64,000 bases of DNA from contig OZ250150.1 of the NCBI GenBank assembly GCA_965237675.1, positions 2,528,001 to 2,592,000 of the forward strand. Reading direction: 5' to 3'. Below, piece after piece: positions 1 through 64,000 of the stretch (position 1 is its first letter; every line of letters starts with the position of its first letter). The position numbers and the translations under genes are program-made. Below the pieces are notes generated by a model, which saw only the letters and a program-made list of their open reading frames with translations, was not told the origin of the DNA and searched no databases. This stretch comes from Candidatus Latescibacterota bacterium (GTDB lineage: Bacteria > Latescibacterota > UBA2968 > GCA-2709665).

Positions 1-1
1 A

Positions 2-373
2 ACAGTACTGTCGTACTGCAACGGCGCGCGTTGCGTCGCATCCTGGGTCGACCTTCCTGAGCTCTGGGACTTTAAGGAGACGCTGGAAGTGTACGGCGGA
101 AACCGGCGCGTGCTGGTTTCCTATCCGACGGGTTTCGCCAGGGGGATTCTGTCCACGGTTGTTGTGTATGAGACGAACGTCCGGGGCGGGACGTCCTCCC
201 GGCGGCCGGCGGTGGCGTGGGAAAGCCCCTTTGTGCGCGAACTGCGCCATTTCCATTCATGTATAATCGGACAGGACGCCTGCCGGACGCCCGTGACCGA
301 GGCGCGGGAGGATATCAGGTTGATTATAGATATTACACGGTCATATATGGAGCGCAGGCCGATATCCACATAG
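2..373 (+). CDS. 3' part of a probable Gfo/Idh/MocA-family oxidoreductase (truncated by window edge)
   Basis: Frame 2 is open from the window start (TVLSYCNGARCVASWVDLPELWDFKETLEVYG...PFVRELRHFHSCI...RTPVTEAREDI) to TAG at 373; resembles the C-terminal domain of this family. Confidence 0.55.
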   Translation, partial: TVLSYCNGARCVASWVDLPELWDFKETLEVYGGNRRVLVSYPTGFARGILSTVVVYETNVRGGTSSRRPAVAWESPFVRELRHFHSCIIGQDACRTPVTEAREDIRLIIDITRSYMERRPIST

Positions 374-504
374 TGGCGAGACACGCAGCAATGAGACAAG
401 GGCCCGGGAAGATCGAAGCGGGCCCTTTCGTTATGTCCACTCAGGGAAGCAGGCGAAGCCGATTCTTTTGATGATCCGAATGCCTGCACATAAAGTTGCT
501 GCAA

Positions 505-1473
505 TTACCAACCATCCGAAACCGGATAGAGGGTCAACCTGCCTTTCCTCCCCGCGCCTTCATCGGCAACGATCAGCGTGCCGTCCGCAGCGAAGGTAAT
601 TCCTTCAACCTGACGATGCCACCGCGCGGGAAACTTCCTGACTGCAACGACCTGTCCAGCCGGCGTAATTTCGGCGATCGCCCCCTGACGGCCAGCTACG
701 ACGAAATAATTCCCGGAAATCGGATGCCTCTCGATTCCCGAGGGATGGAATTTTCGTCCGCCGATGTGTCGAGAGAGTTCAACGACCGGTATTACGATGC
801 GTACATCTTCATTGAGCTGTTTTTTGTCAATTGACCAATGGTACACTGCCAACTGTCCCTCCATGTCCAGGCTGCGAGCGTCCTTGCACATCAGTAAGAG
901 TCCCCGCAGCCTCTGGATATATGTCAAGCCCTCTATTTCGCAATCTCTGCCGACACCCGTCGTATAGACATTGAAAAGAACGGACTCGCCGGAAGCTCCC
1001 TCACGAAACTCGAATAGCCGCCCCGAACTCGTGACCAGGAAGATCTTGTCGTCGGTTGCGGCAATGCCCTCAAAGTCGCCGGCAACCGGGAAATTCATAT
1101 CCGCCAATTGGAATGACTTTACGATTGACCCTTGCAGATAATCGATCTCGAAAATGATCGCTCTCTCATCGTTGTGCGCCAGGAGCCGGTCGTCTCCGGT
1201 CATTGCCAGGCCGGAGACCTCCTCGAGTTCCCTGGGGAGCTTCCAATGCGTTGCTGTCTCGGGGTCCAGGGTATAGCTTTCGAGAGATATCTTCCTTTTG
1301 GATGCCGTCATCGTGTCCGCGGAAGGGAGGACATCTGAAGTTTCCGGATTTGCGTTTAAGGGATCTCCAGTGAATTCCGCGGTTGCGGCCTCTCCGAATC
1401 CCGTCGACAGCAGAATGAGTAGAATGGCGAGACCAGGGTAGTCCAGCGCGGATTTGTCTTTGAACTTCTTCAT
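505..1473 (-). CDS. SdiA-regulated (YjiK-like) beta-propeller protein, secreted
   Basis: Signal peptide; repeated blade motifs LEEVSGLA, DFEGIA, EIEGLT, HPSGIE, QVEGITF..ADEG. ATG at 1473 preferred to TTG at 1479. Confidence 0.75.
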   Translation of the reverse strand: MKKFKDKSALDYPGLAILLILLSTGFGEAATAEFTGDPLNANPETSDVLPSADTMTASKRKISLESYTLDPETATHWKLPRELEEVSGLAMTGDDRLLAHNDERAIIFEIDYLQGSIVKSFQLADMNFPVAGDFEGIAATDDKIFLVTSSGRLFEFREGASGESVLFNVYTTGVGRDCEIEGLTYIQRLRGLLLMCKDARSLDMEGQLAVYHWSIDKKQLNEDVRIVIPVVELSRHIGGRKFHPSGIERHPISGNYFVVAGRQGAIAEITPAGQVVAVRKFPARWHRQVEGITFAADGTLIVADEGAGRKGRLTLYPVSDGW

Positions 1474-1554
1474 TTTCAATTATACCGTTATCAATTCTCT
1501 TCAGTTCGTGCCTGCCTGATTTTCCCTGTTGACTGGAGGCTTTTAGATTACCGG

Positions 1555-2493
1555 TTACAAACTCTGATCTGTCTCAACTCCCGTCAGTTCTACACCTTTA
1601 ATACGCTTTTTTCCTCTCTTCTCTATATCCCGGACAAGAGAGGTCAGATCGACGGATTGTTTCGAAGTAACATCATACACAACGACGACCGATCCATCAT
1701 CATTCTCGATCACTTCTGCTACGTTCCACTTTATGCTTCCGGAGTTGAGCGTCGGGCCTGTTGCTTTTTGTGCTGCATTGACGTTCGTTGCATGCACGGC
1801 AATCCGGGAATCATGGGAATTCCCGTTGGCATTATCCTCTAATTCGGAGGTCCGGACCGATTTCTTCGGCGAGACAATTTTCCAGCCGGAAACTACAGGA
1901 GGTTGTGCTCCATAATTGGTTTTCCACACGCCCAGTGTTATGGTTACGAAAGCCAACGATGCGAGGTAGGCCACTGTCGTAAGCTGGGTACCGGCCGCCA
2001 GCCCGATCCCGATGACCATAAACATGTACACGGCATCCATCGTCCCTCTGAGCGAGATCCGAAAGCTGACGGCGGCCACGATGCCCGCCAGGCTGAACGC
2101 AAGGGCAAGACTGCCTTTAACCAGAAAGACAACCAGCGCTATGGCGACAGGCATCACGAGCAGAGTGTGCAAAAAGGATTGGCTGTATTTCTTGGGCGAA
2201 TGCGTCCAGGCATATACCCAGGTAATTGGGAGGGTAACCCCGAAGGCCAGTACCAGTGCGACCACAACCGGAATCGTATGTGCCGGATCGAGAAGGCGGT
2301 TTATCCCTTCCTTGATGTTTCCCAGTGGAACCGCAGCGTCGACGCCCGAGCCGAGCGATTTTCCCACGAATATGCGTTCACGCTCCTTGGCGACGTAATG
2401 GAGAATTTCGGGAAAAACATGAAAGACCGTATTGAGAATCACAAGCCAGGTGATATAATAAATGAGCAGACGTACGATGATGTTGTTAGACAC
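1555..2493 (-). CDS. DUF4956-domain inner-membrane protein
   Basis: Several TM segments; motif VKGSLALAFSLAGIVAAVSFR...DAVYMFMVIGIGLAAG; soluble C-terminal domain. Confidence 0.75.
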   Translation of the reverse strand: MSNNIIVRLLIYYITWLVILNTVFHVFPEILHYVAKERERIFVGKSLGSGVDAAVPLGNIKEGINRLLDPAHTIPVVVALVLAFGVTLPITWVYAWTHSPKKYSQSFLHTLLVMPVAIALVVFLVKGSLALAFSLAGIVAAVSFRISLRGTMDAVYMFMVIGIGLAAGTQLTTVAYLASLAFVTITLGVWKTNYGAQPPVVSGWKIVSPKKSVRTSELEDNANGNSHDSRIAVHATNVNAAQKATGPTLNSGSIKWNVAEVIENDDGSVVVVYDVTSKQSVDLTSLVRDIEKRGKKRIKGVELTGVETDQSL

Positions 2494-2655
2494 AGCATCC
2501 TCCTTCTAGTCCTGTATCCCACACAGGCGTTTGCGTATTCGTTCGAGATTCCAGTGGATCGATCTTGCGGTTGCGGTCCGGACGAGTGGCCTGGTCTCCT
2601 CGTAGTCGTTGTCGGTATAGGATCGGATTCTGTCCACGAGTTCCAGGACGGATCA

Positions 2656-5376
2656 TTAGAACAGGAAACCTCCACGCAGATAAACCCCCGTCAAGTCATC
2701 CCCTTTTACCAATGCCGCGCTCAAGGTGTGCCTGCGCTTTAAGAACGACAGCCAGAATCCACCCCCGATGCTGGTGTGCCATTTGCCGGCATTTGCGGGA
2801 TCTCCGTCATAAAATACCCGGCCGGCATCGGCCGTACCGAACAGACCCAACTCTCCCGCCACCAGGAGCCTGACTCTGGCCAGAACCAGCCGCAATTCGG
2901 AATTTCCATACAGCGAAGTATCTCCAGCGAACCGGTTTTTCCGGAAACCGCGTAAGTTGCCTCTGGAAATGCCGGTGCCAAGAGCGCCGGGTCCGCCCAG
3001 AAAGGCGCTTTCGTAGAAGGGAAAAGACCCCCATACCTTCTTGCCGCCCACTCGAAGTGCAAGGGTCGGGTTCGTCGGCATGCGCGCAGTCAGGTAAGTA
3101 CTTGCTTCCAGGTCTATGTTTCCAAAGGTCGAGTCCACAGTCCGGATTCCCGGGTAGACGGCTCCGGCAACCCTGAGCCAGATACCCTGAGTGGAATACA
3201 GCGGGTTGTCACGCATATCGCAGCTGATTTCTGCCTGTGCGCCTACCTGTGTGACGGAACCCGTACCGTACAGAGGTTGATCGAGCGAACCGATAAATTT
3301 CCCCTTATTGGCGTCGAGCGGTACATTTGAATACTTTATGATCGGCCCAAAGTCAATGTTTAATTTCGAGCGAAGCGACTCGATACCAACTCTGGGCACA
3401 TCTTCTTCATGATCTCTTGCTCGGTACCCGAGGGCCGGTGCGAAAACGAAGAGTCCTTGCTCCAGCTTATAGAAGGAAGTCGGTTGCGACATCTCCGTAT
3501 TGTTCCCGAATCCGTTGAACCGCAACAACTGGATTCCGGAGTACTCGACGTGGACCCTCGCATCGAAGGAGCGCACCGGCTGGCGAAAGTGTCCGGTGTA
3601 GGAAACAAATGGCTTGACGCTCTCGGGACGATCAAGTGCTGCAAGCCCCACGGTAAAATTGTGTTGTGAAGAGAAGGGGTCTTTCCGATAACCGTAATAC
3701 TGCCTGATGTGCTGTACTCCCGCGTACACGTGGAGGTCCGGATTAATCAATAAGATCGGTAGATTTGCAGTCCGCCTGCCCCAATCCAATGCGTACCTGG
3801 CATTCGGCGTATGCGATCCGGCAGGCCGCTGGTAAGAACGCTCGTCGATCCCCGCTCCGCCGCCCGTGACGAACCGGTTCATTCCACGTGAATCATAGAA
3901 ACGGGTCTTTGAGGCGCCTGCGTGGGACGAGTTCGCGAGCGTGTCGTCTCCACCTCCGCCATCGATGCGAACGACAATCCGCCCGCTGTTTCCTGATATT
4001 TCCGCACGGTCATCTCCCCCCCGGAGGTGAATGCGGACTTCCCGGGTTTCTTTGGGATTGAACGTCCTTTGGAACCAGGGCGCCTTCCTTTCACCACGAG
4101 CGCCTTCCATCAGACCGATACGGACTCCGAGATCACCGTTCGGCAGGTGCTCGCACTGGACGTACTCGTCCTGGTCCGTTGCCAGGATTTCGGCCTCCCG
4201 GTATATAAGATTATAGTACCTGGTGGCAAATTCAGGCAAAGCGTTCCGCCTCGATTTGAGGGCTTCGGCCAGAGTCTTCCCAACCATCTTGAAATACGGT
4301 GGTGGCAATTTTCTTACGGCGTCCTCGATAACCTTTTTGGGCAGACTCGCGCAAAAGGCCGTTACTACCGAATCCCACGCAGCCTTGTCGAGCTCGGCCA
4401 GGAATTCGCGGTCTATTTCCCAACCAGTCGTCGTGAGGCCGATTAGACTGGGATACGTCCTCTGGAACTGTATTTGTATGGGGAATTGTCGCCGCGCTAT
4501 CGTCATGGCAAGTCCTTCGAAAAGGATAAATGCCTGGTCGCGATCCTCGGGTATCGGGCGCCAGGTATGACAATCGCCGTCAGGAAACCGCGCCCATCTC
4601 CACTGCCCGTAATGGCGGTCCTTGTCGTTGATGAGAAAATCCATCAGTCTCGCATTCAGAAAGGCACGGGCATCCACGCGGTTGCATGGGCTTTTTTCCA
4701 GGTGTTTCCTCAGCTTCTCCGTTCCACTGACCTTCCGGGAACCGGCAAAGCCGGGCGTATCGTCCGGCCCTTCGGAAGGATGTTCCTGCAGCATGCCAAT
4801 CAGTCCGGCAAACGCTCCCCTGTACTCCTTAAGCCTGGGATCGTCCGGAATAACGACGAGCGTATGCCTGGAATGGAGGATACCTGCGGCCTTCATCAGC
4901 GGATCGACCACGAGCGCCCCCGTTGGCAGCATCGCGCAGATCAGATCCTGAAGGACGTCGCCCACGAACGTATCCGCGATTCCGTCGGGGACCCTCCTGG
5001 TGGCATCCTTATCCAGCGAACGCACTGTATACCTACGGCCGTCTTTCCCTGTAAAGTGAAGAGAGATAGATTGTCCGAAGCCGCCGGTGCGAAGAGGCGT
5101 CAAGCCACCACCTACGCTGTCGAGATCCAGGACTGCAACCTCGATTGGCGTTGTCCAGAGGTCCCGGTAATTGCTGCCGTAGAGCCAGCGGTTGAATCCG
5201 CCGGCTCTGAACCTTTCCCCGGGAATCACCATATGAGTCCGGGCGCCCTTCGGAGGAATGGATCGCTGAATCATGGACCCGGGAGCCGGTGAACTCCTTT
5301 GAGGTGTGGATTCCGTGGGAACAGAAAAAGCGAGCACTATCAGGAGCAGAACCGGGTTCCATCTGGAAAACATCAT
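2656..5376 (-). CDS. Omp85/BamA-TamA-family outer-membrane protein with N-terminal atypical protein-kinase-like domain
   Basis: Signal peptide; kinase-like GGFGQS, DFLINDKDRHYGQW, PEDRDQAF; barrel with LRGF..NRFAGD (VRGY/F-like lid) and terminal aromatic GFLF. Confidence 0.75.
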   Translation of the reverse strand: MMFSRWNPVLLLIVLAFSVPTESTPQRSSPAPGSMIQRSIPPKGARTHMVIPGERFRAGGFNRWLYGSNYRDLWTTPIEVAVLDLDSVGGGLTPLRTGGFGQSISLHFTGKDGRRYTVRSLDKDATRRVPDGIADTFVGDVLQDLICAMLPTGALVVDPLMKAAGILHSRHTLVVIPDDPRLKEYRGAFAGLIGMLQEHPSEGPDDTPGFAGSRKVSGTEKLRKHLEKSPCNRVDARAFLNARLMDFLINDKDRHYGQWRWARFPDGDCHTWRPIPEDRDQAFILFEGLAMTIARRQFPIQIQFQRTYPSLIGLTTTGWEIDREFLAELDKAAWDSVVTAFCASLPKKVIEDAVRKLPPPYFKMVGKTLAEALKSRRNALPEFATRYYNLIYREAEILATDQDEYVQCEHLPNGDLGVRIGLMEGARGERKAPWFQRTFNPKETREVRIHLRGGDDRAEISGNSGRIVVRIDGGGGDDTLANSSHAGASKTRFYDSRGMNRFVTGGGAGIDERSYQRPAGSHTPNARYALDWGRRTANLPILLINPDLHVYAGVQHIRQYYGYRKDPFSSQHNFTVGLAALDRPESVKPFVSYTGHFRQPVRSFDARVHVEYSGIQLLRFNGFGNNTEMSQPTSFYKLEQGLFVFAPALGYRARDHEEDVPRVGIESLRSKLNIDFGPIIKYSNVPLDANKGKFIGSLDQPLYGTGSVTQVGAQAEISCDMRDNPLYSTQGIWLRVAGAVYPGIRTVDSTFGNIDLEASTYLTARMPTNPTLALRVGGKKVWGSFPFYESAFLGGPGALGTGISRGNLRGFRKNRFAGDTSLYGNSELRLVLARVRLLVAGELGLFGTADAGRVFYDGDPANAGKWHTSIGGGFWLSFLKRRHTLSAALVKGDDLTGVYLRGGFLF

Positions 5377-5485
5377 TCTTGACCTTTTCGCTTCGGGTTC
5401 GGGAAATCTGGAAAACCTGAAGTCGGACAGGCGAATTCACTTCTGCAACACTTCAACACGCGACTATCAGAAATTACCGTGCATA

Positions 5486-7735
5486 TCAAAACCCAAATCC
5501 GATTGCTGCATTAATCTTGATATCCTTTTTTTCATTGCTTACAATATCAACGCGAATGGGACCCAAAAGCGACGTGTAGACATAGCCCCCAATTCCAAGA
5601 CCGTGGATAGGGGTATAATCCTGCGTCGGGTTTGAACTCATATCATATAGTCCGCCCTGATAGAAAATTCCGATACCACTGCGTGGCACCGACTCCCAGA
5701 ATTTAACCTGTCTCCATATGGATATGCCGACCGATGCGAACCTGGCAACCCGCAGTTCATCCCGTTTGAGACCCACCACCGGCAATGCCGCGCTACTGAA
5801 GTGTCCCGCACCGCCCAGCGGGAAGAATTCGAATACCGGCGCAGGCTGTGTCACATAGCCTCCATGGGACCAGAGGCCCACACTCCATCGCGATCGGGGA
5901 CTGGCGAAGAACGCGAGTTGGGTTTGAACTTGCTTATGTGAAAACGTCCGATGAATCCATTTTGCCCGTGTGTGAAAATAGATGCCTCGCGTTGGCACCA
6001 TCGAGTCGTCTCGCGTGTCAATACCTGCGGATAACCAAAAGCCGGGTAGGTATTCGGACGCATCGCCAATTGAACTGGCAGCATAGCGGATACGTGCGTG
6101 CTCCACCTGGTACCCAACCTGGAAACCGCCCCAACTGTTGAACAGTGCCTGCAATCCAAGTCGCGAGCGAAAACGCCTTTCTTCGTACCCGCCCTGGCGT
6201 TGCCGATTTCGAAAATACAAACGCTCCTGATCCCAAACCTGAACCTCCCCCAGCAGACCAAATCGCCGGGAGGACCGGAAAATCATGACCAGTTCAGCGA
6301 AATTCAGATTGCCCACCATGCCGCGCAAATAAAGCTCCGATATGCGGCCAAGGGTATTCTGATGCGCGATCTCGCCCAGTACCGAAACCCGGTAATCGTT
6401 GTTGTAATGAATCCCCACTTTCAACTCGCTGGGGGGGTTTTCGAGCACGCGAAAAACCAATTCGGTCTGGCCTTCATGAAAGACAACATGGAAATCCACC
6501 GTTTGAAACAAGCCGGTCGCATGCAACCGGCCGCACTCGCGTTCCAGTTCCTGAAACGATATAGGCTTATTGACGAACTTTTCCAGGCGCAACCTGAACA
6601 AGGCCTTTGAATAACGCTTTACACCCTCTATCCGAGCCCGGTCGATTACGACATCCGGCGGTATATCCGCCCATGTACTGACATCAAACTCGACTGGCAA
6701 CCGGGATGTTCTCGGTTTTCCGACGCGTTTTGGTACTCCAAGCTTCTGCAATGCGGTCCAGATCGCGTCCAATTCCTTTTCGGTTGCGCTTTCACCAATC
6801 GGAATCAGCGTATACGACCGATTGAAATCGCCTCCATCGAATTTATCCAGGTCGGGCAAAATCAACACATGGGAGCGTTTTCGGTTTGCGATTTTTCTTT
6901 CTTCTATTCGAAAACTGACGGCCTGATCGATGACGTCGATAATATCCTGAATTTCGTCTTTCAGAGTACGCAGGGGCGTGGCGCAATCCACGGCAATGAC
7001 AAAATCGGCGCCGGCGTCCAGTGCGACGTCCACCGGCAGATTATTGACGATGCCGCCGTCTACGAGATGGGTATCTTCCGTACTCAGCGGTGCAAATACC
7101 CCTGGAACTGAAATACTCGCTCTGATCGCCGCACCGAGAGAGCCATTATCGAGCACGACCTGTTCTCCGGATAGTATATCTGTTGCAATTGCGCGAAAGG
7201 GCGTTGGAAGCCGATCAAAATCGTTTCGCGCCCGAAAAGTTGCGCCGAGGGTCAATCGATTCAAAAATTGATGAATCTTTTGCCCGGCAAAAATTCCATA
7301 GGGCAATTTCAGTTTCAGTTCTTCAAGGTGCAATGCAAGCATCTGACGGTCGGCCATCGGTTTGCGATTCATGTTCGACAGACGGCGGTCGGGGCTGTTG
7401 CTGGTAATCTCCCACCAGTCTGTCTCCAGAATAACGCGTTCGAGATCGTCAACGGAATATCCCGCGGCGTACAGTCCCCCCACCAGTGCGCCGTAACTCA
7501 CCCCCACAATCATGTCTATAGGTACGCCTTCGCGCTCGAGTACGCGCAACACGCCGATATGCGCCCCTCCGCGTGCGCCGCCCCCGCTCAGCACGACCGC
7601 GACACGGGGCCTCTGATTCGCAGACGAAGGTAGCGTGCTGAACGCGGCAAAACCGAAACACAATAATAACACGCTCCGGACGAATGGGCGCTGAACCCTC
7701 ACGCGTTTTTTCAGGTGGCATTTTTCGCCCGTCAT
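5486..7735 (-). CDS. Patatin-like phospholipase-POTRA-Omp85 protein (PlpD-like, type Vd), paralogue 2
   Basis: LSGGGARGGAHIG oxyanion motif, GVSYG nucleophile, DGG; POTRA; barrel ending IGFGF. Start placed at ATG 7735 by homology with the paralogue. Confidence 0.85.
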   Translation of the reverse strand: MTGEKCHLKKRVRVQRPFVRSVLLLCFGFAAFSTLPSSANQRPRVAVVLSGGGARGGAHIGVLRVLEREGVPIDMIVGVSYGALVGGLYAAGYSVDDLERVILETDWWEITSNSPDRRLSNMNRKPMADRQMLALHLEELKLKLPYGIFAGQKIHQFLNRLTLGATFRARNDFDRLPTPFRAIATDILSGEQVVLDNGSLGAAIRASISVPGVFAPLSTEDTHLVDGGIVNNLPVDVALDAGADFVIAVDCATPLRTLKDEIQDIIDVIDQAVSFRIEERKIANRKRSHVLILPDLDKFDGGDFNRSYTLIPIGESATEKELDAIWTALQKLGVPKRVGKPRTSRLPVEFDVSTWADIPPDVVIDRARIEGVKRYSKALFRLRLEKFVNKPISFQELERECGRLHATGLFQTVDFHVVFHEGQTELVFRVLENPPSELKVGIHYNNDYRVSVLGEIAHQNTLGRISELYLRGMVGNLNFAELVMIFRSSRRFGLLGEVQVWDQERLYFRNRQRQGGYEERRFRSRLGLQALFNSWGGFQVGYQVEHARIRYAASSIGDASEYLPGFWLSAGIDTRDDSMVPTRGIYFHTRAKWIHRTFSHKQVQTQLAFFASPRSRWSVGLWSHGGYVTQPAPVFEFFPLGGAGHFSSAALPVVGLKRDELRVARFASVGISIWRQVKFWESVPRSGIGIFYQGGLYDMSSNPTQDYTPIHGLGIGGYVYTSLLGPIRVDIVSNEKKDIKINAAIGFGF

Positions 7736-7875
7736 CTGGTTCCCTGAATGAGATGGATTCGACCGCCTTTGAGGTCGCACTTCGGAAAAACAACCTGAAT
7801 GATTCAGCGCGCCGGGGTCTGAGGACCGTTCGTTTCAAGGTAATGTGGAATGATGAGCCCGGAATCTCCAATACG

Positions 7876-10122
7876 TCAAAACGCAAATCCGATTGACGTA
7901 TAAACCTCGATATCCTTTCTTTGCGTGCTCACAATATCAATGCGAATGGGGCCAAAAATCTTCGTGTTGATATAACCCCCGATACCAAAACCATGAATGT
8001 TGGTATATGGCTGATCCGTATAGGCAGGAAAATAGTACCGCCCGCCCTGATAGAAAACGCCAATAGCGCTGCGCTGTATGGATTCCCAGAATCTCAGGTG
8101 GCTCCAAATAGAAATGCGCGCCGATACGAACCTGAAAGCTGAAAGTTCGTCTCGCCGGAGACCGACAACGCGCAATGCTGCGCTGCTCAAGTGTCCTGCA
8201 CCACCCAGCAGGAAGTTTTCATCAATCGGTGCGGGCTGTGTCACGTAGCCTCCGTGAGACCAGAAGCCCACACTCAGCTGCGGATGGGGGCTGGCGAAGT
8301 ACGCGAGCCGTGTCTGCACCTGCTTGTGTGAAAATGTCCGATGGACCCATTTTGCCTGCGTTTTAAAATAGAAGCCTTGTCTTGGCACAAACACATCGTC
8401 GCGCGTGTCGATACCTGCAGATAGCCAAAGGGCGGGTAGATAGTCGGACTCATATTCCTGGCGCTCATCGCGAATGAGCATATGCTCAAGTTGATACCCC
8501 AGGTTGATACCTCCCCAGCTATGGGACAGAATCTGCATGCCCAATCGCCCGCGAAGACGCCTCTCGTAATACGTTTGCTGGGGTTCTCCTTCATAATATG
8601 CCACCCGTTCTTGTTTCCAGCCGTGAATCTCCCCGAGAAGACTCAGCCCCTTGAATGAGCGAAAAACCAAATCCAATTCACCAAACTTCATGGTAGAGCC
8701 CAATAAACCGCGCAAATAAAACTCTACTACACGGCCATAGACATTTTGGTGTGCAAGCTCGGCCAGTGCCGAAACCCCAAAATCGTTGTCGTAACGAAGT
8801 CCCATTTTCAATTCACTTGGGGGGTTTTCAAGCACCTGAAAAACCACTTCGGTATAGTCTTCATGATAGATAACCTGGTAATCGACCGTTTGAAATAATC
8901 CCGTCGCATATAACCGGCCGGATTCACCTTCCAGTTCTCGAAACGACGTTGGCTTATTAATGAACTTTTCCAACCTTGCAATGGAAATGCCCCTTGTGTA
9001 GCGCTCCAAACCCTCAATCCGCACCTGGTCGATGACAATATCCGATGGTATATCGGCCCAGGTTCTAAAGTCGAAATCATCCGGCAATATCGACGTTCTT
9101 GACTTTCCAGCGCGTTTTGAAATGCCGAGCTCTTGCAGCGCTTTCCGGATCGCATCCAGATGTTTTTCGGCTTCTTCCTCGCCAATCGGGATCACAGTAT
9201 GGGACCGATCGAAATTGCCGCTGTCAAATCCTTTTAAATCGGGCACCATCAACACATGGGCAAGTTTTCGATTTACCATTTTCTTTTCTTCGATTCGAAA
9301 ACTGACAGCCTGATCGATGACGTCGATAAAATTCTCGAATTCGTGCATTTGAGTGCGCAAAGGGGTGGCACAATCCACGGCAATAACCAGATCAGCGCCG
9401 GCGTCCAATGCGACGTCTACAGGCAGATTGTTGACAATGCCGCCATCCACAAGAAGGGTTTGTCCTGTACTCACAGGCACAAATACCCCGGGGATAGAAA
9501 TACTCGCTCTGATTGCCGCGCCGAGCGAGCCGTCTTTTAGAACGACCTGTTCGCCAGCTACAATATCTGTTGCAATTGCGCGAAAAGGCGTTGGAAGGCG
9601 ATCGAAATCGTTTCGCGCCCGGTAGGTTGCGCCTATTGTCAATTGATAGAGAAAATGCTGGATTTTTTTGCCGGCAAAAATCCCATAGGGCAATTTCAGA
9701 TCCAATTTATCGACGCGCAATGCAAGCATCTGGCGATCAACTATCGGTTTGCGATGCAAATTCAACAGACGGCGGTCAGGGCTGTTGCTGGTCATTTCCC
9801 ACCAATCTGTTTCTACAACAATGCGTTCGAGATCATCAACAGAATATCCGGCAGCATACAATCCTCCCACCAAAGCGCCATAACTCGCGCCCACGATCAA
9901 ATCGATGGGTATGCCTTCGCGCTCGAGTACGCGCAACACGCCGATATGCGCCCCTCCGCGTGCGCCGCCCCCACTCAGCACGACCGCGACACGGGGCCTC
10001 TGATTCGCAGACGAAGGTAGCGTGCTGAACAGGGCAAAACCGAAACACAATAATAACACGCTCCGGACGAATGGACGCTGAACGGTTCCGCATTCTGTCG
10101 CGTGTATTTTCTCGCCCATCAT
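7876..10122 (-). CDS. Patatin-like phospholipase-POTRA-Omp85 protein (PlpD-like, type Vd), paralogue 1
   Basis: LSGGGARGGAHIG, GASYG, DGG; POTRA; barrel ending IGFAF. Confidence 0.85.
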   Translation of the reverse strand: MMGEKIHATECGTVQRPFVRSVLLLCFGFALFSTLPSSANQRPRVAVVLSGGGARGGAHIGVLRVLEREGIPIDLIVGASYGALVGGLYAAGYSVDDLERIVVETDWWEMTSNSPDRRLLNLHRKPIVDRQMLALRVDKLDLKLPYGIFAGKKIQHFLYQLTIGATYRARNDFDRLPTPFRAIATDIVAGEQVVLKDGSLGAAIRASISIPGVFVPVSTGQTLLVDGGIVNNLPVDVALDAGADLVIAVDCATPLRTQMHEFENFIDVIDQAVSFRIEEKKMVNRKLAHVLMVPDLKGFDSGNFDRSHTVIPIGEEEAEKHLDAIRKALQELGISKRAGKSRTSILPDDFDFRTWADIPSDIVIDQVRIEGLERYTRGISIARLEKFINKPTSFRELEGESGRLYATGLFQTVDYQVIYHEDYTEVVFQVLENPPSELKMGLRYDNDFGVSALAELAHQNVYGRVVEFYLRGLLGSTMKFGELDLVFRSFKGLSLLGEIHGWKQERVAYYEGEPQQTYYERRLRGRLGMQILSHSWGGINLGYQLEHMLIRDERQEYESDYLPALWLSAGIDTRDDVFVPRQGFYFKTQAKWVHRTFSHKQVQTRLAYFASPHPQLSVGFWSHGGYVTQPAPIDENFLLGGAGHLSSAALRVVGLRRDELSAFRFVSARISIWSHLRFWESIQRSAIGVFYQGGRYYFPAYTDQPYTNIHGFGIGGYINTKIFGPIRIDIVSTQRKDIEVYTSIGFAF

Positions 10123-10260
10123 CTGGTTTCCTGCATGAGATGGATTCGACCGCTTTTTGGGTCACACATCGCAATACCGATCTGTATGATCCAGCGCGCC
10201 GTGATGAGGCGCGGAACTACAGAGGGTGGGCGTCCCACCGGACAACTGCCGAAGACGCTG

Positions 10261-10310
10261 GGGATGCGCCTGTCTTCGTTGAAATTGAAGAGGCTCCGAT
10301 GTAAATTGGA
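10261..10310 (+). mobile_element. Solo left end of the IS256-family element found at 33059-34483
   Basis: GGGATGCGCCTGTCTTCGTTGAAATTGAAGAGGCTCCGATGTAAATTGGA aligns with the IS left end GGGATTGTGCCTATCTTAGTTGAAATAGAAGAGGCTCCGATGTAAATTGGA; no transposase follows. Confidence 0.8.
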
Positions 10311-10360
10311 AACGTCACCCGACTGGTGTCCCGTCCCGGAAATAGGTCACCATTCATCCG

Positions 10361-10396
10361 CCTGTCTGCGTGCGTGAGACAGCACGCACAGGCAGG
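10361..10396. repeat. Palindromic repeat CCTGTCTGCGTGCG...CGCACAGGCAGG (copy 1)
   Basis: Hairpin; the same arms recur at 56147-56176. Confidence 0.7.
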
Positions 10397-11217
10397 CCGA
10401 TTCATCCCGACTCGCTACGTTCCCTTCGCTCACCGACCTTGCGCAGGTCAGACTCGCTCAGGCGCCTTGCGAGTCGGGCAACTCGACGGCCGAATTAAGG
10501 CAATCTATTTCCGGGACAGAACACTAAAGGAAACTGTATCCGCAACCATGGGAGCCTGCGTTGGGAAGGTATCATCGAATTTCCCTGACGTCAAGTTGAA
10601 TGGGGATGGCGATTCAACCACTGAAACGGTCCTTGAGAAAGAGGTAAGAGACATTGGCGCTCCTGTGCACAAGGGTATTGCCACGTTCTGCTATGCGCTC
10701 TACATTGCTCTCCTATCCTTAAAGGGGAATTGTCTTGATGTAGACACAGAGGACTGGCGGAATTCGGGTGGCTTCCAACCATTCCCCTTGTCTGGAAAGC
10801 CGCCTGATCACGCACCTTGACGAACGAAAGCGCCAGGTAAACATCAGGCGGGGTGAACCGTGTCTTCATCTGCCACCCCGCCACGTTTCAGGCGCCCAAA
10901 AGCTGTCGCGTAAACGATAAACGAAGTCCGATATAATTAGCAGCAATAGAATCATGTGAAAACGTCTATGATGTCAAGGTTGAAAGCTTGTCGAATGGTA
11001 CAAAATTTGCCCTGGACTCCACTTTCTTGCGATTTTTAGACGCATCGTTTCAATATCCCGCTTTTTCCGGGGAACTGGTCAGGATCGTGTGGCGTGGATC
11101 GACTCCAGGTGGGAACCCGACCCGGGTGTAGTCGGCGGAATGGACAGTCGCCTCTGGAGTTCATTCAAACGGGCTGGACTTTCGCCGGATTCCAGAATTT
11201 TTGTCAGGAGGTAAGAT

Positions 11218-14200
11218 ATGTTAAATCTGGCATTGTACAGAAATGGCAGCCGGCCGTACGTGAGCAGCATTTCGTACAACCACCACGCGTCCAGGATCAA
11301 CGATGGAATCAGGCCGGACGAGCAGGCCTCCACGAGCGATACGGCCTGGGCCTCGGCTTCGGAACGATTGCCGCAGTGGGCGGCGGTTGTGTTTCCGAGC
11401 CTCGCCCGGGTTGACCGGTTGGTGATTTACTGGGGGAAGGGACGTTTGCCCGAGTCCTCCCGCAAGGTCGAAATTCAGGGCCGGGTTGGAGGTGCGTGGG
11501 TTGCCATCGCGGCGCGGGACATCCCGGAGCCCGAGCGGAAGACGGTGTTTGTTTTCAATCCCGTGCAGGTCGAGGCGGTACGGATATGGCAGGACGTGGA
11601 CTGTGGCGCGGAAGCGGCGCCGGGACGGATGCACGTGGCTCAGTTCGAGGTCTACGGTGCCTTCGTGGAAGGTCCAGCGGTGGATTGTCTGAAGATCCGG
11701 GATGCGCTCCGGGAGGAATGGGAGGACAATTTTCGAGCGGCAAGACGGGAGATCACGCGGGAGGTGTTGGACCGCATCGATCGGTCGCCCGGGGAACGTC
11801 CGTCGGTCGGGCCGGTGGGAGCGGACGAAATCGCGCGGGCGCGGCGGAACCGGGCTGCGACGGTGTGGGGCAGGAAGCAGGCGGAGAAGATCCTGAAAGA
11901 CGCGTCGTGGTGGTTGGACAAGGGCGATGAGTTTATCTACGGGATGATACCCACGCGGAATCCGCGAGCGATTTCGCCGAGTTACGAGCGGGGTTGTCCG
12001 ATCCACGGCGGAGGTCGCAAATGCATGCGGACGAATACGGCGCTGGAGTACCGGTGGCAGTGCGTAAACGGTGGGGAGTGGTGGTACAATGGAGCGGTCG
12101 TGGAGAATCCGTCCACGGGAGAGCCTGTGGAGGTGTGGGACGACGACGATGGATGGACCGCACCGGAGGGTTTCGCCCACCCGGGTACGATCTACCATTT
12201 CAATTCGGCGTGGCGCTACTATGTTCTTTCCAGGCTGTTTTTCCATCCGTACGAGTTGACGATTGCGTCTGAAGATGCGTATACGGGGGATACGGCCATC
12301 GTGCAGTTGTCCCATGCCTACGCGATAACGGGCGACGAGCGGTATGCCCATATCGTCGGAGTCATGCTCAACAGGCTGGCGGAAGTCTACCGTTTCTACA
12401 ATGGAACGGTGGACGAGCAGCGGCCGTTGACGCGAGGGTATCTGGTTCAGGTGAGTTGGGAGGAGAATCCGATTTACGACTGCATGGCGGCTTACGACCT
12501 GGTGATGGATTCGATGTTGAAAGACGAAGCGCTCCTCGCATTTTTCAGGTCCAGGGGCAACTGTGACTACAACCGGGACGGTCGAGTGGATTTTGAGGAC
12601 ATTCGGTACAATATCCGGCACAATCTGTTTGGCTACATGTATGAGTGGCTGCACCGGGCAATGGCGATTCAGAAAGGGGACTATATCATCCGGGAGGGAA
12701 TGGTGCTCTGGGCGCTGGGCGCCGTGCTTGGAAACGAGGAACTGGTCGAAGAGGCCACCGACGGACGTTACGGGCTGGCCGTGAATATGTCCAACAACAC
12801 GTTCCGGGACGGAAAGTGGTGGTACGATTCCCCCGGCTATGCCGTGGGAGCGGTGACGCAGGTAATTCTGGATCGCCTGTTTTCGATGAAGGGCACGGAA
12901 CGGATCGAGGATCACGGGCTGCGGATCAGAGAATCTATCGAGTTCGCCCGAAACATCGTATGCGACGGCCGGATTCCGGCAATTGGCGATACGGGCGGCG
13001 CGGATTCGAGGATGAAGGTGCTGAATCCGTTCGCGAACTGCGAAATCGACGAACTGGCCTACATACATACCGGGGATGGGGCCTATCGAAATCGGCTGCT
13101 TTCGCTTTCAGAAGGGAACGTGGACCGGATCAGGGAGCGGTACGCCGATGCCAACCTGCTGTTTCATGCCGATCCGATCCGAGGGAAGTCCCGGCCTTTT
13201 GTGCCGCGAACGACGGTTTTTCATGATTCAGGGATTGCGATCCTGAGGACGGGAGCGAACATCGCGTCGCGGAAGCACCTGGTGTTGAATTACGGAAAGG
13301 GCAACGGCGGCCACGGTCACCGGGACAAGCTGGGGATCAACCTCATCACGTACGGTTATGATCTGGCGTGTGATCTGGGTTATCCGACCACGTTTACACA
13401 CAAGAAAGTGGACGGTTGGGAGAAGCACACCGCCAGCCACGCGACCGTTTGCATCGACGGGCAGGCTCAGGAGATTGCCACGGGCAGCCTGCGGTTCTAC
13501 GGGCGGACGCCAGGAATGCAGGCCATCTGCGCATCCGGAGAAACGGCGTATCCGGGATGCGCGGAGGTGTACGAACGGACCCTTGTGATGGTGGATGCGC
13601 CAGGCTCCGACGCGTATGTCGTCGACCTGTTCCGCGTGAGCGGTGGAACGACACACGACTATATGTTCCGGAGCCTGAGCGGGGATGACGGCGAGGACTT
13701 CAGGATGGAATTTCCCGAGGCCGCGGAGCCGTTGCGCCAGGTGCGGGGGACCGCCGCGGGGGAGGATGTCGCATTTGGCACCGCGCCAGGATTGGGATTT
13801 ATCAGGGATGTCGGCCGGACGGTCTGTGATGGGTTGTGGTCCGCCACGTGGCGGGTCGGCGATGAGGAGAATACGGGCATACGGCTGACGATGCTGGGGG
13901 ATCGCAATCGGGAGATTATCAACGGGAAGGGCGAGGGATACGGATTTTTCGGGCAGAGCCCGTGGGATGCGTGCGTGGCCGTCCGGCATGCGAGCGATGG
14001 CGGCGAAACGATTTTCGCGGGCGTACTGGAGCCGTTTCAGGGCGACACCTTCGTCAAGTCGGTGGAAGCATTGAGCGTCGCCGGCGGCATCGGCGCGAAG
14101 GTATGCCTCGATGGAAGAACCGACTACGTGTTTCGCCGATTGCAGAACGGTTCGGTTTGTACAGCGGTGATCGACGGGGACCACGTGGCGTTCGACGCGG

Positions 14201-14859
14201 AGGTGGCGAGGATTACCGTGTATGAGTCGGGCGGGTGTGATTTGCAGATCGTACAGGGGGTCCGGTTGCGATTTGGAGACGAGGTCCTCGAGGGCGCTGC
14301 GTTACCGGCCGGCCGGGTGGATGCCGTCGATCCGGAAGACCGGTCAGTCGATGTGACCATGGATTCCGGAGACGGGATTGTGGAAGGGGATGTTATCGTT
14401 TTCAGGAATCCAGCCTATATCTGCAATTCAAGTTACGAGGTGATCCACGCTGAAGCGATGGATGGAAACCGGCACAGGGTCCGGTTGAACATGTCGCTGA
14501 ATCTGTCGGAGGGCACCGTGCGATCCGTAGACCGGGAGACAGGGTTGTTCGCGACCGACACCTGTATGACCAAGCTGGAAGTCTGTCCCGGACTGTTCGA
14601 CGGAAAGGCGATCCACTCGGCCGGTGAAGCCGTTGGTCCAATCGAGGCGGCCGGTCCCGACATTCCGGGGCCGGAAGAACGGCCGTTTGCGAGCGGGAAG
14701 GGCAGCGGCGATCCGGCGGCCGGTACGTTGAACTATTTCCGGTTCCACGATCACCCCTCGGGATCCGGCGTAAATGTGGGGGACCGGTTCATGGTGTGCG
14801 ACCTGAATGCGGGCGATCGGTTCGAGGTGATGCGATCGGCTCACAGAGCAGTGCGGTAG
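11218..14859 (+). CDS. Heparinase II/III-like polysaccharide lyase with N-terminal discoidin (F5/8)-like domain
   Basis: N-terminal NDG..TAW..W..V.F..VIYW..VRIW discoidin pattern; WYDSPGY, PAIGD, SGIAILR, GHGHRDKLG, SHATVCIDG motifs; RBS AGGAGG upstream. Confidence 0.75.
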   Translation: MLNLALYRNGSRPYVSSISYNHHASRINDGIRPDEQASTSDTAWASASERLPQWAAVVFPSLARVDRLVIYWGKGRLPESSRKVEIQGRVGGAWVAIAARDIPEPERKTVFVFNPVQVEAVRIWQDVDCGAEAAPGRMHVAQFEVYGAFVEGPAVDCLKIRDALREEWEDNFRAARREITREVLDRIDRSPGERPSVGPVGADEIARARRNRAATVWGRKQAEKILKDASWWLDKGDEFIYGMIPTRNPRAISPSYERGCPIHGGGRKCMRTNTALEYRWQCVNGGEWWYNGAVVENPSTGEPVEVWDDDDGWTAPEGFAHPGTIYHFNSAWRYYVLSRLFFHPYELTIASEDAYTGDTAIVQLSHAYAITGDERYAHIVGVMLNRLAEVYRFYNGTVDEQRPLTRGYLVQVSWEENPIYDCMAAYDLVMDSMLKDEALLAFFRSRGNCDYNRDGRVDFEDIRYNIRHNLFGYMYEWLHRAMAIQKGDYIIREGMVLWALGAVLGNEELVEEATDGRYGLAVNMSNNTFRDGKWWYDSPGYAVGAVTQVILDRLFSMKGTERIEDHGLRIRESIEFARNIVCDGRIPAIGDTGGADSRMKVLNPFANCEIDELAYIHTGDGAYRNRLLSLSEGNVDRIRERYADANLLFHADPIRGKSRPFVPRTTVFHDSGIAILRTGANIASRKHLVLNYGKGNGGHGHRDKLGINLITYGYDLACDLGYPTTFTHKKVDGWEKHTASHATVCIDGQAQEIATGSLRFYGRTPGMQAICASGETAYPGCAEVYERTLVMVDAPGSDAYVVDLFRVSGGTTHDYMFRSLSGDDGEDFRMEFPEAAEPLRQVRGTAAGEDVAFGTAPGLGFIRDVGRTVCDGLWSATWRVGDEENTGIRLTMLGDRNREIINGKGEGYGFFGQSPWDACVAVRHASDGGETIFAGVLEPFQGDTFVKSVEALSVAGGIGAKVCLDGRTDYVFRRLQNGSVCTAVIDGDHVAFDAEVARITVYESGGCDLQIVQGVRLRFGDEVLEGAALPAGRVDAVDPEDRSVDVTMDSGDGIVEGDVIVFRNPAYICNSSYEVIHAEAMDGNRHRVRLNMSLNLSEGTVRSVDRETGLFATDTCMTKLEVCPGLFDGKAIHSAGEAVGPIEAAGPDIPGPEERPFASGKGSGDPAAGTLNYFRFHDHPSGSGVNVGDRFMVCDLNAGDRFEVMRSAHRAVR

Positions 14860-15106
14860 TGCTGCCTGCGGCTCACATTCGTGGGATGGTGGATCGCGGA
14901 ACTGCACAAAAAATGGCCATTACCAGAGGCCCCGAGGTAGTGGTATCTGCGGGCTGACAATCGATTGAACGATTCTCAGGTGCCGCTAAAGGTTGGCTAC
15001 TTCTGGTGCCTGGGCAATGGCTTGCGGGACAAGATAGACCGGCATGAACGGGATGTCAATGAGAAAACGCCCATCCATCCGATACCCCTTGTGGTCCCGT
15101 TTTCTC

Positions 15107-15430
15107 CTATGCCAACTTCCCATGGACCGCAATCCAGATGCAGGGTGGATCCGCGCTTGTGTGTTCCACGCGGTGTCTCTTATGGGCCGGAATGAGAAGA
15201 TGGTCGCCCGCGCGCAGTTCCAGGGTCCGGCCGTCTTCAAAGGCCAGGACGGCGTCGCCCTGGAGAAGGACGACCTATTCGTCCCGTTCCTGCTCGTACC
15301 ATCCCCCGGGCGGGGTGGCCTGGCCGGTGGAGACGATGCGTTCGATGAGCACACCGCGATCGGGAATAAGGCGGGTGAACTGCTCTTCATTCCCGACACG
15401 GGTCGGTAGATCGTAGATATTGGCGGTCAT
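15107..15430 (-). pseudogene. Cupin-domain protein with one in-frame TAG (codon 52)
   Basis: Reads MTANIYDLP...IERIVSTGQATPPGGWYEQERDE*VVLLQGDA...GDHLLIPAHKRHRVEHTSADPPCIWIAVH; TAG at 15275-15277 replaces the usual Trp. Confidence 0.8.
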
Positions 15431-16067
15431 GAGTGAGCGGTTGAGCGGACTGGATGTGGTTGCTCAGTTTTCGAGTCGCGCCTTCCGGATCGGGCTGGCA
15501 GCAGACGGCTGAAATAACGGCGATGCCATGGGCCCCCGATGCGACCACGCCGGCCGCATTTTCCGCGCTGATTCCACCGATGGCAATCACGGGCGCCCGG
15601 ACGGCGCGGGCAAAATCGGCCAACTCTTGCAGTCCCTGCGCTTCGCCCGCGTCGCTCTTCGAGCCGGTTGGAAAGATGGGCCCGAATCCCACGTAATCCG
15701 CGCCGTCCGCGATGCCACGCCGGGCTTCGTCGAGGTTCCCGGCGGACACGCCGATGATCCGCTCTGCGGCTAATAGATTTCTGGCAAGCGCAACCGGGAA
15801 GTCGTCCTGGCCGAGGTGTACGCCGTGGGCGTCGGCTGCGAGGGCGACGTCGATTCTATCGTTGACAATGAGCGGGACCCCCGACCGGGCGCAGATGTCC
15901 CGCATGGCGCGAGCGGTTTCGATCATGTCGCGCGTGTGGCCGGTTTTCTGGCGGTATTGCACGGTGTCCGCGCCGCCCGCGACGGCCATCCGGGCCAGAT
16001 CGGCATGGGTGTAGCGGGTTTGCAGAACGGTGTCCGTGAGAACATGAAGGGCGCCGATTTTCTTCAT
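15387..16067 (-). CDS. thiE: Thiamine-phosphate synthase
   Basis: VQYRQK, LIVNDRIDVA, GVHLGQDD, GPIFPTGSK, AIGGI motifs. Confidence 0.9.
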   Translation of the reverse strand: MKKIGALHVLTDTVLQTRYTHADLARMAVAGGADTVQYRQKTGHTRDMIETARAMRDICARSGVPLIVNDRIDVALAADAHGVHLGQDDFPVALARNLLAAERIIGVSAGNLDEARRGIADGADYVGFGPIFPTGSKSDAGEAQGLQELADFARAVRAPVIAIGGISAENAAGVVASGAHGIAVISAVCCQPDPEGATRKLSNHIQSAQPLTHDRQYLRSTDPCRE

Positions 16068-16861
16068 TTATCGCCGTCGAGGAAGAAGAAGTGGTGCGTT
16101 GGACCGCGCCCGCGGCCGATGGAGAGGCCGTGGCGAATGGCTTCGGTGATGTACGTTTTCGCGTTTTCGACGGCCGATATGAGGCGCTGGCCTCTGGCGA
16201 GGTTCGCTGCGATGGCGGCCGATAGGGTACAACCCGTACCGTGCGTGTTTCGGGCTGGCAATCGTTCGCCGGAAAAGACAGTTTCTTCGGACCCGTCGAA
16301 GAACACGTCCACCGCGGAATGGGGATCGAACAGATGGCCGCCCTTGACCAGCACGGCCCCGGGGCCCGCATCGAAGATGATACGCGCGGCCGTCTTCGCG
16401 TGGTCCAGGTTTTCGACGGGTATGCCTGCCAGTATCTGAGCCTCCCGCAGGTTGGGCGTGACAAGTGCGGCCAGGGGCAGGAGGCGTTTCTTGACGCTCG
16501 CAACGGCTTCCGGTTCAAGCAGGTCGAAGCCGCTCGTGGAGATCATTACCGGATCGACAACGAGATTGGACACCTGCCGTTCCGCGAGTTTTTCAGCGAC
16601 GACGTTGACCACTTGACCGGACGAGAGCATGCCGGTCTTCACCGCTGAAACGTCGAAGTCGTCGAAAACAGTGTCGATCTGGGTTGCGATAAGGTCCACG
16701 GGCAATTCGAACGACCTTCTGATCTCCCTCGTGTTCTGGGCGGTAATCGCGGTGATGACCGATAGGCCGTAAACGCCATTGGCGTGAAAGGATTTGAGGT
16801 CGGCCTGGATGCCGGCCCCCCCGCCGGAGTCGGAACCGGCAATGGAAAGGACCTGTTTCAT
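16064..16861 (-). CDS. thiD: Hydroxymethylpyrimidine/phosphomethylpyrimidine kinase
   Basis: SIAGSDSGGGAGIQADLK, VDPVM, TPN, HGTGCT; true start is ATG 16861 (MKQVL), overlapping the upstream stop. Confidence 0.95.
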   Translation of the reverse strand: MKQVLSIAGSDSGGGAGIQADLKSFHANGVYGLSVITAITAQNTREIRRSFELPVDLIATQIDTVFDDFDVSAVKTGMLSSGQVVNVVAEKLAERQVSNLVVDPVMISTSGFDLLEPEAVASVKKRLLPLAALVTPNLREAQILAGIPVENLDHAKTAARIIFDAGPGAVLVKGGHLFDPHSAVDVFFDGSEETVFSGERLPARNTHGTGCTLSAAIAANLARGQRLISAVENAKTYITEAIRHGLSIGRGRGPTHHFFFLDGDK

Positions 16862-17523
16862 GGCGGCGGAGGACAAACGGGTTCGGGTGTCGAAGACCAG
16901 GCCTTGAGATAGGCCCTGACGGCGGAAGGGACGTTTCCGGCTGCGAGGATACCCGACATGACGGCCACGCCCGCGGCGCCCTCGCCTTTGCATGCGGCAA
17001 CCCGTTCGGGCGTGATGCCGCCCAGAGCGTAGACGGGACGGGATGACCATCCCGCCGCGAAGCGAAGGGCCCGGGGCCCCGTGCCGGGCCCGTATCCGGG
17101 TTTCGAGCCCGGACTGTGGATCGGGCTGAAGGTGAGAAAATCCGCGCCGTCTGCCTCCCCGCATTCCATTCTGTTGTGTGTCGAACGCCCGATGAGCAGG
17201 TGGTTTCCGAATTGTTGTCGAATGCTCGATGGGGCGGGTCCTGATGCGGGAAGGTGGACGCCCGCCGCGCCGATATCGCGTGCAAGCCCCGCATGGGTGT
17301 TGACGAGCAGGCGCGCGTCGTAATTCTCGACACGGCGCTGGAGACGTGCCGCAAGTCGACGGAGCGTTCCGACTTCGAGACGTTTTTCCCTCAACTGGAC
17401 GAGGCGGACGCCTGCGTCCAGCGCTTCCGCGAGTACGTCTTCCAGGAGACGGGGCGCACACGTTGCACGGTCTGCGATCAGATAAAGTGGCGGCAACCTC
17501 ATCGCACGTGCGGTCTCATTCAT
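16858..17523 (-). CDS. ThiE-like protein, probably thiazole tautomerase TenI
   Basis: ThiE fold (VQLREK, GVHLP, YALGGI) but lacking ND/GQDD (LLVNTH, HLPAS); lies in a ThiO-type operon. Confidence 0.7.
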
Positions 17524-18295
17524 GGCTGACCGCGCCCTCCGTGGGCGTGGAAGCCGTGGCGTAGAGTCTTTGCGGGATGCGCCCCGCCTCGTACGCGAGA
17601 CGGCCTGCGCGGACAGCCTGACCCATGGCTTCGGCCATTCGTACGGGGTGGCGGGCGCCGGCCACGGCCGTATTCAGCATCACGCCGTCGCAGCCGAGTT
17701 CCATCGCCTCCGCCGCGTCGGAGGCGGTGCCCACACCGGCGTCGACGATAACGGGGAGATCGACCGTGTCCAGGATAATGCGGAGGTTGTAGGGGTTTCG
17801 TATGCCCATTCCCGAGCCGATGGGGGCGCCAAGCGGCATGACCGCGGCGCAGCCGGCGTCCTCCAGTTTCTTGCAGGTGACGGGGTCGTCGTTGCAGTAG
17901 GGCAACACCGTAAAGCCGTCTCGAATCAGTTCCTGCGCCGCCTCCAACAGCCCCGCCACGTCCGGGAAGAGGGTGTTCTCGTCGCCGATAACTTCCAGCT
18001 TGATCAGGTCGGTTGCCAGGGCTTCGCGCGCGAGCCTGGCCGTGAGCACGGCGTCCCGGGCGGTGAAACATCCCGCGGTGTTGGGCAGCAGCGTATATCT
18101 TTTTCGGTCGATCAGATCGATCAGGCTTTCGCCGGAGGGATCCTCCAGGTTGATCCGCCGGATGCCAACGGTCACGATGTTCGCGCCGCTGGCGTGGATG
18201 GCGTCCAGCATGATCTGCATGTTGGGATAACGGGCCGTCCCGATGATGAGACGGGAAGCGTACGTCGCGCCTGCAATGGTCAGACCATCAGACAT
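17516..18295 (-). CDS. thiG: Thiazole synthase
   Basis: [33 protein letters not shown]; start ATG 18295 after GAGGGGG. Confidence 0.95.
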
Positions 18296-18426
18296 ATTAC
18301 CCCCCTCTGACAAACCGTTCGGACATACGTGCCGCCTGAACCGGATGCCCTTTCGACCTGGTCGACAACGGAATGACGTCGCGCACCGCGCCCTGCGCTC
18401 GCGGCGCGGGCGGCCGGGACAGAACG

Positions 18427-18633
18427 CTATCCGCCCTGTACCGCGGCGATGACGTCCACCCTGTCCCCGTTCTCCAGGCGGGTTGACGACCACGCCGCCC
18501 TGGATACGATTTCGGCGTTGACGGCAACGGCGATGCCCTTGCGGCCCGGGTCGTGTGAAAGGTCAATCAGCAGATCCCGGACGAAGATGCCGTTTCTGAC
18601 CGTTCTTTCTTCTCCGTTCACAATGATCTGCAT
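18427..18633 (-). CDS. thiS: Sulfur carrier protein
   Basis: 68 aa, MQIIVNGE...AVAVN...VQGG C-terminus. Confidence 0.95.
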
Positions 18634-18644
18634 CGGATTCCGTT

Positions 18645-19781
18645 TCAGGAGAAAAACCGGTCGATGCCGAACGGTCGGATATCGTCCGGTGTGTTGCCGG
18701 TCAGCACGAGTTCGGCCACCGCATAGGCGGTGACCGGCGCCAGCAGGACGCCCTTGCGGTAGTGGCCCGTGGCCACAATGAGGCCGTCCACGGGGGTTGT
18801 TCCCAGAATGGGCGCGTCGTCCCGGCTGCCCGGGCGAAGGCCGGCGACGGTTTCGATAATTGGCAGGTCGTAGATTCCCGGAACGACCTCCCAGGCGGCG
18901 CGCAGAAGTTCGAAGATGCCGCCCGCCGTCAAGCTCTGATCATAACCCATTTCTTCGGACGTGGCCCCCAAAACCAGACGCCCGCCCACTTTCGGACACA
19001 GGTAGGCGACCGCCGATGAGGCGGTCCGGTTGTACCAGACGATGGTTTTCAGGGTGCAGTCGTCGGTCATTTGCAGTCGGAGGATCTGGCCCCGCACGGG
19101 GCGAACCGGGGGTTTGGCGGCGTCGGGCAGGCCCGGAATGAGAGGGGACCAGCAGCCGGCTGCGAGGATGACGGTCGCAGCGGAGTACGGTTCATCTCCG
19201 GCGCTTATCCCATGGACCCGGTTCTGAACAATGTCGATGGTTTCGACCGGCGTGCATTCTCTGAGGGATCCGCCGGCCTTGAGAAATGCCCGCCGCAGGG
19301 CTTTGACCAGCAGGCGATTGTCCACCTGATGGTCACCCGGGCACCAGACCGCGGCGCCGATCTGAGGCGAGAGATGAGGCTCCCGTGCGCGCGCCTGGGC
19401 TCCGTTCAACCACTCGACGGGCAGGCCCAGGTCCCGCTGATAGTCATAGCGGAACCGTAGGTATTCGATATCGTCGCGGGTGATGCCGACCAGAAGGACG
19501 CCGTCGGGTCGATAGGCGACAGATAAACCGCTGTCGGATTCGAGTTCCGCGACAAAATCCGGGAAACGCCGCAGACTTTTCAGGCCGAGTTGGAGGAGCG
19601 CTTCTTCTTCGTGACGCACCTCCGCCAGGGGCGTGAGCATACCGGCTGAGGCCCGACTTGCCGCCTGGCCTGCGCGGTCTTTATCGAAAATCAGGACGTC
19701 CCGGCCCGCCCTGGCCAGTTGCCAGCCGATGCCGAGCCCGATGATGCCCGCGCCAATGATAATGATCCGGTCTGATGGCAC
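18645..19781 (-). CDS. thiO: Glycine oxidase
   Basis: IIGAGIIG FAD motif, ASRASAGML, PVRGQ, GHYRKG; GTG 19781 chosen because the longer ORF runs into the riboswitch. Confidence 0.9.
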   Translation of the reverse strand: MPSDRIIIIGAGIIGLGIGWQLARAGRDVLIFDKDRAGQAASRASAGMLTPLAEVRHEEEALLQLGLKSLRRFPDFVAELESDSGLSVAYRPDGVLLVGITRDDIEYLRFRYDYQRDLGLPVEWLNGAQARAREPHLSPQIGAAVWCPGDHQVDNRLLVKALRRAFLKAGGSLRECTPVETIDIVQNRVHGISAGDEPYSAATVILAAGCWSPLIPGLPDAAKPPVRPVRGQILRLQMTDDCTLKTIVWYNRTASSAVAYLCPKVGGRLVLGATSEEMGYDQSLTAGGIFELLRAAWEVVPGIYDLPIIETVAGLRPGSRDDAPILGTTPVDGLIVATGHYRKGVLLAPVTAYAVAELVLTGNTPDDIRPFGIDRFFS

Positions 19782-19844
19782 CTGATGAAATCCCAAAAAA
19801 GCCGCCGCCCTCGATCTGGTCGAAAAGCGGCTGGGGTGCGGTTC

Positions 19845-19925
19845 TTCGACTCCCTGCGCCGGCATAATCCGGATCAGGTTCAAAGGGTATGTTCTCAGCT
19901 CAGCGGGCGAGCACCCCTGCGTTGT
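19845..19925 (-). promoter_or_regulatory. TPP riboswitch
   Basis: Minus strand GCAGGGGTGCTC...GCTGAGAACATACCCTTTGAACCTGATCCGGATTATGCCGGCGCAGGGA matches the THI-box consensus directly upstream of thiO. Confidence 0.95.
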
Positions 19926-20260
19926 TATGGGACAAAGATAGGAGTTCGGCCGCCCTCCGTCAAGCGATTCCGCTTGACATCGACGGTTGATTGATTATTA
20001 AAGGCGGTGAGAAGAAAGAGGAAAGACGGGAGACGAGAGAAGAGCGAATCCTTTTGTGTCATTTTTCAAATTTAACGTCTTACACTTACGCCTTTGGGAT
20101 GTATTGAATGTTTGGGCTGACCGCTTTTCTCACTTCGGCTGGCAAGCAAGGAGGAAGAGGTGAGAAGGGTTGGTGACCTTGTCCAATGATTCCCCCGTAT
20201 CAGGATCCTCGCTAACAGGAAGGCAAAAGGACTCCCATCGCGAGGGCAAGATGGGGATGT

Positions 20261-20285
20261 GGGCGACCACAAGGGTCGCCCCTAC
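20261..20285 (-). repeat. GTAG-family REP palindrome
   Basis: GTAGGGGCGACCCTTGTGGTCGCCC; relatives at 26785, 42699, 44461. Confidence 0.8.
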
Positions 20286-20417
20286 AAATGGAACATGGAC
20301 ATGGACATTGATAGAATGATATCTCCGCCGTTGAAGCTGACCGCTGTGGATGTGGTTGGGATGGGTGGCATTCTTCCTTCTCGCTTCTAACGTCTTACGC
20401 TTTATAGGGAGGACTTT

Positions 20418-21614
20418 GTGTCGGATTTCAAACTGAAGGTTCAGGCCGGACCCCACCGGCGTGTCGGATGTCCGGTATCCGTGTTCGTGGAACGATCCGG
20501 GAAAATGCAGCATATCTTCGATCTTCTGGATCGACTGAGGCACCGGGAACGGAATGGAACACTGGTTGGCCCGGATGGGAATACGCCCTGCCAGGTGTGT
20601 CCCGAGGAGGACGGCGTGCGGGTCAGCTGGATCGTGGAAGATCTGCCAGCGGGTGAGACGGCGGGCTATGAACTGGATTTCGGTGGGCAGACGACATCCG
20701 AAGGCGGGGTCGAGTTGTCGGAAGCAGACGACAGGATACAGGTTCAGATTGACGGCGCCTATTTTACGAGCTATTGCTTCGGAAATGACCTGGTGAGACC
20801 GCACCTTTACCCGGTCATCGGACCGTACGGCGATGGAATCACGCGCAGGTTGATCAAGCCAGGGGAGGGCGACCATCACCACCACCGCTCCATCTGGATC
20901 TCGCACGGACACGTGAATGGATGGAATAACTGGGGGGAGGGCGAGGGGCACGCGTGGACGAGGCACCAGCGATTCGAGGGCCTGGAAAGCGGTCCGGTCT
21001 ATGGCCGGATCGTGTCGATCAGCAACTGGGAGGGCGCCGAGGCCTGGCGCGGGGAGCACGGATCGAACGTGATCTGCGAGGAACGCGCGGAGTGGACGTT
21101 CTACCGCACGGGTCCGGATGTACGCATCTTTGACCTGCGCGTCACGCTGACGGCCCCGGGAATCGACGTTCTTTTCGGCGACACGAAAGAAGGCGGCATG
21201 GCTTCCATTCGCCTTGTCGAGTCGATGGAAGTGCGGGCCGGCGAGGGCGGAAAAATCAAAAACGCAATCGGGGGCGTCAACGAGGAGGAGACCTGGGGCA
21301 AACGAGCGGCCTGGTGCCACTATTCCGGACCGGTGAACGGCAACCCTGTGGGTGTGGCCATTATGGACCATCCCGACAGTTTTCGGCATCCCACCTACTG
21401 GCACGTCCGCAACTACGGCCTGATGACGGCCAACCCCTTCGGTCACTCGCATTTTCACAGCGATCCGAAACGGCGTGGGAACCACGTGCTTTCGCCCGGC
21501 GAGTCCCTGACGGGCCTATACAGGTTTTACGTACACAGGGGAGATGCGGCGGAGGGACAGGTCTCGGAACGCTACCATGATTTCGCGCATCCGCCGGTTG
21601 TGGAGGTCGAGTAG
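20418..21614 (+). CDS. DUF6807 ('PmoA family' annotation) beta-sandwich protein
   Basis: RPHLYPV, DHHHHRSIW, FGDTKEGG..IR, WHVRNYGLMTANPF; RBS GGAGG before GTG. Confidence 0.75.
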   Translation: MSDFKLKVQAGPHRRVGCPVSVFVERSGKMQHIFDLLDRLRHRERNGTLVGPDGNTPCQVCPEEDGVRVSWIVEDLPAGETAGYELDFGGQTTSEGGVELSEADDRIQVQIDGAYFTSYCFGNDLVRPHLYPVIGPYGDGITRRLIKPGEGDHHHHRSIWISHGHVNGWNNWGEGEGHAWTRHQRFEGLESGPVYGRIVSISNWEGAEAWRGEHGSNVICEERAEWTFYRTGPDVRIFDLRVTLTAPGIDVLFGDTKEGGMASIRLVESMEVRAGEGGKIKNAIGGVNEEETWGKRAAWCHYSGPVNGNPVGVAIMDHPDSFRHPTYWHVRNYGLMTANPFGHSHFHSDPKRRGNHVLSPGESLTGLYRFYVHRGDAAEGQVSERYHDFAHPPVVEVE

Positions 21615-21660
21615 GACGTATACGCAGCGCGCCGTCTCTCGTTAGGATGGGAATGGCCGG

Positions 21661-23100
21661 ATGGCCGAAATCCTTGAGCGACCACATCTCGTCTTCATCA
21701 CCACGGACCAGCACCGGGGCGACTGCACCGGTATCGACGGGCATCCGATTCTGGAAACACCGCATCTCGACCAGCTTGCGAACGAGGGGGTCTATTTCAC
21801 CAGAGCGTATTCGCCCTGTCCGGTTTGCGTGCCCGCGCGCATGGTCATGATGACGGGTCAGTCGCCGTATAACACCGGTTTCTTCACCAATTCGAACCGC
21901 ACGCTGGAGCGGCCCGAGACCCTGCCCGGAATCCTGGGCGGGATGGGATATCAGACACAGCTGATCGGCAAGGCGCACTTCAGCCCGCAACGCGCGCGCC
22001 TGGGATTCGACAATACCATTATTAACGAGTCCGGCCGGTACCGGGAGGGCGACGATTATCACCGGTGGTTGAGCAAGACGCCATACGCGGGGTTGGAGCG
22101 GGCCACGAGCATCGGAAACAACGATGTATTCTCCCGAAGGTCGGTCGTACCCGAGACGCATCACGTGAATACCTGGACGGCAAACGAGTGCATCGAGTTT
22201 CTGGACAGGAGGGATCCCACCTGTCCGTTTTTTCTTTGGATGTCTTTCAGCCGGCCACATTCGCAATACGATCCGCCAGCGCCGTACGACGCCTGGTACG
22301 ATCCGGAAGATGTGCCGCCGCCCATACCGACCCCCGGCGACGACTTTCTTCCCCCGGAATTGAGGGAGGCGCCCGTGCGCTACGACTGGGATCGCATGTC
22401 GCCTGCGCGGATCGCCCGGGCGCGGCAGCATTACTTCGGGCAGATTACCCATATCGACCATCAGATCGGGCGGTTCTTTGCCGCGCTCCGCTGGAAGGGG
22501 TTGTGGGACAATACACTGGTGATCTTTACCTCGGACCACGGAGATATGATGGGAGATTACGGTCTCTTCTTCAAATCCCATTTCTTTGAGGGTTCCGGTC
22601 GCGTGCCGATGATCTTACGTCCGCCGGGAGGTTGGGAGGGGGCGATCCCGGCCCAGCGGTACGAGAAGCCGGTGTCGCTGGTGGATATGCTGCCCACGCT
22701 GGTGTCGGCGGCAGGGGGCCGTGTCCCGGATCGCGCGGACGGAGTGTCGCTGCTGCCCGCGCTGCGAGGCAGAGATCCGGTTGGAGATCGGATATTTCAC
22801 GGAGAAATCGGTGGGGAGAAGCGGCGCCACCACTGCCTGACGGACGGGCGGTACAAGTACATGTGGTTCCGGCTCGGCGGCCGGGAGTATCTGTTCGACC
22901 TCAAGGAAGATCCGAACGAGGTAAATAACCTGGCCGCAGATGAAGCCCGTGTGATCGAATGGAGAAACCGGTTGATTAAACTCCTCGAACTGCGCGGCGA
23001 TCAGGCAGTACGCAATGGCGCGTTACTTCCCACCACGTATGAGCCCACGCCTGAGGCGGAATTACGGGCCATAGATCCCTTCGGCAGAAGACCGCATTAG
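21661..23100 (+). CDS. Formylglycine-dependent sulfatase
   Basis: TDQHR, CVPAR (CxPxR), GKAH, SDHG, VPMI. Confidence 0.9.
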   Translation: MAEILERPHLVFITTDQHRGDCTGIDGHPILETPHLDQLANEGVYFTRAYSPCPVCVPARMVMMTGQSPYNTGFFTNSNRTLERPETLPGILGGMGYQTQLIGKAHFSPQRARLGFDNTIINESGRYREGDDYHRWLSKTPYAGLERATSIGNNDVFSRRSVVPETHHVNTWTANECIEFLDRRDPTCPFFLWMSFSRPHSQYDPPAPYDAWYDPEDVPPPIPTPGDDFLPPELREAPVRYDWDRMSPARIARARQHYFGQITHIDHQIGRFFAALRWKGLWDNTLVIFTSDHGDMMGDYGLFFKSHFFEGSGRVPMILRPPGGWEGAIPAQRYEKPVSLVDMLPTLVSAAGGRVPDRADGVSLLPALRGRDPVGDRIFHGEIGGEKRRHHCLTDGRYKYMWFRLGGREYLFDLKEDPNEVNNLAADEARVIEWRNRLIKLLELRGDQAVRNGALLPTTYEPTPEAELRAIDPFGRRPH

Positions 23101-23292
23101 TCCGGGAAACGACAGGATAGGACACGTGTTGGATGTGCCGCCGTGCAGGATGCGGAGGCCGACTGGAAAGACGTTCCGTCATTGAGAATGTCTCTTCGAT
23201 GTTGCACAAGCAATGTATATCGCAACCTGCTTTCCCGCCACGTGCATCCGCGTGCGGGTTTCATAAGGGCACAAAACGGGGATCCGATTTTT

Positions 23293-23775
23293 GTGGCTGA
23301 ATCTCTTGAAGAGCGATTGGGTCGAATGCTGGTCGAGCGGAGTTGGACCCTTTCGGTGGCCGAGACCACGACGGGTGGGTTGATCTGCGCCAGGATCGTG
23401 GGTACACCGGGCAGTTCGGCTTACTTCGAACGCGGCGTGGTGGCTTACAGTACGAAGGCCAAAATCCAGGCGCTGGAGATATCCGAATCCCTGCTGGAGA
23501 GCTGTGGGACCGTCAGTGAGGAGGTGGCCGTGGCCATGGCCGAAGCTGTGGCCAGGGCGGGCCATACAACGCTGGGCCTGGCCGAAACGGGCCTTGCCGG
23601 TCCGATTCGGGGGCGCTCCGCCAAGCCCCTCGGGACGGCATATATTGCGCTTTGTACGCCGGAAGGCACGCGATGCGAACGCTTTGCGTTCGAAGGCGAC
23701 CGGCGTGGGATTCGCGAACGGATTGCCGAGCAGGCGCTGGCGATGGCGGTTGCCTATGCGAAAGATGCCGCTTGA
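23293..23775 (+). CDS. CinA C-terminal / PncC-family NMN deamidase
   Basis: SVAETTTGGLI..PGSSAYF.RGVVAYS, TGLAGP; probable GTG start at 23293. Confidence 0.8.
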   Translation: MAESLEERLGRMLVERSWTLSVAETTTGGLICARIVGTPGSSAYFERGVVAYSTKAKIQALEISESLLESCGTVSEEVAVAMAEAVARAGHTTLGLAETGLAGPIRGRSAKPLGTAYIALCTPEGTRCERFAFEGDRRGIRERIAEQALAMAVAYAKDAA

Positions 23776-23848
23776 CACCGGTTGGTTATTATCATACATT
23801 CAAACTTCGATCTGAAGAAGGTCCCCTTAATCAGAAGTTGGAGGTGGC

Positions 23849-24133
23849 ATGGCAAAAGAGGAGAAGGTTTCCCTCGAAGGAACCGTCGCGGACACGCTTC
23901 CCGACGGACAGTATATGGTGGAAGTGGAGGGGGGGCATCAGATTCTGGGTTACACGTCCGGCAAGATGCGCCGGTTCAACATCCGGGTTCTGGTGGGCGA
24001 CCGAGTGACGATCGAGACCTCGCCTTACGATTTGAATCGTGGGCGCATCGTGTGGCTGCACCGGTTGCCCCCACCCGAAAATGGTGGCGCGCGGCGCAAG
24101 TCGGGTGGTAACCGACCCAGGCGCCGGCGTTAA
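23849..24133 (+). CDS. infA: Translation initiation factor IF-1 with basic C-terminal extension
   Basis: MAKEE..EGTV..TLP...SGKMRRFNIRVLVGDRV..SPYDLNRGRI; RBS GGAGG. Confidence 0.95.
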   Translation: MAKEEKVSLEGTVADTLPDGQYMVEVEGGHQILGYTSGKMRRFNIRVLVGDRVTIETSPYDLNRGRIVWLHRLPPPENGGARRKSGGNRPRRRR

Positions 24134-24480
24134 CCCGGTGGTCGCCTTCGCCCGCATTTCGGCGGAGTTCCGATCTATACGTGCCTCTGTCCCAATAGCG
24201 ATGTAACAGCGGCTGCATGAGTTGTATATTGTTACTACCCTGAACTTGCTCGGGCCGATTCTTAATATTGATCGGCCCATGTTTTTTGGTACCTCGGATT
24301 CCTTCCTTCTCACCCGTCCTTACGATGTGGCCGCACAACCTCGCGTCGTCGCCGCCGGTATCGGCGAAGTCCCCGATAGTCGGCCGCTGAATTCCTGCCG
24401 CATCGAGCCCGGCACCCGCTCCAACCCGGGTCGTCACGTCTCCGAATGGATAGAGCGGGTTCACCGTCGGGGGGTAACGG

Positions 24481-24969
24481 ATGGCAAAGACCGCCGCGGA
24501 TAGCAAGGCGAAGTTTCAGCCGTACCACGACGAGTTCGATTCGCTCAGGAAGGGACTGAAGAAAATGGCCTGGGCAAAGGACTGGAATTTCAAAGCGGAG
24601 ATGTTCGGAGAGCCCAGGATCCGGGGCGCGTCCATTCGAATGTGGAAGAAGCGCTGGCCTGAAGAGATCCACTTCGAGAGCTGGGTCGGGAATGCCGATA
24701 TTGAACGCGGCAGCGCGACGCTCGCATTTCATCTCGAGACACCGCTGGGCGACTTCGGCGTCCGGCGCAACGAATTCAACCGGCTGCTGATTGAGCGCGG
24801 GGCAGAGATGATGGGCGATTGGAAGGGATTTACCCTGTCGCCCAGGTCGTTCCAGACCATCAAACGCCATGTCCGTTTTGAACAGGGTAAAATCGCGGAA
24901 GCGCTAACACCCGAGTTCAGCCGGCTACAGCGTCTGGGCGAGCCCATTGACCAGGCTCTGAACCTGTGA
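24481..24969 (+). CDS. Hypothetical protein
   Basis: 162 aa ORF with host-like codon usage, same strand as neighbours; no family recognised. Confidence 0.6.
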   Translation: MAKTAADSKAKFQPYHDEFDSLRKGLKKMAWAKDWNFKAEMFGEPRIRGASIRMWKKRWPEEIHFESWVGNADIERGSATLAFHLETPLGDFGVRRNEFNRLLIERGAEMMGDWKGFTLSPRSFQTIKRHVRFEQGKIAEALTPEFSRLQRLGEPIDQALNL

Positions 24970-25102
24970 ATAGCGAGCGAGGCCAGCGGCCCTCGGTTCA
25001 TTGATGCCCGGCCACGCCGATCCGCGATCAATTTGCGAGAAGAGATGCGCGCCGCCGGATGAAGGCGACCGGTTCCCGACGTTCAAAGAAAAGGAGTTGA
25101 AG

Positions 25103-26698
25103 ATGCGGAATTTCCTTCTGTTCGCCTTATCGACCGGCTCGATGCTTGCGCTGGTGACAATGGCTGCCCGGAAATCGGGCAGTCCAGCGGCGCAGGGGAG
25201 CCAGACCTCTGAGACGGGCGGAATCACCACGACCGCGCCGGCGATGATGACGGGCCGGAACGGATGGCGCGTGGAGCCGTTGTTTACGGTGGGGGAAGAG
25301 GTCGACGGGTACCGTCCGCCAGGCATTCTGGATGGGATCGGCGCCATGGAAATCCGGCCGGGCGTGGTCCGCATCCTGGTCAACCATGAATTGGATGCTG
25401 AGGACGGGTACGCGTACAGCCTCGGTAACCGTACGGAACTGACCGGCGCGCGGGTGAGCTATTTCGATCTGGATGCCAACACCAGGAAACTCCTGGATGC
25501 GGGTCTGGCCTACGACAGGGCGGTGGACAAAGCCGGCCGCGAGGTCACGGACCCGTCGCAGATCCACGAGGGGAACATTGAGGGTAGCGAGAAGGACGGT
25601 TTCGATCGCTTCTGTTCCAGCAACCTTTTCACCGCGGGAGAGTATGGCCTTGCGGACGACGTTTATTTCTGTGGCGAAGAGGTCACCGACGGGCTGGCGC
25701 ATGCGCTGGATATCCGCCGCCGCGCCATTTACGCATTGCCGTGGCTGGGGCGCGGCACGTGGGAGAACGTGACCCTGTTGGACACGGGCGACAGCGACAA
25801 AGTGGCCGTTCTGCTGGGAGACGACCGGCGGGGCGCGCCGCTGTACCTCTACGTGGGACGGAAAGGGACGGGCGGCTTCCTCGAGCGCAACGGCCTGACA
25901 GGCGGCGATATGTTCGTCTGGGTCGCGAACAACGGCGACAGGACACCGGAGGATTGGAACGGGACGAAAACGAGCCGCGCCGGGAGGTTGGTCAGGATCA
26001 ATATTCATTCACCGGATCGGGCGGGCAGGGCCGGGTACGACGAACTGGGCTTTGCGACACAGGCGAAACAGGATGAATTGGTCGGCGCGGTGGGCGGGTT
26101 CCGCTTCTCGCGCCCGGAGGACGTGGCGACGAACCCGGAGCGCGGTACGCAGGCCGTGATGGCCTCGACGGGGCACGGAAGTGCATACCCCTCGGACGAC
26201 TGGGGAGCGACCTATGTCATCGACGCGGACATCGGCGCGATGACCGCGTCGATCCGAATCCTCTACGATGGCGACGATGCCGGCGACGGGCAATTCACGC
26301 ATCCGGACATGGGCCTGCGCAACCCGGACAACCTGGACTGGGCGGACAACGGGATGATCTACGTTCAGGAGGACCGGTCCACCCGGAAGGCGACCTTCGG
26401 CAAAAAAAGCGGCATCGAGGCGTCCGTATGGGAAGTGAACCCCGCCACCGGAAAGCTGACACGGATTGCCGTGATCGACCGCTCCGCGCTGCCTCCCGGA
26501 CAGACGGATTCGGACCCCACCGACCTCGGCGACTGGGAATCGTCGGGCGTTCTGGACGTGACCAGCCTTTTCACCACCGCACCCGGCGAGGTGCTCCTGT
26601 TTGGCAACGTCCAGGCCCACAGCGTCCGGGATGGAGACATAAATAAACACGACCTCGTCCAGGGCGGACAGATCGTGTTCTTCTCGAAGACGCGGTGA
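25103..26698 (+). CDS. PhoX-like (DUF839) alkaline phosphatase
   Basis: LVNHE, RFCS, GRGTWEN, FSRPED, NPDNL, QED, WESSG, NVQAH; RBS AAGGAG before ATG 25103; signal peptide. Confidence 0.8.
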   Translation: MRNFLLFALSTGSMLALVTMAARKSGSPAAQGSQTSETGGITTTAPAMMTGRNGWRVEPLFTVGEEVDGYRPPGILDGIGAMEIRPGVVRILVNHELDAEDGYAYSLGNRTELTGARVSYFDLDANTRKLLDAGLAYDRAVDKAGREVTDPSQIHEGNIEGSEKDGFDRFCSSNLFTAGEYGLADDVYFCGEEVTDGLAHALDIRRRAIYALPWLGRGTWENVTLLDTGDSDKVAVLLGDDRRGAPLYLYVGRKGTGGFLERNGLTGGDMFVWVANNGDRTPEDWNGTKTSRAGRLVRINIHSPDRAGRAGYDELGFATQAKQDELVGAVGGFRFSRPEDVATNPERGTQAVMASTGHGSAYPSDDWGATYVIDADIGAMTASIRILYDGDDAGDGQFTHPDMGLRNPDNLDWADNGMIYVQEDRSTRKATFGKKSGIEASVWEVNPATGKLTRIAVIDRSALPPGQTDSDPTDLGDWESSGVLDVTSLFTTAPGEVLLFGNVQAHSVRDGDINKHDLVQGGQIVFFSKTR

Positions 26699-26784
26699 GC
26701 ATCGTGTAGGAAGTGATCAGTATTAATTGGTGGTCGGCGGCATCTGCCCCGCGACCATAGCTCTGAGTCACTCCCCAACGTCTT

Positions 26785-26809
26785 GTAGGGGCGTCCCTTG
26801 TGGGCGCCC
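26785..26809 (+). repeat. GTAG-family REP palindrome
   Basis: GTAGGGGCGTCCCTTGTGGGCGCCC. Confidence 0.8.
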
Positions 26810-27164
26810 TGCCTCAGATCGGGCTTCCGTAGCGTTCTGCGTCGTGGCGGCATTGGTTTTCAAAATGGGGACGCTGGTATCTTGCTCGCACAGGCTGGCA
26901 TCAGATTTTCAAGGAAGCAATGTTAGTCGTAGCAAGGCAACGCTATGTCAACAACGAGAAAGAAGGGGAAGCACAAGAGAGGCCGTCCAGATGTCAAACC
27001 GTCGTCTGAAGCAGTCGACGAACTACCGGAAAACGTAAAGCGGGCGCCATTGAGCCCACGGCAAAGAGTACCGGGCGAGTGGAAGTATCTCGATCGGAGC
27101 CGGTGAGGGGTAACTGATCCTTGCGTTATTTGGACTCACACTACTACCGTGAGCAGGTATAGAT

Positions 27165-30100
27165 ATGTCAGGCCGTTTATTTACGGATTATTTCCTCACG
27201 GATGGCATCAAGGACACCGACGAATGGAAATCCTCGGTTGAGGATGTGGAGGCGTTTACCACATTTAGAGACAGCTTAGGCCAGCGTTACGCGGCCCTCT
27301 GTCGTTCCGGGGATCCAAACGAGGCGGTAACCGAGCAGGAGCTGATCCGACCGGTTCTGGAGTTGCTGGGGTGGACGCACTATCTGCCCCAGCAGGGCAC
27401 GGCTCGCAACGAGGATATTCCCGACCATCTGCTTTTCGCCGATGCCGACTCCAAGCAGCGCGCCTCCGCGGAACGCAACGCGGTTGACCGCTTCCGGAAC
27501 GCTGCCGTAGTGCAGGAGAGCAAGCGCTTCGGGCTGTCCCTGGACGACCGTAACAAGGACGATAGATCCCAGTCGAGGACGCCGCATGGCCAGATTCGCA
27601 GGTACCTCTCGACGGCCGATATCGAGTCGGAGGGCCGAATTCGCTGGGGAATGCTGACTAATGGCAGAGTTTGGCGTCTCTACGATCAACGTGCCCGGCC
27701 CCGAGCGACCGGTTACTTTGAAGCCGATCTCGAAGATCATCTAAAGCCTGAACGAGAAGACCACTTACGGGTTTTTTATCTCTTGTTTCTCCGTGAGTCA
27801 TTTGTACTTCATAAGGGTGCCACGGCGACGTTTCTTGAATCGGCGCTTGACGAAGGGCGTCGCTACGAGGAAGAGGTCGCGCAGGACATTTCCGGGGTTG
27901 TATTCGATCGTGTGTTTCCCGATCTGGTTGAGGCGCTGGCCAAAAAGTCTGGCGAAACTCTCCCAGAATGCCGGGAGGCAGCGCTGATTCTTCTCTATCG
28001 CTTGTTCTTCGTGCTCTACGCGGAGGACAGGGGCCTTCTGCCCGTCCACGATTCGCGTTACGACGACTATGGCCTGCGTAAGCGGGTGCGCGACGATATC
28101 GCTGGCAGGATGGCTGATGAAGACACCTTCTCCTCCATTGTTACCAACTACTACGGTCGGCTTGTCGATCTCTTTCAAGTGATCGATAAAGGCGATCCGT
28201 CTATCGGACTTCCGGCCTACAATGGGGGACTGTTTGCGCCAGAAGCCGCTCCAATACTAGAACGGATCCGACTAGCGGACGCGGACATCGCTCCTATCGT
28301 CTATGACCTCAGTCACACGGGTAATCGGCGGGACGAGCGCCGATTTGTCAATTACCGTGATATGTCCGTGCAGCAACTCGGCTCAATCTACGAGCGGCTC
28401 CTAGAACACCAGCCTGTATGGGACGACAACGGCAAGATCGTGACCCGACCCAATCCATATGCGCGCAAGGACAGCGGCAGGTTTTATACGCCGCAGGAAC
28501 TGGTGGATCTAATCGTGGACCGCACTCTAAAACCGCTGGCTGAGGAGCGACTCAAAGCCTTCGAAGACAAGGCCGCCGCGCTCAAGAGCGACCCCAGGCC
28601 AAAGTTCGAACGACGGGCTGAACTTGAGCGGCTCGATCCGGCCGAAGCGGTGCTTGAATTAAAGGTCCTGGACCCGGCCATGGGAAGCGGCCATTTCCTG
28701 GTTACCGCATTGGACTTCCTGTCCGACTGCATCGCTGAATTGATCGAATACGTCCCTGTTGTACCCGAGTGGCTGAATGGCGCCTATGAGTCACCCCTGG
28801 TCAAACGCGTGGAGTCGATTCGCGGCGAAATCATACGTCGAGCTGAAGAATTGAGATGGGTGTTGGACGAGGAGCAACTTAATGACCAGTCCATCATTCG
28901 GCGAATGGTGCTAAAACGGTGCATCTACGGGGTGGACAAGAATCCCTTGACCGTGGAGTTGGCAAAAGTGTCGCTTTGGCTGCACAGCTTTACAGTGGGA
29001 GCACCTTTGTCCTTCCTCGACCATCATCTTCGCTGTGGCGACTCATTGCTCGGCCTGAAGGTGTTCCAAGGACGTAAGGATCTGGAAACATTGGGTGGGG
29101 GCCTTTTTGCCGGTTCCGCCATCGCGGGAGCCGAGACCGCTACGACTGGAATGCGGCGCATCGAAAGGATGTCCGACGCGGACGTGGCCGAAGTGCGGGA
29201 GTCAGCGACGTTGTTCCACGTGGTGGAGGGTACAACCGCGGACCTACGCGGTTTGCTCGACTTCCTTTGCGCCCACCGATGGTTGACCGGAGGAATGAAG
29301 AAGAAGGAAAGGAATGCTTTCGTGGCGCCGTTGGTGATGACTCTCGGCGTGTATCAAAAGAACGCGTACAAGCTGCTAGCCCGTGGGCCGAAATATGCGG
29401 TGGACGGTTCCCCCAAGCCCGGCGATGCCGACTGGACGGCGTTTCGCGAGCAGTGGCGGGATGCACGAGCCGTCGCCGATCAGGAAGGCTTCCTCCACTG
29501 GGAGTTAGCCTTTCCGGGGGTTTGGCACGATTGGCAAAAAACCCGCCCGCAAGGCGGTTTCGACGCCGTGATCGGCAATCCGCCGTGGGACCGCATCAAG
29601 CTGCAGGAGGTGGAGTGGTTTGCAACGCGCGACCCCGAACTCGCTCACGCGCCGACGGCAGCCGCCCGGCGGACGGGCATCCAGCGATTGCGGGACCATG
29701 GATCGCTATTTACGGCCGAGTTCGACGCCGCCAGGACGCGGTCGGAAAGCCTTGCCCGGATGGTTCGATCCTATGGCGATTACCCGTTACTGGGCGGCGG
29801 CGACGTCAATCTGTATTCGGTTTTCGTCGAACGGGCTATGAGCCTTATCAAGCCTGACGGTATAATCGGCCTGCTGACGCCGTCAGGCATTTATGGCGAC
29901 AAGACTGCAGCCCGCTTTTTCAAGTCGGTGTCCACGAGCGGACGGGTAGGTGGCCTGTTTGATTTTGAGAACAAGAAAATTTTCTTCAAGGACGTTCACG
30001 CTTCGTTTAAGTTCTGCGCACTCATTCTTGGCGGACAGGAACGGAAGTTCGACCAGGCCGATTGCGCCTTTTTCCTGCACGACACGGAAACGATCCAGGA

Positions 30101-31196
30101 TGAGGACCGCTGCTTTCCATTGACGCCCGCGGACTTCGCCCGAGTGAACCCGAATACGGGCACTGCTCCCGTGTTCCGCAGCCGAAGAGACGCCGAGATC
30201 ACCCGCCGCATCTACAAGCGGCACCCAGTGCTGGTGGACCGCTCCATGGGTGACGAGTCACGCGCTTGGCCGGTTAAGTACGTTCGCATGTTTGACATGA
30301 CTAACGACTCGCACTTGTTCAACACCGGTGAGCAGCTCAAAGCCGACGGCTTTTACCCTGTGCAGGGCAATCGTTGGATGAAGGGTAAGGAGTTGTATTT
30401 GCCCTTGTACCAGGGCCGAATGATCCATCAGTTTGACCATCGGGCTAACTCTGTTCGAATCAACCCAGAAAGTACACACAACCCCTATCTCAGTGAGGAA
30501 GTGACCGAAGCAGAGCACGCAGATCCAAAATTCTCTCCACAAGCCCAGTATTGGGTGCCGGCCTCTATAGTGGAAAAGACTCTGTCCCAGAATCAAGGGA
30601 ACGGGTTGGGATTCAGGGATATCGCCCGTTCCACTGATGTGAGAACCGTAATTGCTACCGTTGTACCGTGGGCTGGTTATGGCAATAAGGTTCCGCTACT
30701 CATCAGCGAGGATGCTGTGTGTGCCACATGTCTTGTGGCGAACCTTAATGCTTTTTCCTTGGACTTCGTCGCACGGCAAAAGATCCAAGGTACGAGCTTA
30801 AATCTCTACATCCTTGAGCAACTCCCCGTCATCGCGTCTGCAGCCTACGACCGCAATTTCGGTTCTATCACTGCCCGTGACCTCGCCCAGGATCACGTCC
30901 TTCGCCTTACCTACACAGCCCACGACATGGCACCCTTCGCCCGTGACCTCGGCTATGAAGTTCCGCCTTTTGTCTGGAATGAAGAGGAACGCCGTCACCT
31001 TCGCGCACGGCTCGACGCGCTCTACTTCCACCTATACGGGCTGTCGCGCGACGACGCTGGGTACATACTTGACACCTTTCCAATTGTTCGCCGAGAAGAC
31101 AATAAAGCCTTCGGCCGCTACCGCACCCGCGAGATGATTTTAGCCTACATGAACGCCCTCGATGCCGGAGATACGGAGACGGTGATGGATGTCTAA
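27165..31196 (+). CDS. Type IIG (Eco57I-like) restriction endonuclease-adenine methyltransferase fusion
   Basis: N-terminal PD..ESK nuclease and LTNGRVWRLY; YNGGLF, LGSIYERLL, FYTP, VLDPAMGSGHFL (motif I), GNPPW (motif IV); C-terminal TRD. Confidence 0.9.
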   Translation: MSGRLFTDYFLTDGIKDTDEWKSSVEDVEAFTTFRDSLGQRYAALCRSGDPNEAVTEQELIRPVLELLGWTHYLPQQGTARNEDIPDHLLFADADSKQRASAERNAVDRFRNAAVVQESKRFGLSLDDRNKDDRSQSRTPHGQIRRYLSTADIESEGRIRWGMLTNGRVWRLYDQRARPRATGYFEADLEDHLKPEREDHLRVFYLLFLRESFVLHKGATATFLESALDEGRRYEEEVAQDISGVVFDRVFPDLVEALAKKSGETLPECREAALILLYRLFFVLYAEDRGLLPVHDSRYDDYGLRKRVRDDIAGRMADEDTFSSIVTNYYGRLVDLFQVIDKGDPSIGLPAYNGGLFAPEAAPILERIRLADADIAPIVYDLSHTGNRRDERRFVNYRDMSVQQLGSIYERLLEHQPVWDDNGKIVTRPNPYARKDSGRFYTPQELVDLIVDRTLKPLAEERLKAFEDKAAALKSDPRPKFERRAELERLDPAEAVLELKVLDPAMGSGHFLVTALDFLSDCIAELIEYVPVVPEWLNGAYESPLVKRVESIRGEIIRRAEELRWVLDEEQLNDQSIIRRMVLKRCIYGVDKNPLTVELAKVSLWLHSFTVGAPLSFLDHHLRCGDSLLGLKVFQGRKDLETLGGGLFAGSAIAGAETATTGMRRIERMSDADVAEVRESATLFHVVEGTTADLRGLLDFLCAHRWLTGGMKKKERNAFVAPLVMTLGVYQKNAYKLLARGPKYAVDGSPKPGDADWTAFREQWRDARAVADQEGFLHWELAFPGVWHDWQKTRPQGGFDAVIGNPPWDRIKLQEVEWFATRDPELAHAPTAAARRTGIQRLRDHGSLFTAEFDAARTRSESLARMVRSYGDYPLLGGGDVNLYSVFVERAMSLIKPDGIIGLLTPSGIYGDKTAARFFKSVSTSGRVGGLFDFENKKIFFKDVHASFKFCALILGGQERKFDQADCAFFLHDTETIQDEDRCFPLTPADFARVNPNTGTAPVFRSRRDAEITRRIYKRHPVLVDRSMGDESRAWPVKYVRMFDMTNDSHLFNTGEQLKADGFYPVQGNRWMKGKELYLPLYQGRMIHQFDHRANSVRINPESTHNPYLSEEVTEAEHADPKFSPQAQYWVPASIVEKTLSQNQGNGLGFRDIARSTDVRTVIATVVPWAGYGNKVPLLISEDAVCATCLVANLNAFSLDFVARQKIQGTSLNLYILEQLPVIASAAYDRNFGSITARDLAQDHVLRLTYTAHDMAPFARDLGYEVPPFVWNEEERRHLRARLDALYFHLYGLSRDDAGYILDTFPIVRREDNKAFGRYRTREMILAYMNALDAGDTETVMDV

Positions 31197-31286
31197 GCGA
31201 TATATGCCGCCATCGTTTGCAGGCAAGGATAACTTTCAATTTGCAAAGAAGTTAGATATAGTATAGGTTGGTCAGGGGGGAATATC

Positions 31287-31484
31287 ATGGACGAAAAAAG
31301 TGAGACAGAACCCGTCCCGGATGACTACCTGAAGATGTTGAAAAAGGTCAAAGAGCAATATCAGCAATACGTGGAAGTCAGCGAGCTGTATGAGTTGCCG
31401 GTCCAACCGGAGGAAGAACCGGTACAATATCAGCCTCCCAGCCCTGAATATCCTCTCACGACGAATAAAATATGCATCGGCTAA
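31287..31484 (+). CDS. Small acidic hypothetical protein (65 aa)
   Basis: ATG preceded by a purine-rich RBS; a diverged second copy at 32285-32486 supports a real gene family. Confidence 0.6.
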   Translation: MDEKSETEPVPDDYLKMLKKVKEQYQQYVEVSELYELPVQPEEEPVQYQPPSPEYPLTTNKICIG

Positions 31485-31499
31485 CCGGATCGAACATGC

Positions 31500-32282
31500 C
31501 TTCATCCAGCAATTTTGCATAGACGTGACGAGGTGCAGCATCCGCAAATCGTTCGCTGTTGAGGACGTCCAGGATCTGTGTGCGTTCCTGCTTCTCCAAT
31601 GCACGTGACGGCGTCGGTCGCTGCTTGGACAGGTTTTGTTCCGGTTTTTGCCGTGTCTCTCGGTGGCGGTAAACACTGGATCGAGGCACGCCCAACACCT
31701 GACAGGCACGGTCGACGTCTATGGCCAAAACCCCAGCTGTCTGTCTCATTTGCCGTCGGCCTTCTCGGTCACATCGTTGCCCAGCCCAAGCAACACCGAA
31801 AGTTTTTTTTGGACGTCGATGATGACTTCGGCCTGCTCCAGCTTTTTGGCAAGCCGCTCATTCTCAACGCGCAACCGGGCAAGCTCTTTTTCTGACGGAT
31901 CCGCCCCAGGACGGCCACGCTTCTTCGTTCCCAATTCCCCGGCTTCCCGCTGCCGTCGCCATTGGGTCAGACTGGAAGAATACAACCCTTCCCTGCGCAA
32001 GAGGGCTCCGATCTGTCCGGGCTGGGTACAGGCATCAGCCTGCTTCAGAATGCGCACCTTATAGGTCCTGGTGAACCGCCGTCGCTTGGCCTTGGGTACC
32101 ACCTCAGGATCCGGCACTTGATCCGCGCTGGCTGAAACCGACGGCTTGACCCCCGCTGCCTTCACCCCGTTTTGGGGCGACGTCTTTGCTGCTGTATCCA
32201 ACATGGTCTCGTGCTCCTTTGCCCTCTCGATTGCTCACTGATTTACGGTGGACCGTTGTCTCGCTAATATAGGCACAGAGGG
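31500..32282 (-). mobile_element. Truncated IS3-family element (orfA 31746-32204 intact, orfB cut after ~80 codons)
   Basis: orfA PDPEVVPKAKRRRFT...GALLRREGLYSS; orfB ACQVLGVPRSSVYR...LNSERFAD...VYAKLLDEG then lost; end sequence CCCTCTGTGCC...GAGACA near 32282. Confidence 0.85.
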
Positions 32283-32284
32283 TC

Positions 32285-32486
32285 GAGCAGAAACAGTGGC
32301 GGATGATTATCAAATGACGTCAGAAAAGGCCAAAGGACAATATCGGCAATACCTGGAAGTCAGCGAGCTCTGTGAGTTGGCGATGAATATGGAGAAGGAG
32401 TCAGTAAAATAAATGCCGCCCACCCCGGAACATCGTCTGACTACAAATGAAATTCGTATCAGCTAATCGGATCGAACATGCCTTCA
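32285..32486 (+). pseudogene. Degenerate second copy of the 31287-31484 micro-ORF and its 3' flank
   Basis: Shares GGATGA(C/T)TA, CAATATC(A/G)GCAATAC, GGAAGTCAGCGAGCT and GCTAA.CGGATCGAACATGCCTTCA with 31302-31504; lacks the start and has an internal TAA. Confidence 0.8.
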
Positions 32487-33058
32487 GGGAATGAACCTTT
32501 GGAAAGTTTCAAAGTAGAGGTTTCCATAGTGCCCAATCCCAGCTGGCTTGACCAAAATCTGATAAAGCGCCTACACGCCAACTCTAAGTAACCCTTGACT
32601 ACCTCCGAGACCGAGAATTATGAGCGCGTCGATTGACACCAATATCGGAAATATACTCGGTTCTGCTCGTGCCGAAGTCGATTCCCGAATGCTGGATCAA
32701 GCATTTCTAGAGACAAATGACTTCCGTGCGTTGAAAGACACAGACCACTTCAGCTTTGTCGTTGGGCGTCGGGGAACAGGAAAAACCGCTCTGTATCTCA
32801 ACCTAATGAAAGTGTTTCAGGATGATGATAGAGTCTTCTCTCACCACTTAATGCCGGAAGAACACGATGCGCTTGCACTCTTGAGTCTCCTTCACAGATA
32901 CGGCGTAGACGCTTATAATGAAATTAGGGCGACTGTACGTGTGCTTTGGCGTACATCGATGTTGATCACGGTTGCGAACGATTTATGCAGCCATTGGAAA
33001 TACGGTGCGAGCGCAGATGCGCAATGGTTAAGGAGCTATGTGGATGGAAAGAGAGGGC

Positions 33059-34483
33059 GGGATTGTGCCTATCTTAGTTGAAATAGAAGAGGCTCCGATG
33101 TAAATTGGATACGGCAGTCTCGACGAAGAAGACCGTATCCTCAACCAAAGGAGCCTGTGATGAAAAAAGTACCGTCGAACCTCCGTGAAGTCAAGTCGAA
33201 TAGGGATGCCGGGGTGACGTCTGGCGCCTTCCTGGGAGAAGCCCTGGAGGATGTTGACGTCCGTGTGGCATTGATCCAAGCGCTGATCCCGCTTGGTCTG
33301 GACGCTGTGGCAGAAATCTTGCAGCAAGAGGTTGCCGGGTTGACGGGCAAGAAACACAGTCGTAAAGCGGGCAAGACCCCGAATCGTCGGTGGGGCGCTC
33401 AACCGGGATCGGTGTATCTGTCGGATCAAAAAGTGCCCATTACGGTGCCCAGGGTGCGTGACGTGGAAGCCAATGAGGAAGTTCCTCTGGAGGTATATCA
33501 CCACTTGCAGCGACCCAGAAACATGGACGGAGGGTTGCTGCTGCGCGTGGTCAGCGGCATTGCGACGCGTTCTTACGCCAGTTGCGCAGAGGCGATACCC
33601 GAGGCGTTTGGCTTGTCTTCATCGAGTGTCTCGAGGCGGTTCATCAGGGCATCGGCGGCCAAGCTGAGACAGTTTCAAGAACGGTTTCTTTCGGGCTATG
33701 ACCTGGTGGGGCTGTTTATGGATGGCAAGACCTTTGCCGATCAGGAAATGATCATCGCCCTTGGCGTGACCATCGACGGGCACAAGATCCCGCTGGGGTT
33801 CGTGCAGGCCGCCAGCGAAAATGAGCGCGTGTGCCGCCAGTTTGTCGATTCGCTCATCGATCGCGGATTGCAGTATCACCAAGGGCTGCTTTGCCTCATC
33901 GACGGCTCAAAGGGCTTGTATAGTGCCCTCACAAAAGCCCTTTCCGGTTATGTCGCCATTCAACGCTGTCAGTGGCACAAACGGGAGAACGTGATCGCCT
34001 ATTTGCCCAAGACACAGCAGAGTGAGGTCAAGAAAGCGCTTCAAAGTGCCTACGACATGGACACCTACAAAGAAGCCAAAGCCGCGCTGTATGCCCTCAA
34101 GCCCTCCCTGACCCTGATGAATGCATCGGCCCTCAACAGCCTGGAGGAAGGGCTCGAAGAAACCCTCACCCTCCATCGCCTGGGACTGATGCCACAACTC
34201 AAGCAATCGTTTCGCACCACCAACTGCATCGAATCCCTCAACGCCATGATCGCACAGCGCACCCGTAATGTGAAACGATGGAACAACTCCGATCAGCGAT
34301 ATCGGTGGTTGGCAGCCGCGCTGTTGGATATCGAGCCCCGATTGCGGAGGATCAAAGGATACCGCTTTCTTCCCGTACTCAGACTTGCCCTACGCAATCA
34401 TCTCGCGCTCGATCATGACACGCAAAACGCTTTCGCCGCTGATTGAACGCCTCTGCTATTTCAACTAATAATAGTACTTGCCC
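33059..34483 (+). mobile_element. Complete IS256-family insertion sequence with 8-bp target duplication GAGAGGGC
   Basis: Imperfect IRs GGGATTGTGCCTATCTTAGTTGAAATAGAAGAGG / GGGCAAGTACTATTATTAGTTGAAATAGCAGAGG; TSD at 33051-33058 and 34484-34491. Confidence 0.95.
33157..34446 (+). CDS. IS256-family DDE transposase
   Basis: VPRVRD, FMDG, IDGSKGL, QRCQWHKRENV, RTTNCIESLN. Confidence 0.95.
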   Translation: MMKKVPSNLREVKSNRDAGVTSGAFLGEALEDVDVRVALIQALIPLGLDAVAEILQQEVAGLTGKKHSRKAGKTPNRRWGAQPGSVYLSDQKVPITVPRVRDVEANEEVPLEVYHHLQRPRNMDGGLLLRVVSGIATRSYASCAEAIPEAFGLSSSSVSRRFIRASAAKLRQFQERFLSGYDLVGLFMDGKTFADQEMIIALGVTIDGHKIPLGFVQAASENERVCRQFVDSLIDRGLQYHQGLLCLIDGSKGLYSALTKALSGYVAIQRCQWHKRENVIAYLPKTQQSEVKKALQSAYDMDTYKEAKAALYALKPSLTLMNASALNSLEEGLEETLTLHRLGLMPQLKQSFRTTNCIESLNAMIAQRTRNVKRWNNSDQRYRWLAAALLDIEPRLRRIKGYRFLPVLRLALRNHLALDHDTQNAFAAD

Positions 34484-36332
34484 GAGAGGGCTGCTCAAAT
34501 ACAATGAGCTTCAGCGATGTACCGCGATTCTAGACCAGCTTTCAATCGATGACTCGTATGTACAAGAAATTCCGGGCAAGATCGCCACGACATGCGAGGT
34601 AACCAAAGTTGACGAGGAAGTGCGGCGCGGCCTGGAGGGTGTCGGAGCGAGGGCAGTTTTCTTATTCGATGGCTTGGATGAAGGGTGGGTACCGGATCCA
34701 AGACCAACGGCGGTGCTTGGTGGTCTCGCAATAGCCGTCGCGGGGTTTGGTGATAAACAAATGCACATTCATGGTGAGCTATTCATAAGAGACAATATTT
34801 TTCGTCTAATGGCTACACTTGATCGTGATTTTTCCCGGCACATTGAAGGAAGTACACTGAGGCTGAACTGGACTCAGGACAGTTTGCTTGATCTTATCGC
34901 CAATCGATTACGTGTAGTATACGGACTTCCCAAGGTAGAAAACAATATTCGTATCTGGAACCGTTTCGCTCATAAGGAACTCAAGGAAAGACGGGGCTTT
35001 CAAAGATGTTTGCAGCATACTCTTTATCGACCCCGAGATCTGTTGGTACTTTTGAACCAAGCAGCATTGCACGCAGCTCGTGAAGGACGTCAGGGAATTA
35101 TCGAGACTGACATTGAGGAGAAATCAAAGCAAATTTCATCGGATAGGTTGACGGACCTACTGAGAGAGTATGAAGGTGTCTTCCCAGGGTTAAGGCTTAT
35201 CGTGAAAAGCTTCTTCCGCGTCCAGGCATTTCGGACAATGGCTGACGTGAGGTTAAAACTTGACAGTCTAATCCAAGACGAGTCCTTCCGCGTCCCTGAA
35301 TCCAGTGATATCGCGGTGTTAGGCACAAGTTCCCATATAATTGACGCTCTCTATAGTATTGGATTCTTGGGTTTAGAAGATCAAGCAACCGGAACGATAT
35401 CATTCTGCCACGACGGTGCGCTTTCAAGCATTTCAGATGTGGCCGAGAGCCAACGAATTGCCATTCATCCATGCTACTGGAAAGCTCTTGACACTATTGA
35501 AACAAGCATTTCAACTGACGTGGTAGTGGAGATATACGACGATTATAAAACACAAGGCATTCCTCAGATGGTCGACATGCGTGCGCGAAGGCTCGGCCAG
35601 CTTGTTACTGAATTGCCCAACTATCCAGAAGGACGTGATGGCGCTCAAGACTTCGAAAAATGGGTCCTGCGAGCTTGTCAGATTCTGTTCGCCGGCAGCC
35701 TGGGCAACTTTGAACTAAATCCTGCGCCTGATGGTATTCAAAGGCGCGATGTGGTAGAAACAAATCTGGCGGAGCGGGGATTCTGGCGGCGGGTACTGAA
35801 TGACTACGCGTGTCGGCAGGTGACATTTGAAATAAAGAACTTTGCGACACTTAAGCCTGACGATTTTCGTCAGGCGCTGTCGTATAGTGGTAAGCAATAC
35901 GGAAGGCTTGTATTTATTGTTTATCGGAGTAACGCCGAAGGATTGGACAACAAGGATCGTGGATGGGTTAAAGAGATGTGGGACCGGCACGATAAATTGA
36001 TCGTGACAATTCCAAGTGCGATACTCATTCGATGCCTAAAGAAAAGCAGGAACCCCAAGAGGTTGGATTATTCTGAGCGTGCATTGAATAAGAGGATAGA
36101 TACATTCGAACGACGGTATATTGATGCGCGTCATATGCCAATCCGGCGCGGCAAGAGCCGAAAAAAGAAACGGGCAACACTATCTCAACCTGAAAAATTC
36201 AATTCATCGTGAAATCCCATTTCCGCTTTCGAGCGGATTCTCGCGGACGAAAAAAACCTGCTATCACGTGTGATGTGTGCCTACCCCCTCTCCAATGAGG
36301 TTGCGCAAGTGACGAACTAAAGGAGGTTTTCG

Positions 36333-36656
36333 ATGCCCATTGACGACCAATACGTCAAAAACCTACCGGACATCTACCGCGATGTACTGTCAAGTTTTCC
36401 GAGTTTCGATTCGACCCGCATTGCTGGCGACGGCCTGGCTTACCAATCGCTGTATTCGGCTTTGGCGGATGAAAAGAAGGGATACACCCTCGGTCAAATA
36501 AAGAAGGCATGCGAAAACATGGCTGAGGTGGGTCTTATGGTGATTAAACATAGGATATTCGCTTGCCCGACACCAAAAGGGGAAGAGTTGATTTCCGCAA
36601 TAACGGGCCGCACGACACCTGTCTCGGACATACCACCCATCGAAGCCCCGCCATAG
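36333..36656 (+). CDS. Hypothetical protein, possible winged-helix
   Basis: Strong RBS AAGGAGG; helix pattern followed by GLMVIKHRIFACPTPKGEEL (wing/TxKG-like). Confidence 0.6.
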   Translation: MPIDDQYVKNLPDIYRDVLSSFPSFDSTRIAGDGLAYQSLYSALADEKKGYTLGQIKKACENMAEVGLMVIKHRIFACPTPKGEELISAITGRTTPVSDIPPIEAPP

Positions 36657-36739
36657 GTTGGTGGACACGTCCGGCGTATGGAAACTCAGCGCGTCATATA
36701 CAAACGACTGTACTATTCGACACGCAGGAGGACCCAGCA

Positions 36740-38278
36740 ATGACCACAACCCCCGGCTCAAAAAACCTCGAGTTGTCCGTGACCAACTTTGGTCCCATTG
36801 CCAGGGCAATTATTGACCTGCGCCCGCTTACAGTATTCGTAGGTCCCAGCAACACTGGCAAATCCTATATGGCCGTTCTGACTTACGCGTTACATCAGTT
36901 TTTCAATGCCGGCTCCAGTAATGCCGATTTTATCATACCCGACACGCAACTTTTAGCCGGGTGGATGCAAAGCCCAACTTTGTCGAAAAATGACATTTCA
37001 CCTATTTATAATTTGTCAAAGCAAATGTTTTTAGACTTAGAAAAAGACGTTTCAATTGATTTACCGGAGCCTATTGCAGATCTGGTGCGCAAATCTCTCG
37101 AAAATGTCCCGATATTAAGCAAAATTTTCGATAAAGAGATCACAAGATGTTTCGGGATAGATAAGGCCGAAAGTCTGATTCGCCATTCAAGTGGTGGCAG
37201 GGCTGGATTTTCATTACATGGCAATGGTTCAAAGGAAGCCGGCCGCAACCTCGCGTTTGGGTACGATTTTACAGTGACAAAGCGAGGAACTGAATTAGAT
37301 GTGTTGATTCCAAAAAATATGCCCCTGCAAATTGACCGGAAGAGTATCATAGACCCTACGTTGACCTGGTTGAACTCTGCCGAGGCAAGGAAAAAGGGCA
37401 CAGGAGAACAGTTGGTTGAAGGTGCCATGATTGGATTGCTTAGAATGCTTGCACGTGCCGTTGTTCCTGGCATCGTAGGCCCATTGAGTCGTCCGGCGTA
37501 TTATCTCCCCGCTGACCGGGCTGGCGTTATGCACGCCCATCAGGTGGCAGTGCGGGGTTTGATTGCAAGCGCCTCGCGGACCGTACTGCGCCGTGATTCT
37601 CCAATGCCAGTGATCTCCGGAGTACTCGGCGACTTTCTGGAACAGCTTGTTGCACTGGCCTCTTCTTCAGCGCGTCGGGAACCTGAAGGGGACAATGACC
37701 TCGCTCTGCGTATGGAACAGGCACTGTTGCGGGGAACTGTCCGTGTTGAACGGTCGGAAATTGAATACCCATCGTTCGTCTATCGCCCGGATGGCTGGAA
37801 TAAGGACCTGCCGCTGATGAATGCGTCTTCCATGGTATCAGAGTTGGCCCCCGTCGTGCTGTACCTGCGCCACGTCGTTCAGCCGGGCGACCTGCTTATC
37901 ATAGAAGAACCCGAGTCGCACTTGCATCCGGCGATGCAAGTGGAATTTGTCCGCCAACTCGCAGCGACGGTCAGGTCAGGCGTCCGAATCCTCATTACGA
38001 CTCACAGCGAGTGGATACTTGAAGAGTTGGCCAATCTAGTTCGGTTGTCGGAACTTTCCGCGGAGAATCGGGAGGGAATTGATTTCGCCGATTTGGAACT
38101 CTGTCCAGAAGAGATAGGCGCGTGGCTTTTCGAACGAGGACCGGAGATTGGTGGTTCAGTGGTTCGGGAAATACCGCTAGACGTTGAGTCGGGGACATTC
38201 CCAGCAGGCTTTGGGTTGATTACAGAAGGTCTCTATAACCGATGGGGCGATATTTCCAACCGCATTGGGGAAAGATAA
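36740..38278 (+). CDS. ABC/SMC-like AAA ATPase (AAA_15/AAA_21 type)
   Basis: NFGPI, LTVFVGPSNTGKS (Walker A), YLPADRAG, ASSMVSELAP (signature), IIEEPESHLHP (Walker B), ITTHS (H-loop); RBS AGGAGG before ATG 36740. Confidence 0.9.
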   Translation: MTTTPGSKNLELSVTNFGPIARAIIDLRPLTVFVGPSNTGKSYMAVLTYALHQFFNAGSSNADFIIPDTQLLAGWMQSPTLSKNDISPIYNLSKQMFLDLEKDVSIDLPEPIADLVRKSLENVPILSKIFDKEITRCFGIDKAESLIRHSSGGRAGFSLHGNGSKEAGRNLAFGYDFTVTKRGTELDVLIPKNMPLQIDRKSIIDPTLTWLNSAEARKKGTGEQLVEGAMIGLLRMLARAVVPGIVGPLSRPAYYLPADRAGVMHAHQVAVRGLIASASRTVLRRDSPMPVISGVLGDFLEQLVALASSSARREPEGDNDLALRMEQALLRGTVRVERSEIEYPSFVYRPDGWNKDLPLMNASSMVSELAPVVLYLRHVVQPGDLLIIEEPESHLHPAMQVEFVRQLAATVRSGVRILITTHSEWILEELANLVRLSELSAENREGIDFADLELCPEEIGAWLFERGPEIGGSVVREIPLDVESGTFPAGFGLITEGLYNRWGDISNRIGER

Positions 38279-38760
38279 TGCCAGCGACGGTCGTAGAATC
38301 GGTCCGGCGAAAAACTGATCCGCAATGTCACGCGGCAACGTGCAGAGAAGGTAAATGCTCGCTATCGCTGCGGGAAGTACCAGAGCCGAACGTGCTAATC
38401 AGTTTGGAACACGAAGCGGCGCCGGTTGAAACAAATAAACCACGTTGCGACTATTTGTTCGTGGCTGACAACGACGAAGATGATCGGCCGTGGGTTGCGC
38501 CAATAGAACTAACCGGAAGCAAAGCTGACTTTTCCAAGTTTTGGCCACAATTAGACGCCGGCGCCGCTATCGCAGACCAATTACTACCGCAGCAACTCAT
38601 GGCTGTAAGGTTTCGACCTATTGCAGTTCACAATGGCATTCACCGGAATGAAGTCAACAAATTTCGGGATTCTCGCAACAAGGTTCGATTTCGAGACAGA
38701 ACTGTGTCAATTGAACTGACGCGTTGTGGCTCGCCATTGGCAAAAGCATTGAGCGGATGA
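38278..38760 (+). CDS. Putative PD-(D/E)xK-like nuclease partner of the ATPase
   Basis: TAATG overlap with the ATPase stop; CREGKC, RCDYLFV, WVAPIELTG, QL motifs. Confidence 0.55.
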   Translation: MPATVVESVRRKTDPQCHAATCREGKCSLSLREVPEPNVLISLEHEAAPVETNKPRCDYLFVADNDEDDRPWVAPIELTGSKADFSKFWPQLDAGAAIADQLLPQQLMAVRFRPIAVHNGIHRNEVNKFRDSRNKVRFRDRTVSIELTRCGSPLAKALSG

Positions 38761-38839
38761 ACAAAGCCTTCGAGAACGATATTCAAGGAAATTTAGAGAA
38801 GGCGTCCGCTATACAACGCATTCATGGAGACACGATACG

Positions 38840-39106
38840 ATGAAGAGAACGTTGACCATCGACTACGGCGATGAGGTCCTGCTGGCCTTGGGATATTCAC
38901 CCAGGCAGTTCAGCGAAGAGGCCAGGATCCTCGTCGCCGTCAAGCTCTACGAGTTGGGACGGTTGTCCTCGGGGGCGGCAGCCAAGCTGGCAGACATTCT
39001 CAAACCATTGTTTCTGATAAAGTTAGCTGACTATGGTGTTGATGCCTTCCATCTGACCGAGGAAGACATCGAACAGGACTTGGCCAGTGCCCGACGTCAT
39101 TTGTGA
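38840..39106 (+). CDS. UPF0175-family antitoxin-like protein
   Basis: AVKLYELGRLSSGAAAKLA...FL.KLADYGV...EQDL. Confidence 0.8.
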   Translation: MKRTLTIDYGDEVLLALGYSPRQFSEEARILVAVKLYELGRLSSGAAAKLADILKPLFLIKLADYGVDAFHLTEEDIEQDLASARRHL

Positions 39107-39145
39107 TACTTCTCCTATCCAGTACCTGCACCAGGGCGACGTGAT
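39087..39145 (+). pseudogene. N-terminal stub of DUF3368 (PIN-like) toxin
   Basis: GTG-PDVICDTSPIQYLHQGD overlapping the UPF0175 3' end; homology ends where the R-M remnant begins. Confidence 0.65.
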
Positions 39146-39259
39146 CCCATCGTCGGACGCCAGGACGAGGCCGCCTTCGGCCGTTACCTCATCCGCAAGA
39201 TGATTTTGGCATACATGAACGCCCTCTCGGCAGCGGATACGGAGACGCTGGTGGACGTG
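39146..39259 (+). repeat. Diverged copy of the last ~38 codons of the type IIG R-M gene
   Basis: Translates PIVGRQDEAAFGRYLIRKMILAYMNALSAADTETLVDV versus PIVRREDNKAFGRYRTREMILAYMNALDAGDTETVMDV at 31080-31193. Confidence 0.9.
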
Positions 39260-39385
39260 TGCCTGCGCTCCGTGCCAATATATAGTGAGGTTTTGTTTTC
39301 GCGTTCTTCAGGCAGCTGAGCTCCTGAAAGTCCGTCAGCAGCTCGATTCCAGGGTCTCGGCCCGAATCTCGGCGTCGACAATTGA

Positions 39386-39425
39386 AAAAGCCGCCCATCA
39401 TTAACGTGGACGGCTTTTGTTTTTC
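39386..39425. terminator. Probable intrinsic (possibly bidirectional) terminator
   Basis: AAAAGCCGCCCA-loop-TGGACGGCTTTT followed by GTTTTT, between convergent units. Confidence 0.6.
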
Positions 39426-39508
39426 CCGGGCCGCGCTCTGAATGAGTTTTTCTCTTTTCCTATAACTCCGTGATTACCCCTGTTTTCTTGCAGGATGGTC
39501 TTCGCGCT

Positions 39509-40450
39509 TCACGGCGTCTGAGCCCCGATTGTTTCGACGTAGACCGAGAACAGCGACTGGGAGCAGGTCATGAACAGCCTGTTCTTTTTTGCGCCGCCGA
39601 AGCAGAGGTTCGCGCAGGGCGCCGGGAGGTGGATTTTCCCGATGAGGGTGCCGTCCGGTGCGAAGCAGTGCACGCCGTCGTACCCATCTCCGGCCCAGCA
39701 GGCCCCCGCCCACAGGTTGCCGTCCACGTCGGTGCGGATCCCGTCCGCCGAGGCGGGTTCCATGTTGATGAAGACGCGGCCATTTGCGAGGCGGTCGCCA
39801 TCGACGTCGAAAACACGGATGTGGGTGGGGTATTCGGGCCCATCGGAGCGTCCGGTGTCGACAATGTAGAGCAGGGACTCATCGGGGTTGAAACAGAGCC
39901 CGTTCGGCCGCCGGAAGTCTCCCGCCACCACGGTGGCTTCCCCGGTGTCCGGATCGAGACGGTACACGTTGGCGGCGTTTTCGAATTCGGCCCGATGCCC
40001 TTCGTAGTTGATCAGAATGCCGTAACCGGGGTCCGTGAACCAGATCGATCCATCCGACTTGACCACGACGTCGTTCGGCGCATTCAGCGGCCTGCCCTCA
40101 AACCGGTCCATCAATACCGTGTTCGAACCGTCGTATTCCGTCCGGGTCACGCGGCGGGTGTCGTGTTCGCACGAAACCAGCCGTCCCTGGCGATCGCGGG
40201 TATTGCCATTGGTATTGTTCGACGGTTTGCGAAAGGCCGAGACGTCTCCCGTCTCTTCTTCCCATTTGAGGATGCGGTTATTGGGGATGTCGCTGAAAAG
40301 CAGATAGCGGCCGTCTCCAAACCATACCGGACCTTCGAGCCAGCGGCCGCCGGTCCAGAGCATTTCGACGGCGGCGTTCGCCAGTTTGTACTTTGCAAAG
40401 CGGTCGTCGAGTACCTCAATCCGGCTGTCGGGATATCTCACAAGTTCCAT
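39509..40450 (-). CDS. SMP-30/gluconolactonase/LRE-family protein
   Basis: WLEGPVW, FSDIPNNRI, NGNTRDRQGRL, LNAPND, PNGL, DGIRTD; start ATG 40450 (MELVRYPD). Confidence 0.9.
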   Translation of the reverse strand: MELVRYPDSRIEVLDDRFAKYKLANAAVEMLWTGGRWLEGPVWFGDGRYLLFSDIPNNRILKWEEETGDVSAFRKPSNNTNGNTRDRQGRLVSCEHDTRRVTRTEYDGSNTVLMDRFEGRPLNAPNDVVVKSDGSIWFTDPGYGILINYEGHRAEFENAANVYRLDPDTGEATVVAGDFRRPNGLCFNPDESLLYIVDTGRSDGPEYPTHIRVFDVDGDRLANGRVFINMEPASADGIRTDVDGNLWAGACWAGDGYDGVHCFAPDGTLIGKIHLPAPCANLCFGGAKKNRLFMTCSQSLFSVYVETIGAQTP

Positions 40451-40494
40451 ATTTTCGCCCCTGTCACGACAATCTCTCATGTAATAGCCTCTGT

Positions 40495-40880
40495 TCACCG
40501 CGCAAGCGCGCAGGTTGCCGCCAGCTTGATCCGCCGGCCCTTCGGATTGTGCGTCAGGCCGTCGAACCCCCAAGTCCTGACGCCGGGCCAGTTGATCAGA
40601 TCGATCCGCACACGCTCGATGTCCCCCGGAACGCAGGAACCGTCCGTGACATTGTCTGGACATGAGATGCGGTCCCACACCGCGTTCAATTTCCTCGCGT
40701 CGCCGTTATAACCTTCTCCGTAGAGGCGCACGACGTCGTTCTGTGGCAGTGTGGCGATCACGTTTTTGAAATCGTAACGCCAGAAGTCGAAGGTCACGTC
40801 GACGTCCGGGTCTGCAATCAGCACCACACCCACGTTATAGGTAAGCGCCTCCTCGGGTTTGAGGTCGGCGTTTCCACAAG
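40495..40880 (-). pseudogene. Internal fragment of a TonB-dependent receptor
   Basis: GNADLKPEEALTYNVGVVL...DFWRYDFKNVI...INWPGVRTWGFD barrel strands with no signal peptide, plug or C-terminus. Confidence 0.7.
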
Positions 40881-41640
40881 CATCGATGGCCTTGTACACG
40901 CCTACCGGGTCTATGTATTCCAATGTCGTGCGTACATCCGTGTTCAAATCGTCCACCGACGGGGTGCGACAAGGTTGTCTGAACCGAGCCGCGCATACGA
41001 GCAATGGAAGATACCTTCCGCGGAAGTCCATGGGAAATCCGCGTTTCAATGTCTCGGGCCTGACCATGCGGCGGCCCGTCCTCTCCGCCAGGGTTTTACA
41101 AGGCCGGAAAGACGACAATCGCCATGAGCATTGCATCACGACAAATAGCAGCGTCGGCGCCGGTTTGTCAATGGGTTTTGCCCGTTGACGCCCCCCGGAT
41201 ACCCATCCCGCGTGCCCGTGTAGGGACGGTGTCCGGAAACCCACCGCGCCTTGACAAGCCCCGTGACGCCCCTTATATTCCAGATAAAACCCCTGGTGAT
41301 CAGACCCGAGGAACGGCCCGTGGAATGGAATTACGCGTTGATTGTTGGACTGATCGTGGGAGGTGCGGCGTGTTGGGCGGTGCAGAGCTTCCTTTCCAGG
41401 GCTCGGATGACCGTCCCGACCTGACGGTGCGGTTCGCCCAACGGGTTACCGATAACGAGGACAACTTTCTTCAAGTCCCGGCTATATATAAACAGGTTTC
41501 AACTTCCCGGTATCGGGGGACTGCTGCCGCAGACCTGCAAGCCAAGAAATAGTTCCCGCCTGCCCGTTGACGCCTCACGGGATCCACGGCCGAGACAAGG
41601 GCGAATCATTCGATGCAGATCGGGCGGCTTCATCATTGAT

Positions 41641-42672
41641 ATGACAAACTGTCGATACATACCGGGATTGAGCTGTGTAACCCTCCTCGTCTGTCTAATC
41701 TTGGCACATCAACCGGCGTGCGCGGGAGAGGGCGCCGGGGATCCGGCGTATCAGTTGGTCAGCCGGCAGGAAATACTGGAGGCGATGCGGCAGGCCGATG
41801 GTTACGACCCGACCGCGACGACGAACGGCGCCCGGTTCCAATGGGAAGTGGTGCTCGATCTTGCCCGGCGTGCAGAGCAGCGCGATCCGGAGGGACCGCC
41901 GCTGTTTATCAACGCCGAGGACTGGTATCGGGCGTTTGTGGAGGTGACGGGACGCACGGATAGCGAAATGCCCCTGTACGCCCGGCTAACCCATCAATAC
42001 GAACAGCATATGGACGTGGAATATCGAATGGATCGGGTGATCCGGAAGGTTATCGAGGGACCGACGCCTCAATTCGCATTGAATGTGCGAATCTGGTGGG
42101 AGGACCGGCCGGGCAAGCCGGATCGCTACTCGTACCTGGATACGCTCGCAACACCCAATCTCAAGGTTACCAATCACCGAGTGATGGCCTATCGGTTGCT
42201 GGATCTTGGAGATTGGTTGGTTTGCGATAAGATTGAGGGGATTACGGGGCGTCCGACGTCAGGTTTGTTGGGGCTTATTTTTCGGATTCTCGGCGACGGA
42301 CACCTTATACACTCTCAAATGGCAATTTCAAACGACGGTCTCCAGATTGTTCGCGGGACGTCGAAAAAGGGGTTCTTGAGCAAGACGACCACCGCAACGA
42401 TCTATCCGGATGGCGAAATGATCAAGGATCTGCCGGAAAGCCGGCCCGACCTGTTGGAACTGAAGCAACGGATCAAGAAGCCACTGGAAGTCGATTACGT
42501 AAAACTTCCTGACGACAGGATTCGGGTCCCAAAAAGCCCTGCTTTGGAGGAAACCGATGGACGGGCAGACAAGCGACGCGAGATACACGATGGGACGCAG
42601 CAAGGAGGAAGAGGAACGGTTGATTCATCAGTCGCAACTGTACGACGCCATCACCCGCCGGTTTCTCAATGA
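41641..42672 (+). CDS. Hypothetical secreted protein
   Basis: Signal peptide (LILAHQPACA); 343 aa; the tail overlaps a methyltransferase stub and may be a read-through artefact. Confidence 0.7.
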   Translation: MTNCRYIPGLSCVTLLVCLILAHQPACAGEGAGDPAYQLVSRQEILEAMRQADGYDPTATTNGARFQWEVVLDLARRAEQRDPEGPPLFINAEDWYRAFVEVTGRTDSEMPLYARLTHQYEQHMDVEYRMDRVIRKVIEGPTPQFALNVRIWWEDRPGKPDRYSYLDTLATPNLKVTNHRVMAYRLLDLGDWLVCDKIEGITGRPTSGLLGLIFRILGDGHLIHSQMAISNDGLQIVRGTSKKGFLSKTTTATIYPDGEMIKDLPESRPDLLELKQRIKKPLEVDYVKLPDDRIRVPKSPALEETDGRADKRREIHDGTQQGGRGTVDSSVATVRRHHPPVSQ

Positions 42673-42680
42673 AGCATGCG
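42557..42680 (+). pseudogene. N-terminal stub of a class I SAM methyltransferase
   Basis: RBS GGAGG, MDGQTSDARYTMGRSKEEEERLIHQSQLYDAITRRFLNEA; breaks off before the SAM motif, next to a REP. Confidence 0.55.
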
Positions 42681-42698
42681 TTGGACGCGGGTGGTGCC

Positions 42699-42726
42699 GT
42701 AGGGGCAACGCATGCGTTGCCCCTAC
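42699..42726. repeat. GTAG-family REP, perfect 28-bp palindrome
   Basis: GTAGGGGCAACGCATGCGTTGCCCCTAC. Confidence 0.85.
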
Positions 42727-42789
42727 ATTCGTGTTGTCAACACATTAATCGATCCGCGTCCTCTGAATCCTCCCTGACAGGTGTCTTTT

Positions 42790-44067
42790 TCAGATCGGCC
42801 GTCCGGCGGCGCGGACACCTTTTTCTTCGTCAACCCGTCGTAGAATCAGACTACCCACGATAAACAGCACCGCCACGATCGAGATGCCGACCCTTTGGGA
42901 CTGAAAAGCGCGGGTGAGTTCGCCCAGGGCAAGAGGGCCGAGAAAAGCCGTGGCTTTGCCTGAAAAGGCAAACAACCCGAAAAACTCGTTCTCCCTTTCC
43001 GGTGGAACGAATCGGCTCAGGAGCGAACGGCTGGCCGACTGGTTCGGCCCGGCAAAAAAACCCGCCATGATGCCGGAAATCCAGAAGACCGTCTTGCTGT
43101 GGGCGAAGACGGCCATCAGCGTTGCCGCGATGAGAAAGAGGAGGCTGATCTGGATGGTCCGTTTGCCGCCCAACCGGTCATCGAGGAAGCCTAGCGCAAA
43201 CGCTCCGGTACCCGCTGCGACGTTCAGGACAATGCCGAAGACCATGATCTCGTTGAACGTGAAACCGAACGTACCTGCCGCGTAAATGCCGCCGAAGGCG
43301 AAGATGGTGATGAGTCCGTCATTGTAGACGAGACGGGCGATAAGTAATTTGATAATCTCCCGATATTGACCGGCTTCCCTAAACGTCCTGACGAGTTGGC
43401 GATAGGTGGACGACAGGATCCCGCGCGTTCGAGTCGCGCGGGTTTTTTTTTCTTGAACCCAGAGGAAGATGGGGACGCTGAAAACCGCAAACCAGACGGC
43501 GACGAGCAGATTGGTTGCCCGGATATTCGCGCCGGCATCTCTTGTGATGCCGAACCATGGGGTTTCCGGGCTGACGAATCCGATCATGGCGATGCCCATC
43601 GCCATGAGGCCGCCTATGTAGCCCAGCCCCCACCCGTACCCGGAGATGCGGCCGATGTATTTCCCTGGCGCGATGTCCGGCAGAAACGCGTTATAAAAGA
43701 CATTTCCCATTTCAAAGGCGAAGTTCGCTACGACGAACCAGAGCAGAGCCGTCATGACCTGGCCCGGCAATGCCGTGTACAGGCCGGTGGTGGCAATGAC
43801 TGCGACTACCGTGGAGAGAAGGAGGAAGCCCTTTCGGAAACCGCCGCGGTCCGCAAGGGCGCCGGCCAGGGGCGAGAACAGCGCCACGGCGAGGGCGGAG
43901 AAAGTGACCCCTCTGGACCACAGCGTCGTGCCGATGATTTCGTCTGGCGCAAGGGACTTTACAAAGTACGTGGAATAGATGAAGGTGACTACGAGGGTGG
44001 TGAAGGCGGAGTTGGCAAAGTCGTACATTGCCCATGACGCGACGGTTTTTTTGTCAATTTTATTCAA
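42790..44067 (-). CDS. MFS transporter, UMF1/Atg22-like
   Basis: SWAMYDFANSAF, FYNAFLP, GRISGYGWGLGYIGG, YNDGL, QSASRS, EFFGLF. Confidence 0.9.
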   Translation of the reverse strand: MNKIDKKTVASWAMYDFANSAFTTLVVTFIYSTYFVKSLAPDEIIGTTLWSRGVTFSALAVALFSPLAGALADRGGFRKGFLLLSTVVAVIATTGLYTALPGQVMTALLWFVVANFAFEMGNVFYNAFLPDIAPGKYIGRISGYGWGLGYIGGLMAMGIAMIGFVSPETPWFGITRDAGANIRATNLLVAVWFAVFSVPIFLWVQEKKTRATRTRGILSSTYRQLVRTFREAGQYREIIKLLIARLVYNDGLITIFAFGGIYAAGTFGFTFNEIMVFGIVLNVAAGTGAFALGFLDDRLGGKRTIQISLLFLIAATLMAVFAHSKTVFWISGIMAGFFAGPNQSASRSLLSRFVPPERENEFFGLFAFSGKATAFLGPLALGELTRAFQSQRVGISIVAVLFIVGSLILRRVDEEKGVRAAGRPI

Positions 44068-44460
44068 ATGTGGGTGAACCCTTCGGATTGGTATCTAATC
44101 AAGCGGTAAGAGGCACGATTTAGAGGGGAAAGGCGGACGATAAGTAACGCTCCGCGGCCATGAAGTCATTCCCTTAACTTTTTATTATTAATTTTCTCCG
44201 TCCTTTTTCTTGTACGCCCAAGAAAAAGGACCAAAAAGAACGGCGCCGCTCGGCGCGGAGCCGGTTTTTCCGCGAATCTCCTTAGTGGAGAAATCGTGAG
44301 ACATTGCCCTGAGACCGCCTGAGTATACACGAGGCGACACTGCCGGACGGATCCGCGCGGAAAAACCCCCAACGCCACCACCGGTCGCACGAGGGATAAA
44401 TCTCAGGAGCGGGCGAACCCCTCTAAAACGAAAACTGCGAGTTTTTCCGCGCGGACACGA

Positions 44461-44485
44461 GGGCAACCCCAAGGGTTGCCCCTAC
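44461..44485 (-). repeat. GTAG-family REP palindrome
   Basis: GTAGGGGCAACCCTTGGGGTTGCCC. Confidence 0.8.
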
Positions 44486-44584
44486 ATAAACATTGTAGAA
44501 GGCGCAGACGTCAATCGATTCGCTCTTTGCTGTTCGCTTTACGCTGATAACTGACGGCTGACAGCTGGTTTTGCTTCAGTACTA

Positions 44585-45806
44585 GTACCCATTGACGGCT
44601 AAAGCGCCGCGTAGTCTGGGTACAGCTTTCTCAGTTTGATCCGAGCATCGTTGGTCGTGAACCGCCAATGGACAGCCTTGCTTTTGTTGTTGCGATCGTT
44701 CGTCCAGGCGGAAATCTGCTCTTTGAGGGATTCAATATCGGGGATGCGTTCCTTCAAGCATTGGTTGCTCAAGACGCTGAGTTCGATCTCGGCGATGTTG
44801 AGCCAGCTCCCGTGTTTGGGCGTGTAGTGGATTTCGAGACGCTTGGCCAGACGGCGAGCTTCTTCGGGTGAGAACGCCTTGTAGAGTGCCGCGGGCGTGT
44901 GCGTGTTGAGGTTATCACACACCAAGACGACGGTTTCGGCTTCACGGTAGTGAGTATCAAGGAGATCCTTGATCTCTTGGGCCCAGTCCACCGCGGTCTT
45001 GCGTTGTCTTACACGGACCTTGCGCCAGCCCGCCAGCGGTTCGGTGAACATGAAGTTCACGGCGGTTCCGTTACGTTCATACTCGTAATCGTAGCGTTCA
45101 GGTTTGCCCGGACGTGTTGCGATCACAGTACGCGTCTCCCTGACCAACTGGACCGGGTGTTCGTCCATATTGACAACGGGCCTCTTGGCGTCGTACGGCC
45201 GCTGATAGACGTCCAGGATATCCTCCATCGCGGCGACAAACGCGGCGTTTTGCTTGGGCGGAATCACCCAGCACGTTCTCAGGTGAGGCCTAAGTTTGTT
45301 TTTTTTAGCGTCCGCTGCACCGTTCGGTATGAGATGCTATCGATGATCTCCAGGGCCACGAGTTCATCGGCCAGCAGCTTCAGCGTCCACCGCTTATGTC
45401 CCTTTGGAGGTTCACTGCAAGCCAACGCGATCAATCGGGCTTCCTTAGCACCATCCAGCTTTCTTTCGGTGGGAGGATGGGCTCGCTTCTTTCGCTCAAG
45501 GGCCGAATCCAGGCCCTCCAACACAAAACGCTTCCGGATGCCCTCAACCGTAGACCGATTGCACGAAAAGGCCTCCGCGATCTGCCGATCCAGCCAGGCC
45601 GGACCCTCTGCATCGGCCTTGAGAAGTACGTGGGCGTGCCTTATTCGGTAGGCTTGCGTCTTGCCTTTGCTTACCAGATCCTGCAGCCGCTCCCGTTCTT
45701 CGGGCGTCAGACGTACAACGTATTTCTTCGGCATGCCGATGGCTCCTTCGTCTTGAGGGGAGACATCAAACTATAGGCACGCGCAGTATTAGAAGTCAAC
45801 AGGTAC
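44585..45806 (-). mobile_element. Complete IS630-family element; transposase in two ORFs (45279-45734, 44599-45267) joined by a -1 frameshift
   Basis: Ends TAGTACCCATTGAC / TAGTACCTGTTGAC within CTAG sites (TA duplication); A8 run at 45299-45306 giving LKKNKLRPHL..WVIPP; DDE residues DEHP, DNLNTH, WLNIAE. Confidence 0.92.
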
Positions 45807-48688
45807 TAGAATTCCGCTGTCAGGCCGACGGATAAGAGCCGACCGATTTCGGGGGCTCCAACGAATTCACGGTGTTTCTGGTTGAACATGTTGGATGCGT
45901 TCACTTTGAGCGCGACGGTTCCATCTGTAATCATGGACGGCAGTTCGTACCTCACGTTCGCGTCGAAGACCAGGGAGGAATTGACGTTGCCGATGTAGAC
46001 ACCCGAGTTCATCGGGAACCCGCTGCGGCCACGGAGGCGAAACCCGAACCGGACCCCGGAATCCTGCATTTTGGCGGTCGCGCCGAGCGTGAATTTGTTG
46101 CGCGGGGCGTTGAGCGCGATGTCCGCGATACCGCCCAGATTCTTGAACAGGTCCTTGTTGACGTGTGAATAGCTGCCCGAAAATGTCCACGTGTCATCCG
46201 CGTAGTAGGCGACGCTGACGTCCACGCCGTAAAAGTCGACGTCGCCGAAGTTGCGGAAGGTCAACATAATCGCATTGGGATCGGAGGATTGCAGGGGCGT
46301 CACCGTGCCGAAGGGGATGAATGCGGCGCCGTTATTATTTGTTCCCGCCACGAAGAGACGGGTGAGTTCGTCTACGGGGGTGTTGTTTCCGTTGCCGCCC
46401 TCACCAGGAGAATCCAGGAATGCGAGCGCGCCGGCCAGTGCGGCCGCGGACGGGTGTTGAAGGGCCTGAGCGATAGCGGCGGAAAGTGAGACCGAAAGAG
46501 CGGCTGGATCCAGGAATACGTTGGGCGTTTCCACGCGCAGTGGACCGACAAAGTCGTGGGTGCGGGTACGGTAGACGTCTGCCGCAAGCACGAGACGGTT
46601 CCCGAAGATGCCCTTGTAACCCACTTCATAGGTTTCCGTAATGGTGGGCCTGATTTTGTCGATGTCCCGTACGGTGGACGCTCCCAGGTCGGGGACCGGA
46701 TCGAAGGCTGCAGTCGAGGGGTTCAGAACCCTGAGGGTGTTCCTCAGGCCCGGAAGGGTTTGAGGGATGATATTCTGAAAAGCGACCGCCAGCCCCTCCA
46801 CCCGCTGGGCCGCCATGGCCGGAATCTGTTCCGGGGGGACCCCGGCGGCCGTGAGTAGTGCGGTCAACAGTTCCGTTGCTTTCGCCTTTAGTGATGGCAG
46901 GGCCGCAGCCATAACGGCGCTTCGCCCGATACCCCACATCACATTGCTGAAACGTGCGTCGTTCATCCCGATCTGGTGTGAAGGCGACAGGCCGATAACC
47001 TGAGCGAATGGCGAACGGAAATAGGGAACGCCGCTGGCATCCCTGCTGAAGGTGAATCCATCCTCGGTTCCCTGTGTGCGGATATCGAAGCTCGGGCTGA
47101 AACCCAGGACCGGTTGAAAGGCGCGACCCGTACCGAAGGCGTCCCTGGCGTGGGCGAGGTCCAGGAAGAGATTGTTTGGGGATGGCGTACCGAATGCCCT
47201 GTTGTACGTCAGCCTGAAGGTTTGCAAGGGGTCCGGTTTCAGAACAACGGCGGCCCGGGGAGAGAAGACACGCTCTTCAACGTGGTTGTGGTCGTCGTAC
47301 CGGGCGGCCGCTACCAGCGTCAGATATTCGTTAAGCGTGCTCTCGCCCTGCACGTAGACCCCGAATTCGTTGATATCGTCTCGGGTTTCATTGGAACCGT
47401 TGATGGTACCACCTGTATTCGGGCGCGTGAACAGGACGTCCACCCCGTAGGTAATCCGGTTACGGTCCGCCACGCTCAGGCCATGCTGGGCCTGCAGGAC
47501 CGTAAAGGAGGACTTGTCCACGATGGGCGCGTTTGTCCGCAGGAGTTTGGTATCCCGGGCGTCGTTGCCGTTGTGAAAGGCCTGCACGAAGATGTCCTTG
47601 AAAAGCAGGCGACCCTGGAGGGAATAATTGGTCCAGCCATCGGCCTGGCCCGCGCCGATACCCGTCATTTCAATACTGTTGATTTGCGCGAAGCCGGCGG
47701 AAAGGATCCCCGTGAGATCCTCGGTTGGACGAACGTCGAGTCGCAGTTCCCCGCTGATGCGGCGCACATCATAGTCTCTGGGATTCCTGCCGCGCAGTCG
47801 CACCTCCTCCGGGTCAGTGTATTCCCAGTCCGTTCCGGAAAAGTACTGGCCCGAAAGTTTGACACCGACTTTTTCGGCTGTGGCGGCGTGCCTGAAGGAG
47901 AGTTTGCGCAGGTCGCGTTCGCCGCCCATGACGCTGACAGAGGTGCCTTCGGAGCCGAAGGGCGACCGGGTGATGATGTGCATCACGCCGTTCGCGCTGT
48001 TTGGACCATAGAGGGCCGACCCGGGTCCCAGCACGACCTCGACGCGTTCGATGTCGTGGTTTGTAACGGAAATGAAGTGGTGGGCGTTGAACCGGAGAGA
48101 AGGCACGCGCGTAATGCGGTTGTCCACCAGTGTAAGCAGCGTTCCGGAGAAGACGTTGTTAAAGCCGCGCGTGACGGTGTTGGCCTGGACCAGGCCGGTC
48201 TGAGCGTTGTCCACGCCCGCAAGGCCCACGATGTAATCCGCGGCGCTCAATCCGCGCTGAGCCCGCACGGCGTCGGATTCGACGACCGCGACCGAGGCCG
48301 GCGCATCCAGGACTTTTTCCCGCCGGCGGGATGCGGAAACGATGATCTGGTCTCCATAGAGAACCTCGACGTCCAGACTGAAGTCGAGGTTAGTCTCGCC
48401 GCCGTCGGATATCCGGACGTTGCTCCGGGTCGCGGTCTCGTATCCGACGAAGGAAACCGAGACTTCATAGACGCCGTCCGGCAGACCTGCGGCCTCGTAC
48501 CTGCCGTTCACGTCGGAGACGACTTTGATGGGAGCCTGTAGCGCCGCGCTCTGGACAATAACGTTGGCGCCGTACAGAGCATCGCTCCCCGCACCGGTGA
48601 TATGTCCCTTGATAGAGCCCGTGCCCTGCGCGAAGGCGGGAGCGACGAAGCACAATAACAGGGCCAGGGCCGTTTTTGCGGATGTCAT
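45806..48688 (-). CDS. TonB-dependent receptor with carboxypeptidase-regulatory-like N-terminal domain
   Basis: Signal peptide from ATG 48688; VSFVGY, IIVSASRR, IERVEVVLGPGSALYG, SPR, NMFN, terminal F. Confidence 0.92.
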   Translation of the reverse strand: MTSAKTALALLLCFVAPAFAQGTGSIKGHITGAGSDALYGANVIVQSAALQAPIKVVSDVNGRYEAAGLPDGVYEVSVSFVGYETATRSNVRISDGGETNLDFSLDVEVLYGDQIIVSASRRREKVLDAPASVAVVESDAVRAQRGLSAADYIVGLAGVDNAQTGLVQANTVTRGFNNVFSGTLLTLVDNRITRVPSLRFNAHHFISVTNHDIERVEVVLGPGSALYGPNSANGVMHIITRSPFGSEGTSVSVMGGERDLRKLSFRHAATAEKVGVKLSGQYFSGTDWEYTDPEEVRLRGRNPRDYDVRRISGELRLDVRPTEDLTGILSAGFAQINSIEMTGIGAGQADGWTNYSLQGRLLFKDIFVQAFHNGNDARDTKLLRTNAPIVDKSSFTVLQAQHGLSVADRNRITYGVDVLFTRPNTGGTINGSNETRDDINEFGVYVQGESTLNEYLTLVAAARYDDHNHVEERVFSPRAAVVLKPDPLQTFRLTYNRAFGTPSPNNLFLDLAHARDAFGTGRAFQPVLGFSPSFDIRTQGTEDGFTFSRDASGVPYFRSPFAQVIGLSPSHQIGMNDARFSNVMWGIGRSAVMAAALPSLKAKATELLTALLTAAGVPPEQIPAMAAQRVEGLAVAFQNIIPQTLPGLRNTLRVLNPSTAAFDPVPDLGASTVRDIDKIRPTITETYEVGYKGIFGNRLVLAADVYRTRTHDFVGPLRVETPNVFLDPAALSVSLSAAIAQALQHPSAAALAGALAFLDSPGEGGNGNNTPVDELTRLFVAGTNNNGAAFIPFGTVTPLQSSDPNAIMLTFRNFGDVDFYGVDVSVAYYADDTWTFSGSYSHVNKDLFKNLGGIADIALNAPRNKFTLGATAKMQDSGVRFGFRLRGRSGFPMNSGVYIGNVNSSLVFDANVRYELPSMITDGTVALKVNASNMFNQKHREFVGAPEIGRLLSVGLTAEF

Positions 48689-48746
48689 ACGTTCACCCCT
48701 TACGGTTGAAAATCTGAGTTTTGTACTCGCGTCTGGCGTTCGAAAT

Positions 48747-49337
48747 CTAGCAGGAATCAGCTGCGGGTTTGACATCGACTTCAGCATCCGGAACGGTCAG
48801 GGCTGCTCTGATTGCACCCGCCAGCGGTTCCGCGGAAGCCAGATACTGGCGCGTGCTCGAGAAGACGCCGCCGCCGATCTTTTCGCCGGGCTGTCTCGGT
48901 ATCAACTGAAAGTGCAGATGGGACCGCTTTCCGGAACACATGGTGACCTGATAGACTTTGTCGCAGCCTGTAACCGTCTTCAGTGCCCGGGTCAGTCGGA
49001 GCATAACCGTCATTAACTCACTGCCGAACTCGTCCGACAATGCGGCGATATCCGGGACGTGTGGTTTGGCGATCACGATCGTGTGGCCAAGGCCGCGCGG
49101 GTAACGTTCGAGAATCGCGAAACATCGCTCGTCTTTGAGCAGCAATTCGCCGTCACCGTTCGACGTGGCGTCTCCCGTGGCGATTTCTTGACAGGTCGCG
49201 CAGACCCCCCGCTCGCGGAGCCGGATCCATCTCCGTCCGCGCTCGGCGCGCTCTTGCAGTTCGTGCTCGGTGGCAGGTCGTACACAGCTCTGTAGACGAG
49301 CGAAATTCGCCATCGCCGGTTTGCTATCTCCCATCAA
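48747..49337 (-). CDS. HIT-superfamily nucleotide hydrolase/transferase (HxHxQ variant)
   Basis: CATC, YPRGLGHTIVI.KPH, HLHFQLIPR. Confidence 0.8.
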   Translation of the reverse strand: MMGDSKPAMANFARLQSCVRPATEHELQERAERGRRWIRLRERGVCATCQEIATGDATSNGDGELLLKDERCFAILERYPRGLGHTIVIAKPHVPDIAALSDEFGSELMTVMLRLTRALKTVTGCDKVYQVTMCSGKRSHLHFQLIPRQPGEKIGGGVFSSTRQYLASAEPLAGAIRAALTVPDAEVDVKPAADSC

Positions 49338-49641
49338 TTCGCCAGTGTCGCAAATTGCGACGGTTAGTTTTCTTAATATATGGCATTTTATTATTGGTGT
49401 GTGAAGAAATCAACACGTCGAGGACCGTCTATCGAGTTTGCGGGGAGAATTGGGAAATGAAACGAGTTGCCTGTGTTGTGTCCCGGAAATAGATTGCCGA
49501 AATTCGGCCGACGAGCGAGGGCAACCCACGCGACGAACATCATTGAGCCTGCACCCCGAGCCGCTCCCTGAGCCAGCGCAGGCAACGCACGCAATGACCA
49601 CGCATTGACAAGCTCAGTGCACGCAGCGCACGCGAGAAGGT

Positions 49642-52600
49642 TTACGGAAGCACGATTTTTCCCAGGTATTCCCTGAGTTTGGGCGGAACGTGCTTTCGTA
49701 TCAGGCTCTTCTCCAACGTCCAGGCCGTTTCCGCGTCGAGCTTCTTTTCAAAGTGAACTGATTTTCCTTCGTACCGAGCGACGGGTTCCCCATCGCGAAA
49801 CAGGATTCGGTTTCCGGGAATCGCCGGGATACGCCGGCCCGGCGTAACGACACCGACCAGGTTGACCGGATCGCAGGCGCTGACCGATACGAGTTCGCCC
49901 CGTCTCTTCTCCCGTTTCAGGGACCGGATGACGGTAATCGCCGCTGGAAGTGCGTACTGCTCTCCCCATCTCTCCACAAATCGGCCTCCCCGGACCTCGC
50001 CGCGATCCTCCATCCGCCTCAAGACCCGGACGAGGTCGCGCCACGGCGGTATGCCGCTCTCTCTGGCCAGTACCCGTCTGAAGACAACCCCGTAACGTTT
50101 CAGAAGAATTCGTGCGCATTGTTCGATATCGGCCTGATCCTCGAATTCGGGTTCGATCAGGGACCACCGGCCCGCCTGTTCCATGCCGAAGACCGGCCCC
50201 CGATTCCGCCGGGACCGCACCTTGAATTTCTCCGGTATCAGAAGCGCCCGCAGCCCCGCGAAGCTGTCGCACGTCAGCTTTCCGGCCGCCACCAACTCGG
50301 CAATGGCGCTCTCGATCTCGCTCCTGAGCATTTTCGACCTGGCAAGGATGTCGTGGTAAAACAGCGCGCCGCCGGCTTTCAGACACTCGAATACCCGTTG
50401 CGCGGACGGGGTCAGGACCGGCGTGCACGACTCCGCAGGGCGGAACGGCCAGGCCCCGAACGTGGTTCGATTGACCAGGGTGATGGGCGTGGTGCGGATG
50501 GGGGTATTTCCCGCCCTGGCGCTTTGTGTCCTGAGATAACGGCCCCACATGGTCTTTCCCGATAAGCAACAGGTATCCAGCCATAAGTGGTCGTAGTCCT
50601 TGATGCGCGAAGGCAGGACGTCGCTCTCCCACGCAATGGCGGGACAGGAGAATCCGTCGAGTTGATCCAGAACTTCCTTAAGCGCTTCGGGGCCTCCTTT
50701 CCGGGTGTCCTCCGTCAGGTTGTGCCAACGGAGTAGAAACCGCACGTAATCCGACGAGGAAATGGGTCTGATTGCCCGACGCAGCTTTTCGAGCGTATAT
50801 CGGTGGATACGCGCAAGCAGGCGGCGCTCGCACCATTCCGTTTCGGCGTCGGAAGGCAGGTCCGGGGAGAAGTGGCCTCTGATCGCGAAGCCCTCGGATT
50901 CCAGTGCGTGAAGAACCTGGTCAATCCGCTGCCTGGAAAGGCCCATATCCCTTGCGATTCGGGACGCGGTTGTCGGCCCCAGAAGCTCTATCCTGCCTCT
51001 GACCACGTCCGTGAGTACCTGTTCCGGATCCTCCGACGAAAATTCCCGGATGGAGTCGTGAACCGCCGTTGCGCCGCGTCCGACGGCTTCACCGTACAGA
51101 ACCTCGAATTGAGGAATCCTCTCCACGGCAATCCAGAGTTTCGGTCCGTCCCTCGGGTCGGCGGGTACCGCCTGACCGGACTCCACGAGCGACGCCAGGA
51201 GCGGGCGCCAGGTTCCATCGCCGCTTTCCATCACTTCCGTGTCGGTCAAGAACCCGTGCATCACCAGAACGTCATACAACTCATCCGCGTCTGTAACCGC
51301 GGGCCAGGCCTCCGCTTGCACCGCCTCGATCGCGCCTTTCTCGAGCTTGCCCAGCTTCCTGGCGTCTTCGGGTTCGAGCCGCCTGCGTGTTCGAACGGCC
51401 TGCACCCGCCTTTCCTCCAGGGGAGCGTCATCCAGAAACGCATACGGCCGCGCGTTGAGAATGCCTTCGGACATCGGGGAGGGTTCACGGAGATCGCGGG
51501 CGGACACTTCGATTTCACCGTTGTGAATCCGCTGGAGGAGACGTTCCAGAGCATCCACGTTCATCGCCTCGTGAAGGCAGTCGTGAATGGTCTGGTATAC
51601 GAGGGGGTGGTCCGGCACCTCGCGGTCGCCCGGGATGTTTTCCAGACAGGCGAGCTGGTCAGGGAATATCAGGGCCAGCAGGTCCTCAGCGTCGGAACGC
51701 TGGATCTGAGGGGGAACGCGTTCTCCGCCCCTTCGCCTGAGCACAGCCAGCGCCGTGCAGGCGTTCCAGCGCCATCGCGCCTGGAACATCGGCGCATCCA
51801 GCAGGGCCTGTACCAGAACCTCCCGAACCGTCCGGTCGTTCAGATAGCCGACCACTTCCTCAAGAGGGAAACTGTGCGTGGGCCCGAGGGAGAGGACCAG
51901 ACTCTCTTCGTTCGCCGCCGCCTGGAGTTCGAAGTTGAACTTGCGGCAGAATCGTTTTCGAAGGGCGAGCCCCCACGCCCGGTTCAACCGGTTTCCGAAA
52001 ACCGAATGAATGACGAGGTGCTGGTCGCCCACCTCGTCGAAGAAACGCTCCAGAACGATGTGCTTCTGCGACGGTACCAGGTCCAGAGATGCCTTTGTGG
52101 CAGCCAGATACGTGACCACCTGATCGGCCGCATCCGCGCTTGCGCCGGCCTCGTCCGTCAGCCAGGTGACGGCGTCCGTTTTCCATTCTCCGGATCCGTT
52201 TTCGTCGAGTTCATCGAGGTTTATCCGCGCAGACACTTCTTCGCGGACACGGGAGACCGACGTTGAGAGTTCCGCGGATCTGCCCGGGGCTTCGCCGATC
52301 CAGAACGGCATCGTGGGGGGAAGGCCGTCTGCGTCTTCGACACGCACCTTTCCGGTTTCCACCTTGAGGATGCGCCACGAAGCCGTGCCCAACTGAAAAA
52401 TGTCTCCCGGCAGGCTCTCCACGGCGAAATCCTCGTGTACGGAGCCGATCTGGACCCCCGACGGTTCGAGGCGCACGTCGTAGTCGAACTGGTCGGGGAT
52501 GGTTCCTCCCGACACGGTCGCGTTGAGACGGGCGCCTTTCTTGGCCCTCAATGTCCGGGTGACCGGATTGAAGTGGAGGTAGGACCTTCGCGTGCCCCTT

Positions 52601-53973
52601 CTGAAGGTGAATCCTTCCACGAGCATTTGAACGACGCCGTTGAATTCTTCAATGCTCAGATTTCGATAGATGAATGACTTCCTGACGAGGTCGTAGAGCG
52701 CGTCTGACGTGCTATCCTCGCACGTCACCTCCGCCACGATCTGCTGGGCGAGCACATCCAGCGGTTTCTCTGGAAAGGGAAGATTGTCCAGTTCGCCCCT
52801 GCGGACACTGTCAAGCAGCGCCACCGCTTCGACCAATTCGTCTTTGGTAAGCGGGTACAGCTTCCCCCTCGGGGTTCCCGCAAGGGTGTGGCCGGAACGG
52901 CCAACGCGCTGGAGCAGCGTTGCAATGGATTTGGGGGATCCGATTTGAACAACCAGATCGATGGATCCCACGTCGATGCCCAGTTCGAGGGAGCCGGTGG
53001 CCACCAGGGCCCTCAGGGCGCCGGCCTTGAGCCTCGTCTCCGCGTCCAGGCGCTTTTCCCTGGACATGCTCCCGTGGTGGGCGGAGACGATTTCGTCTCC
53101 AAGCCTGGCGGACAGATGATGCGACAGGCGTTCGGCCATGGAGCGGGTGGGGACGAATATGAGGGTGGTCTGATGTTCGGCGATGGTATGTTCCAGGGAT
53201 TGATGGATCTCTTCCCAGACCTCGTTGGCCATCACTGCCGTGAGCGGCGATTCCGGCAACTCGATGTCCAGTTCCAACTCACGCCGGTGCCCGATGTTGA
53301 GGATTTCGCAGGGTTCCGCGCCGCCGGTAAGAAAATGCGCCATCCGCTCGATGGGCTTCTGGGTGGCGGAAATGCCGATCCGGTGGAGCGGGTTCCGGCT
53401 GAGGCGCGCCAGCCGCTCCATGGAAATCGACAGGTGGGCGCCGCGTTTGTTTCCGGCGACGGCATGGATCTCATCCACGATCAACGTGCCCGCGCTGCTC
53501 AGCATTTCCCTTCCGCCGTTGCTTGTCAGGAGAAGGTAGAGAGATTCCGGCGTGGTCACCAGGATGTGGGGGGGCTTCCGGACCATCTTTGCCCGTTCGG
53601 TGCCCGGGGTGTCGCCGGTCCGGACCATCGCCCGCACGCCGGCGTCGGGGTAGCCGTTCTGTTCCAGGAGCGCCTTTATGCCCTTGAGCGGCACCTGCAG
53701 ATTGCGATGGATATCGTTGCTTAGCGCCTTCAGGGGCGATACATAGACGACGTGGGTTCGGTCCTCCAGCGTGCCGTCGAGACGGCGCTCGAAAAGGTCG
53801 TTCAGGATCGCCAGAAATGCGGCGAGCGTTTTTCCCGATCCGGTCGGCGCGGACAGCAGGACATTTTTTCTGTCCAGGATTTCCGGCCAGGCCAGAGACT
53901 GAATTTCGGACGGGTCGCTGAAATTCTGATTAAACCACTTCCGGACAACGGGATGGAAGTCTTCCAGGGGCAT
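49642..53973 (-). CDS. lhr: Lhr-family ATP-dependent helicase (long form)
   Basis: APTGSGKT, SPLKAL, TTPESL, DEIH, SAT, LELGIDVG, QRVGRSGH; C-terminal LLKRYGV..RGGRFV winged-helix region. Confidence 0.92.
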   Translation of the reverse strand: MPLEDFHPVVRKWFNQNFSDPSEIQSLAWPEILDRKNVLLSAPTGSGKTLAAFLAILNDLFERRLDGTLEDRTHVVYVSPLKALSNDIHRNLQVPLKGIKALLEQNGYPDAGVRAMVRTGDTPGTERAKMVRKPPHILVTTPESLYLLLTSNGGREMLSSAGTLIVDEIHAVAGNKRGAHLSISMERLARLSRNPLHRIGISATQKPIERMAHFLTGGAEPCEILNIGHRRELELDIELPESPLTAVMANEVWEEIHQSLEHTIAEHQTTLIFVPTRSMAERLSHHLSARLGDEIVSAHHGSMSREKRLDAETRLKAGALRALVATGSLELGIDVGSIDLVVQIGSPKSIATLLQRVGRSGHTLAGTPRGKLYPLTKDELVEAVALLDSVRRGELDNLPFPEKPLDVLAQQIVAEVTCEDSTSDALYDLVRKSFIYRNLSIEEFNGVVQMLVEGFTFRRGTRRSYLHFNPVTRTLRAKKGARLNATVSGGTIPDQFDYDVRLEPSGVQIGSVHEDFAVESLPGDIFQLGTASWRILKVETGKVRVEDADGLPPTMPFWIGEAPGRSAELSTSVSRVREEVSARINLDELDENGSGEWKTDAVTWLTDEAGASADAADQVVTYLAATKASLDLVPSQKHIVLERFFDEVGDQHLVIHSVFGNRLNRAWGLALRKRFCRKFNFELQAAANEESLVLSLGPTHSFPLEEVVGYLNDRTVREVLVQALLDAPMFQARWRWNACTALAVLRRRGGERVPPQIQRSDAEDLLALIFPDQLACLENIPGDREVPDHPLVYQTIHDCLHEAMNVDALERLLQRIHNGEIEVSARDLREPSPMSEGILNARPYAFLDDAPLEERRVQAVRTRRRLEPEDARKLGKLEKGAIEAVQAEAWPAVTDADELYDVLVMHGFLTDTEVMESGDGTWRPLLASLVESGQAVPADPRDGPKLWIAVERIPQFEVLYGEAVGRGATAVHDSIREFSSEDPEQVLTDVVRGRIELLGPTTASRIARDMGLSRQRIDQVLHALESEGFAIRGHFSPDLPSDAETEWCERRLLARIHRYTLEKLRRAIRPISSSDYVRFLLRWHNLTEDTRKGGPEALKEVLDQLDGFSCPAIAWESDVLPSRIKDYDHLWLDTCCLSGKTMWGRYLRTQSARAGNTPIRTTPITLVNRTTFGAWPFRPAESCTPVLTPSAQRVFECLKAGGALFYHDILARSKMLRSEIESAIAELVAAGKLTCDSFAGLRALLIPEKFKVRSRRNRGPVFGMEQAGRWSLIEPEFEDQADIEQCARILLKRYGVVFRRVLARESGIPPWRDLVRVLRRMEDRGEVRGGRFVERWGEQYALPAAITVIRSLKREKRRGELVSVSACDPVNLVGVVTPGRRIPAIPGNRILFRDGEPVARYEGKSVHFEKKLDAETAWTLEKSLIRKHVPPKLREYLGKIVLP

Positions 53974-54121
53974 GTGCGATTCTCATCCGGAGTGTGTGGA
54001 GGCCGGGATCAGACGTGTTGGGCGCGGTGGACGGGGGAACATCCGTTCACCAATATAACGAACAGCCCTGTCAAATGCAAGGCGCCGGAATCCAATTCCC
54101 GATCCGGTTCCGGGACGCCAC

Positions 54122-54865
54122 CTATCGCCCTGCATGATCCTGTTGTGATGGCCGGAACTCGTCCCAGTGGGTGATCGAATCCGCCCACGTTTGTGGGTTC
54201 GCCATCGGCCGGTCGCGCGAACGATCGAAATACATGGCGGCCACGCCCATAGATCCGGGGGCCAGGACATCGTTGCGAAGATTGTCTCCGATGAACAGGA
54301 CGTCGCGTGCCTCGTCAGCCGCAAGACCGGCCCTCCTGAGACTCTCACGATAGATTTCCGACCCCGGCTTTCTGAACCCCAATCTTGCGCTGTCCAAGAC
54401 AAACTGGAAGTTGTCCAACAATCCGTGGTCGGCGAGCAGCTGCTCCGGCCACCCTGAAAGGTAGAAATTCGACACGACACCCATACGAACTCGACCACGC
54501 CACGATGCCAGCATCGCCTCGACCCCGGGCGTTGGTCGGACCTGCTTCGGATAAGACCTTTTGAATTCTTCCACCATTTCTTGTACGAGCCCGTGAACGG
54601 GCTTTCGAACGGTCTTTTCGGTAGCCGAAAGCACTTCCGACAGTCGGTCTTCAAGCTCGACCTCCCTCGAGTCGTTGCCGGACAATCGGTGCCTCCGCCA
54701 GCGCGAATACGCATTCACGAAGTCGCAGGGAGTGGCGAAGTAACCCTCCCGGACCGGCAGGTCGACAATCGAGCTCAATCCGTACTCATCTCCGGTTTCA
54801 TCGAAGTCGTCCAGAAGGGTATTGAAGCAATCGAAGAAGATCCACCTCGGCGTTCGGTCGGTCAT
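54122..54865 (-). CDS. HAD-family hydrolase
   Basis: FFDCFNTL, VVSN, RKP, FIGDNLRNDV. Confidence 0.85.
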   Translation of the reverse strand: MTDRTPRWIFFDCFNTLLDDFDETGDEYGLSSIVDLPVREGYFATPCDFVNAYSRWRRHRLSGNDSREVELEDRLSEVLSATEKTVRKPVHGLVQEMVEEFKRSYPKQVRPTPGVEAMLASWRGRVRMGVVSNFYLSGWPEQLLADHGLLDNFQFVLDSARLGFRKPGSEIYRESLRRAGLAADEARDVLFIGDNLRNDVLAPGSMGVAAMYFDRSRDRPMANPQTWADSITHWDEFRPSQQDHAGR

Positions 54866-54890
54866 GGGGTCGAGGAAAGCGATTGAGAGA

Positions 54891-55664
54891 TTAATGTCCG
54901 TGGCGGGGGTTCACAAGTGTCAGGTGCAGGGCCGCGTCCAGCCCTGCAAGATGAGCGGCCGTTCGCTGCGCCATCGGCCATGCCGTGGGCGTCTCGAAGA
55001 TGAGCACGTGATCCGCGTGGTATCGAAGAACGTATGGCACGATCCCGCCCGTGCCCCACGACGGCGCGACCTTGTAGACGCCCCTTGAGATGGGGAGGTC
55101 GTTCTCTTCCTCCTCCCCGTCGAGATCGATGGCGCCCACCTTCTCGACCTCTCGGACGATCTCCGGTCCGGCCCAGCGTTCATCGCGACGGCCTTCGTAC
55201 ATATAGAATCCGGTGGCCTCCCAGTCTTCGTGGAAATCCACGTACAGGTCGAAACGCTTTCCCTTCAATATCCGCCTGGCAATTTCACCCTCGCGAACGC
55301 CGACCTCCGAGAATGACCGGTTGATATCTTCACCCTGGCGGTTTTCCCTCTTATTGTGGACGTATCCCCAGGGATTCACACACGGCAGGACGAGAAACGT
55401 AAAGTGCCGGAGCAGATCCGCCGGGTCCCGTTCGAGAAACGCGAGAACCGCCTCCGGCCCCGCCGGTTCGTCGCCGTGGACCCCGCCGGAGAGAAGCACC
55501 CGCTTTCTGCCGCGAGGGTCACCGCCTAACCGGATACAATAGATGGGATAATCGCCCACGAATCCGGCCGTCTCCATCTCCATATCCGCCAGGTTCAGTG
55601 CCTCCAGACGCCGGGTCAAACGACCGAAATCATGGCCTTCAATTTTTAAATCTTCCGGTTTCAT
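54891..55664 (-). CDS. M14-family metallocarboxypeptidase / AstE-AspA-like protein
   Basis: SGGVHGDEPAG, PCVNPWG, DINRSF, DFHED, FETP. Confidence 0.85.
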   Translation of the reverse strand: MKPEDLKIEGHDFGRLTRRLEALNLADMEMETAGFVGDYPIYCIRLGGDPRGRKRVLLSGGVHGDEPAGPEAVLAFLERDPADLLRHFTFLVLPCVNPWGYVHNKRENRQGEDINRSFSEVGVREGEIARRILKGKRFDLYVDFHEDWEATGFYMYEGRRDERWAGPEIVREVEKVGAIDLDGEEEENDLPISRGVYKVAPSWGTGGIVPYVLRYHADHVLIFETPTAWPMAQRTAAHLAGLDAALHLTLVNPRHGH

Positions 55665-55798
55665 GGATCTGCCCGTTTCCTGAGATGGTAAGCCTGATTA
55701 ATACATGCAATTGTCACGTTTAGCTGCTTTATTCGCCAATCAATCAATGCCACCCCAGCATAAAGGCTTGTCGAGCCGTTGAGGATGCGGGTGTGAAG

Positions 55799-56176
55799 GT
55801 GGGGCAGACATTCCTGTCTGCCCTTCTCGTGTTTACGCAACGCTTCGTTCGACTCCCCCTCTCCTCGCAGGAGAGGGGGCCGGGGGGAGAGGTCCTTCTG
55901 CCGTAATGCAGACGGAAGTGATCCAATTGATAGCGCCGCCCTTTTTCCAGTGGGGGAGACGGAGGCGGGTCGTGGCGTGCCCGGACACAGGATTCTGAGG
56001 TTTCGGTTTGATGTATGTGAGCAGACAGGAATGTCTGCTCCACCTTCTTAAGCATTGGTTCGAGGTATCGCTTGAGCTCGTGAACCATCTGAGACAAATC
56101 GCCATTACTTGCTTCAAATTCCAGAAACTGCAAGGTGTCGCTGTAACCTGTCTGCGTGCGGTGACGCACAGGCAGG
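55799..56176. repeat. Cluster of REP-like palindromes
   Basis: Inverted pair GTGG(G/A)GCAGACATTCCTGTCTGC at 55799-55823 and 56019-56043; CCCCCTCTCCTCGCAGGAGAGGGGG at 55855; CCTGTCTGCGTGCG..CGCACAGGCAGG at 56147-56176. Confidence 0.8.
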
Positions 56177-56366
56177 CTGGTCAGGACGCCCCCGTCGGAG
56201 GCGCCTTCCGTATTCTTACGGCATCGACTTGCAGGAGAGACCCTGTCATGATTATCTTGAACGTACATGGTCGTTTTCTCCCAATTCATTGTTATAACAT
56301 TACTTGTGTCACCATAATACAATGACTTGGGTAAGGGAACTACCATTTTTTAGTGAATTATTGAGG

Positions 56367-58700
56367 TTAGGTAAGCGTCCGATAACGATCTAATGCCGTT
56401 CGTTCGAATGCCTTACCTCTTATTAGCTTCGATCCATCCATTCTGACCATCTTGAAAGCACTATCCAGGCCCCACGCATATCCAATGTCCACAATTGCTT
56501 CACCTGATGCTTCTAACGACCGCCGCGTGGGGATCTTGTTGCTATTGGAAATCTCGACCAGTTCCTGAATACGGTACCGGTCCGAGATTAGAATTGGCGC
56601 GCAGCATTCAATTGTTCTGCCCAACATGAGCGTCGCAAGACGCGCTGAGTCTGTAGGAAGCTCGTCCCACGTATTCCAGATAACGGGTTTGCAGTTTAAC
56701 TGTTTCGCTCGATCTATAACGCGAAAACACTCAGTTGCATCGAGCATCTGTTCATTTTGCACAACACCCACGTACACTGATCCCTGGTCGGTCTCCAGAG
56801 CACATCCGGGATCGTCTACGGTCCTCCATCTGGACCGGCTAAACACTGCCAGTCCTTCGTCGATAAGTCGAACACGGATTGGCATCTTTGGATTCGAGTT
56901 AGGTGGATTCTGTGGTCTTGGTCTCGGCAGGTCTTCGGCTCGTGGAATCCGACCCCACACCAATTCTCCATCAAGTAAACCCATATCCAGATCTACAATG
57001 TAGACCGTGTCCGATTCTGTGCATTTTGACAATGGAAGTGAATTCCTGGTACCTGCTTTTCTGGCTCTGAGTTCATTACCATCTGGCGAAAACGCAAAAG
57101 GATGAGTTCTGGTCGCAACCTTCTTCACACGGTGATGGAGCGTACATAGTGCGAACACGCGATTTTCTACCGCTCTTAGACGAAGGATTGATGACCATTT
57201 GATGTCAACAACGTTGAAGTAGCTTGGATTGATCCATATACAGGCGCCACGTTTTGCGAGAAAACGTGGCAACAGACCCAGATATTGGTCGTGGCAAATC
57301 GTGGCGCCAGCCCGGACGCCGACCAGGTCGAAGGTCGGAAGCATCACGTGTGGACTCCAGTCGGAACTCTCAAATGCAACTGCGCCTGCCGTAGAATGCT
57401 TCACGTATATTCGCGAATGCGATCTATCGGGATCTATACGTTGCAGAACCTCCCAGGTGCGCCCGGTTGAGTCGACACTATTGTCGGTCGCGCCGACCAG
57501 CAAAGGCGCATCCAGATCCGCAGCGAGTTCCTTTAGTAAGTTGATACGTTTGGAATCGGTCGCGCTAATGTATCCTTCCGGAAAGAGAACAAAGTCTACG
57601 CTTTCGCCTGCAAAGGATGCGTGGGTGGGTATGACGGGCTTTTGGGCATTATCTCCAAGAGGTACGATTCCGAGTAGCGCACTATGGTTTACCTGAGGAA
57701 ACACGAGTGCCGCTCGCAGTACAGAAGTCGTTCGAGCAGCGGAGTTATGCCTTTTGGCCATCGTTTGGCTTGCTCTTAAGGGCTTCTGCGTTGAACTGTG
57801 AAGGCCGATAAAAGCGGAGAATCGCTGCTTGTCGATGTTGCTGTCCGGGTCGAGCGAGCACCAGACCAAATCGTGGGCGTACATTCGAACCGTTGGCTGA
57901 AGACCCTTGATCGATGGGACGAGATCCCGAAGAGCGTCATACCAGGCCCGTTGTTCGTCACGGAAAGGGGGATCGTTGTCCTTTGCATCGTGGCGTTCAC
58001 ATTGTGATATCCACTGCTTTTTTGAAAACCCTAAGGCGAGGTCGTCCGGGTACGCGCTAAGAGCCAGTTTCCGTGGGGTCGTAAAGTGTTGGCTCTCATC
58101 GAACTCCAGGATGAATCCGGGTTCAGGTACCCAAAAATCGCACGCCGCCAGCGTTTCCGCTCTCACAAAGTCCTGCAAACCAAAGCCACGGTATGTCTCC
58201 AGAACCGTTACAAGTTTCCTTAGTGTGGTGTAGATCGGGGTTCCCATGTAGGAGCAGACGTGAGTTGACCAGCCAAACCTGTGGTTTAGACGGCACTCTC
58301 CGTAAATGCGCTCCAGTAGGTCATGAACCCGGTTTTTGCATTCGGCACACCGCTCTGAATGCCGTTCTGACCGAATACCAGACGTCCTCTTTTTGGACCG
58401 ATTAGCCGGGGACGTGACAGGGCTGACTCGATGGGTACCACCGCATTTGCACTCGACAATTTCGAAGCCGTGGGTCGTGAGGAAGCCATTGGACTCGGCG
58501 CCGCCCGAGAATTCGTATGAGGGCAGGAATCGACCCGTAGCTATCTGGTGAGCCAATGCGATCGTGTACTTGGGTGGAAAGTGAAAGTCATCCACTAACA
58601 AACAGTAATTCCGCGCACTCCTCCTTGGCGGAACACCCTCACGGCCAATCCGCCGCATAGCCGCGACTATGTTTGCTTTCGTGATGAATGACGGAACCAT
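56367..58700 (-). CDS. Multidomain protein: McrA-type N-terminal head, nuclease-like domain, carbon-nitrogen hydrolase (nitrilase) domain
   Basis: PPKYTIALAH...FSGG..SNGFL...GFEI head; CDFWV..FILEFDESQHF; FPEGY / YVKH / TICHD triad and RAVEN; lower GC than its flanks. Confidence 0.7.
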   Translation of the reverse strand: MVPSFITKANIVAAMRRIGREGVPPRRSARNYCLLVDDFHFPPKYTIALAHQIATGRFLPSYEFSGGAESNGFLTTHGFEIVECKCGGTHRVSPVTSPANRSKKRTSGIRSERHSERCAECKNRVHDLLERIYGECRLNHRFGWSTHVCSYMGTPIYTTLRKLVTVLETYRGFGLQDFVRAETLAACDFWVPEPGFILEFDESQHFTTPRKLALSAYPDDLALGFSKKQWISQCERHDAKDNDPPFRDEQRAWYDALRDLVPSIKGLQPTVRMYAHDLVWCSLDPDSNIDKQRFSAFIGLHSSTQKPLRASQTMAKRHNSAARTTSVLRAALVFPQVNHSALLGIVPLGDNAQKPVIPTHASFAGESVDFVLFPEGYISATDSKRINLLKELAADLDAPLLVGATDNSVDSTGRTWEVLQRIDPDRSHSRIYVKHSTAGAVAFESSDWSPHVMLPTFDLVGVRAGATICHDQYLGLLPRFLAKRGACIWINPSYFNVVDIKWSSILRLRAVENRVFALCTLHHRVKKVATRTHPFAFSPDGNELRARKAGTRNSLPLSKCTESDTVYIVDLDMGLLDGELVWGRIPRAEDLPRPRPQNPPNSNPKMPIRVRLIDEGLAVFSRSRWRTVDDPGCALETDQGSVYVGVVQNEQMLDATECFRVIDRAKQLNCKPVIWNTWDELPTDSARLATLMLGRTIECCAPILISDRYRIQELVEISNSNKIPTRRSLEASGEAIVDIGYAWGLDSAFKMVRMDGSKLIRGKAFERTALDRYRTLT

Positions 58701-58856
58701 GATTCTTCTCGCTTGCGAGGTGTTGGTCTGCTAAATTCATTCACCCTGGTGAAACTGCCAACCAGGGCGCTGATACTGCAAGGCTGATTGGGCGGAGCCC
58801 GGCCAGATCGATCCGTACTCAGAAATCGCATGAAACCCGGTCGTAATTCCCCAGTC

Positions 58857-59681
58857 CTACCGTTTTGGCGCCGGTGGATTGTACCGTATGGCGTGGTAGT
58901 CGTAGTCGCTCGTAATGGGAACGGGCCTCCCGTCCAGAAACGCCCATCTCCCCACGTCGCACGAGGATGCCCGGACGAATCCGTTGATGTACGACCGCCG
59001 CGGCCGGTCCGTCGTATTCGGCGACGAGCCGTGAACCGTGTACGACGTAAACATCAGCACGTCTCCCGGCATGGCCTCGCAGGCCACGGCCGAGGAGACG
59101 TCCATCTGCGCTTCGACGCCCCCTTTCGCGTACCGTTTCACTTTCAAGTTGCCCAGTCTGTGGCTCCCCGGGACGACGTGCAAACAACCGTTTTCAACAT
59201 TCGCCTCGTCCACCACGACAATCGTCTGTACATAGTTGTTGACCTGATCGCGAAACGCGGGCGTCGGGCGGATGTCCTGGTGCCACGGAAATTCGATCTC
59301 GCCACCGGGCATTTTGAAGTTGATCTGATTGATATATTGCTTAAGAGACGTTCCGATCAACGGGTCCAGCAGGGCTGGAAACTTCGGACTGTTGCGGATC
59401 TCCTCGAATGCCGGATGAATTAGAGCGGGCCACTGGACCTTGCGAAGATATCGAACGGCATCCGGCCCTGCCATCGACCCGGGGGTCTGCAGGTGAATAT
59501 GCACGTCGTTCCGCCTGCCTTTGAGAATTTCATCCGGAAGATCCGTCCGCGATGCCAATTCCAGGATGTAGTCGTAACCCTCGCGCAGGCGCGCAATCTC
59601 ATCCCGGTCAAATACGCCTCGGGCCACGTGGTATCCCTGTTCCCGGAATGCTTCGACGTCTTTCTTGCTCAGAGTCGTCAT
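58857..59681 (-). CDS. Phytanoyl-CoA dioxygenase (PhyH) family protein
   Basis: FREQGY, WHQD, ENGCLHVVPGSH, VHGS.PN...RR. Confidence 0.9.
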   Translation of the reverse strand: MTTLSKKDVEAFREQGYHVARGVFDRDEIARLREGYDYILELASRTDLPDEILKGRRNDVHIHLQTPGSMAGPDAVRYLRKVQWPALIHPAFEEIRNSPKFPALLDPLIGTSLKQYINQINFKMPGGEIEFPWHQDIRPTPAFRDQVNNYVQTIVVVDEANVENGCLHVVPGSHRLGNLKVKRYAKGGVEAQMDVSSAVACEAMPGDVLMFTSYTVHGSSPNTTDRPRRSYINGFVRASSCDVGRWAFLDGRPVPITSDYDYHAIRYNPPAPKR

Positions 59682-59919
59682 CGATCGTCGTCCCGATTCT
59701 TACCAGCTGCCGACAGTTGTCCAAGCGTCCGCACGTCCATAAGCATACCGGGAATCACGGGCGCGACGTTCTCGGTGACTTCCTGCCGGCCATGGAGAGG
59801 CGTGTCACCCACCGGATTGTCCAGCCAGTATGCGGCCGCGACACCGCATTCGAGGAAGGTGTCTTCGGTCATGTCTCCAATCCTGCTGACTCGGATCTCG
59901 GGATCCCGTTACGCACGAT

Positions 59920-60729
59920 CTATATCAGGAACGGAAGGTCCGTCTGGTCCGCAAGAACCTTGATCGAGCGGGGTTGACGTGGAATCCTTGAGATAAGGCC
60001 CAGCTTTTCCAATCTCTTGAGCATGCTGTTTACAGTTGGCGCCGTGACGCCAAAGTAGTGCTGGAAATCGGTCCGGGCTGGCGGAATGCCGTTAATCTTG
60101 GTGTAATAATGGATAAGGGCCAGATATTGTCCTTGCTTGTAAGTATAGGAAACGGTCTCCACGTAACTGACGATTTCGTCACTATCGAACTGGGCTAAGT
60201 ACTGATTGACAAGATCAATAGGGAAGTTTTCGGGATCGAAATTGCTCCCAAACCAGTCGATGGTCGAGGAATGCTCCGGGTGATCGCTGTCCGCCAGGGC
60301 CTCCAGGAACTCCGCATATCCCGAGATTCCGCCTACATCCTCAGGCGGGCACGATCGTTCACCCGCCAAACAGGTGGGATAAGATACCCCCGGTTCAGGC
60401 TCCTTGATTGCTTCCACTTTAACGAGATGCTCCCAACCGTCTCCAAAATCATATTGGTAGAGAAATTCGACGCCGGTGAATGGTGCAACCTGCTCCAGCG
60501 TGATTGCGTCTTCATTCAGCGTGTCCTCATCCCAATCGTAAAGCGCCGGGTCACATATTCCGTAGCGGGAGTCTGCTATGCGAAACTCGTGGAGATGGGA
60601 GTTGGTCCACCCCATCACGATTTGAAGTATCAAATGGAGGTCGCCGAGGGAGCACTCCCCGTCAACGGCAACACGTCTCCATATCGGCGGAGCAATGTCC
60701 ATCAAGGTGATCTTGAGTTGGTAGATCAT
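59920..60729 (-). CDS. pRiA4b ORF-3-family protein fused to a LexA/MarR-like HTH
   Basis: YQLKITL..PPIWRR, MGW..HLHEF, YDFGDGWEH, CPPEDVGG; C-terminal KQGQYLA..FGVTAPTVNSML..LE..GLI.R...RSI. Confidence 0.85.
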   Translation of the reverse strand: MIYQLKITLMDIAPPIWRRVAVDGECSLGDLHLILQIVMGWTNSHLHEFRIADSRYGICDPALYDWDEDTLNEDAITLEQVAPFTGVEFLYQYDFGDGWEHLVKVEAIKEPEPGVSYPTCLAGERSCPPEDVGGISGYAEFLEALADSDHPEHSSTIDWFGSNFDPENFPIDLVNQYLAQFDSDEIVSYVETVSYTYKQGQYLALIHYYTKINGIPPARTDFQHYFGVTAPTVNSMLKRLEKLGLISRIPRQPRSIKVLADQTDLPFLI

Positions 60730-60829
60730 GACTTCCTCCCGCTTTTTTCGGCGATGGGATATGCCCGTTCATTGTTGTCTGATCAGGAACATGGTATGGC
60801 GGGATGCGGGCGGGTCCGGACGAACGCTG

Positions 60830-61327
60830 CTATGTCCGACCCTCCATATTCGCGCGGATTCTGGCCGTCATTCCGCGTATTTGTGCGGATGTGAGGTGCA
60901 CCGGTGTTACCGTGTCGAAACGGACACCCTCGGCTCGCGCGATATGCGGGGGAAATTTGCCCTTCGCTGTCGTCGTTTTCCACTGCGGTACCACGTGCAG
61001 GTGGAAATGCGGAACCTCCTGTAAACTGGCGACACCGTTATTCTGGTAGATCAGCAATCCCTCCGCATCCACCGCGATTGACAGCGCCCTGCCCACCCGC
61101 CGGGCGACCTCAAGCACCTGGATCATTTCCGATTCGGTGAGATCGAACACGGTCGGCGCGTGCCGCTTTGGCGCAACCAGGCTCTGACCCTCCAGGAACT
61201 GCCTGCTATTCACCCTTGCAATGACGGCATCCGTTTCTTCCACGAAATCGCCCGGTTTACCGTTTCGTACAACTTCGCAGAAGAAACACGGGTCCTGTTC
61301 CGGAAGTTCGAATCCGTCAAAGTTCAC
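60830..61327 (-). CDS. HIT-family protein
   Basis: CFFC, PKRH, QNNG..QEVPHFHLHVVP. Confidence 0.88.
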   Translation of the reverse strand: MNFDGFELPEQDPCFFCEVVRNGKPGDFVEETDAVIARVNSRQFLEGQSLVAPKRHAPTVFDLTESEMIQVLEVARRVGRALSIAVDAEGLLIYQNNGVASLQEVPHFHLHVVPQWKTTTAKGKFPPHIARAEGVRFDTVTPVHLTSAQIRGMTARIRANMEGRT

Positions 61328-61444
61328 CGAATGGAATTCCCTTCTGTCGGCGTACTGGGGGCGGCTACCGGCCGAATCGGGCTATGTGGTGCTGGCGTGA
61401 TCGTCGCAAATCGCAACAGCGCCATGCGGCAACCGCATGCGAGA

Positions 61445-61621
61445 TCATGATCGCTTCCTGGCGACGAACAGACCGGGACGTTTAGGGATACGAATCGCCC
61501 CCCTTTGGGAGATCTCCCGGTCCGCGATTTTCCGTAGTTCGCACAACTCCCCAGCGCTGAGGCGTTTGAACGACTCGAAATAAGCCACCAATGGCTCGGA
61601 TTCCGTGACCCGCAGAGCGTC
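61445..61621 (-). pseudogene. C-terminal remnant of a class I SAM methyltransferase
   Basis: DALRVTESEPLVAYFES...GAIRIPKRPGLFVARK* with no start, immediately after the DUF3604 stop. Confidence 0.5.
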
Positions 61622-61623
61622 GT

Positions 61624-63858
61624 TTATGGCCCGGGCGGCGCGTAATCCACAAAGATGGGACTGGACCAGGCCATTTCCATGTCGGTTTGCACCACCCGTA
61701 CCCAGTAGGGGTTCACGCCCGGTACAGGCGCGGGGTCGGTGAAGGTGAATTCGGCGGTATCCGGCGCGGATTGTTCGGGCGCAAGGGAGACCGTGACCTT
61801 TCGCTCGAGAAGGCCGATGTCTATCTCCAGGGGCTGTTCTCCAAGCTCCCGGAGGCTCACTTTCAGGCTCGCTCTTTCGGCTGGGGCGTAGGATATCCGC
61901 CTGGGTCCCGTCTCGCCGTGGCCGCCATAGGTGGGGCCTGTAATGAGCGAGGTATGGATCGCAAGCCGGAGTTCGGCGTCCGGGTCCGCATTCAGGTCCA
62001 GAATCACACCGCTCCGGTACCCACAGGTTACCGAGTGCCAGCGCAGGCTGCTCTCGCCGCGGTCCAGAACGTCGGAGCGCGGGCTGTCAAAGCGCAGCTT
62101 TTCAACCGCTGTGATTTTGGCTCTGTCCAGATTCAGGGTCCCATCCCAGATAACGCCCGAGTAGCTGCTTTTTCGGCTCGCGCCTTCCCAGAGGATGCGG
62201 ACCCGGTTGCTGGCGGGCGCTACCGGGAATGAATGCGTGTAGCGTGTTTCCAACCCGCGGAAGAGTTCCACGGATTCCAGGGGCGCGGTACCGATGACGG
62301 ATGCCGAGATCCGTGGCGGGGAGTGGGTCTTGGTTTCACTACCCATCGGGTGGCCGTCCATCTCCGTGTGCAGAACGATCCGTGCACCCGTGGTGGCATA
62401 GCATCGGCGTGCCTTCAGGGCTTCCAGAAGGGCTTCCACGCTCACCTCGGTGGCGTAAACGGCCGCAAGCCCCGCCTTTGCGTAGCGCCGGTGCTGGTGG
62501 CCGGGACGGTCGTCGCCGGGCCTTCCGGTGTGGCTGTCGCTGCCACCGAAGAAGCCGAGTTTGTAACCGTGCTCCAGGGTTTCTCGCAAGAACCACTCGA
62601 AGCTGCCGTGGGTCGAGGTGACTTCCACGGCCGGTTCCAGGCCGGGATCGTGGTGGTTGAGGTCGGAGTGTTCGCCGCCAACGTGGGGGGTAATGACGGT
62701 GTCGGTCCCGCGGTAGGTTCGATATAGGTCTGTGATGTGATGAATGTCCGTGTCGATATCCGAACGGTTGCGAACGGCCAGGCGGCTGGAACGGCGAATG
62801 GGTTGATTGTGCCGCCGAAAGTAGACATTGTGGTGGCCGCCTGCCTCCGTCCTTGGAGACCATTCGAATCCCGGGATGGCAATGAACCGTCCGGGTTGGT
62901 AAAATTCCCGTTCAGCCCGCTGCTGTATCTCCCAGTCGGATTTTGAGACGGCGTGGTCATTGCGCTGGTAGCTGGCGAACTGGATGGCGGCCACGTCCCG
63001 GGCGTAGCGAAAGAAGCCGGAAATCTTCTCGGCCCGTGCCACCTGCCCCCCGTGGTAGTCGCCCCAATAAAGGCCGTACGGTTCAGGCCGATCCCTGCAG
63101 ACGATAGGGTTGCTCCGCGCCTCCAGTTTGGATCGCGTGTCCGTTGCGGTAATTCTGTAAACGCCGGGCCGTGAAGGGGTGCATCCCTCGATCCAGCGAA
63201 CGCCGTTGTGTTCGCGTTGGAACGTGAGAGATTGTTCGGCGAGTTCCACGCCGTCCGCGCTGAGTTCCACGCTTCCCGCGAAGTCGGCGGACGGGTTTCC
63301 CCAGGCGTCTTCCGCTTTGACCATCATGCGGAACGGGTCTCCAATAGACGCGGTTGACGGTGCGACTACAACCAGCCGATCCGCGGTTCCGCCCACAATG
63401 GAAACACAGGGCGAGTCCGTCAGTTCGGTGTAGGCGCCGCTGCCGTTCGTGTCCACAGCGACCCAGAAATAGTGCTTCTCCTCCACGAAGGTCTGTGCAC
63501 GGGAGCCCGGCCCGCCGACGCTGCGGTCCCCGTAGATGAGGGTGACGTTCTCGCCGGGCTTGAGTCCACGTCCATGCACGAGCAAGACCAGGGATGAGAC
63601 ACTCTGATTAAGGATGCCCACATGCACTCTTGCCGGCGCTTCAACCTTCATATAGTCTGCGCCGGCGGGGTCCTGAAACTGGGGAATCCCCCAGTCGGTG
63701 TCCGAGTCGGTGTAGACCCGTATGCTACCGCCGGGAGCCACCCCTTCGGAGCCCGCCGTGTAGCTGAGTTTCCAGGTGCCGTAGCTGCCGGCAACGATCT
63801 CGCCGTCCGGATCGAGGGTGGCAAGGCCGTATCTTTCGCGATCTGCTGCAATCGTCAT
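61624..63858 (-). CDS. DUF3604-domain (PHP-like) protein
   Basis: YWGDYHG, PGFEWS...GHHNV, ITPH, GGSDSH.G.PG, RRCYATTG, AWSSPIF. Confidence 0.8.
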   Translation of the reverse strand: MTIAADRERYGLATLDPDGEIVAGSYGTWKLSYTAGSEGVAPGGSIRVYTDSDTDWGIPQFQDPAGADYMKVEAPARVHVGILNQSVSSLVLLVHGRGLKPGENVTLIYGDRSVGGPGSRAQTFVEEKHYFWVAVDTNGSGAYTELTDSPCVSIVGGTADRLVVVAPSTASIGDPFRMMVKAEDAWGNPSADFAGSVELSADGVELAEQSLTFQREHNGVRWIEGCTPSRPGVYRITATDTRSKLEARSNPIVCRDRPEPYGLYWGDYHGGQVARAEKISGFFRYARDVAAIQFASYQRNDHAVSKSDWEIQQRAEREFYQPGRFIAIPGFEWSPRTEAGGHHNVYFRRHNQPIRRSSRLAVRNRSDIDTDIHHITDLYRTYRGTDTVITPHVGGEHSDLNHHDPGLEPAVEVTSTHGSFEWFLRETLEHGYKLGFFGGSDSHTGRPGDDRPGHQHRRYAKAGLAAVYATEVSVEALLEALKARRCYATTGARIVLHTEMDGHPMGSETKTHSPPRISASVIGTAPLESVELFRGLETRYTHSFPVAPASNRVRILWEGASRKSSYSGVIWDGTLNLDRAKITAVEKLRFDSPRSDVLDRGESSLRWHSVTCGYRSGVILDLNADPDAELRLAIHTSLITGPTYGGHGETGPRRISYAPAERASLKVSLRELGEQPLEIDIGLLERKVTVSLAPEQSAPDTAEFTFTDPAPVPGVNPYWVRVVQTDMEMAWSSPIFVDYAPPGP

Positions 63859-64000
63859 AAGGCATTCTCTATGTGGCGGCGATGATATCCTATTCGACGT
63901 GATGTGCGGCTACGCATCCCCACAGCCGAAGGGAACGGAGCAGACGTGAGGGTGGCCAAACCGACTTTCTCTCTCCTGTCTATTTCTTTGCGCCATATCT

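Follow-up and report, generated by a model that had tools for sequence, protein, structure and literature searches.

A defence-gene hotspot behind a type IIG restriction-modification gene, with an orphaned tail that probably came from an older allele, in a Latescibacterota-like genome

Introduction

How did a second 3' end of a restriction-modification (R-M) gene come to lie some 8 kb beyond the intact gene, on the far side of a block of accessory genes? The window analyzed here is a stretch of 64,000 nt from a Candidatus Latescibacterota bacterium. An earlier note on this DNA proposed that the conserved R-M tail was a recombination anchor through which a new R-M allele had arrived with defence cargo. 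We examined the repeat, its flanks, and 80 other loci. The evidence supports reading 24.1 to 39.4 kb of the window as a defence-gene hotspot between two conserved core genes, one IF-1-like and the other encoding a gluconolactonase.

Results

The R-M gene and its repeated tail. Features of the locus are listed in Table 1. The R-M gene covers the 1,341-position family profile over its full length. It has Pfam matches to Eco57I (1e-19) and N6_Mtase (9e-8) and PADLOC matches to REase_MTase_IIG (PDLC03613, 3.4e-80) and a DrmMI-like profile (4e-89). It has at least 7,897 homologues, and the R-M proteins of close relatives of the window genome (P0002 to P0004) are 92% identical. The phylogeny of the R-M proteins does not follow taxonomy. 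The gene sits at the centre of the hotspot and appears to be a solitary type IIG gene that moves readily between phyla. Across an alignment of 30 sequences, conservation of the protein was about 80% throughout, with the lowest block at residues 721 to 760.

Table 1. Features of the hotspot and its core flanks (window coordinates)
Feature	Coordinates	Strand	Evidence
Left core boundary, 94-aa ORF, putative IF-1 (infA)	23849..24133	+	Synteny with L009 and L034
Variable left part of island, with PhoX-like ORF 25001-26698 (+)	24145..27164		Pfam PhoX 7e-11
Intact type IIG R-M gene, 1343 aa, endonuclease-methyltransferase fusion	27165..31196	+	Pfam, PADLOC
T1, last 38 codons inside the intact resident R-M gene	31080..31193	+	Repeat search, blast
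Micro-ORF, 65 aa, starting 91 nt past the R-M stop	31287..31484	+	tblastn, alignment
Truncated IS3-family element, orfA 31746-32204 and 5' part of orfB	31505..32287	-	Pfam, NCBIfam
Putative relic of older micro-ORF allele, 5'-truncated, internal stop	32288..32486	+	Repeat search, self-blastn
Sll1717-family P-loop ATPase, N-terminal part, interrupted by IS256	32620..33081	+	NCBIfam
IS256-family insertion sequence, transposase 33157-34446	33074..34468	+	Repeats, Pfam, NCBIfam
Sll1717-family ATPase, C-terminal part	34443..36212	+	NCBIfam, PADLOC
107-aa gene	36333..36656	+	tblastn: L009 82%, L034 three copies 78-81%
AAA_15/AAA_21 ATPase, PD-T4-4_A-like	36563..38278	+	Pfam, PADLOC
172-aa partner of ATPase	38242..38760	+	Adjoins ATPase also in L034 (48%) and L013 (39%)
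UPF0175-family antitoxin gene, right end of cargo	38840..39106	+	Pfam UPF0175 5.9e-23
Spacer common to L009	39107..39143		Aligned with L009 20713-20752
T2, orphaned 3' end (38 codons), putative earlier R-M allele	39146..39259	+	Repeat search, blast, profile
About 95 nt after T2, absent from L009	39260..39355		L009 homology resumes at about 39355-39370
Right core boundary, SMP-30/gluconolactonase-family gene	39509..40678	-	Pfam SGL 1e-51

The two tails, T1 and T2, align without gaps and in the same frame. They share 75% nucleotide identity over 114 nt in the repeat search and 73.5% over 117 nt (27/38 aa) in the pairwise comparison. The blastn match has an E value of 9.45e-19 (86-nt core, 83%), and the tblastn match has one of 5.4e-11. 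This is far beyond chance, and the earlier description of a diverged repeat without a frameshift stands. The longest perfect identity between the copies is at most 15 nt. By blastn and tblastn, the R-M gene has no second match in the 64-kb window other than T2, and the pair is one of three repeat pairs in a self-blastn of the whole window. In the R-M family profile search, T2 matched positions 1304 to 1341 (E = 2e-10). Inspection of its sequence found neither a stop at the homologous position nor a usable start codon. The YRTR motif, present in all 40 homologue tails displayed, is altered in T2.

Among 72 tails compared, the closest to T2 is that of L034 (93/114), and the resident tail ranks eighth (85/113). 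Judged by these identities, T2 is not a copy of the resident tail; it appears to be the tail of an earlier R-M allele. The pN/pS between T2 and the resident tail is 0.32, near the background of 0.29 between functional alleles, although dN/dS is weak evidence on pieces so short.

The micro-ORF and its relic. The micro-ORF has tblastn matches in L036 (73%), L025 (63%), and L034 (56%), and a nucleotide alignment shows that its spacing and spacer are kept among the aligned loci. It appears to be a conserved downstream companion of the R-M sub-lineage to which the window's gene belongs. A duplicate is present (31306-31504 versus 32288-32486, 75%), and the two copies bracket the IS3 fragment. The relic copy matches the micro-ORF regions of L025, L036, and L034. 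The repeat ends at the exact start of the truncated IS3 orfB, as expected from replacement with an arbitrary right junction.

Cargo between the tails. The gene content is broadly that given by the earlier note, with three identities mended and with the IS3 element recognized as only a truncated fragment. The IS3 element is cut at its left end at 31505, and both of its ORFs have partial matches to NCBIfam transpos_IS3 (Pfam HTH_Tnp_1, 1.7e-8). Self-blastn found no second IS3 copy in the window. The IS256 element has 20-nt terminal inverted repeats (95% complementary), and its transposase matches Pfam Transposase_mut (1.5e-35) and NCBIfam transpos_IS256 (4.8e-65). No clear target duplication is present at its ends. 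It splits what had been called an ATPase-nuclease, which is one Sll1717-family P-loop ATPase gene. The N-terminal part matches NCBIfam NF047389 at profile positions 1 to 107 (1.9e-15), and the C-terminal part matches at positions 173 to 454 (2.9e-46) and, in its C-terminal domain, PADLOC PDC-M36A (1.5e-7). In silico excision of the IS256 element yields a single continuous frame of about 730 codons.

The 107-aa gene has no family match in Pfam, PADLOC, or NCBIfam. The supposed ABC ATPase pair contains a single ATPase, with matches to Pfam AAA_15 (2.2e-21) and AAA_21 (7e-14) and PADLOC PD-T4-4_A (6.7e-35). Homologues of this ATPase are found in L034 (56%, aligned from residue 53) and L013 (41%), and its true start is probably downstream of 36563. 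Its 172-aa partner has no match in Pfam, PADLOC, or NCBIfam. What had been listed as a toxin-antitoxin system is an antitoxin gene of the UPF0175 family alone, unaccompanied by a toxin gene. The antitoxin is 85% identical at the amino acid level to that of L034, and L009 contains an internally deleted copy.

No R-M derivation is detectable in the spacer before T2, where 202 of 300 shuffles reached the score observed against the gene upstream of the tail. The DNA directly after T2 is presumably the native downstream DNA of the old R-M allele. As the earlier note had stated for the interval, no integrase was found among the window ORFs scanned with Pfam and NCBIfam. These searches found no recombinase or transposase besides the secondary IS elements, and the window contains no tRNA.

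Core flanks and syntenic relatives. L009 and L034 are syntenic with the window at both core flanks. On the left, window positions 23286-24144 align to L009 2972-3829 (79%) and L034 2837-3681. The L009 ORF in this stretch matches Pfam eIF-1a/IF-1 (8.8e-21), and the 94-aa ORF of the window is probably infA, judging from this counterpart. On the right, the last 48 aa of the gluconolactonase are 93.8% identical in L009. From the core flank up to the R-M gene, the variable left part aligns at the nucleotide level with neither L009 nor L034; both encode a type II N6/N4 methyltransferase there instead. The variable region starts at about 24144, further left than the earlier note had it.

The R-M proteins of the window and these two relatives are 67.8 to 74.0% identical, versus 84.8 to 93.8% for the core proteins. 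The locus is fixed while its R-M alleles diverge, and the genes adjoining the R-M tail differ among the three between the same core flanks. L034 contains the cargo of the window, with the same junction between the UPF0175 gene and the relic. The T2 relic is absent from L009. L009 has cargo without the relic, so it is a deletion derivative or has a different history and is not an empty site.

Orphan tails in other loci. A 1,341-position profile built from 30 homologues was compared with six-frame translations of the 80 loci and the window (81 sources). Orphan 3' pieces of the R-M gene were present in 7 of the 81 (the window, L010, L013, L023, L027, L036 [twice], and L043); the survey searched for R-M relics, and the preference for the R-M tail could partly be ascertainment. 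L034 is probably an eighth source, cut off by the end of the locus. The C-terminal remnants that the earlier note had expected among homologues are thus present, as opposed to the invariant cargo and lack of remnants that it had associated with a one-off duplication.

All of the 3' pieces are downstream of the R-M gene and on the same strand (P = 2e-4 for this combination of side and strand). With the exception of a single piece in L010, they extend to the end of the gene. The nine relic 5' ends all lie within the last 11.8% of the gene (P = 4e-9). The only orphan of any other part of the gene in the 81 sources is upstream in L029 (profile positions 153 to 181). Relics are about 27 to 160 codons long with variable 5' boundaries, and several profile-defined starts cluster at positions 1302 to 1311. 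The survey contained no relics much longer than 160 codons, so something still focuses the junctions near the end of the gene.

The cargo between tail and relic is distinct in each locus (Dsr2, HTH, and Panacea are among the examples). The smallest insert is one 121-aa gene. Recognized defence genes in the cargo are Dsr2 (E = 3e-148), a DpdA-like gene, a PD-T4-4_A-like gene, and PDC-M03; these bear out the suggestion that cargo genes are defence candidates. In the other six loci, the cargo enclosed by tail and relic contains no integrase, recombinase, or transposase. Together with three syntenic genomes that differ, this supports the idea of an integrase-free hotspot for swapping defence genes.

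Relics are 75 to 90% identical to functional tails, and several relic/tail pairs include 23 to 40 nt of perfect identity. L010 has a stack of three pieces (77 to 82% identical) in which even the newest copy is truncated; this copy overlaps an older one at 77%. In L036, the block shared by the resident tail and relic a extends 10 nt beyond the stop codon. Behind the oldest L036 relic come the spacer and micro-ORF that the window, L025, and L034 have immediately after their intact gene, so this relic retains its native downstream context. In L013, the relic forms an uninterrupted ORF of 97 codons that has an ATG. The L027 and L043 relics contain frameshifts or stops. For both L036 relics and those of L043 and L027, the nearest of the 72 tails is the resident tail of the same locus. 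The pN/pS is 0.41 to 0.58 for L013, L023, and L036a.

Discussion

Proposed history. We infer the following order of events and mechanism. DNA carrying defence genes would have been added directly after the R-M reading frame, which orphaned the old tail, and the new joint would have restored or retained a complete R-M gene. The old tail, with its native downstream DNA still attached, would have been pushed to the far side of the cargo. Further cargo turnover beside the R-M tail and the IS3 and IS256 insertions may have come afterwards. The present allele would then have replaced the R-M gene and micro-ORF, with a right-hand junction inside the IS3 element that left the old micro-ORF as a second relic. 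The earlier note's arrival of a new R-M allele is probably correct to this extent, given that T2 is nearer the L034 allele and that the micro-ORF duplication ends inside the truncated IS3.

The mechanism is most likely homology-facilitated illegitimate recombination (HFIR). The left side would be homologous (the conserved R-M gene or upstream core DNA), and the right side would be imprecise. The footprint would be that of the Kobayashi group's "insertion with long target duplication" spanning the stop codon. One-ended recombination by itself leaves the near-absence of upstream N-terminal relics, its symmetrical outcome, unexplained; the L029 piece is the one case. As a whole, we consider this combination of a hotspot, a displaced older-allele tail, and left-homologous, right-imprecise recombination the best explanation, and we hold it with moderate confidence. 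The scar recurs in unrelated bacteria, which indicates repeated insertion of defence genes behind this R-M gene without a dedicated integrase.

Recombination in the tail. The earlier note's anchor would make the tail itself the homologous crossover site, either for a Campbell-type RecA-dependent circle or for a tail-cargo-relic cassette entering by double crossover. The relic would then belong to a recombinase-free mobile cassette whose arms are the gene body and the relic. A Campbell-type event yields exactly the arrangement seen, in which an intact gene is followed by cargo and then by a tail that lacks its 5' part and lies on the gene's strand. It explains the polarity, as only fragments that include the 3' end keep the gene intact. 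Conservation in the tail is also among the highest in the protein (0.86 to 0.91 over residues 1241 to 1320 and 0.82 over the last 23, versus about 0.8 overall), and the runs of perfect identity in several pairs fit a crossover there. However, the window copies have no such runs. A tail serving as an arm of a double crossover should leave one hybrid copy, not two. For L036, the model requires a circle of some 500 nt in which homology covers only about 90 nt, and the truncated newest copy and 77% overlap in L010 are unexpected from crossover within homology. The cargo-end-to-relic junction common to the window and L034 indicates that both can travel or persist together, but common descent explains it equally well because both flanks are syntenic. 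A founding illegitimate event is required anyway. The variable 5' boundaries, the L010 layering, and the L036 overrun favor an imprecise right-hand junction or target duplication over recombination in the tail, which we regard as unlikely.

Target duplication. True insertion with long target duplication would start from cargo unlinked to R-M. A staggered break over the stop codon and repair synthesis would double 90 to 400 nt of the recipient's tail, and the R-M gene of the window would have been replaced later. The repeat lengths match the class in the available text of PMC2853133 (>30 bp, variable, stop spanning, no mobility genes). The own-tail relics of L036, L043, and L027 and the 10 nt past the L036 stop are no less compatible with in situ duplication than with an incoming allele, and the higher pN/pS values fit one unconstrained, drifting copy. 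This reading does not explain the layered L010 pieces with their truncated newest copy or the micro-ORF repeat around the IS3 fragment of the window. It also leaves the repeated hits on the R-M tail unexplained, though ascertainment could contribute. Other diverged direct repeats are present in these variable regions. For the biochemistry of the class, its authors in that text go no further than to suggest double-strand breakage (PMC2853133). As an account of the whole data set, it is quite improbable.

Comparison with known systems. Imprecise recombination behind the R-M gene has parallels in several systems. Insertion with long target duplication reportedly goes back to Nobusato et al. 2000, and displacement of Rhs C termini reportedly to Jackson et al. 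2009. Islands at tRNA or tmRNA genes and integron cassette arrays depend on a site-specific integrase, and their crossover site is constant. These resemble the present loci in that a duplicated target 3' end brackets the insert, the newest insertions lie nearest the target, and tandem accretion leaves serial relics. They differ in that no integrase was found here and boundaries are variable.

In long target duplication, as described in the available text of PMC2853133, gene-sized DNA without a mobility gene is flanked by direct target repeats that are variable in length and exceed 30 bp. The repeats often span the stop codon, which leaves the target gene whole, and many phyla are represented. 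In H. pylori, the listed targets include a type IIG R-M gene (Furuta, Abe & Kobayashi 2010, NAR, PMC2853133). Islands with tRNA targets are also mentioned there. The mobility-gene-free insert and the long, variable, stop-spanning repeats are as in our loci. However, in that text the insert is an R-M system and the target any gene, and copies are near-identical. Here the copies are 75 to 90% identical and sometimes stacked two or three deep, and those of the window come from different alleles. In our loci, the R-M gene is the recurrent target, and the insert is non-R-M defence cargo (Dsr2, ATPase modules, and HTH/TA genes).

In the portion of Kirchberger et al. 2017 (PMC5361080) that we draw on, HFIR-like displacement at T6SS effector-immunity and Rhs loci leaves orphaned 3' parts. 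The conserved upstream part is the homologous anchor, no integrase is involved, and HFIR is proposed. Incoming DNA replaces the 3' part, old material moves downstream, and repetition builds arrays, as in our loci. In contrast, the displaced variable toxin tips and immunity genes may stay useful there, whereas the displaced part here is a conserved tail and an apparently dead relic. The selected payload here is the unrelated cargo between the copies. Hotspots flanked by core genes and lacking integrases are described in the available parts of studies of cDHS in Pseudomonas aeruginosa (PMC10250203), the E. coli defence-island repertoire (PMC10121019), and chromosomal horizontal transfer hotspots (PMC5635113). 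The window, L009, and L034 likewise contain differing defence systems in a fixed interval, but here a conserved accessory gene within the hotspot, the R-M gene, shows where insertion is preferred and preserves past events as relics.

Weaker alternatives. The R-M 3' end could be an attachment site, with an island that brought a tail copy and an integrase since lost or encoded elsewhere. The arrangement is like that of attL/attR repeats at tRNA 3' ends, and the clustered profile-defined starts agree with this. At the nucleotide level, however, boundaries range from about 27 to >116 codons. Inserts shrink to a single gene, the cargo of six loci lacks integrases, recombinases, and transposases, and the window has only secondary IS elements and no tRNA. 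We consider site-specific integration very unlikely. That relics function as tail-only proteins or as regulatory or promoter elements acting on the R-M enzyme or downstream genes is scarcely credible: the intact L013 ORF, the retained identity to functional tails, and the protein collection's 1,813 short predicted proteins with only the tail region (many of them encoded on megabase contigs) agree with it, but two relics are disrupted, that of the window lacks a start codon and has an altered motif, lengths differ widely, and frameshifted genes and contig ends would equally yield such short proteins.

The type IIG R-M gene and its repeated 3' end

The product of the R-M gene in the window is predicted to be a type IIG restriction-modification (R-M) enzyme. 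It matches Pfam Eco57I (1e-19; 71.7 bits against a cut-off of 25.3) and N6_Mtase (32.2 bits against a cut-off of 20.4). Against PADLOC it matches REase_MTase_IIG (PDLC03613; 3.4e-80) and also DrmMI-like models. By Pfam and PADLOC, the single polypeptide contains a gamma-class N6-adenine methyltransferase domain. The translation contains NPPW and DPAMGSGHF, which we take to be the catalytic and SAM motifs. Matches to N-terminal endonuclease domains were below threshold (HSDR_N, 19.1 bits; MmeI_N, 19.3 bits); the whole-length type IIG models of PADLOC match. The least conserved block of the protein in a 30-sequence alignment is residues 721 to 760.

The last 38 codons of the gene (resident tail, T1) recur ~8 kb downstream as an orphaned copy (relic, T2). 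The earlier note had described this repeat as diverged and in frame, and nucleotide and translated searches bear it out. T1 and T2 are 75% identical over 114 nt and share 27 of 38 residues. The match was recovered by blastn (E 9.45e-19, 86-nt core) and tblastn (E 5.4e-11). Self-comparison of the whole 64-kb window returned only three repeat pairs, T1/T2 among them, and no other part of the R-M gene had a second match within the 64 kb. Elsewhere in the window, and with no relation to the R-M repeat, two paralogues of ~750 to 760 aa lie next to each other (5486-7814 and 7876-10201, minus strand) and show 76% identity along 2.3 kb.

By sequence comparison, T2 was not copied from the resident tail. 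In a comparison with 120 tails from homologous proteins, T2 matched the resident tail at 27 of 38 residues and others at up to 29 of 38. It contains QDEAAF, like other lineages, and has an altered YRTR motif, which is present in all 40 homologue tails listed. In a nucleotide ranking among 72 tails, the resident tail came eighth (85/113) and the tail of L034, a homologue locus, came first (93/114). The pN/pS of T2 against the resident tail was 0.32, near the median of 0.29 for functional tail pairs. From these comparisons, the divergence is mostly one between working alleles. As an index of pseudogene status, dN/dS was 0.32 to 0.58 across relic pairs (background median, 0.29; 95th percentile, 0.56). 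An upstream extension of T2 into the end of the UPF0175 gene, where RRHL…YF echoes the ERRHLRARLDALYFHLY of the R-M gene, was ruled out: when the 65 nt before T2 were compared with 68 tail-upstream regions, 202 of 300 shuffles reached the observed maximum.

Gene content of the interval

Features of the window and the genes found at the corresponding position in other loci
Feature	Location	Strand	Size, content or match
Type IIG R-M gene	27165-31196	+	1343 aa
T1, resident tail	31080-31193	+	
T2, relic	39146-39259	+	ungapped against T1, same frame
Micro-ORF	31287-31484		65 aa
Truncated IS3	31505-32287	-	orfA and start of orfB
Decayed second copy of micro-ORF region	32288-32486		75% identical to 31306-31504
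Sll1717-family P-loop ATPase gene	32620-36212		split by IS256; N part 32620-33081, C part 34443-36212
IS256	33074-34468		within the Sll1717-family ATPase gene
107-aa gene	begins module 36333-38760		no family assignment
AAA_15/AAA_21 ATPase and 172-aa partner	within 36333-38760		top PADLOC match PD-T4-4_A, 6.7e-35
UPF0175 antitoxin gene	right end of cargo		Pfam, 80.8 bits (cut-off 27.9)
Genes beside R-M tail	window		Sll1717-family gene and ATPase pair
Genes beside R-M tail	L009, 11240-16772		DpdA-like (N-terminal DUF6884 region; 1.6e-97), GajB-like UvrD helicase, Cas4-like PD-(D/E)XK nuclease
Genes beside R-M tail	L034		PDC-M03A/B (HipA-like) modules and ATPase pair
Relic-bounded cargo	L027		Dsr2, 3.3e-148
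Relic-bounded cargo	L023		weak Dsr1-like 1192-aa protein, DUF2283, PD-Lambda-2_B-like HTH protein, Panacea-HTH protein
Relic-bounded cargo	L036		single HTH gene, then 221-aa gene
Relic-bounded cargo	L043, L013		unknown ORFs

The G+C content was 0.45 to 0.53 over 32.5 to 39.5 kb and ~0.57 to 0.65 in the flanks. The IS3 and the IS256 sit inside the cargo (the genes between the R-M tail and the relic), and neither coincides with the repeat boundaries. No integrase was found among the ORFs scanned in the interval (Pfam, NCBIfam and PADLOC), and no tRNA was found within the 64-kb window.

The Sll1717-family ATPase has a PDC-M36A-like C-terminal domain. Its C part scored 158.5 bits against NF047389 (cut-off, 75 bits); its N part alone scored 56.9 bits, under the cut-off because the IS256 splits the gene. 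Taking the IS256 out in silico gave a single uninterrupted frame of ~730 codons, and the insertion therefore looks recent. We looked for a target duplication at the IS256 ends; none was evident.

The PD-T4-4_A match of the second ATPase spans only positions 274 to 387 of the 460-position profile, and its 172-aa neighbor had no PADLOC match. Together with the 107-aa gene, the pair forms a candidate uncharacterized defense system. This module recurs in full or in part in L034 (17190-19627), L013 (12684-14758, minus strand) and L009 (16976-17293). The 107-aa gene is 78 to 82% conserved; the ATPase and the 172-aa partner are only 39 to 56% conserved. In L034 the 107-aa cassette occurs three times, within 365- to 891-nt repeats that are 90 to 94% identical.

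A toxin-antitoxin pair had been listed for this interval. Its antitoxin half stands as the UPF0175 gene; no toxin gene adjoins it, and what follows is a 37-nt spacer and then the relic.

One locus in three genomes

Two loci from Candidatus Latescibacterota, L009 and L034, show synteny with the window. Sequence upstream of the R-M gene (18694-24144) matches at 78 to 83% nucleotide identity, and L009 also matches the gluconolactonase right flank. Core-protein identity is 84.8 to 86.4% (93.8% over the 48 C-terminal residues of the gluconolactonase), against 67.8 to 74.0% for the R-M proteins encoded at this locus. The right part of the cargo (107-aa and UPF0175 genes) is common to all three, and the genes adjoining the R-M tail differ. 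These comparisons support a core-gene-flanked defense hotspot with the same flanks and different defense content. It reaches from 24144 to ~39370 in the window, beyond the bounds given earlier for the defense island (27165-39259). The trio in L009, which lies directly 3' of the R-M gene, is an unusual combination.

In L034, the right junction consists of the UPF0175 gene, 12 nt and then R-M-tail-like sequence up to the end of the locus. The joint between cargo end and relic is probably common to L034 and the window. In L009, the 37-nt spacer of the window is followed straight by the flank, without the relic and the ~95 nt after it. L009 still holds cargo and is therefore not an empty site for the window event. 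Elsewhere, L025 has tail, spacer and micro-ORF in an unbroken row, an empty-site-like state relative to L036, which is from a different species. No clean empty site was found in the L027/L028 pair or the Nitrospirales set, where the relic-flanking regions are shuffled mosaics.

Recurrence of orphan 3' ends across the family

Residues 900 to 1343 of the R-M protein retrieved at least 7897 homologous proteins, ~75% identical over that part among the matches listed. The R-M proteins P0002 to P0004, from relatives, are 92% identical. A scan of species-representative genomes yielded 80 loci spread over many phyla, with identities of up to 76%. The tree built from 43 intact R-M genes conflicts with taxonomy; the window protein was 71 to 73% identical to its eight closest among them. 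No neighboring gene is conserved family-wide, the largest neighbor cluster covering 7 of 81 loci. A conserved partner gene was rejected in favor of sub-lineage companions, namely the micro-ORF (4 loci) and a 1185-aa gene (5 loci). The micro-ORF (62 to 65 aa) is always set 91 nt behind the R-M tail, and the spacer carries a conserved motif, in the window, L025 (11153-11338), L034 (11176-11334) and L036 (13017-13202).

We searched six-frame translations of the 80 loci and the window with a 1341-position profile built from 30 full-length homologues. Downstream sequence extended for at least 1 kb in 77 of the 80 loci and for at least 9 kb in 63. Orphan R-M 3' pieces were present in 7 of the 81 sources: the window, L010 (two), L013, L023, L027, L036 (two) and L043. 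The tblastn search agrees. The C-terminal remnants that the earlier note proposed to look for in homologue loci are recurrent. All lie 3' of the main gene and share its strand, and all but one L010 piece reach the gene end. Simple null models give P = 2e-4 for the side and strand pattern and P = 4e-9 for nine relic 5' ends that all fall within the final 11.8%.

Relics are 78 to 90% identical to their resident tails at the nucleotide level, against 75% for T1 and T2. Their starts lie ~27, 33, 38, 53, ≥56, ≥87 and ≥116 codons before the stop. All junctions stay within ~160 codons of the stop, and relics of the N terminus hardly occur on the upstream side. Profile coordinates had suggested that insertion is fixed at codons 1305 to 1310; this was ruled out, as the nucleotide-level boundaries vary. 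Relic size and polarity ruled out an origin from a tandem second R-M gene by random deletion. The relics of L027 and L043 contain frameshifts or stops. L010 contains three stacked overlapping pieces that are 77 to 82% identical, with the newest copy cut at profile position 1265. In L036, relic b keeps the tail, 91-nt spacer and micro-ORF seen at T1, L025 and L034; this locus therefore had two successive insertions between the end of the reading frame and the old tail, each duplicating the tail.

Relic-bounded cargo differs from locus to locus. By Pfam and PADLOC it is largely defense-like in the window and elsewhere, which supports the proposal that these genes are defense candidates. Cargo such as Dsr2, DpdA-like and PD-T4-4-like modules is bracketed by orphan tails in at least five phyla.

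A short-protein search for tail-only ORFs gave 1813 matches that were indistinguishable from frameshift fragments or contig-end pieces. Calling diverged direct repeats over 1.52 Mb of the loci gave 115 pairs, and the R-M tail is involved in 8 of them. Other such repeats occur in these variable regions, and part of the apparent preference for the tail may be ascertainment.

The only orphan piece not derived from the 3' end is an N-terminal one in L029 (5984-6070; 29 residues, profile 153 to 181). It is separated from the intact gene downstream by ~1 kb with a 180-aa ORF and a gene for a Fic-domain protein. Family members in at least two frameshifted pieces occur in L034 (6931-11062), L014, L024, L039 and L046, and the tail is absent in L046 and L016. 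The R-M gene often decays in place. Between the Nitrospirales locus L023 and the syntenic L006, L021 and L024, an internal block toward the 3' end of the R-M gene (~10303-10667; codons ~1100 to 1215) is unaligned at the nucleotide level in three of five pairs, and the tail after it aligns. This block may be a specificity-determining segment swapped between alleles.

Origin of the relics

We consider it moderately probable that the relics arose by recombination with homology at the left junction and an imprecise right junction, resembling homology-facilitated illegitimate recombination (HFIR). An HFIR product has one junction in homology and the other at a few bases of microhomology between donor and recipient. 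We favor an HFIR-like process because it fits the variable boundaries, the stacked alleles of L010 and the divergence of alleles at a fixed locus. We read T2 as the orphaned tail of an earlier R-M allele that marks the former end of the R-M gene, beside the gluconolactonase gene. Cargo would have joined in behind the R-M reading frame, with later turnover focused on the R-M-adjacent side. The present allele would later have replaced the R-M gene and micro-ORF, its right-hand junction falling at an arbitrary point. This last step is read from the micro-ORF repeat, which ends exactly at the start of the truncated IS3 orfB.

The topology is also what a Campbell-type crossover in the tail would produce. 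Several relic/tail pairs in other loci keep 23 to 40 nt of perfect identity, which suits such a crossover, but the window pair keeps at most 15 nt, and we think the tail rather unlikely to have served as the crossover site. Of the earlier idea of a tail-anchored hot spot for defense genes, the hotspot with defense cargo is supported, and the tail as crossover anchor stays a proposal.

In L036, L043 and L027, the tail most similar to the relic is the resident one, and relic a of L036 shares 10 nt with that tail beyond the stop. Duplication of the tail in situ as an insertion target fits these features equally well. As the best explanation, we rate target duplication as improbable.

The pattern that HFIR-like recombination would leave is the insertion with long target duplication described by Furuta et al. 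2010 (PMC2853133), whose criteria include direct repeats of >30 bp, an insert of <20 kb, a single-copy empty site in a relative, an insert with R and M genes and no responsible mobility gene. Among the cases treated there, the repeats often span stop codons, sparing the target, and a type IIG gene is among the targets. The window resembles this class in its 114-nt repeats and 7.95-kb insert, as do the other loci (90 to 348 nt; 0.4 to 8.7 kb), and no mobility gene accounts for the relic-bounded inserts. The difference is that here the inserts lack R-M genes (they hold the Sll1717-family ATPase, PD-T4-4_A-like ATPase, UPF0175, Dsr2 and others) and the R-M gene is the target.

An integrase-mediated genomic island or integron is highly improbable: no tyrosine or serine recombinase was found in the window ORFs, no integrase or transposase was found among 66 ORFs of nine loci (including the relic-bounded cargo of L010, L013, L023, L027, L036 and L043), and there is no constant attachment-site boundary.

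Returning to HFIR-like recombination, the same logic is put forward in PMC5361080 for T6SS effector-immunity arrays and Rhs C-terminal displacement.

Implications

This kind of event is already described. What is new is the recurrent use of one conserved R-M tail as an entry point for non-R-M defense genes across phyla, with readable strata. Defense islands are hotspots, and integrase-free gene entry has mostly been deduced from flanking core genes. Here, the scars physically mark the insertion point inside the hotspot. If the pattern is true in a large survey, relics would be a simple signature for newly acquired defense genes, including unannotated ones such as the 107-aa/ATPase/172-aa module. 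They would also be a natural junction data set for the recombination mechanism and a testable link between R-M genes and defense-island assembly. If it reflects only occasional sloppy recombination, it is a tidy example of a known process.

A bolder reading, which we regard as doubtful, is that the R-M tail is a recombinase-free docking site ("attI without an integrase") for serial capture of defense cassettes. The newest would lie beside the gene and could be expressed by transcription continuing from the R-M promoter. Cassettes would leave with a relic that lets RecA move them into any genome with a family member, making the R-M gene a platform for sharing defenses across phyla.

Other repeats near R-M genes

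In L036, a 167-nt copy (88% identical) of the 5' part of the downstream M19 dipeptidase gene lies just before relic b (12574-12735 and 14333-14499). This suggests that the series of events also duplicated part of an adjoining core gene.

Three alphaproteobacterial loci contain ~250-nt direct repeats that are 92 to 96% identical and bracket ~4 kb immediately 5' of the R-M start codon: L056 (2599-2847 and 6692-6932), L060 (1788-2044 and 6710-6965) and L062 (2612-2868 and 6695-6950). They may be a mirror-image arrangement on the 5' side of the R-M gene. Direct repeats of 85 to 93% identity in L055 (11157-11353 and 13783-13968) and L035 (11456-11688 and 15675-15900) start just past the R-M stop and bracket 2.4 to 4 kb. 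They are the same kind of duplication, with downstream DNA duplicated instead of the tail.

Follow-up and report, generated by a model that had tools for sequence, protein, structure and literature searches.

A mobile gene in Candidatus Latescibacterota encodes a four-domain protein with a ScoMcrA_N head, a predicted Vsr-like nuclease domain and tandem amidase-like domains

A low-GC insert and the gene it carries

We examined a 64,000-nucleotide stretch of a Candidatus Latescibacterota genome, hereafter the window, and focused on a gene at 56367..58700 on the minus strand, which the list of open reading frames and the translation gave as 777 amino acids plus a stop, with an ATG start. All motifs quoted in a sequence-only reading of this DNA were located in the translation, with ITKANI, PPKYTIALA and FSGG all within the first 80 residues, HSERC at residue 114, CDFWV at 187, EFDESQH at 199 and RDEQRAW at 247, followed by the amidase motifs FPEG at 373 (Glu375), YVKH at 432 (Lys434) and ICHD at 468 (Cys469). 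Among 8000 candidates scored, 725 homologues were found at E ≤ 1e-3, and the best 120 of these were all 56–93% identical to the protein over most of its length. Pairwise dN/dS was 0.09–0.33 in every one of the four domains described below. The homologues and these ratios together show that the open reading frame is a real gene under purifying selection, and therefore not a chance reading frame. RNA libraries from three runs in two studies yielded only contigs of 92–218 nt at a depth of 2–5 that covered parts of the gene, a signal for which DNA carry-over is possible.

GC content was 0.47–0.54 over positions 56000-58499 compared to 0.58–0.64 in the flanks (500-nt windows), in line with the earlier observation that the gene is lower in GC than its neighbours. 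The gene and ~0.7 kb downstream of it form a low-GC insert of ~3.2 kb (55642..58875, boundaries approximate) between a PhyH-family gene and an M14-peptidase-like gene. These two flanking genes were directly adjacent in five of five same-genus genomes without the gene, and homology of the flanks ended at window positions 58876-58881 and started again at 55634-55641. The insert also contains, on the downstream side of the gene and outside the protein, a MITE-like repeat (55795..56047) with 27-nt inverted terminal repeats that are 96% complementary, and the repeat had 66 matches in the same genome. It explains the region 55640-56370, where we found no credible open reading frame and no Rfam match above threshold, and where promoter and terminator scans stayed at chance level. 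A 200-residue reading frame just downstream of the gene (55744-56346) overlies the repeat and looks spurious.

The gene is horizontally acquired and mobile. It was present in 13 of 168 genomes of the phylum, belonging to only 2 of 49 genera, while 53%-identical copies occurred in two Gammaproteobacteria (the contig search used the single protein and returned only these two loci). Insertion sites varied between genera and across 87 metagenomic loci, and the cassette contains no recombinase. Searches by tblastn of 72,556 plasmid and 50,697 phage records gave no match, and neither did PHROG.

Neighbours within the window were ordinary genes (Lhr helicase, an M14-like peptidase, PhyH and HIT) with no defence island. 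The gene had been described as standing alone, which agrees with the spurious nature of the downstream reading frame and with our finding that no neighbour was conserved across the 87 loci; nor did the homologues sit in a conserved metabolic operon at these loci (148 close neighbours). Most neighbours elsewhere were unrelated to defence, with 131 Pfam families represented among the 148 proteins, of which eight matched PADLOC mad2 and three each matched N6_Mtase, N6_N4_Mtase and Eco57I, as raw counts and not as statistical enrichment. Nitrilase-bearing members of the family adjoined a TrwC relaxase (locus L058), phage-type integrases (L059 and L023), an HNH nuclease (L023), and an Mrr_cat-like protein together with a D12 methyltransferase (L017). 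No model in PADLOC-DB 2.0, DRT classes included, matched the protein at E ≤ 1, and Pfam detected no reverse-transcriptase domain.

Domain organisation of the protein

The analysis confirmed a four-domain protein. Behind the ScoMcrA_N head come a predicted Vsr-like nuclease domain, an amidase of the Nit type and, last, a second amidase-like domain that is degenerate. The head (residues 1–90; 58431..58700, minus strand) is a small alpha/beta domain with conserved PPKY and FSGG-ESN-FL-GF motifs, for which the AF2 model had pLDDT values mostly above 90. Compared with the PDB, the family profile matched 5zmm_A residues 4–97 at E 2.4e-6, and 5zmm_A was also the top VIA row for the head (Z 7.6, rmsd 4.9, 75 aligned residues, 23% identity). 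Foldseek with a two-domain N-terminal model likewise placed 5zmm first, at E 0.075, with nothing at E ≤ 1e-3. Precomputed annotations give the Pfam family PF26345, ScoMcrA_N by name (Pfam 38.1; Atlas output), for 116 of the 120 listed homologues, and 97% of the nearest Atlas cluster carry it too, so that membership is assigned via homologues and the family profile and not by a direct scan of the query. We did not find PF26345 in the literature. The profile match, the VIA row and the PF26345 assignments uphold the likeness to the ScoMcrA head that had been suggested from motifs.

ScoMcrA (Sco4631; PDB 5ZMM) is a type IV phosphorothioate/5mC-dependent restriction endonuclease whose N-terminal head is homologous to that of the present protein. 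As far as the available parts of its report describe it (PMC6224610), ScoMcrA resembles our AF2 model in having a small head on a flexible linker to nuclease-bearing modules. The modules themselves differ: SBD, SRA and HNH domains come after the head in ScoMcrA, whereas the present protein lacks all three, and their place is taken by a predicted PD-(D/E)xK nuclease and a pair of domains with the nitrilase fold. Because the authors, in the same parts of the report, give the function of the ScoMcrA head as unknown (PMC6224610), homology of the head transfers no activity. The sequence-only reading had further proposed that modified phage DNA may be recognised, which is not borne out by the Pfam matches, among which there was no recognised modified-DNA reader (SRA, SBD, PUA/EVE, NEco and the like).

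The second domain (residues 113–300; 57801..58364, minus strand) is predicted to be a Vsr-like PD-(D/E)xK nuclease. It starts with H114-x3-C118-x2-C121, contains a putative active site of D188, E199, D201 and H205 that is invariant or nearly so in alignments, and includes a conserved helix, D241...R247-DEQ-R251-AWY-D255. VIA with residues 117–303 retrieved Vsr (1cw0; Z 6.6, rmsd 3.8, 112 aligned residues), with further rows for RAP proteins (Z 6.4 and 5.8), I-Bth0305I (Z 5.5) and the putative endonuclease-like protein 3hrl (Z 5.2), all of them at or below 6.6 and so in the range, Z < 8, that can be generic according to the tool's own warning. DUF7255 (PF23913) scored 15.9 bits on the whole protein and 20.5 bits on the domain alone, against a cut-off of 27, while the relative P0268 scored above threshold (31.5 bits) and 68% of the nearest Atlas cluster carried the family. 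The Pfam models of Vsr and DUF559 had no match at E ≤ 1 in the whole protein or at E ≤ 10 in residues 101–320, and a PDB sequence search with the family profile returned nothing for this domain. The earlier call of a Vsr/DUF559-like endonuclease agrees with the predicted fold, at a middling Z of 6.6, and failed for the sequence, where DUF7255 is nearest. With middling confidence, DUF7255 is predicted to have the Vsr-like nuclease fold, which would assign a fold to what is a blank in the database.

DUF7255-like domains always occurred within larger modular proteins or as stand-alone proteins of ~190–300 residues. The predicted fold is like that of Vsr and its kin (1CW0, 3HRL, I-Bth0305I and RAP domains), which lack the extra invariant helix RDEQRAWYD of the present domain. 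Its motif, D...ExD(E)xQH, is one that we take to resemble the DUF559 pattern. H114, C118 and C121, and also C84 and C86, are candidate zinc ligands; Vsr has a structural zinc site. RAP-type Vsr-like domains can bind RNA.

Residues 325–590 (56931..57728, minus strand) were confirmed as a predicted carbon-nitrogen hydrolase of the nitrilase superfamily, closest in sequence to Nit2/Nit3. Pfam PF00795 (CN_hydrolase) matched residues 377–544 with 39.6 bits against a cut-off of 23.2 (E 4.9e-10), and phmmer searches of the PDB retrieved Nit2 (2w1v, E 2.9e-8), the yeast protein 1f89 (E 2.2e-6) and NitFhit (1ems, E 9e-5). All 54 aligned homologues retain the putative catalytic residues Glu375, Lys434 and Cys469, and 48 of the 54 have a second glutamate, Glu444, such that the original description of an intact Glu, Lys and Cys set holds. 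The assignment of Lys434 rests on conservation, because HMMER sets the Nit2 lysine opposite R430, four residues before the invariant K434. The triad and the second glutamate are common to this domain and its best sequence matches, mouse Nit2 omega-amidase (2W1V), yeast Nit3 (1F89) and NitFhit (1EMS). Nit-branch enzymes are free-standing homodimers of ~260–300 residues that act on small metabolites, whereas the present protein has a predicted active copy and a degenerate copy in tandem behind domains of DNA-enzyme type.

The C-terminal domain (residues 605–777; 56370..56888, minus strand) has no recognisable Glu-Lys-Cys triad and ends in a conserved LDRYRxL tail. The AF2 model of residues 590–777 (pLDDT 85.7) gave 22 Foldseek matches at E ≤ 1e-3, every listed one from the nitrilase superfamily and the best being 5h8l_I at 8.7e-5, and the top 23 VIA rows were all from the same superfamily (Z 9.4–5.6). 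Nit2 was the best fold match of this domain too (2w1v_B, Z 9.4, rmsd 3.2, 121 aligned residues). Pfam had no match, and an hhalign comparison with the catalytic nitrilase domain was not significant (probability ≤1.1%). Residues W675, N676, W678, R695, E716 and K722 were invariant, and C699/C700 nearly so, in an order that, as judged from sequence, is not that of the canonical triad. The C-terminal ~200 residues had been left unassigned; the models now assign them to a nitrilase-like fold. The C-terminal domain is, as modelled, a degenerate second CN-hydrolase-like fold.

It is also predicted to lie against the catalytic domain in the manner of a nitrilase dimer partner. Complex prediction with the two domains scored 0.92, compared to 0.00 for the best of three controls. 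The mark that it passed is one that 58 of 80 solved complexes attain, as do 2 of 110 mismatched pairs. Since both domains belong to a single chain and structures of nitrilase dimers exist, the pass may reflect likeness to known structures. Runs agreed in at least 76% of contacts, with partner pLDDT of at least 86. In the literature consulted for other points, we did not find a fused pseudo-subunit replacing the dimer partner of a nitrilase.

Modular relatives and gene decay

A search for the same architecture found the fusion to be widespread and not confined to the present assembly, with hundreds of full-length homologues. The claim that no described protein combines head, nuclease and nitrilase held for the literature searched but not for the databases, where the architecture is already present under automatic names. 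Homologues were annotated as 'carbon-nitrogen hydrolase family protein', and no cluster names were on record for 10 homologues.

The N-terminal module marks out a superfamily that is large and uncharacterised, with 1294 representative relatives at 50% clustering. Some relatives have another kind of tail, which in 60 of 94 cases fell into one Pfam-blank family, others have GIY-YIG and others no tail at all; the Pfam scan of these relatives covered ten representatives. The putative nuclease residues were invariant or nearly so among hundreds of divergent relatives, whatever the tail. A common tail of ~290 residues, class B, has K.YP and C.DL motifs, and one Atlas row for it listed CN_hydrolase at 31%. 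These signs make a nitrilase identity of this tail no more than a lead, and hhalign of class B and C tails with the catalytic domain was not significant (probability of at most 1.1%). Compared with the PDB by profile, the class B and C alignments matched only the ScoMcrA head.

Forms with head and amidase but without the nuclease were common (17 of 40 rows) and arose at least three to five times in a FastTree tree of 86 rows, comprising every second listed homologue and all short forms. These nuclease-less forms remain under purifying selection (dN/dS 0.13–0.28), which indicates that the amidase can do without a nuclease domain. Gene decay was seen as IS insertion, truncation and domain deletion.

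Candidate functions

We consider it unlikely, though not far-fetched, that the protein is an accessory enzyme of nucleic-acid or nucleotide repair or processing and not of immunity. The amidase would then strip an amide or nitrile from a nucleotide, base or cofactor that is damaged or modified. The head and Vsr-like domain would recruit the amidase to nucleic acid or cut out the lesion, in the way that Vsr acts on T:G mismatches. Such a role is consistent with the kinship of both putative enzymatic domains: among solved structures the amidase is closest to the metabolite-repair enzymes Nit2, Nit3 and NitFhit, and the nuclease domain best matches Vsr, which works in repair. The lack of a defence-model match and the persistence of head and amidase forms without the nuclease also agree with it. 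In this genus the gene lies among ordinary genes and near the Lhr repair helicase, but that linkage is local synteny only and the empty sites keep Lhr. Patchy occurrence with clean absence from the five same-genus genomes, low GC, cross-phylum spread, frequent decay, and proximity elsewhere to integrases, a relaxase and restriction-modification genes argue against repair, as patchiness, mobility, decay and neighbours of this kind are unusual for a repair function.

Another candidate is a selfish or addictive element that maintains itself at an intergenic site, as a homing-type nuclease gene standing on its own or as a toxin module, with the amidase domains as cargo or as a means of self-control. 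Precise presence or absence at one intergenic site, a cassette without a recombinase, the resemblance of the fold to the homing endonuclease I-Bth0305I and the frequent inactivation of the gene would fit such an element. We nevertheless regard it as improbable, because purifying selection acts on all four domains of the 777 residues, insertion sites differ among genera and metagenomic loci, nuclease-less forms persist and diversify, and none of the 87 loci revealed a conserved antitoxin-like partner gene. We likewise give little credence to a regulated metabolic amidase whose N-terminal domains catalyse nothing and are there only to bind nucleic acid or a ligand, to regulate or to oligomerise, which would accord with the automatic annotation, with RAP proteins, possible RNA binders, among the structural matches and with an amidase pair conserved without the nuclease, but not with the (nearly) invariant putative nuclease residues, the lack of a conserved metabolic operon partner or the patchy, mobile distribution.

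The reading we favour, tentatively and as a possibility that falls a little short of probable, is that of a stand-alone, horizontally mobile defence-type enzyme built of interchangeable modules, with nuclease and amidase effectors. The data show which domains the protein has, how its residues are conserved, and that the family is mobile, patchily distributed and shuffled in its modules; the activities, the substrate and the defence role are what we infer. Under the defence reading, the head would act as a common N-terminal targeting or sensing domain, presumably with nucleic acid as its ligand, and a flexible basic linker would join it to the Vsr-like nuclease, which may nick or cleave nucleic acid in a Mg-dependent manner. 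The Nit-type amidase comes next, with its predicted Glu-Lys-Cys(-Glu) centre intact, and the degenerate domain would dock on the helices after Cys469, in the position of the second subunit of nitrilase dimers. According to the prediction, the conserved tail at the C-terminus of this domain extends as far as the active-site region, such that one polypeptide could constitute a self-contained 'pseudo-dimeric' amidase. Nuclease and amidase would be two effectors under one head that together block an invader, with the amidase possibly hydrolysing a small metabolite that bears an amide, or a compound related to nucleotides, in line with the proposal for the nitrilase effector of DRT1.

The fusion of a nitrilase-superfamily domain with a nucleic-acid enzyme (a putative one in our case) within one gene is common to the present protein, to DRT1 as described in the available parts of its report, and to UG5, which is reportedly a reverse transcriptase-nitrilase defence system. 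Within those parts of the DRT1 report, the nitrilase domain is a required effector with an unknown substrate, and its active-site pocket is completed by C-terminal residues (PMC13275509). Unlike DRT1, the present protein has no reverse transcriptase and matches no PADLOC DRT model. The partner of its amidase is a predicted intramolecular pseudo-subunit, in place of a tetramer or filament.

The modularity of the N-terminal module is typical of defence proteins and supports a defence role, as do the accessory and mobile behaviour of the gene, its neighbours at some other loci and the DRT1 precedent. Evidence on the other side includes the metabolite-repair kinship of the Nit branch, which fits a metabolic role equally well, together with the absence of PADLOC, PHROG, plasmid and phage matches, the ordinary neighbours in the window, the mostly defence-unrelated neighbours elsewhere and the lack of a modification reader among the Pfam matches. 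The middling Z values of the nuclease fold and the purifying selection on nuclease-less forms also count against it. In a far more specific version, which we hold to be very improbable, the head would bring the enzyme to invading DNA, the amidase would convert a hypermodified base and the Vsr-like nuclease would cut at the converted site, amounting to a new single-protein form of immunity. The converted group might be the amide or nitrile of, for example, 7-cyano- or 7-amido-7-deazaguanine or carbamoylmethyl-adenine, which is pure speculation, and what speaks for such stripping is the domain combination by itself. If true, no earlier restriction enzyme would have removed a protective modification from DNA by chemical means.

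Nitrilase-superfamily domains have only recently been shown, for DRT1, to be phage-defence effectors. The present family joins a nitrilase domain to a restriction-type head and a predicted nuclease, without a reverse transcriptase. Its natural nuclease-less and amidase-less versions may offer a simpler, genetically dissectable system in which to address the question of what defence amidases use as substrate.

Domain anatomy of the 777-residue protein

The open reading frame at window 56367–58700 (minus strand) starts at ATG and encodes 777 aa, and all motifs quoted by the sequence-only reading are present in the translation (HSERC at residue 114, CDFWV at 187, EFDESQH at 199, RDEQRAW at 247, FPEG at 373, YVKH at 432 and ICHD at 468). 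Its claim of lower GC than the neighbouring genes also held (0.47–0.54 vs. 0.58–0.64 in both flanks). Scoring 8000 candidates gave 725 homologues at E ≤ 1e-3, the best 120 of which were 56–93% identical to the query and mostly full-length, and orthologue pairwise dN/dS was 0.09–0.33 in every one of the four domains. These homologues and the low dN/dS indicate that the gene is real. Short contigs (92–218 nt, depth 2–5) from three metatranscriptome libraries (sequencing runs X19–X21) matched parts of 56984–57896, too little to call the gene expressed.

A head profile built from 104 relatives of the N-terminal 305 residues matched one solved protein, the type IV restriction endonuclease ScoMcrA (5zmm_A residues 4–97, E = 2.4e-6). 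The AlphaFold2 model of residues 1–305 had a mean pLDDT of 92.5, with a disordered linker at ~96–111; Foldseek with this model returned nothing at E ≤ 1e-3, with ScoMcrA the top row nonetheless, and the ScoMcrA head ranked first among 48,161 chains in VIA-align (Z 7.6, rmsd 4.9, 75 aligned). PF26345, named ScoMcrA_N in the output of the Atlas protein collection, was precomputed on 116 of the 120 listed homologues.

Mid-protein, the Pfam scan gave a sub-threshold match to DUF7255, which is also found in 68% of the nearest Atlas cluster (69 members, 747 aa; CN_hydrolase 100%, ScoMcrA_N 97%). VIA-align placed residues 117–303 closest to Vsr (1cw0; Z 6.6, rmsd 3.8, 112 aligned). Lower in the list came proteins with RAP domains (two, Z 6.4 and 5.8), I-Bth0305I (Z 5.5), 3hrl, a putative endonuclease-like protein (Z 5.2), and many further PD-(D/E)xK nucleases. 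The scores are middling, yet the match list for this predicted fold is coherent. Among 103 divergent relatives, E199, D201, H205, D241, R247, R251 and D255 were invariant and C121, D188, E202 and Q204 nearly so, as was C118 in the 104-row alignment.

Pfam CN_hydrolase matched residues 377–544 (39.6 bits, cut-off 23.2), while NCBIfam gave nitrilase-type matches only, far below threshold, on the whole protein. This first amidase domain is nearest to Nit2, yeast Nit3 and NitFhit; Glu375, Lys434 and Cys469 were conserved in 54 of 54 aligned homologues and Glu444 in 48. The last 188 residues, previously left unassigned, indeed have no Pfam match, but their fold can now be assigned from a predicted model (pLDDT 85.7): Foldseek gave 22 matches at E ≤ 1e-3, every listed one in the nitrilase superfamily, as were all of the top 23 VIA-align rows (Z 9.4 to 5.6). 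We therefore interpret the C-terminus as a compact, degenerate second CN-hydrolase-like domain, in which a search for the canonical Glu-Lys-Cys order found none. Supplied as separate chains, the two amidase-fold domains were predicted to dock with a score of 0.92 (best of three controls 0.00), passing a mark that 58 of 80 solved complexes attained, as did 2 of 110 mismatched pairs. Docking runs shared at least 76% of contacts with partner pLDDT of at least 86, and the predicted interface involved the conserved C-terminal tail together with the helices that follow Cys469. Because nitrilase dimers have been solved and both domains come from one chain, this result indicates likeness to the canonical nitrilase dimer and is not proof.

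Modular architecture of the family

The N-terminal 305 residues had 1294 representative relatives at E ≤ 1e-3 (197 at E ≤ 1e-30). When 94 C-terminal tails of these relatives were grouped, the query's nitrilase cluster held 15, a separate family held 60, and the other 19 fell into three small clusters (3, 3 and 2) and 11 singletons. The 60-tail family stayed blank in Pfam, PDB sequence profiles and hhalign. Most often the head/nuclease module is joined to a ~290-aa tail (proteins P0128, P0141, P0190 and others; alignments A4 and A5) that has conserved ‘K.YP’ and ‘C.DL’ motifs, reaches ~460–530 aa in headless proteins and gave no Pfam, PDB-sequence or PHROG match. One singleton, P0268, carries a C-terminal GIY-YIG nuclease domain together with DUF7255 (31.5 bits, above the Pfam cut-off) and appears to have two nuclease folds. 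Many relatives are the bare N-terminal module (~190–300 aa), and 17 of 40 rows joined the head to CN_hydrolase without the nuclease. A FastTree phylogeny of the amidase region was built on 86 rows, comprising alternate listed homologues and every short form. On it the long/short label requires five changes, of which well-supported branches force at least three, and two short-form clades have diversified. The varied tails, bare modules and repeated absence of the nuclease show that head, nuclease and amidase pair are separable modules.

Distribution, insertion and neighbouring genes

At E ≤ 1e-10 the N-terminal profile matched 13 of 168 genomes from the phylum, spread over 2 of 49 genera; an earlier search had matched 14 of 61, one of these merely a distant nitrilase. 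Six genomes hold intact full-length copies. Elsewhere the copy in G008, a same-genus genome (L018, 8902–10383), is split by an insertion with a DDE transposase (DDE_Tnp_1_4, E 2.6e-33), G013 and G002 have lost the nuclease domain in frame, G004 has lost head and nuclease, G005 retains pieces with stop codons, and G043 keeps a 334-aa N-terminal remnant at the same site as the related G047 (L017). Two gammaproteobacterial genomes have headless copies, 53% identical. Searches with tblastn of plasmid and phage collections gave no match, and relatives were confirmed on five IMG/VR contigs, from 27 pattern-matching stretches.

In every case within the genus, the gene is flanked by a PhyH-family gene and an M14-like peptidase gene. 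These two are directly adjacent in 5 of 5 same-genus genomes checked that lack it, which delimits an insert of ~3.2 kb at about window 55642–58875. The further 0.7 kb that the insert has downstream of the gene is mostly a MITE-like repeat (55795–56047; 27-nt terminal inverted repeats, 96% complementary) with 66 matches scattered across the same genome, which accounts for the lowest-GC stretch there; its contig depth was very high in sequencing runs. A 200-aa ORF directly downstream (55744–56346, minus strand) overlies this repeat, is odd in composition and has no Pfam match. It is probably not a gene, and shared repeat DNA is the probable source of comparable ORFs in two other genomes. Among the conserved flanking genes are one for a 1443-aa Lhr-type helicase (49642–53973, minus strand) and one whose product joins PRiA4_ORF3 to a LexA/MarR-like winged helix (59920–60729, minus strand); the latter, of an uncharacterised plasmid-type family, is kept in all same-genus genomes examined.

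Simple ORF calling across 88 loci gave 610 ORFs, among which the sole widely shared cluster was the family itself (93 ORFs, 87 loci; next largest 4 ORFs, 2 loci). The 148 proteins within two genes spanned 131 different Pfam families; as raw counts, not enrichment, they included N6_Mtase, N6_N4_Mtase and Eco57I (3 each), HNH, PDDEXK_1 and HEPN_Swt1 (2 each), and 8 matches to the PADLOC mad2 model. Nitrilase-bearing members outside the genus adjoin a TrwC relaxase (L058), a phage-type integrase (L059), a phage-type integrase and an HNH protein (L023), or a GDSL lipase and unknowns only (L057). At L017, in the other genus, the gene sits between a weak Mrr_cat-like protein (7753–8700), its score exactly at the cut-off, and a D12-class adenine methyltransferase (11653–12786).

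Candidate function

Given its anatomy, mobility and module shuffling, the product is tentatively best fitted by a stand-alone defence-type enzyme, at somewhat under even chances, in which a restriction-enzyme head would precede both a Vsr-like nuclease and a pseudo-dimeric, self-contained amidase acting as effectors. A defence precedent is the reverse transcriptase–nitrilase system DRT1, which requires its nitrilase domain as an effector (PMC13275509). Several points count against a defence role: known defence models gave no match (PADLOC, none at E ≤ 1 for the whole protein), the surrounding genes in the window are ordinary, amidase forms lacking the nuclease persist, and the amidase's nearest relatives are metabolite-repair enzymes. 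A repair or processing role is the less likely alternative, and a selfish element or a regulated metabolic amidase are each distinctly improbable. Deazaguanine as amidase substrate, proposed from the sequence, is pure speculation.

Literature searches on PF26345, DUF7255, nitrilase–Vsr fusions and the ScoMcrA N-terminal domain with nitrilase found no paper on the family, which is present in databases under automatic names only. Each single domain is of an already known kind; what is newly described is how the domains are combined, the fused pseudo-subunit and a proposed fold for DUF7255.
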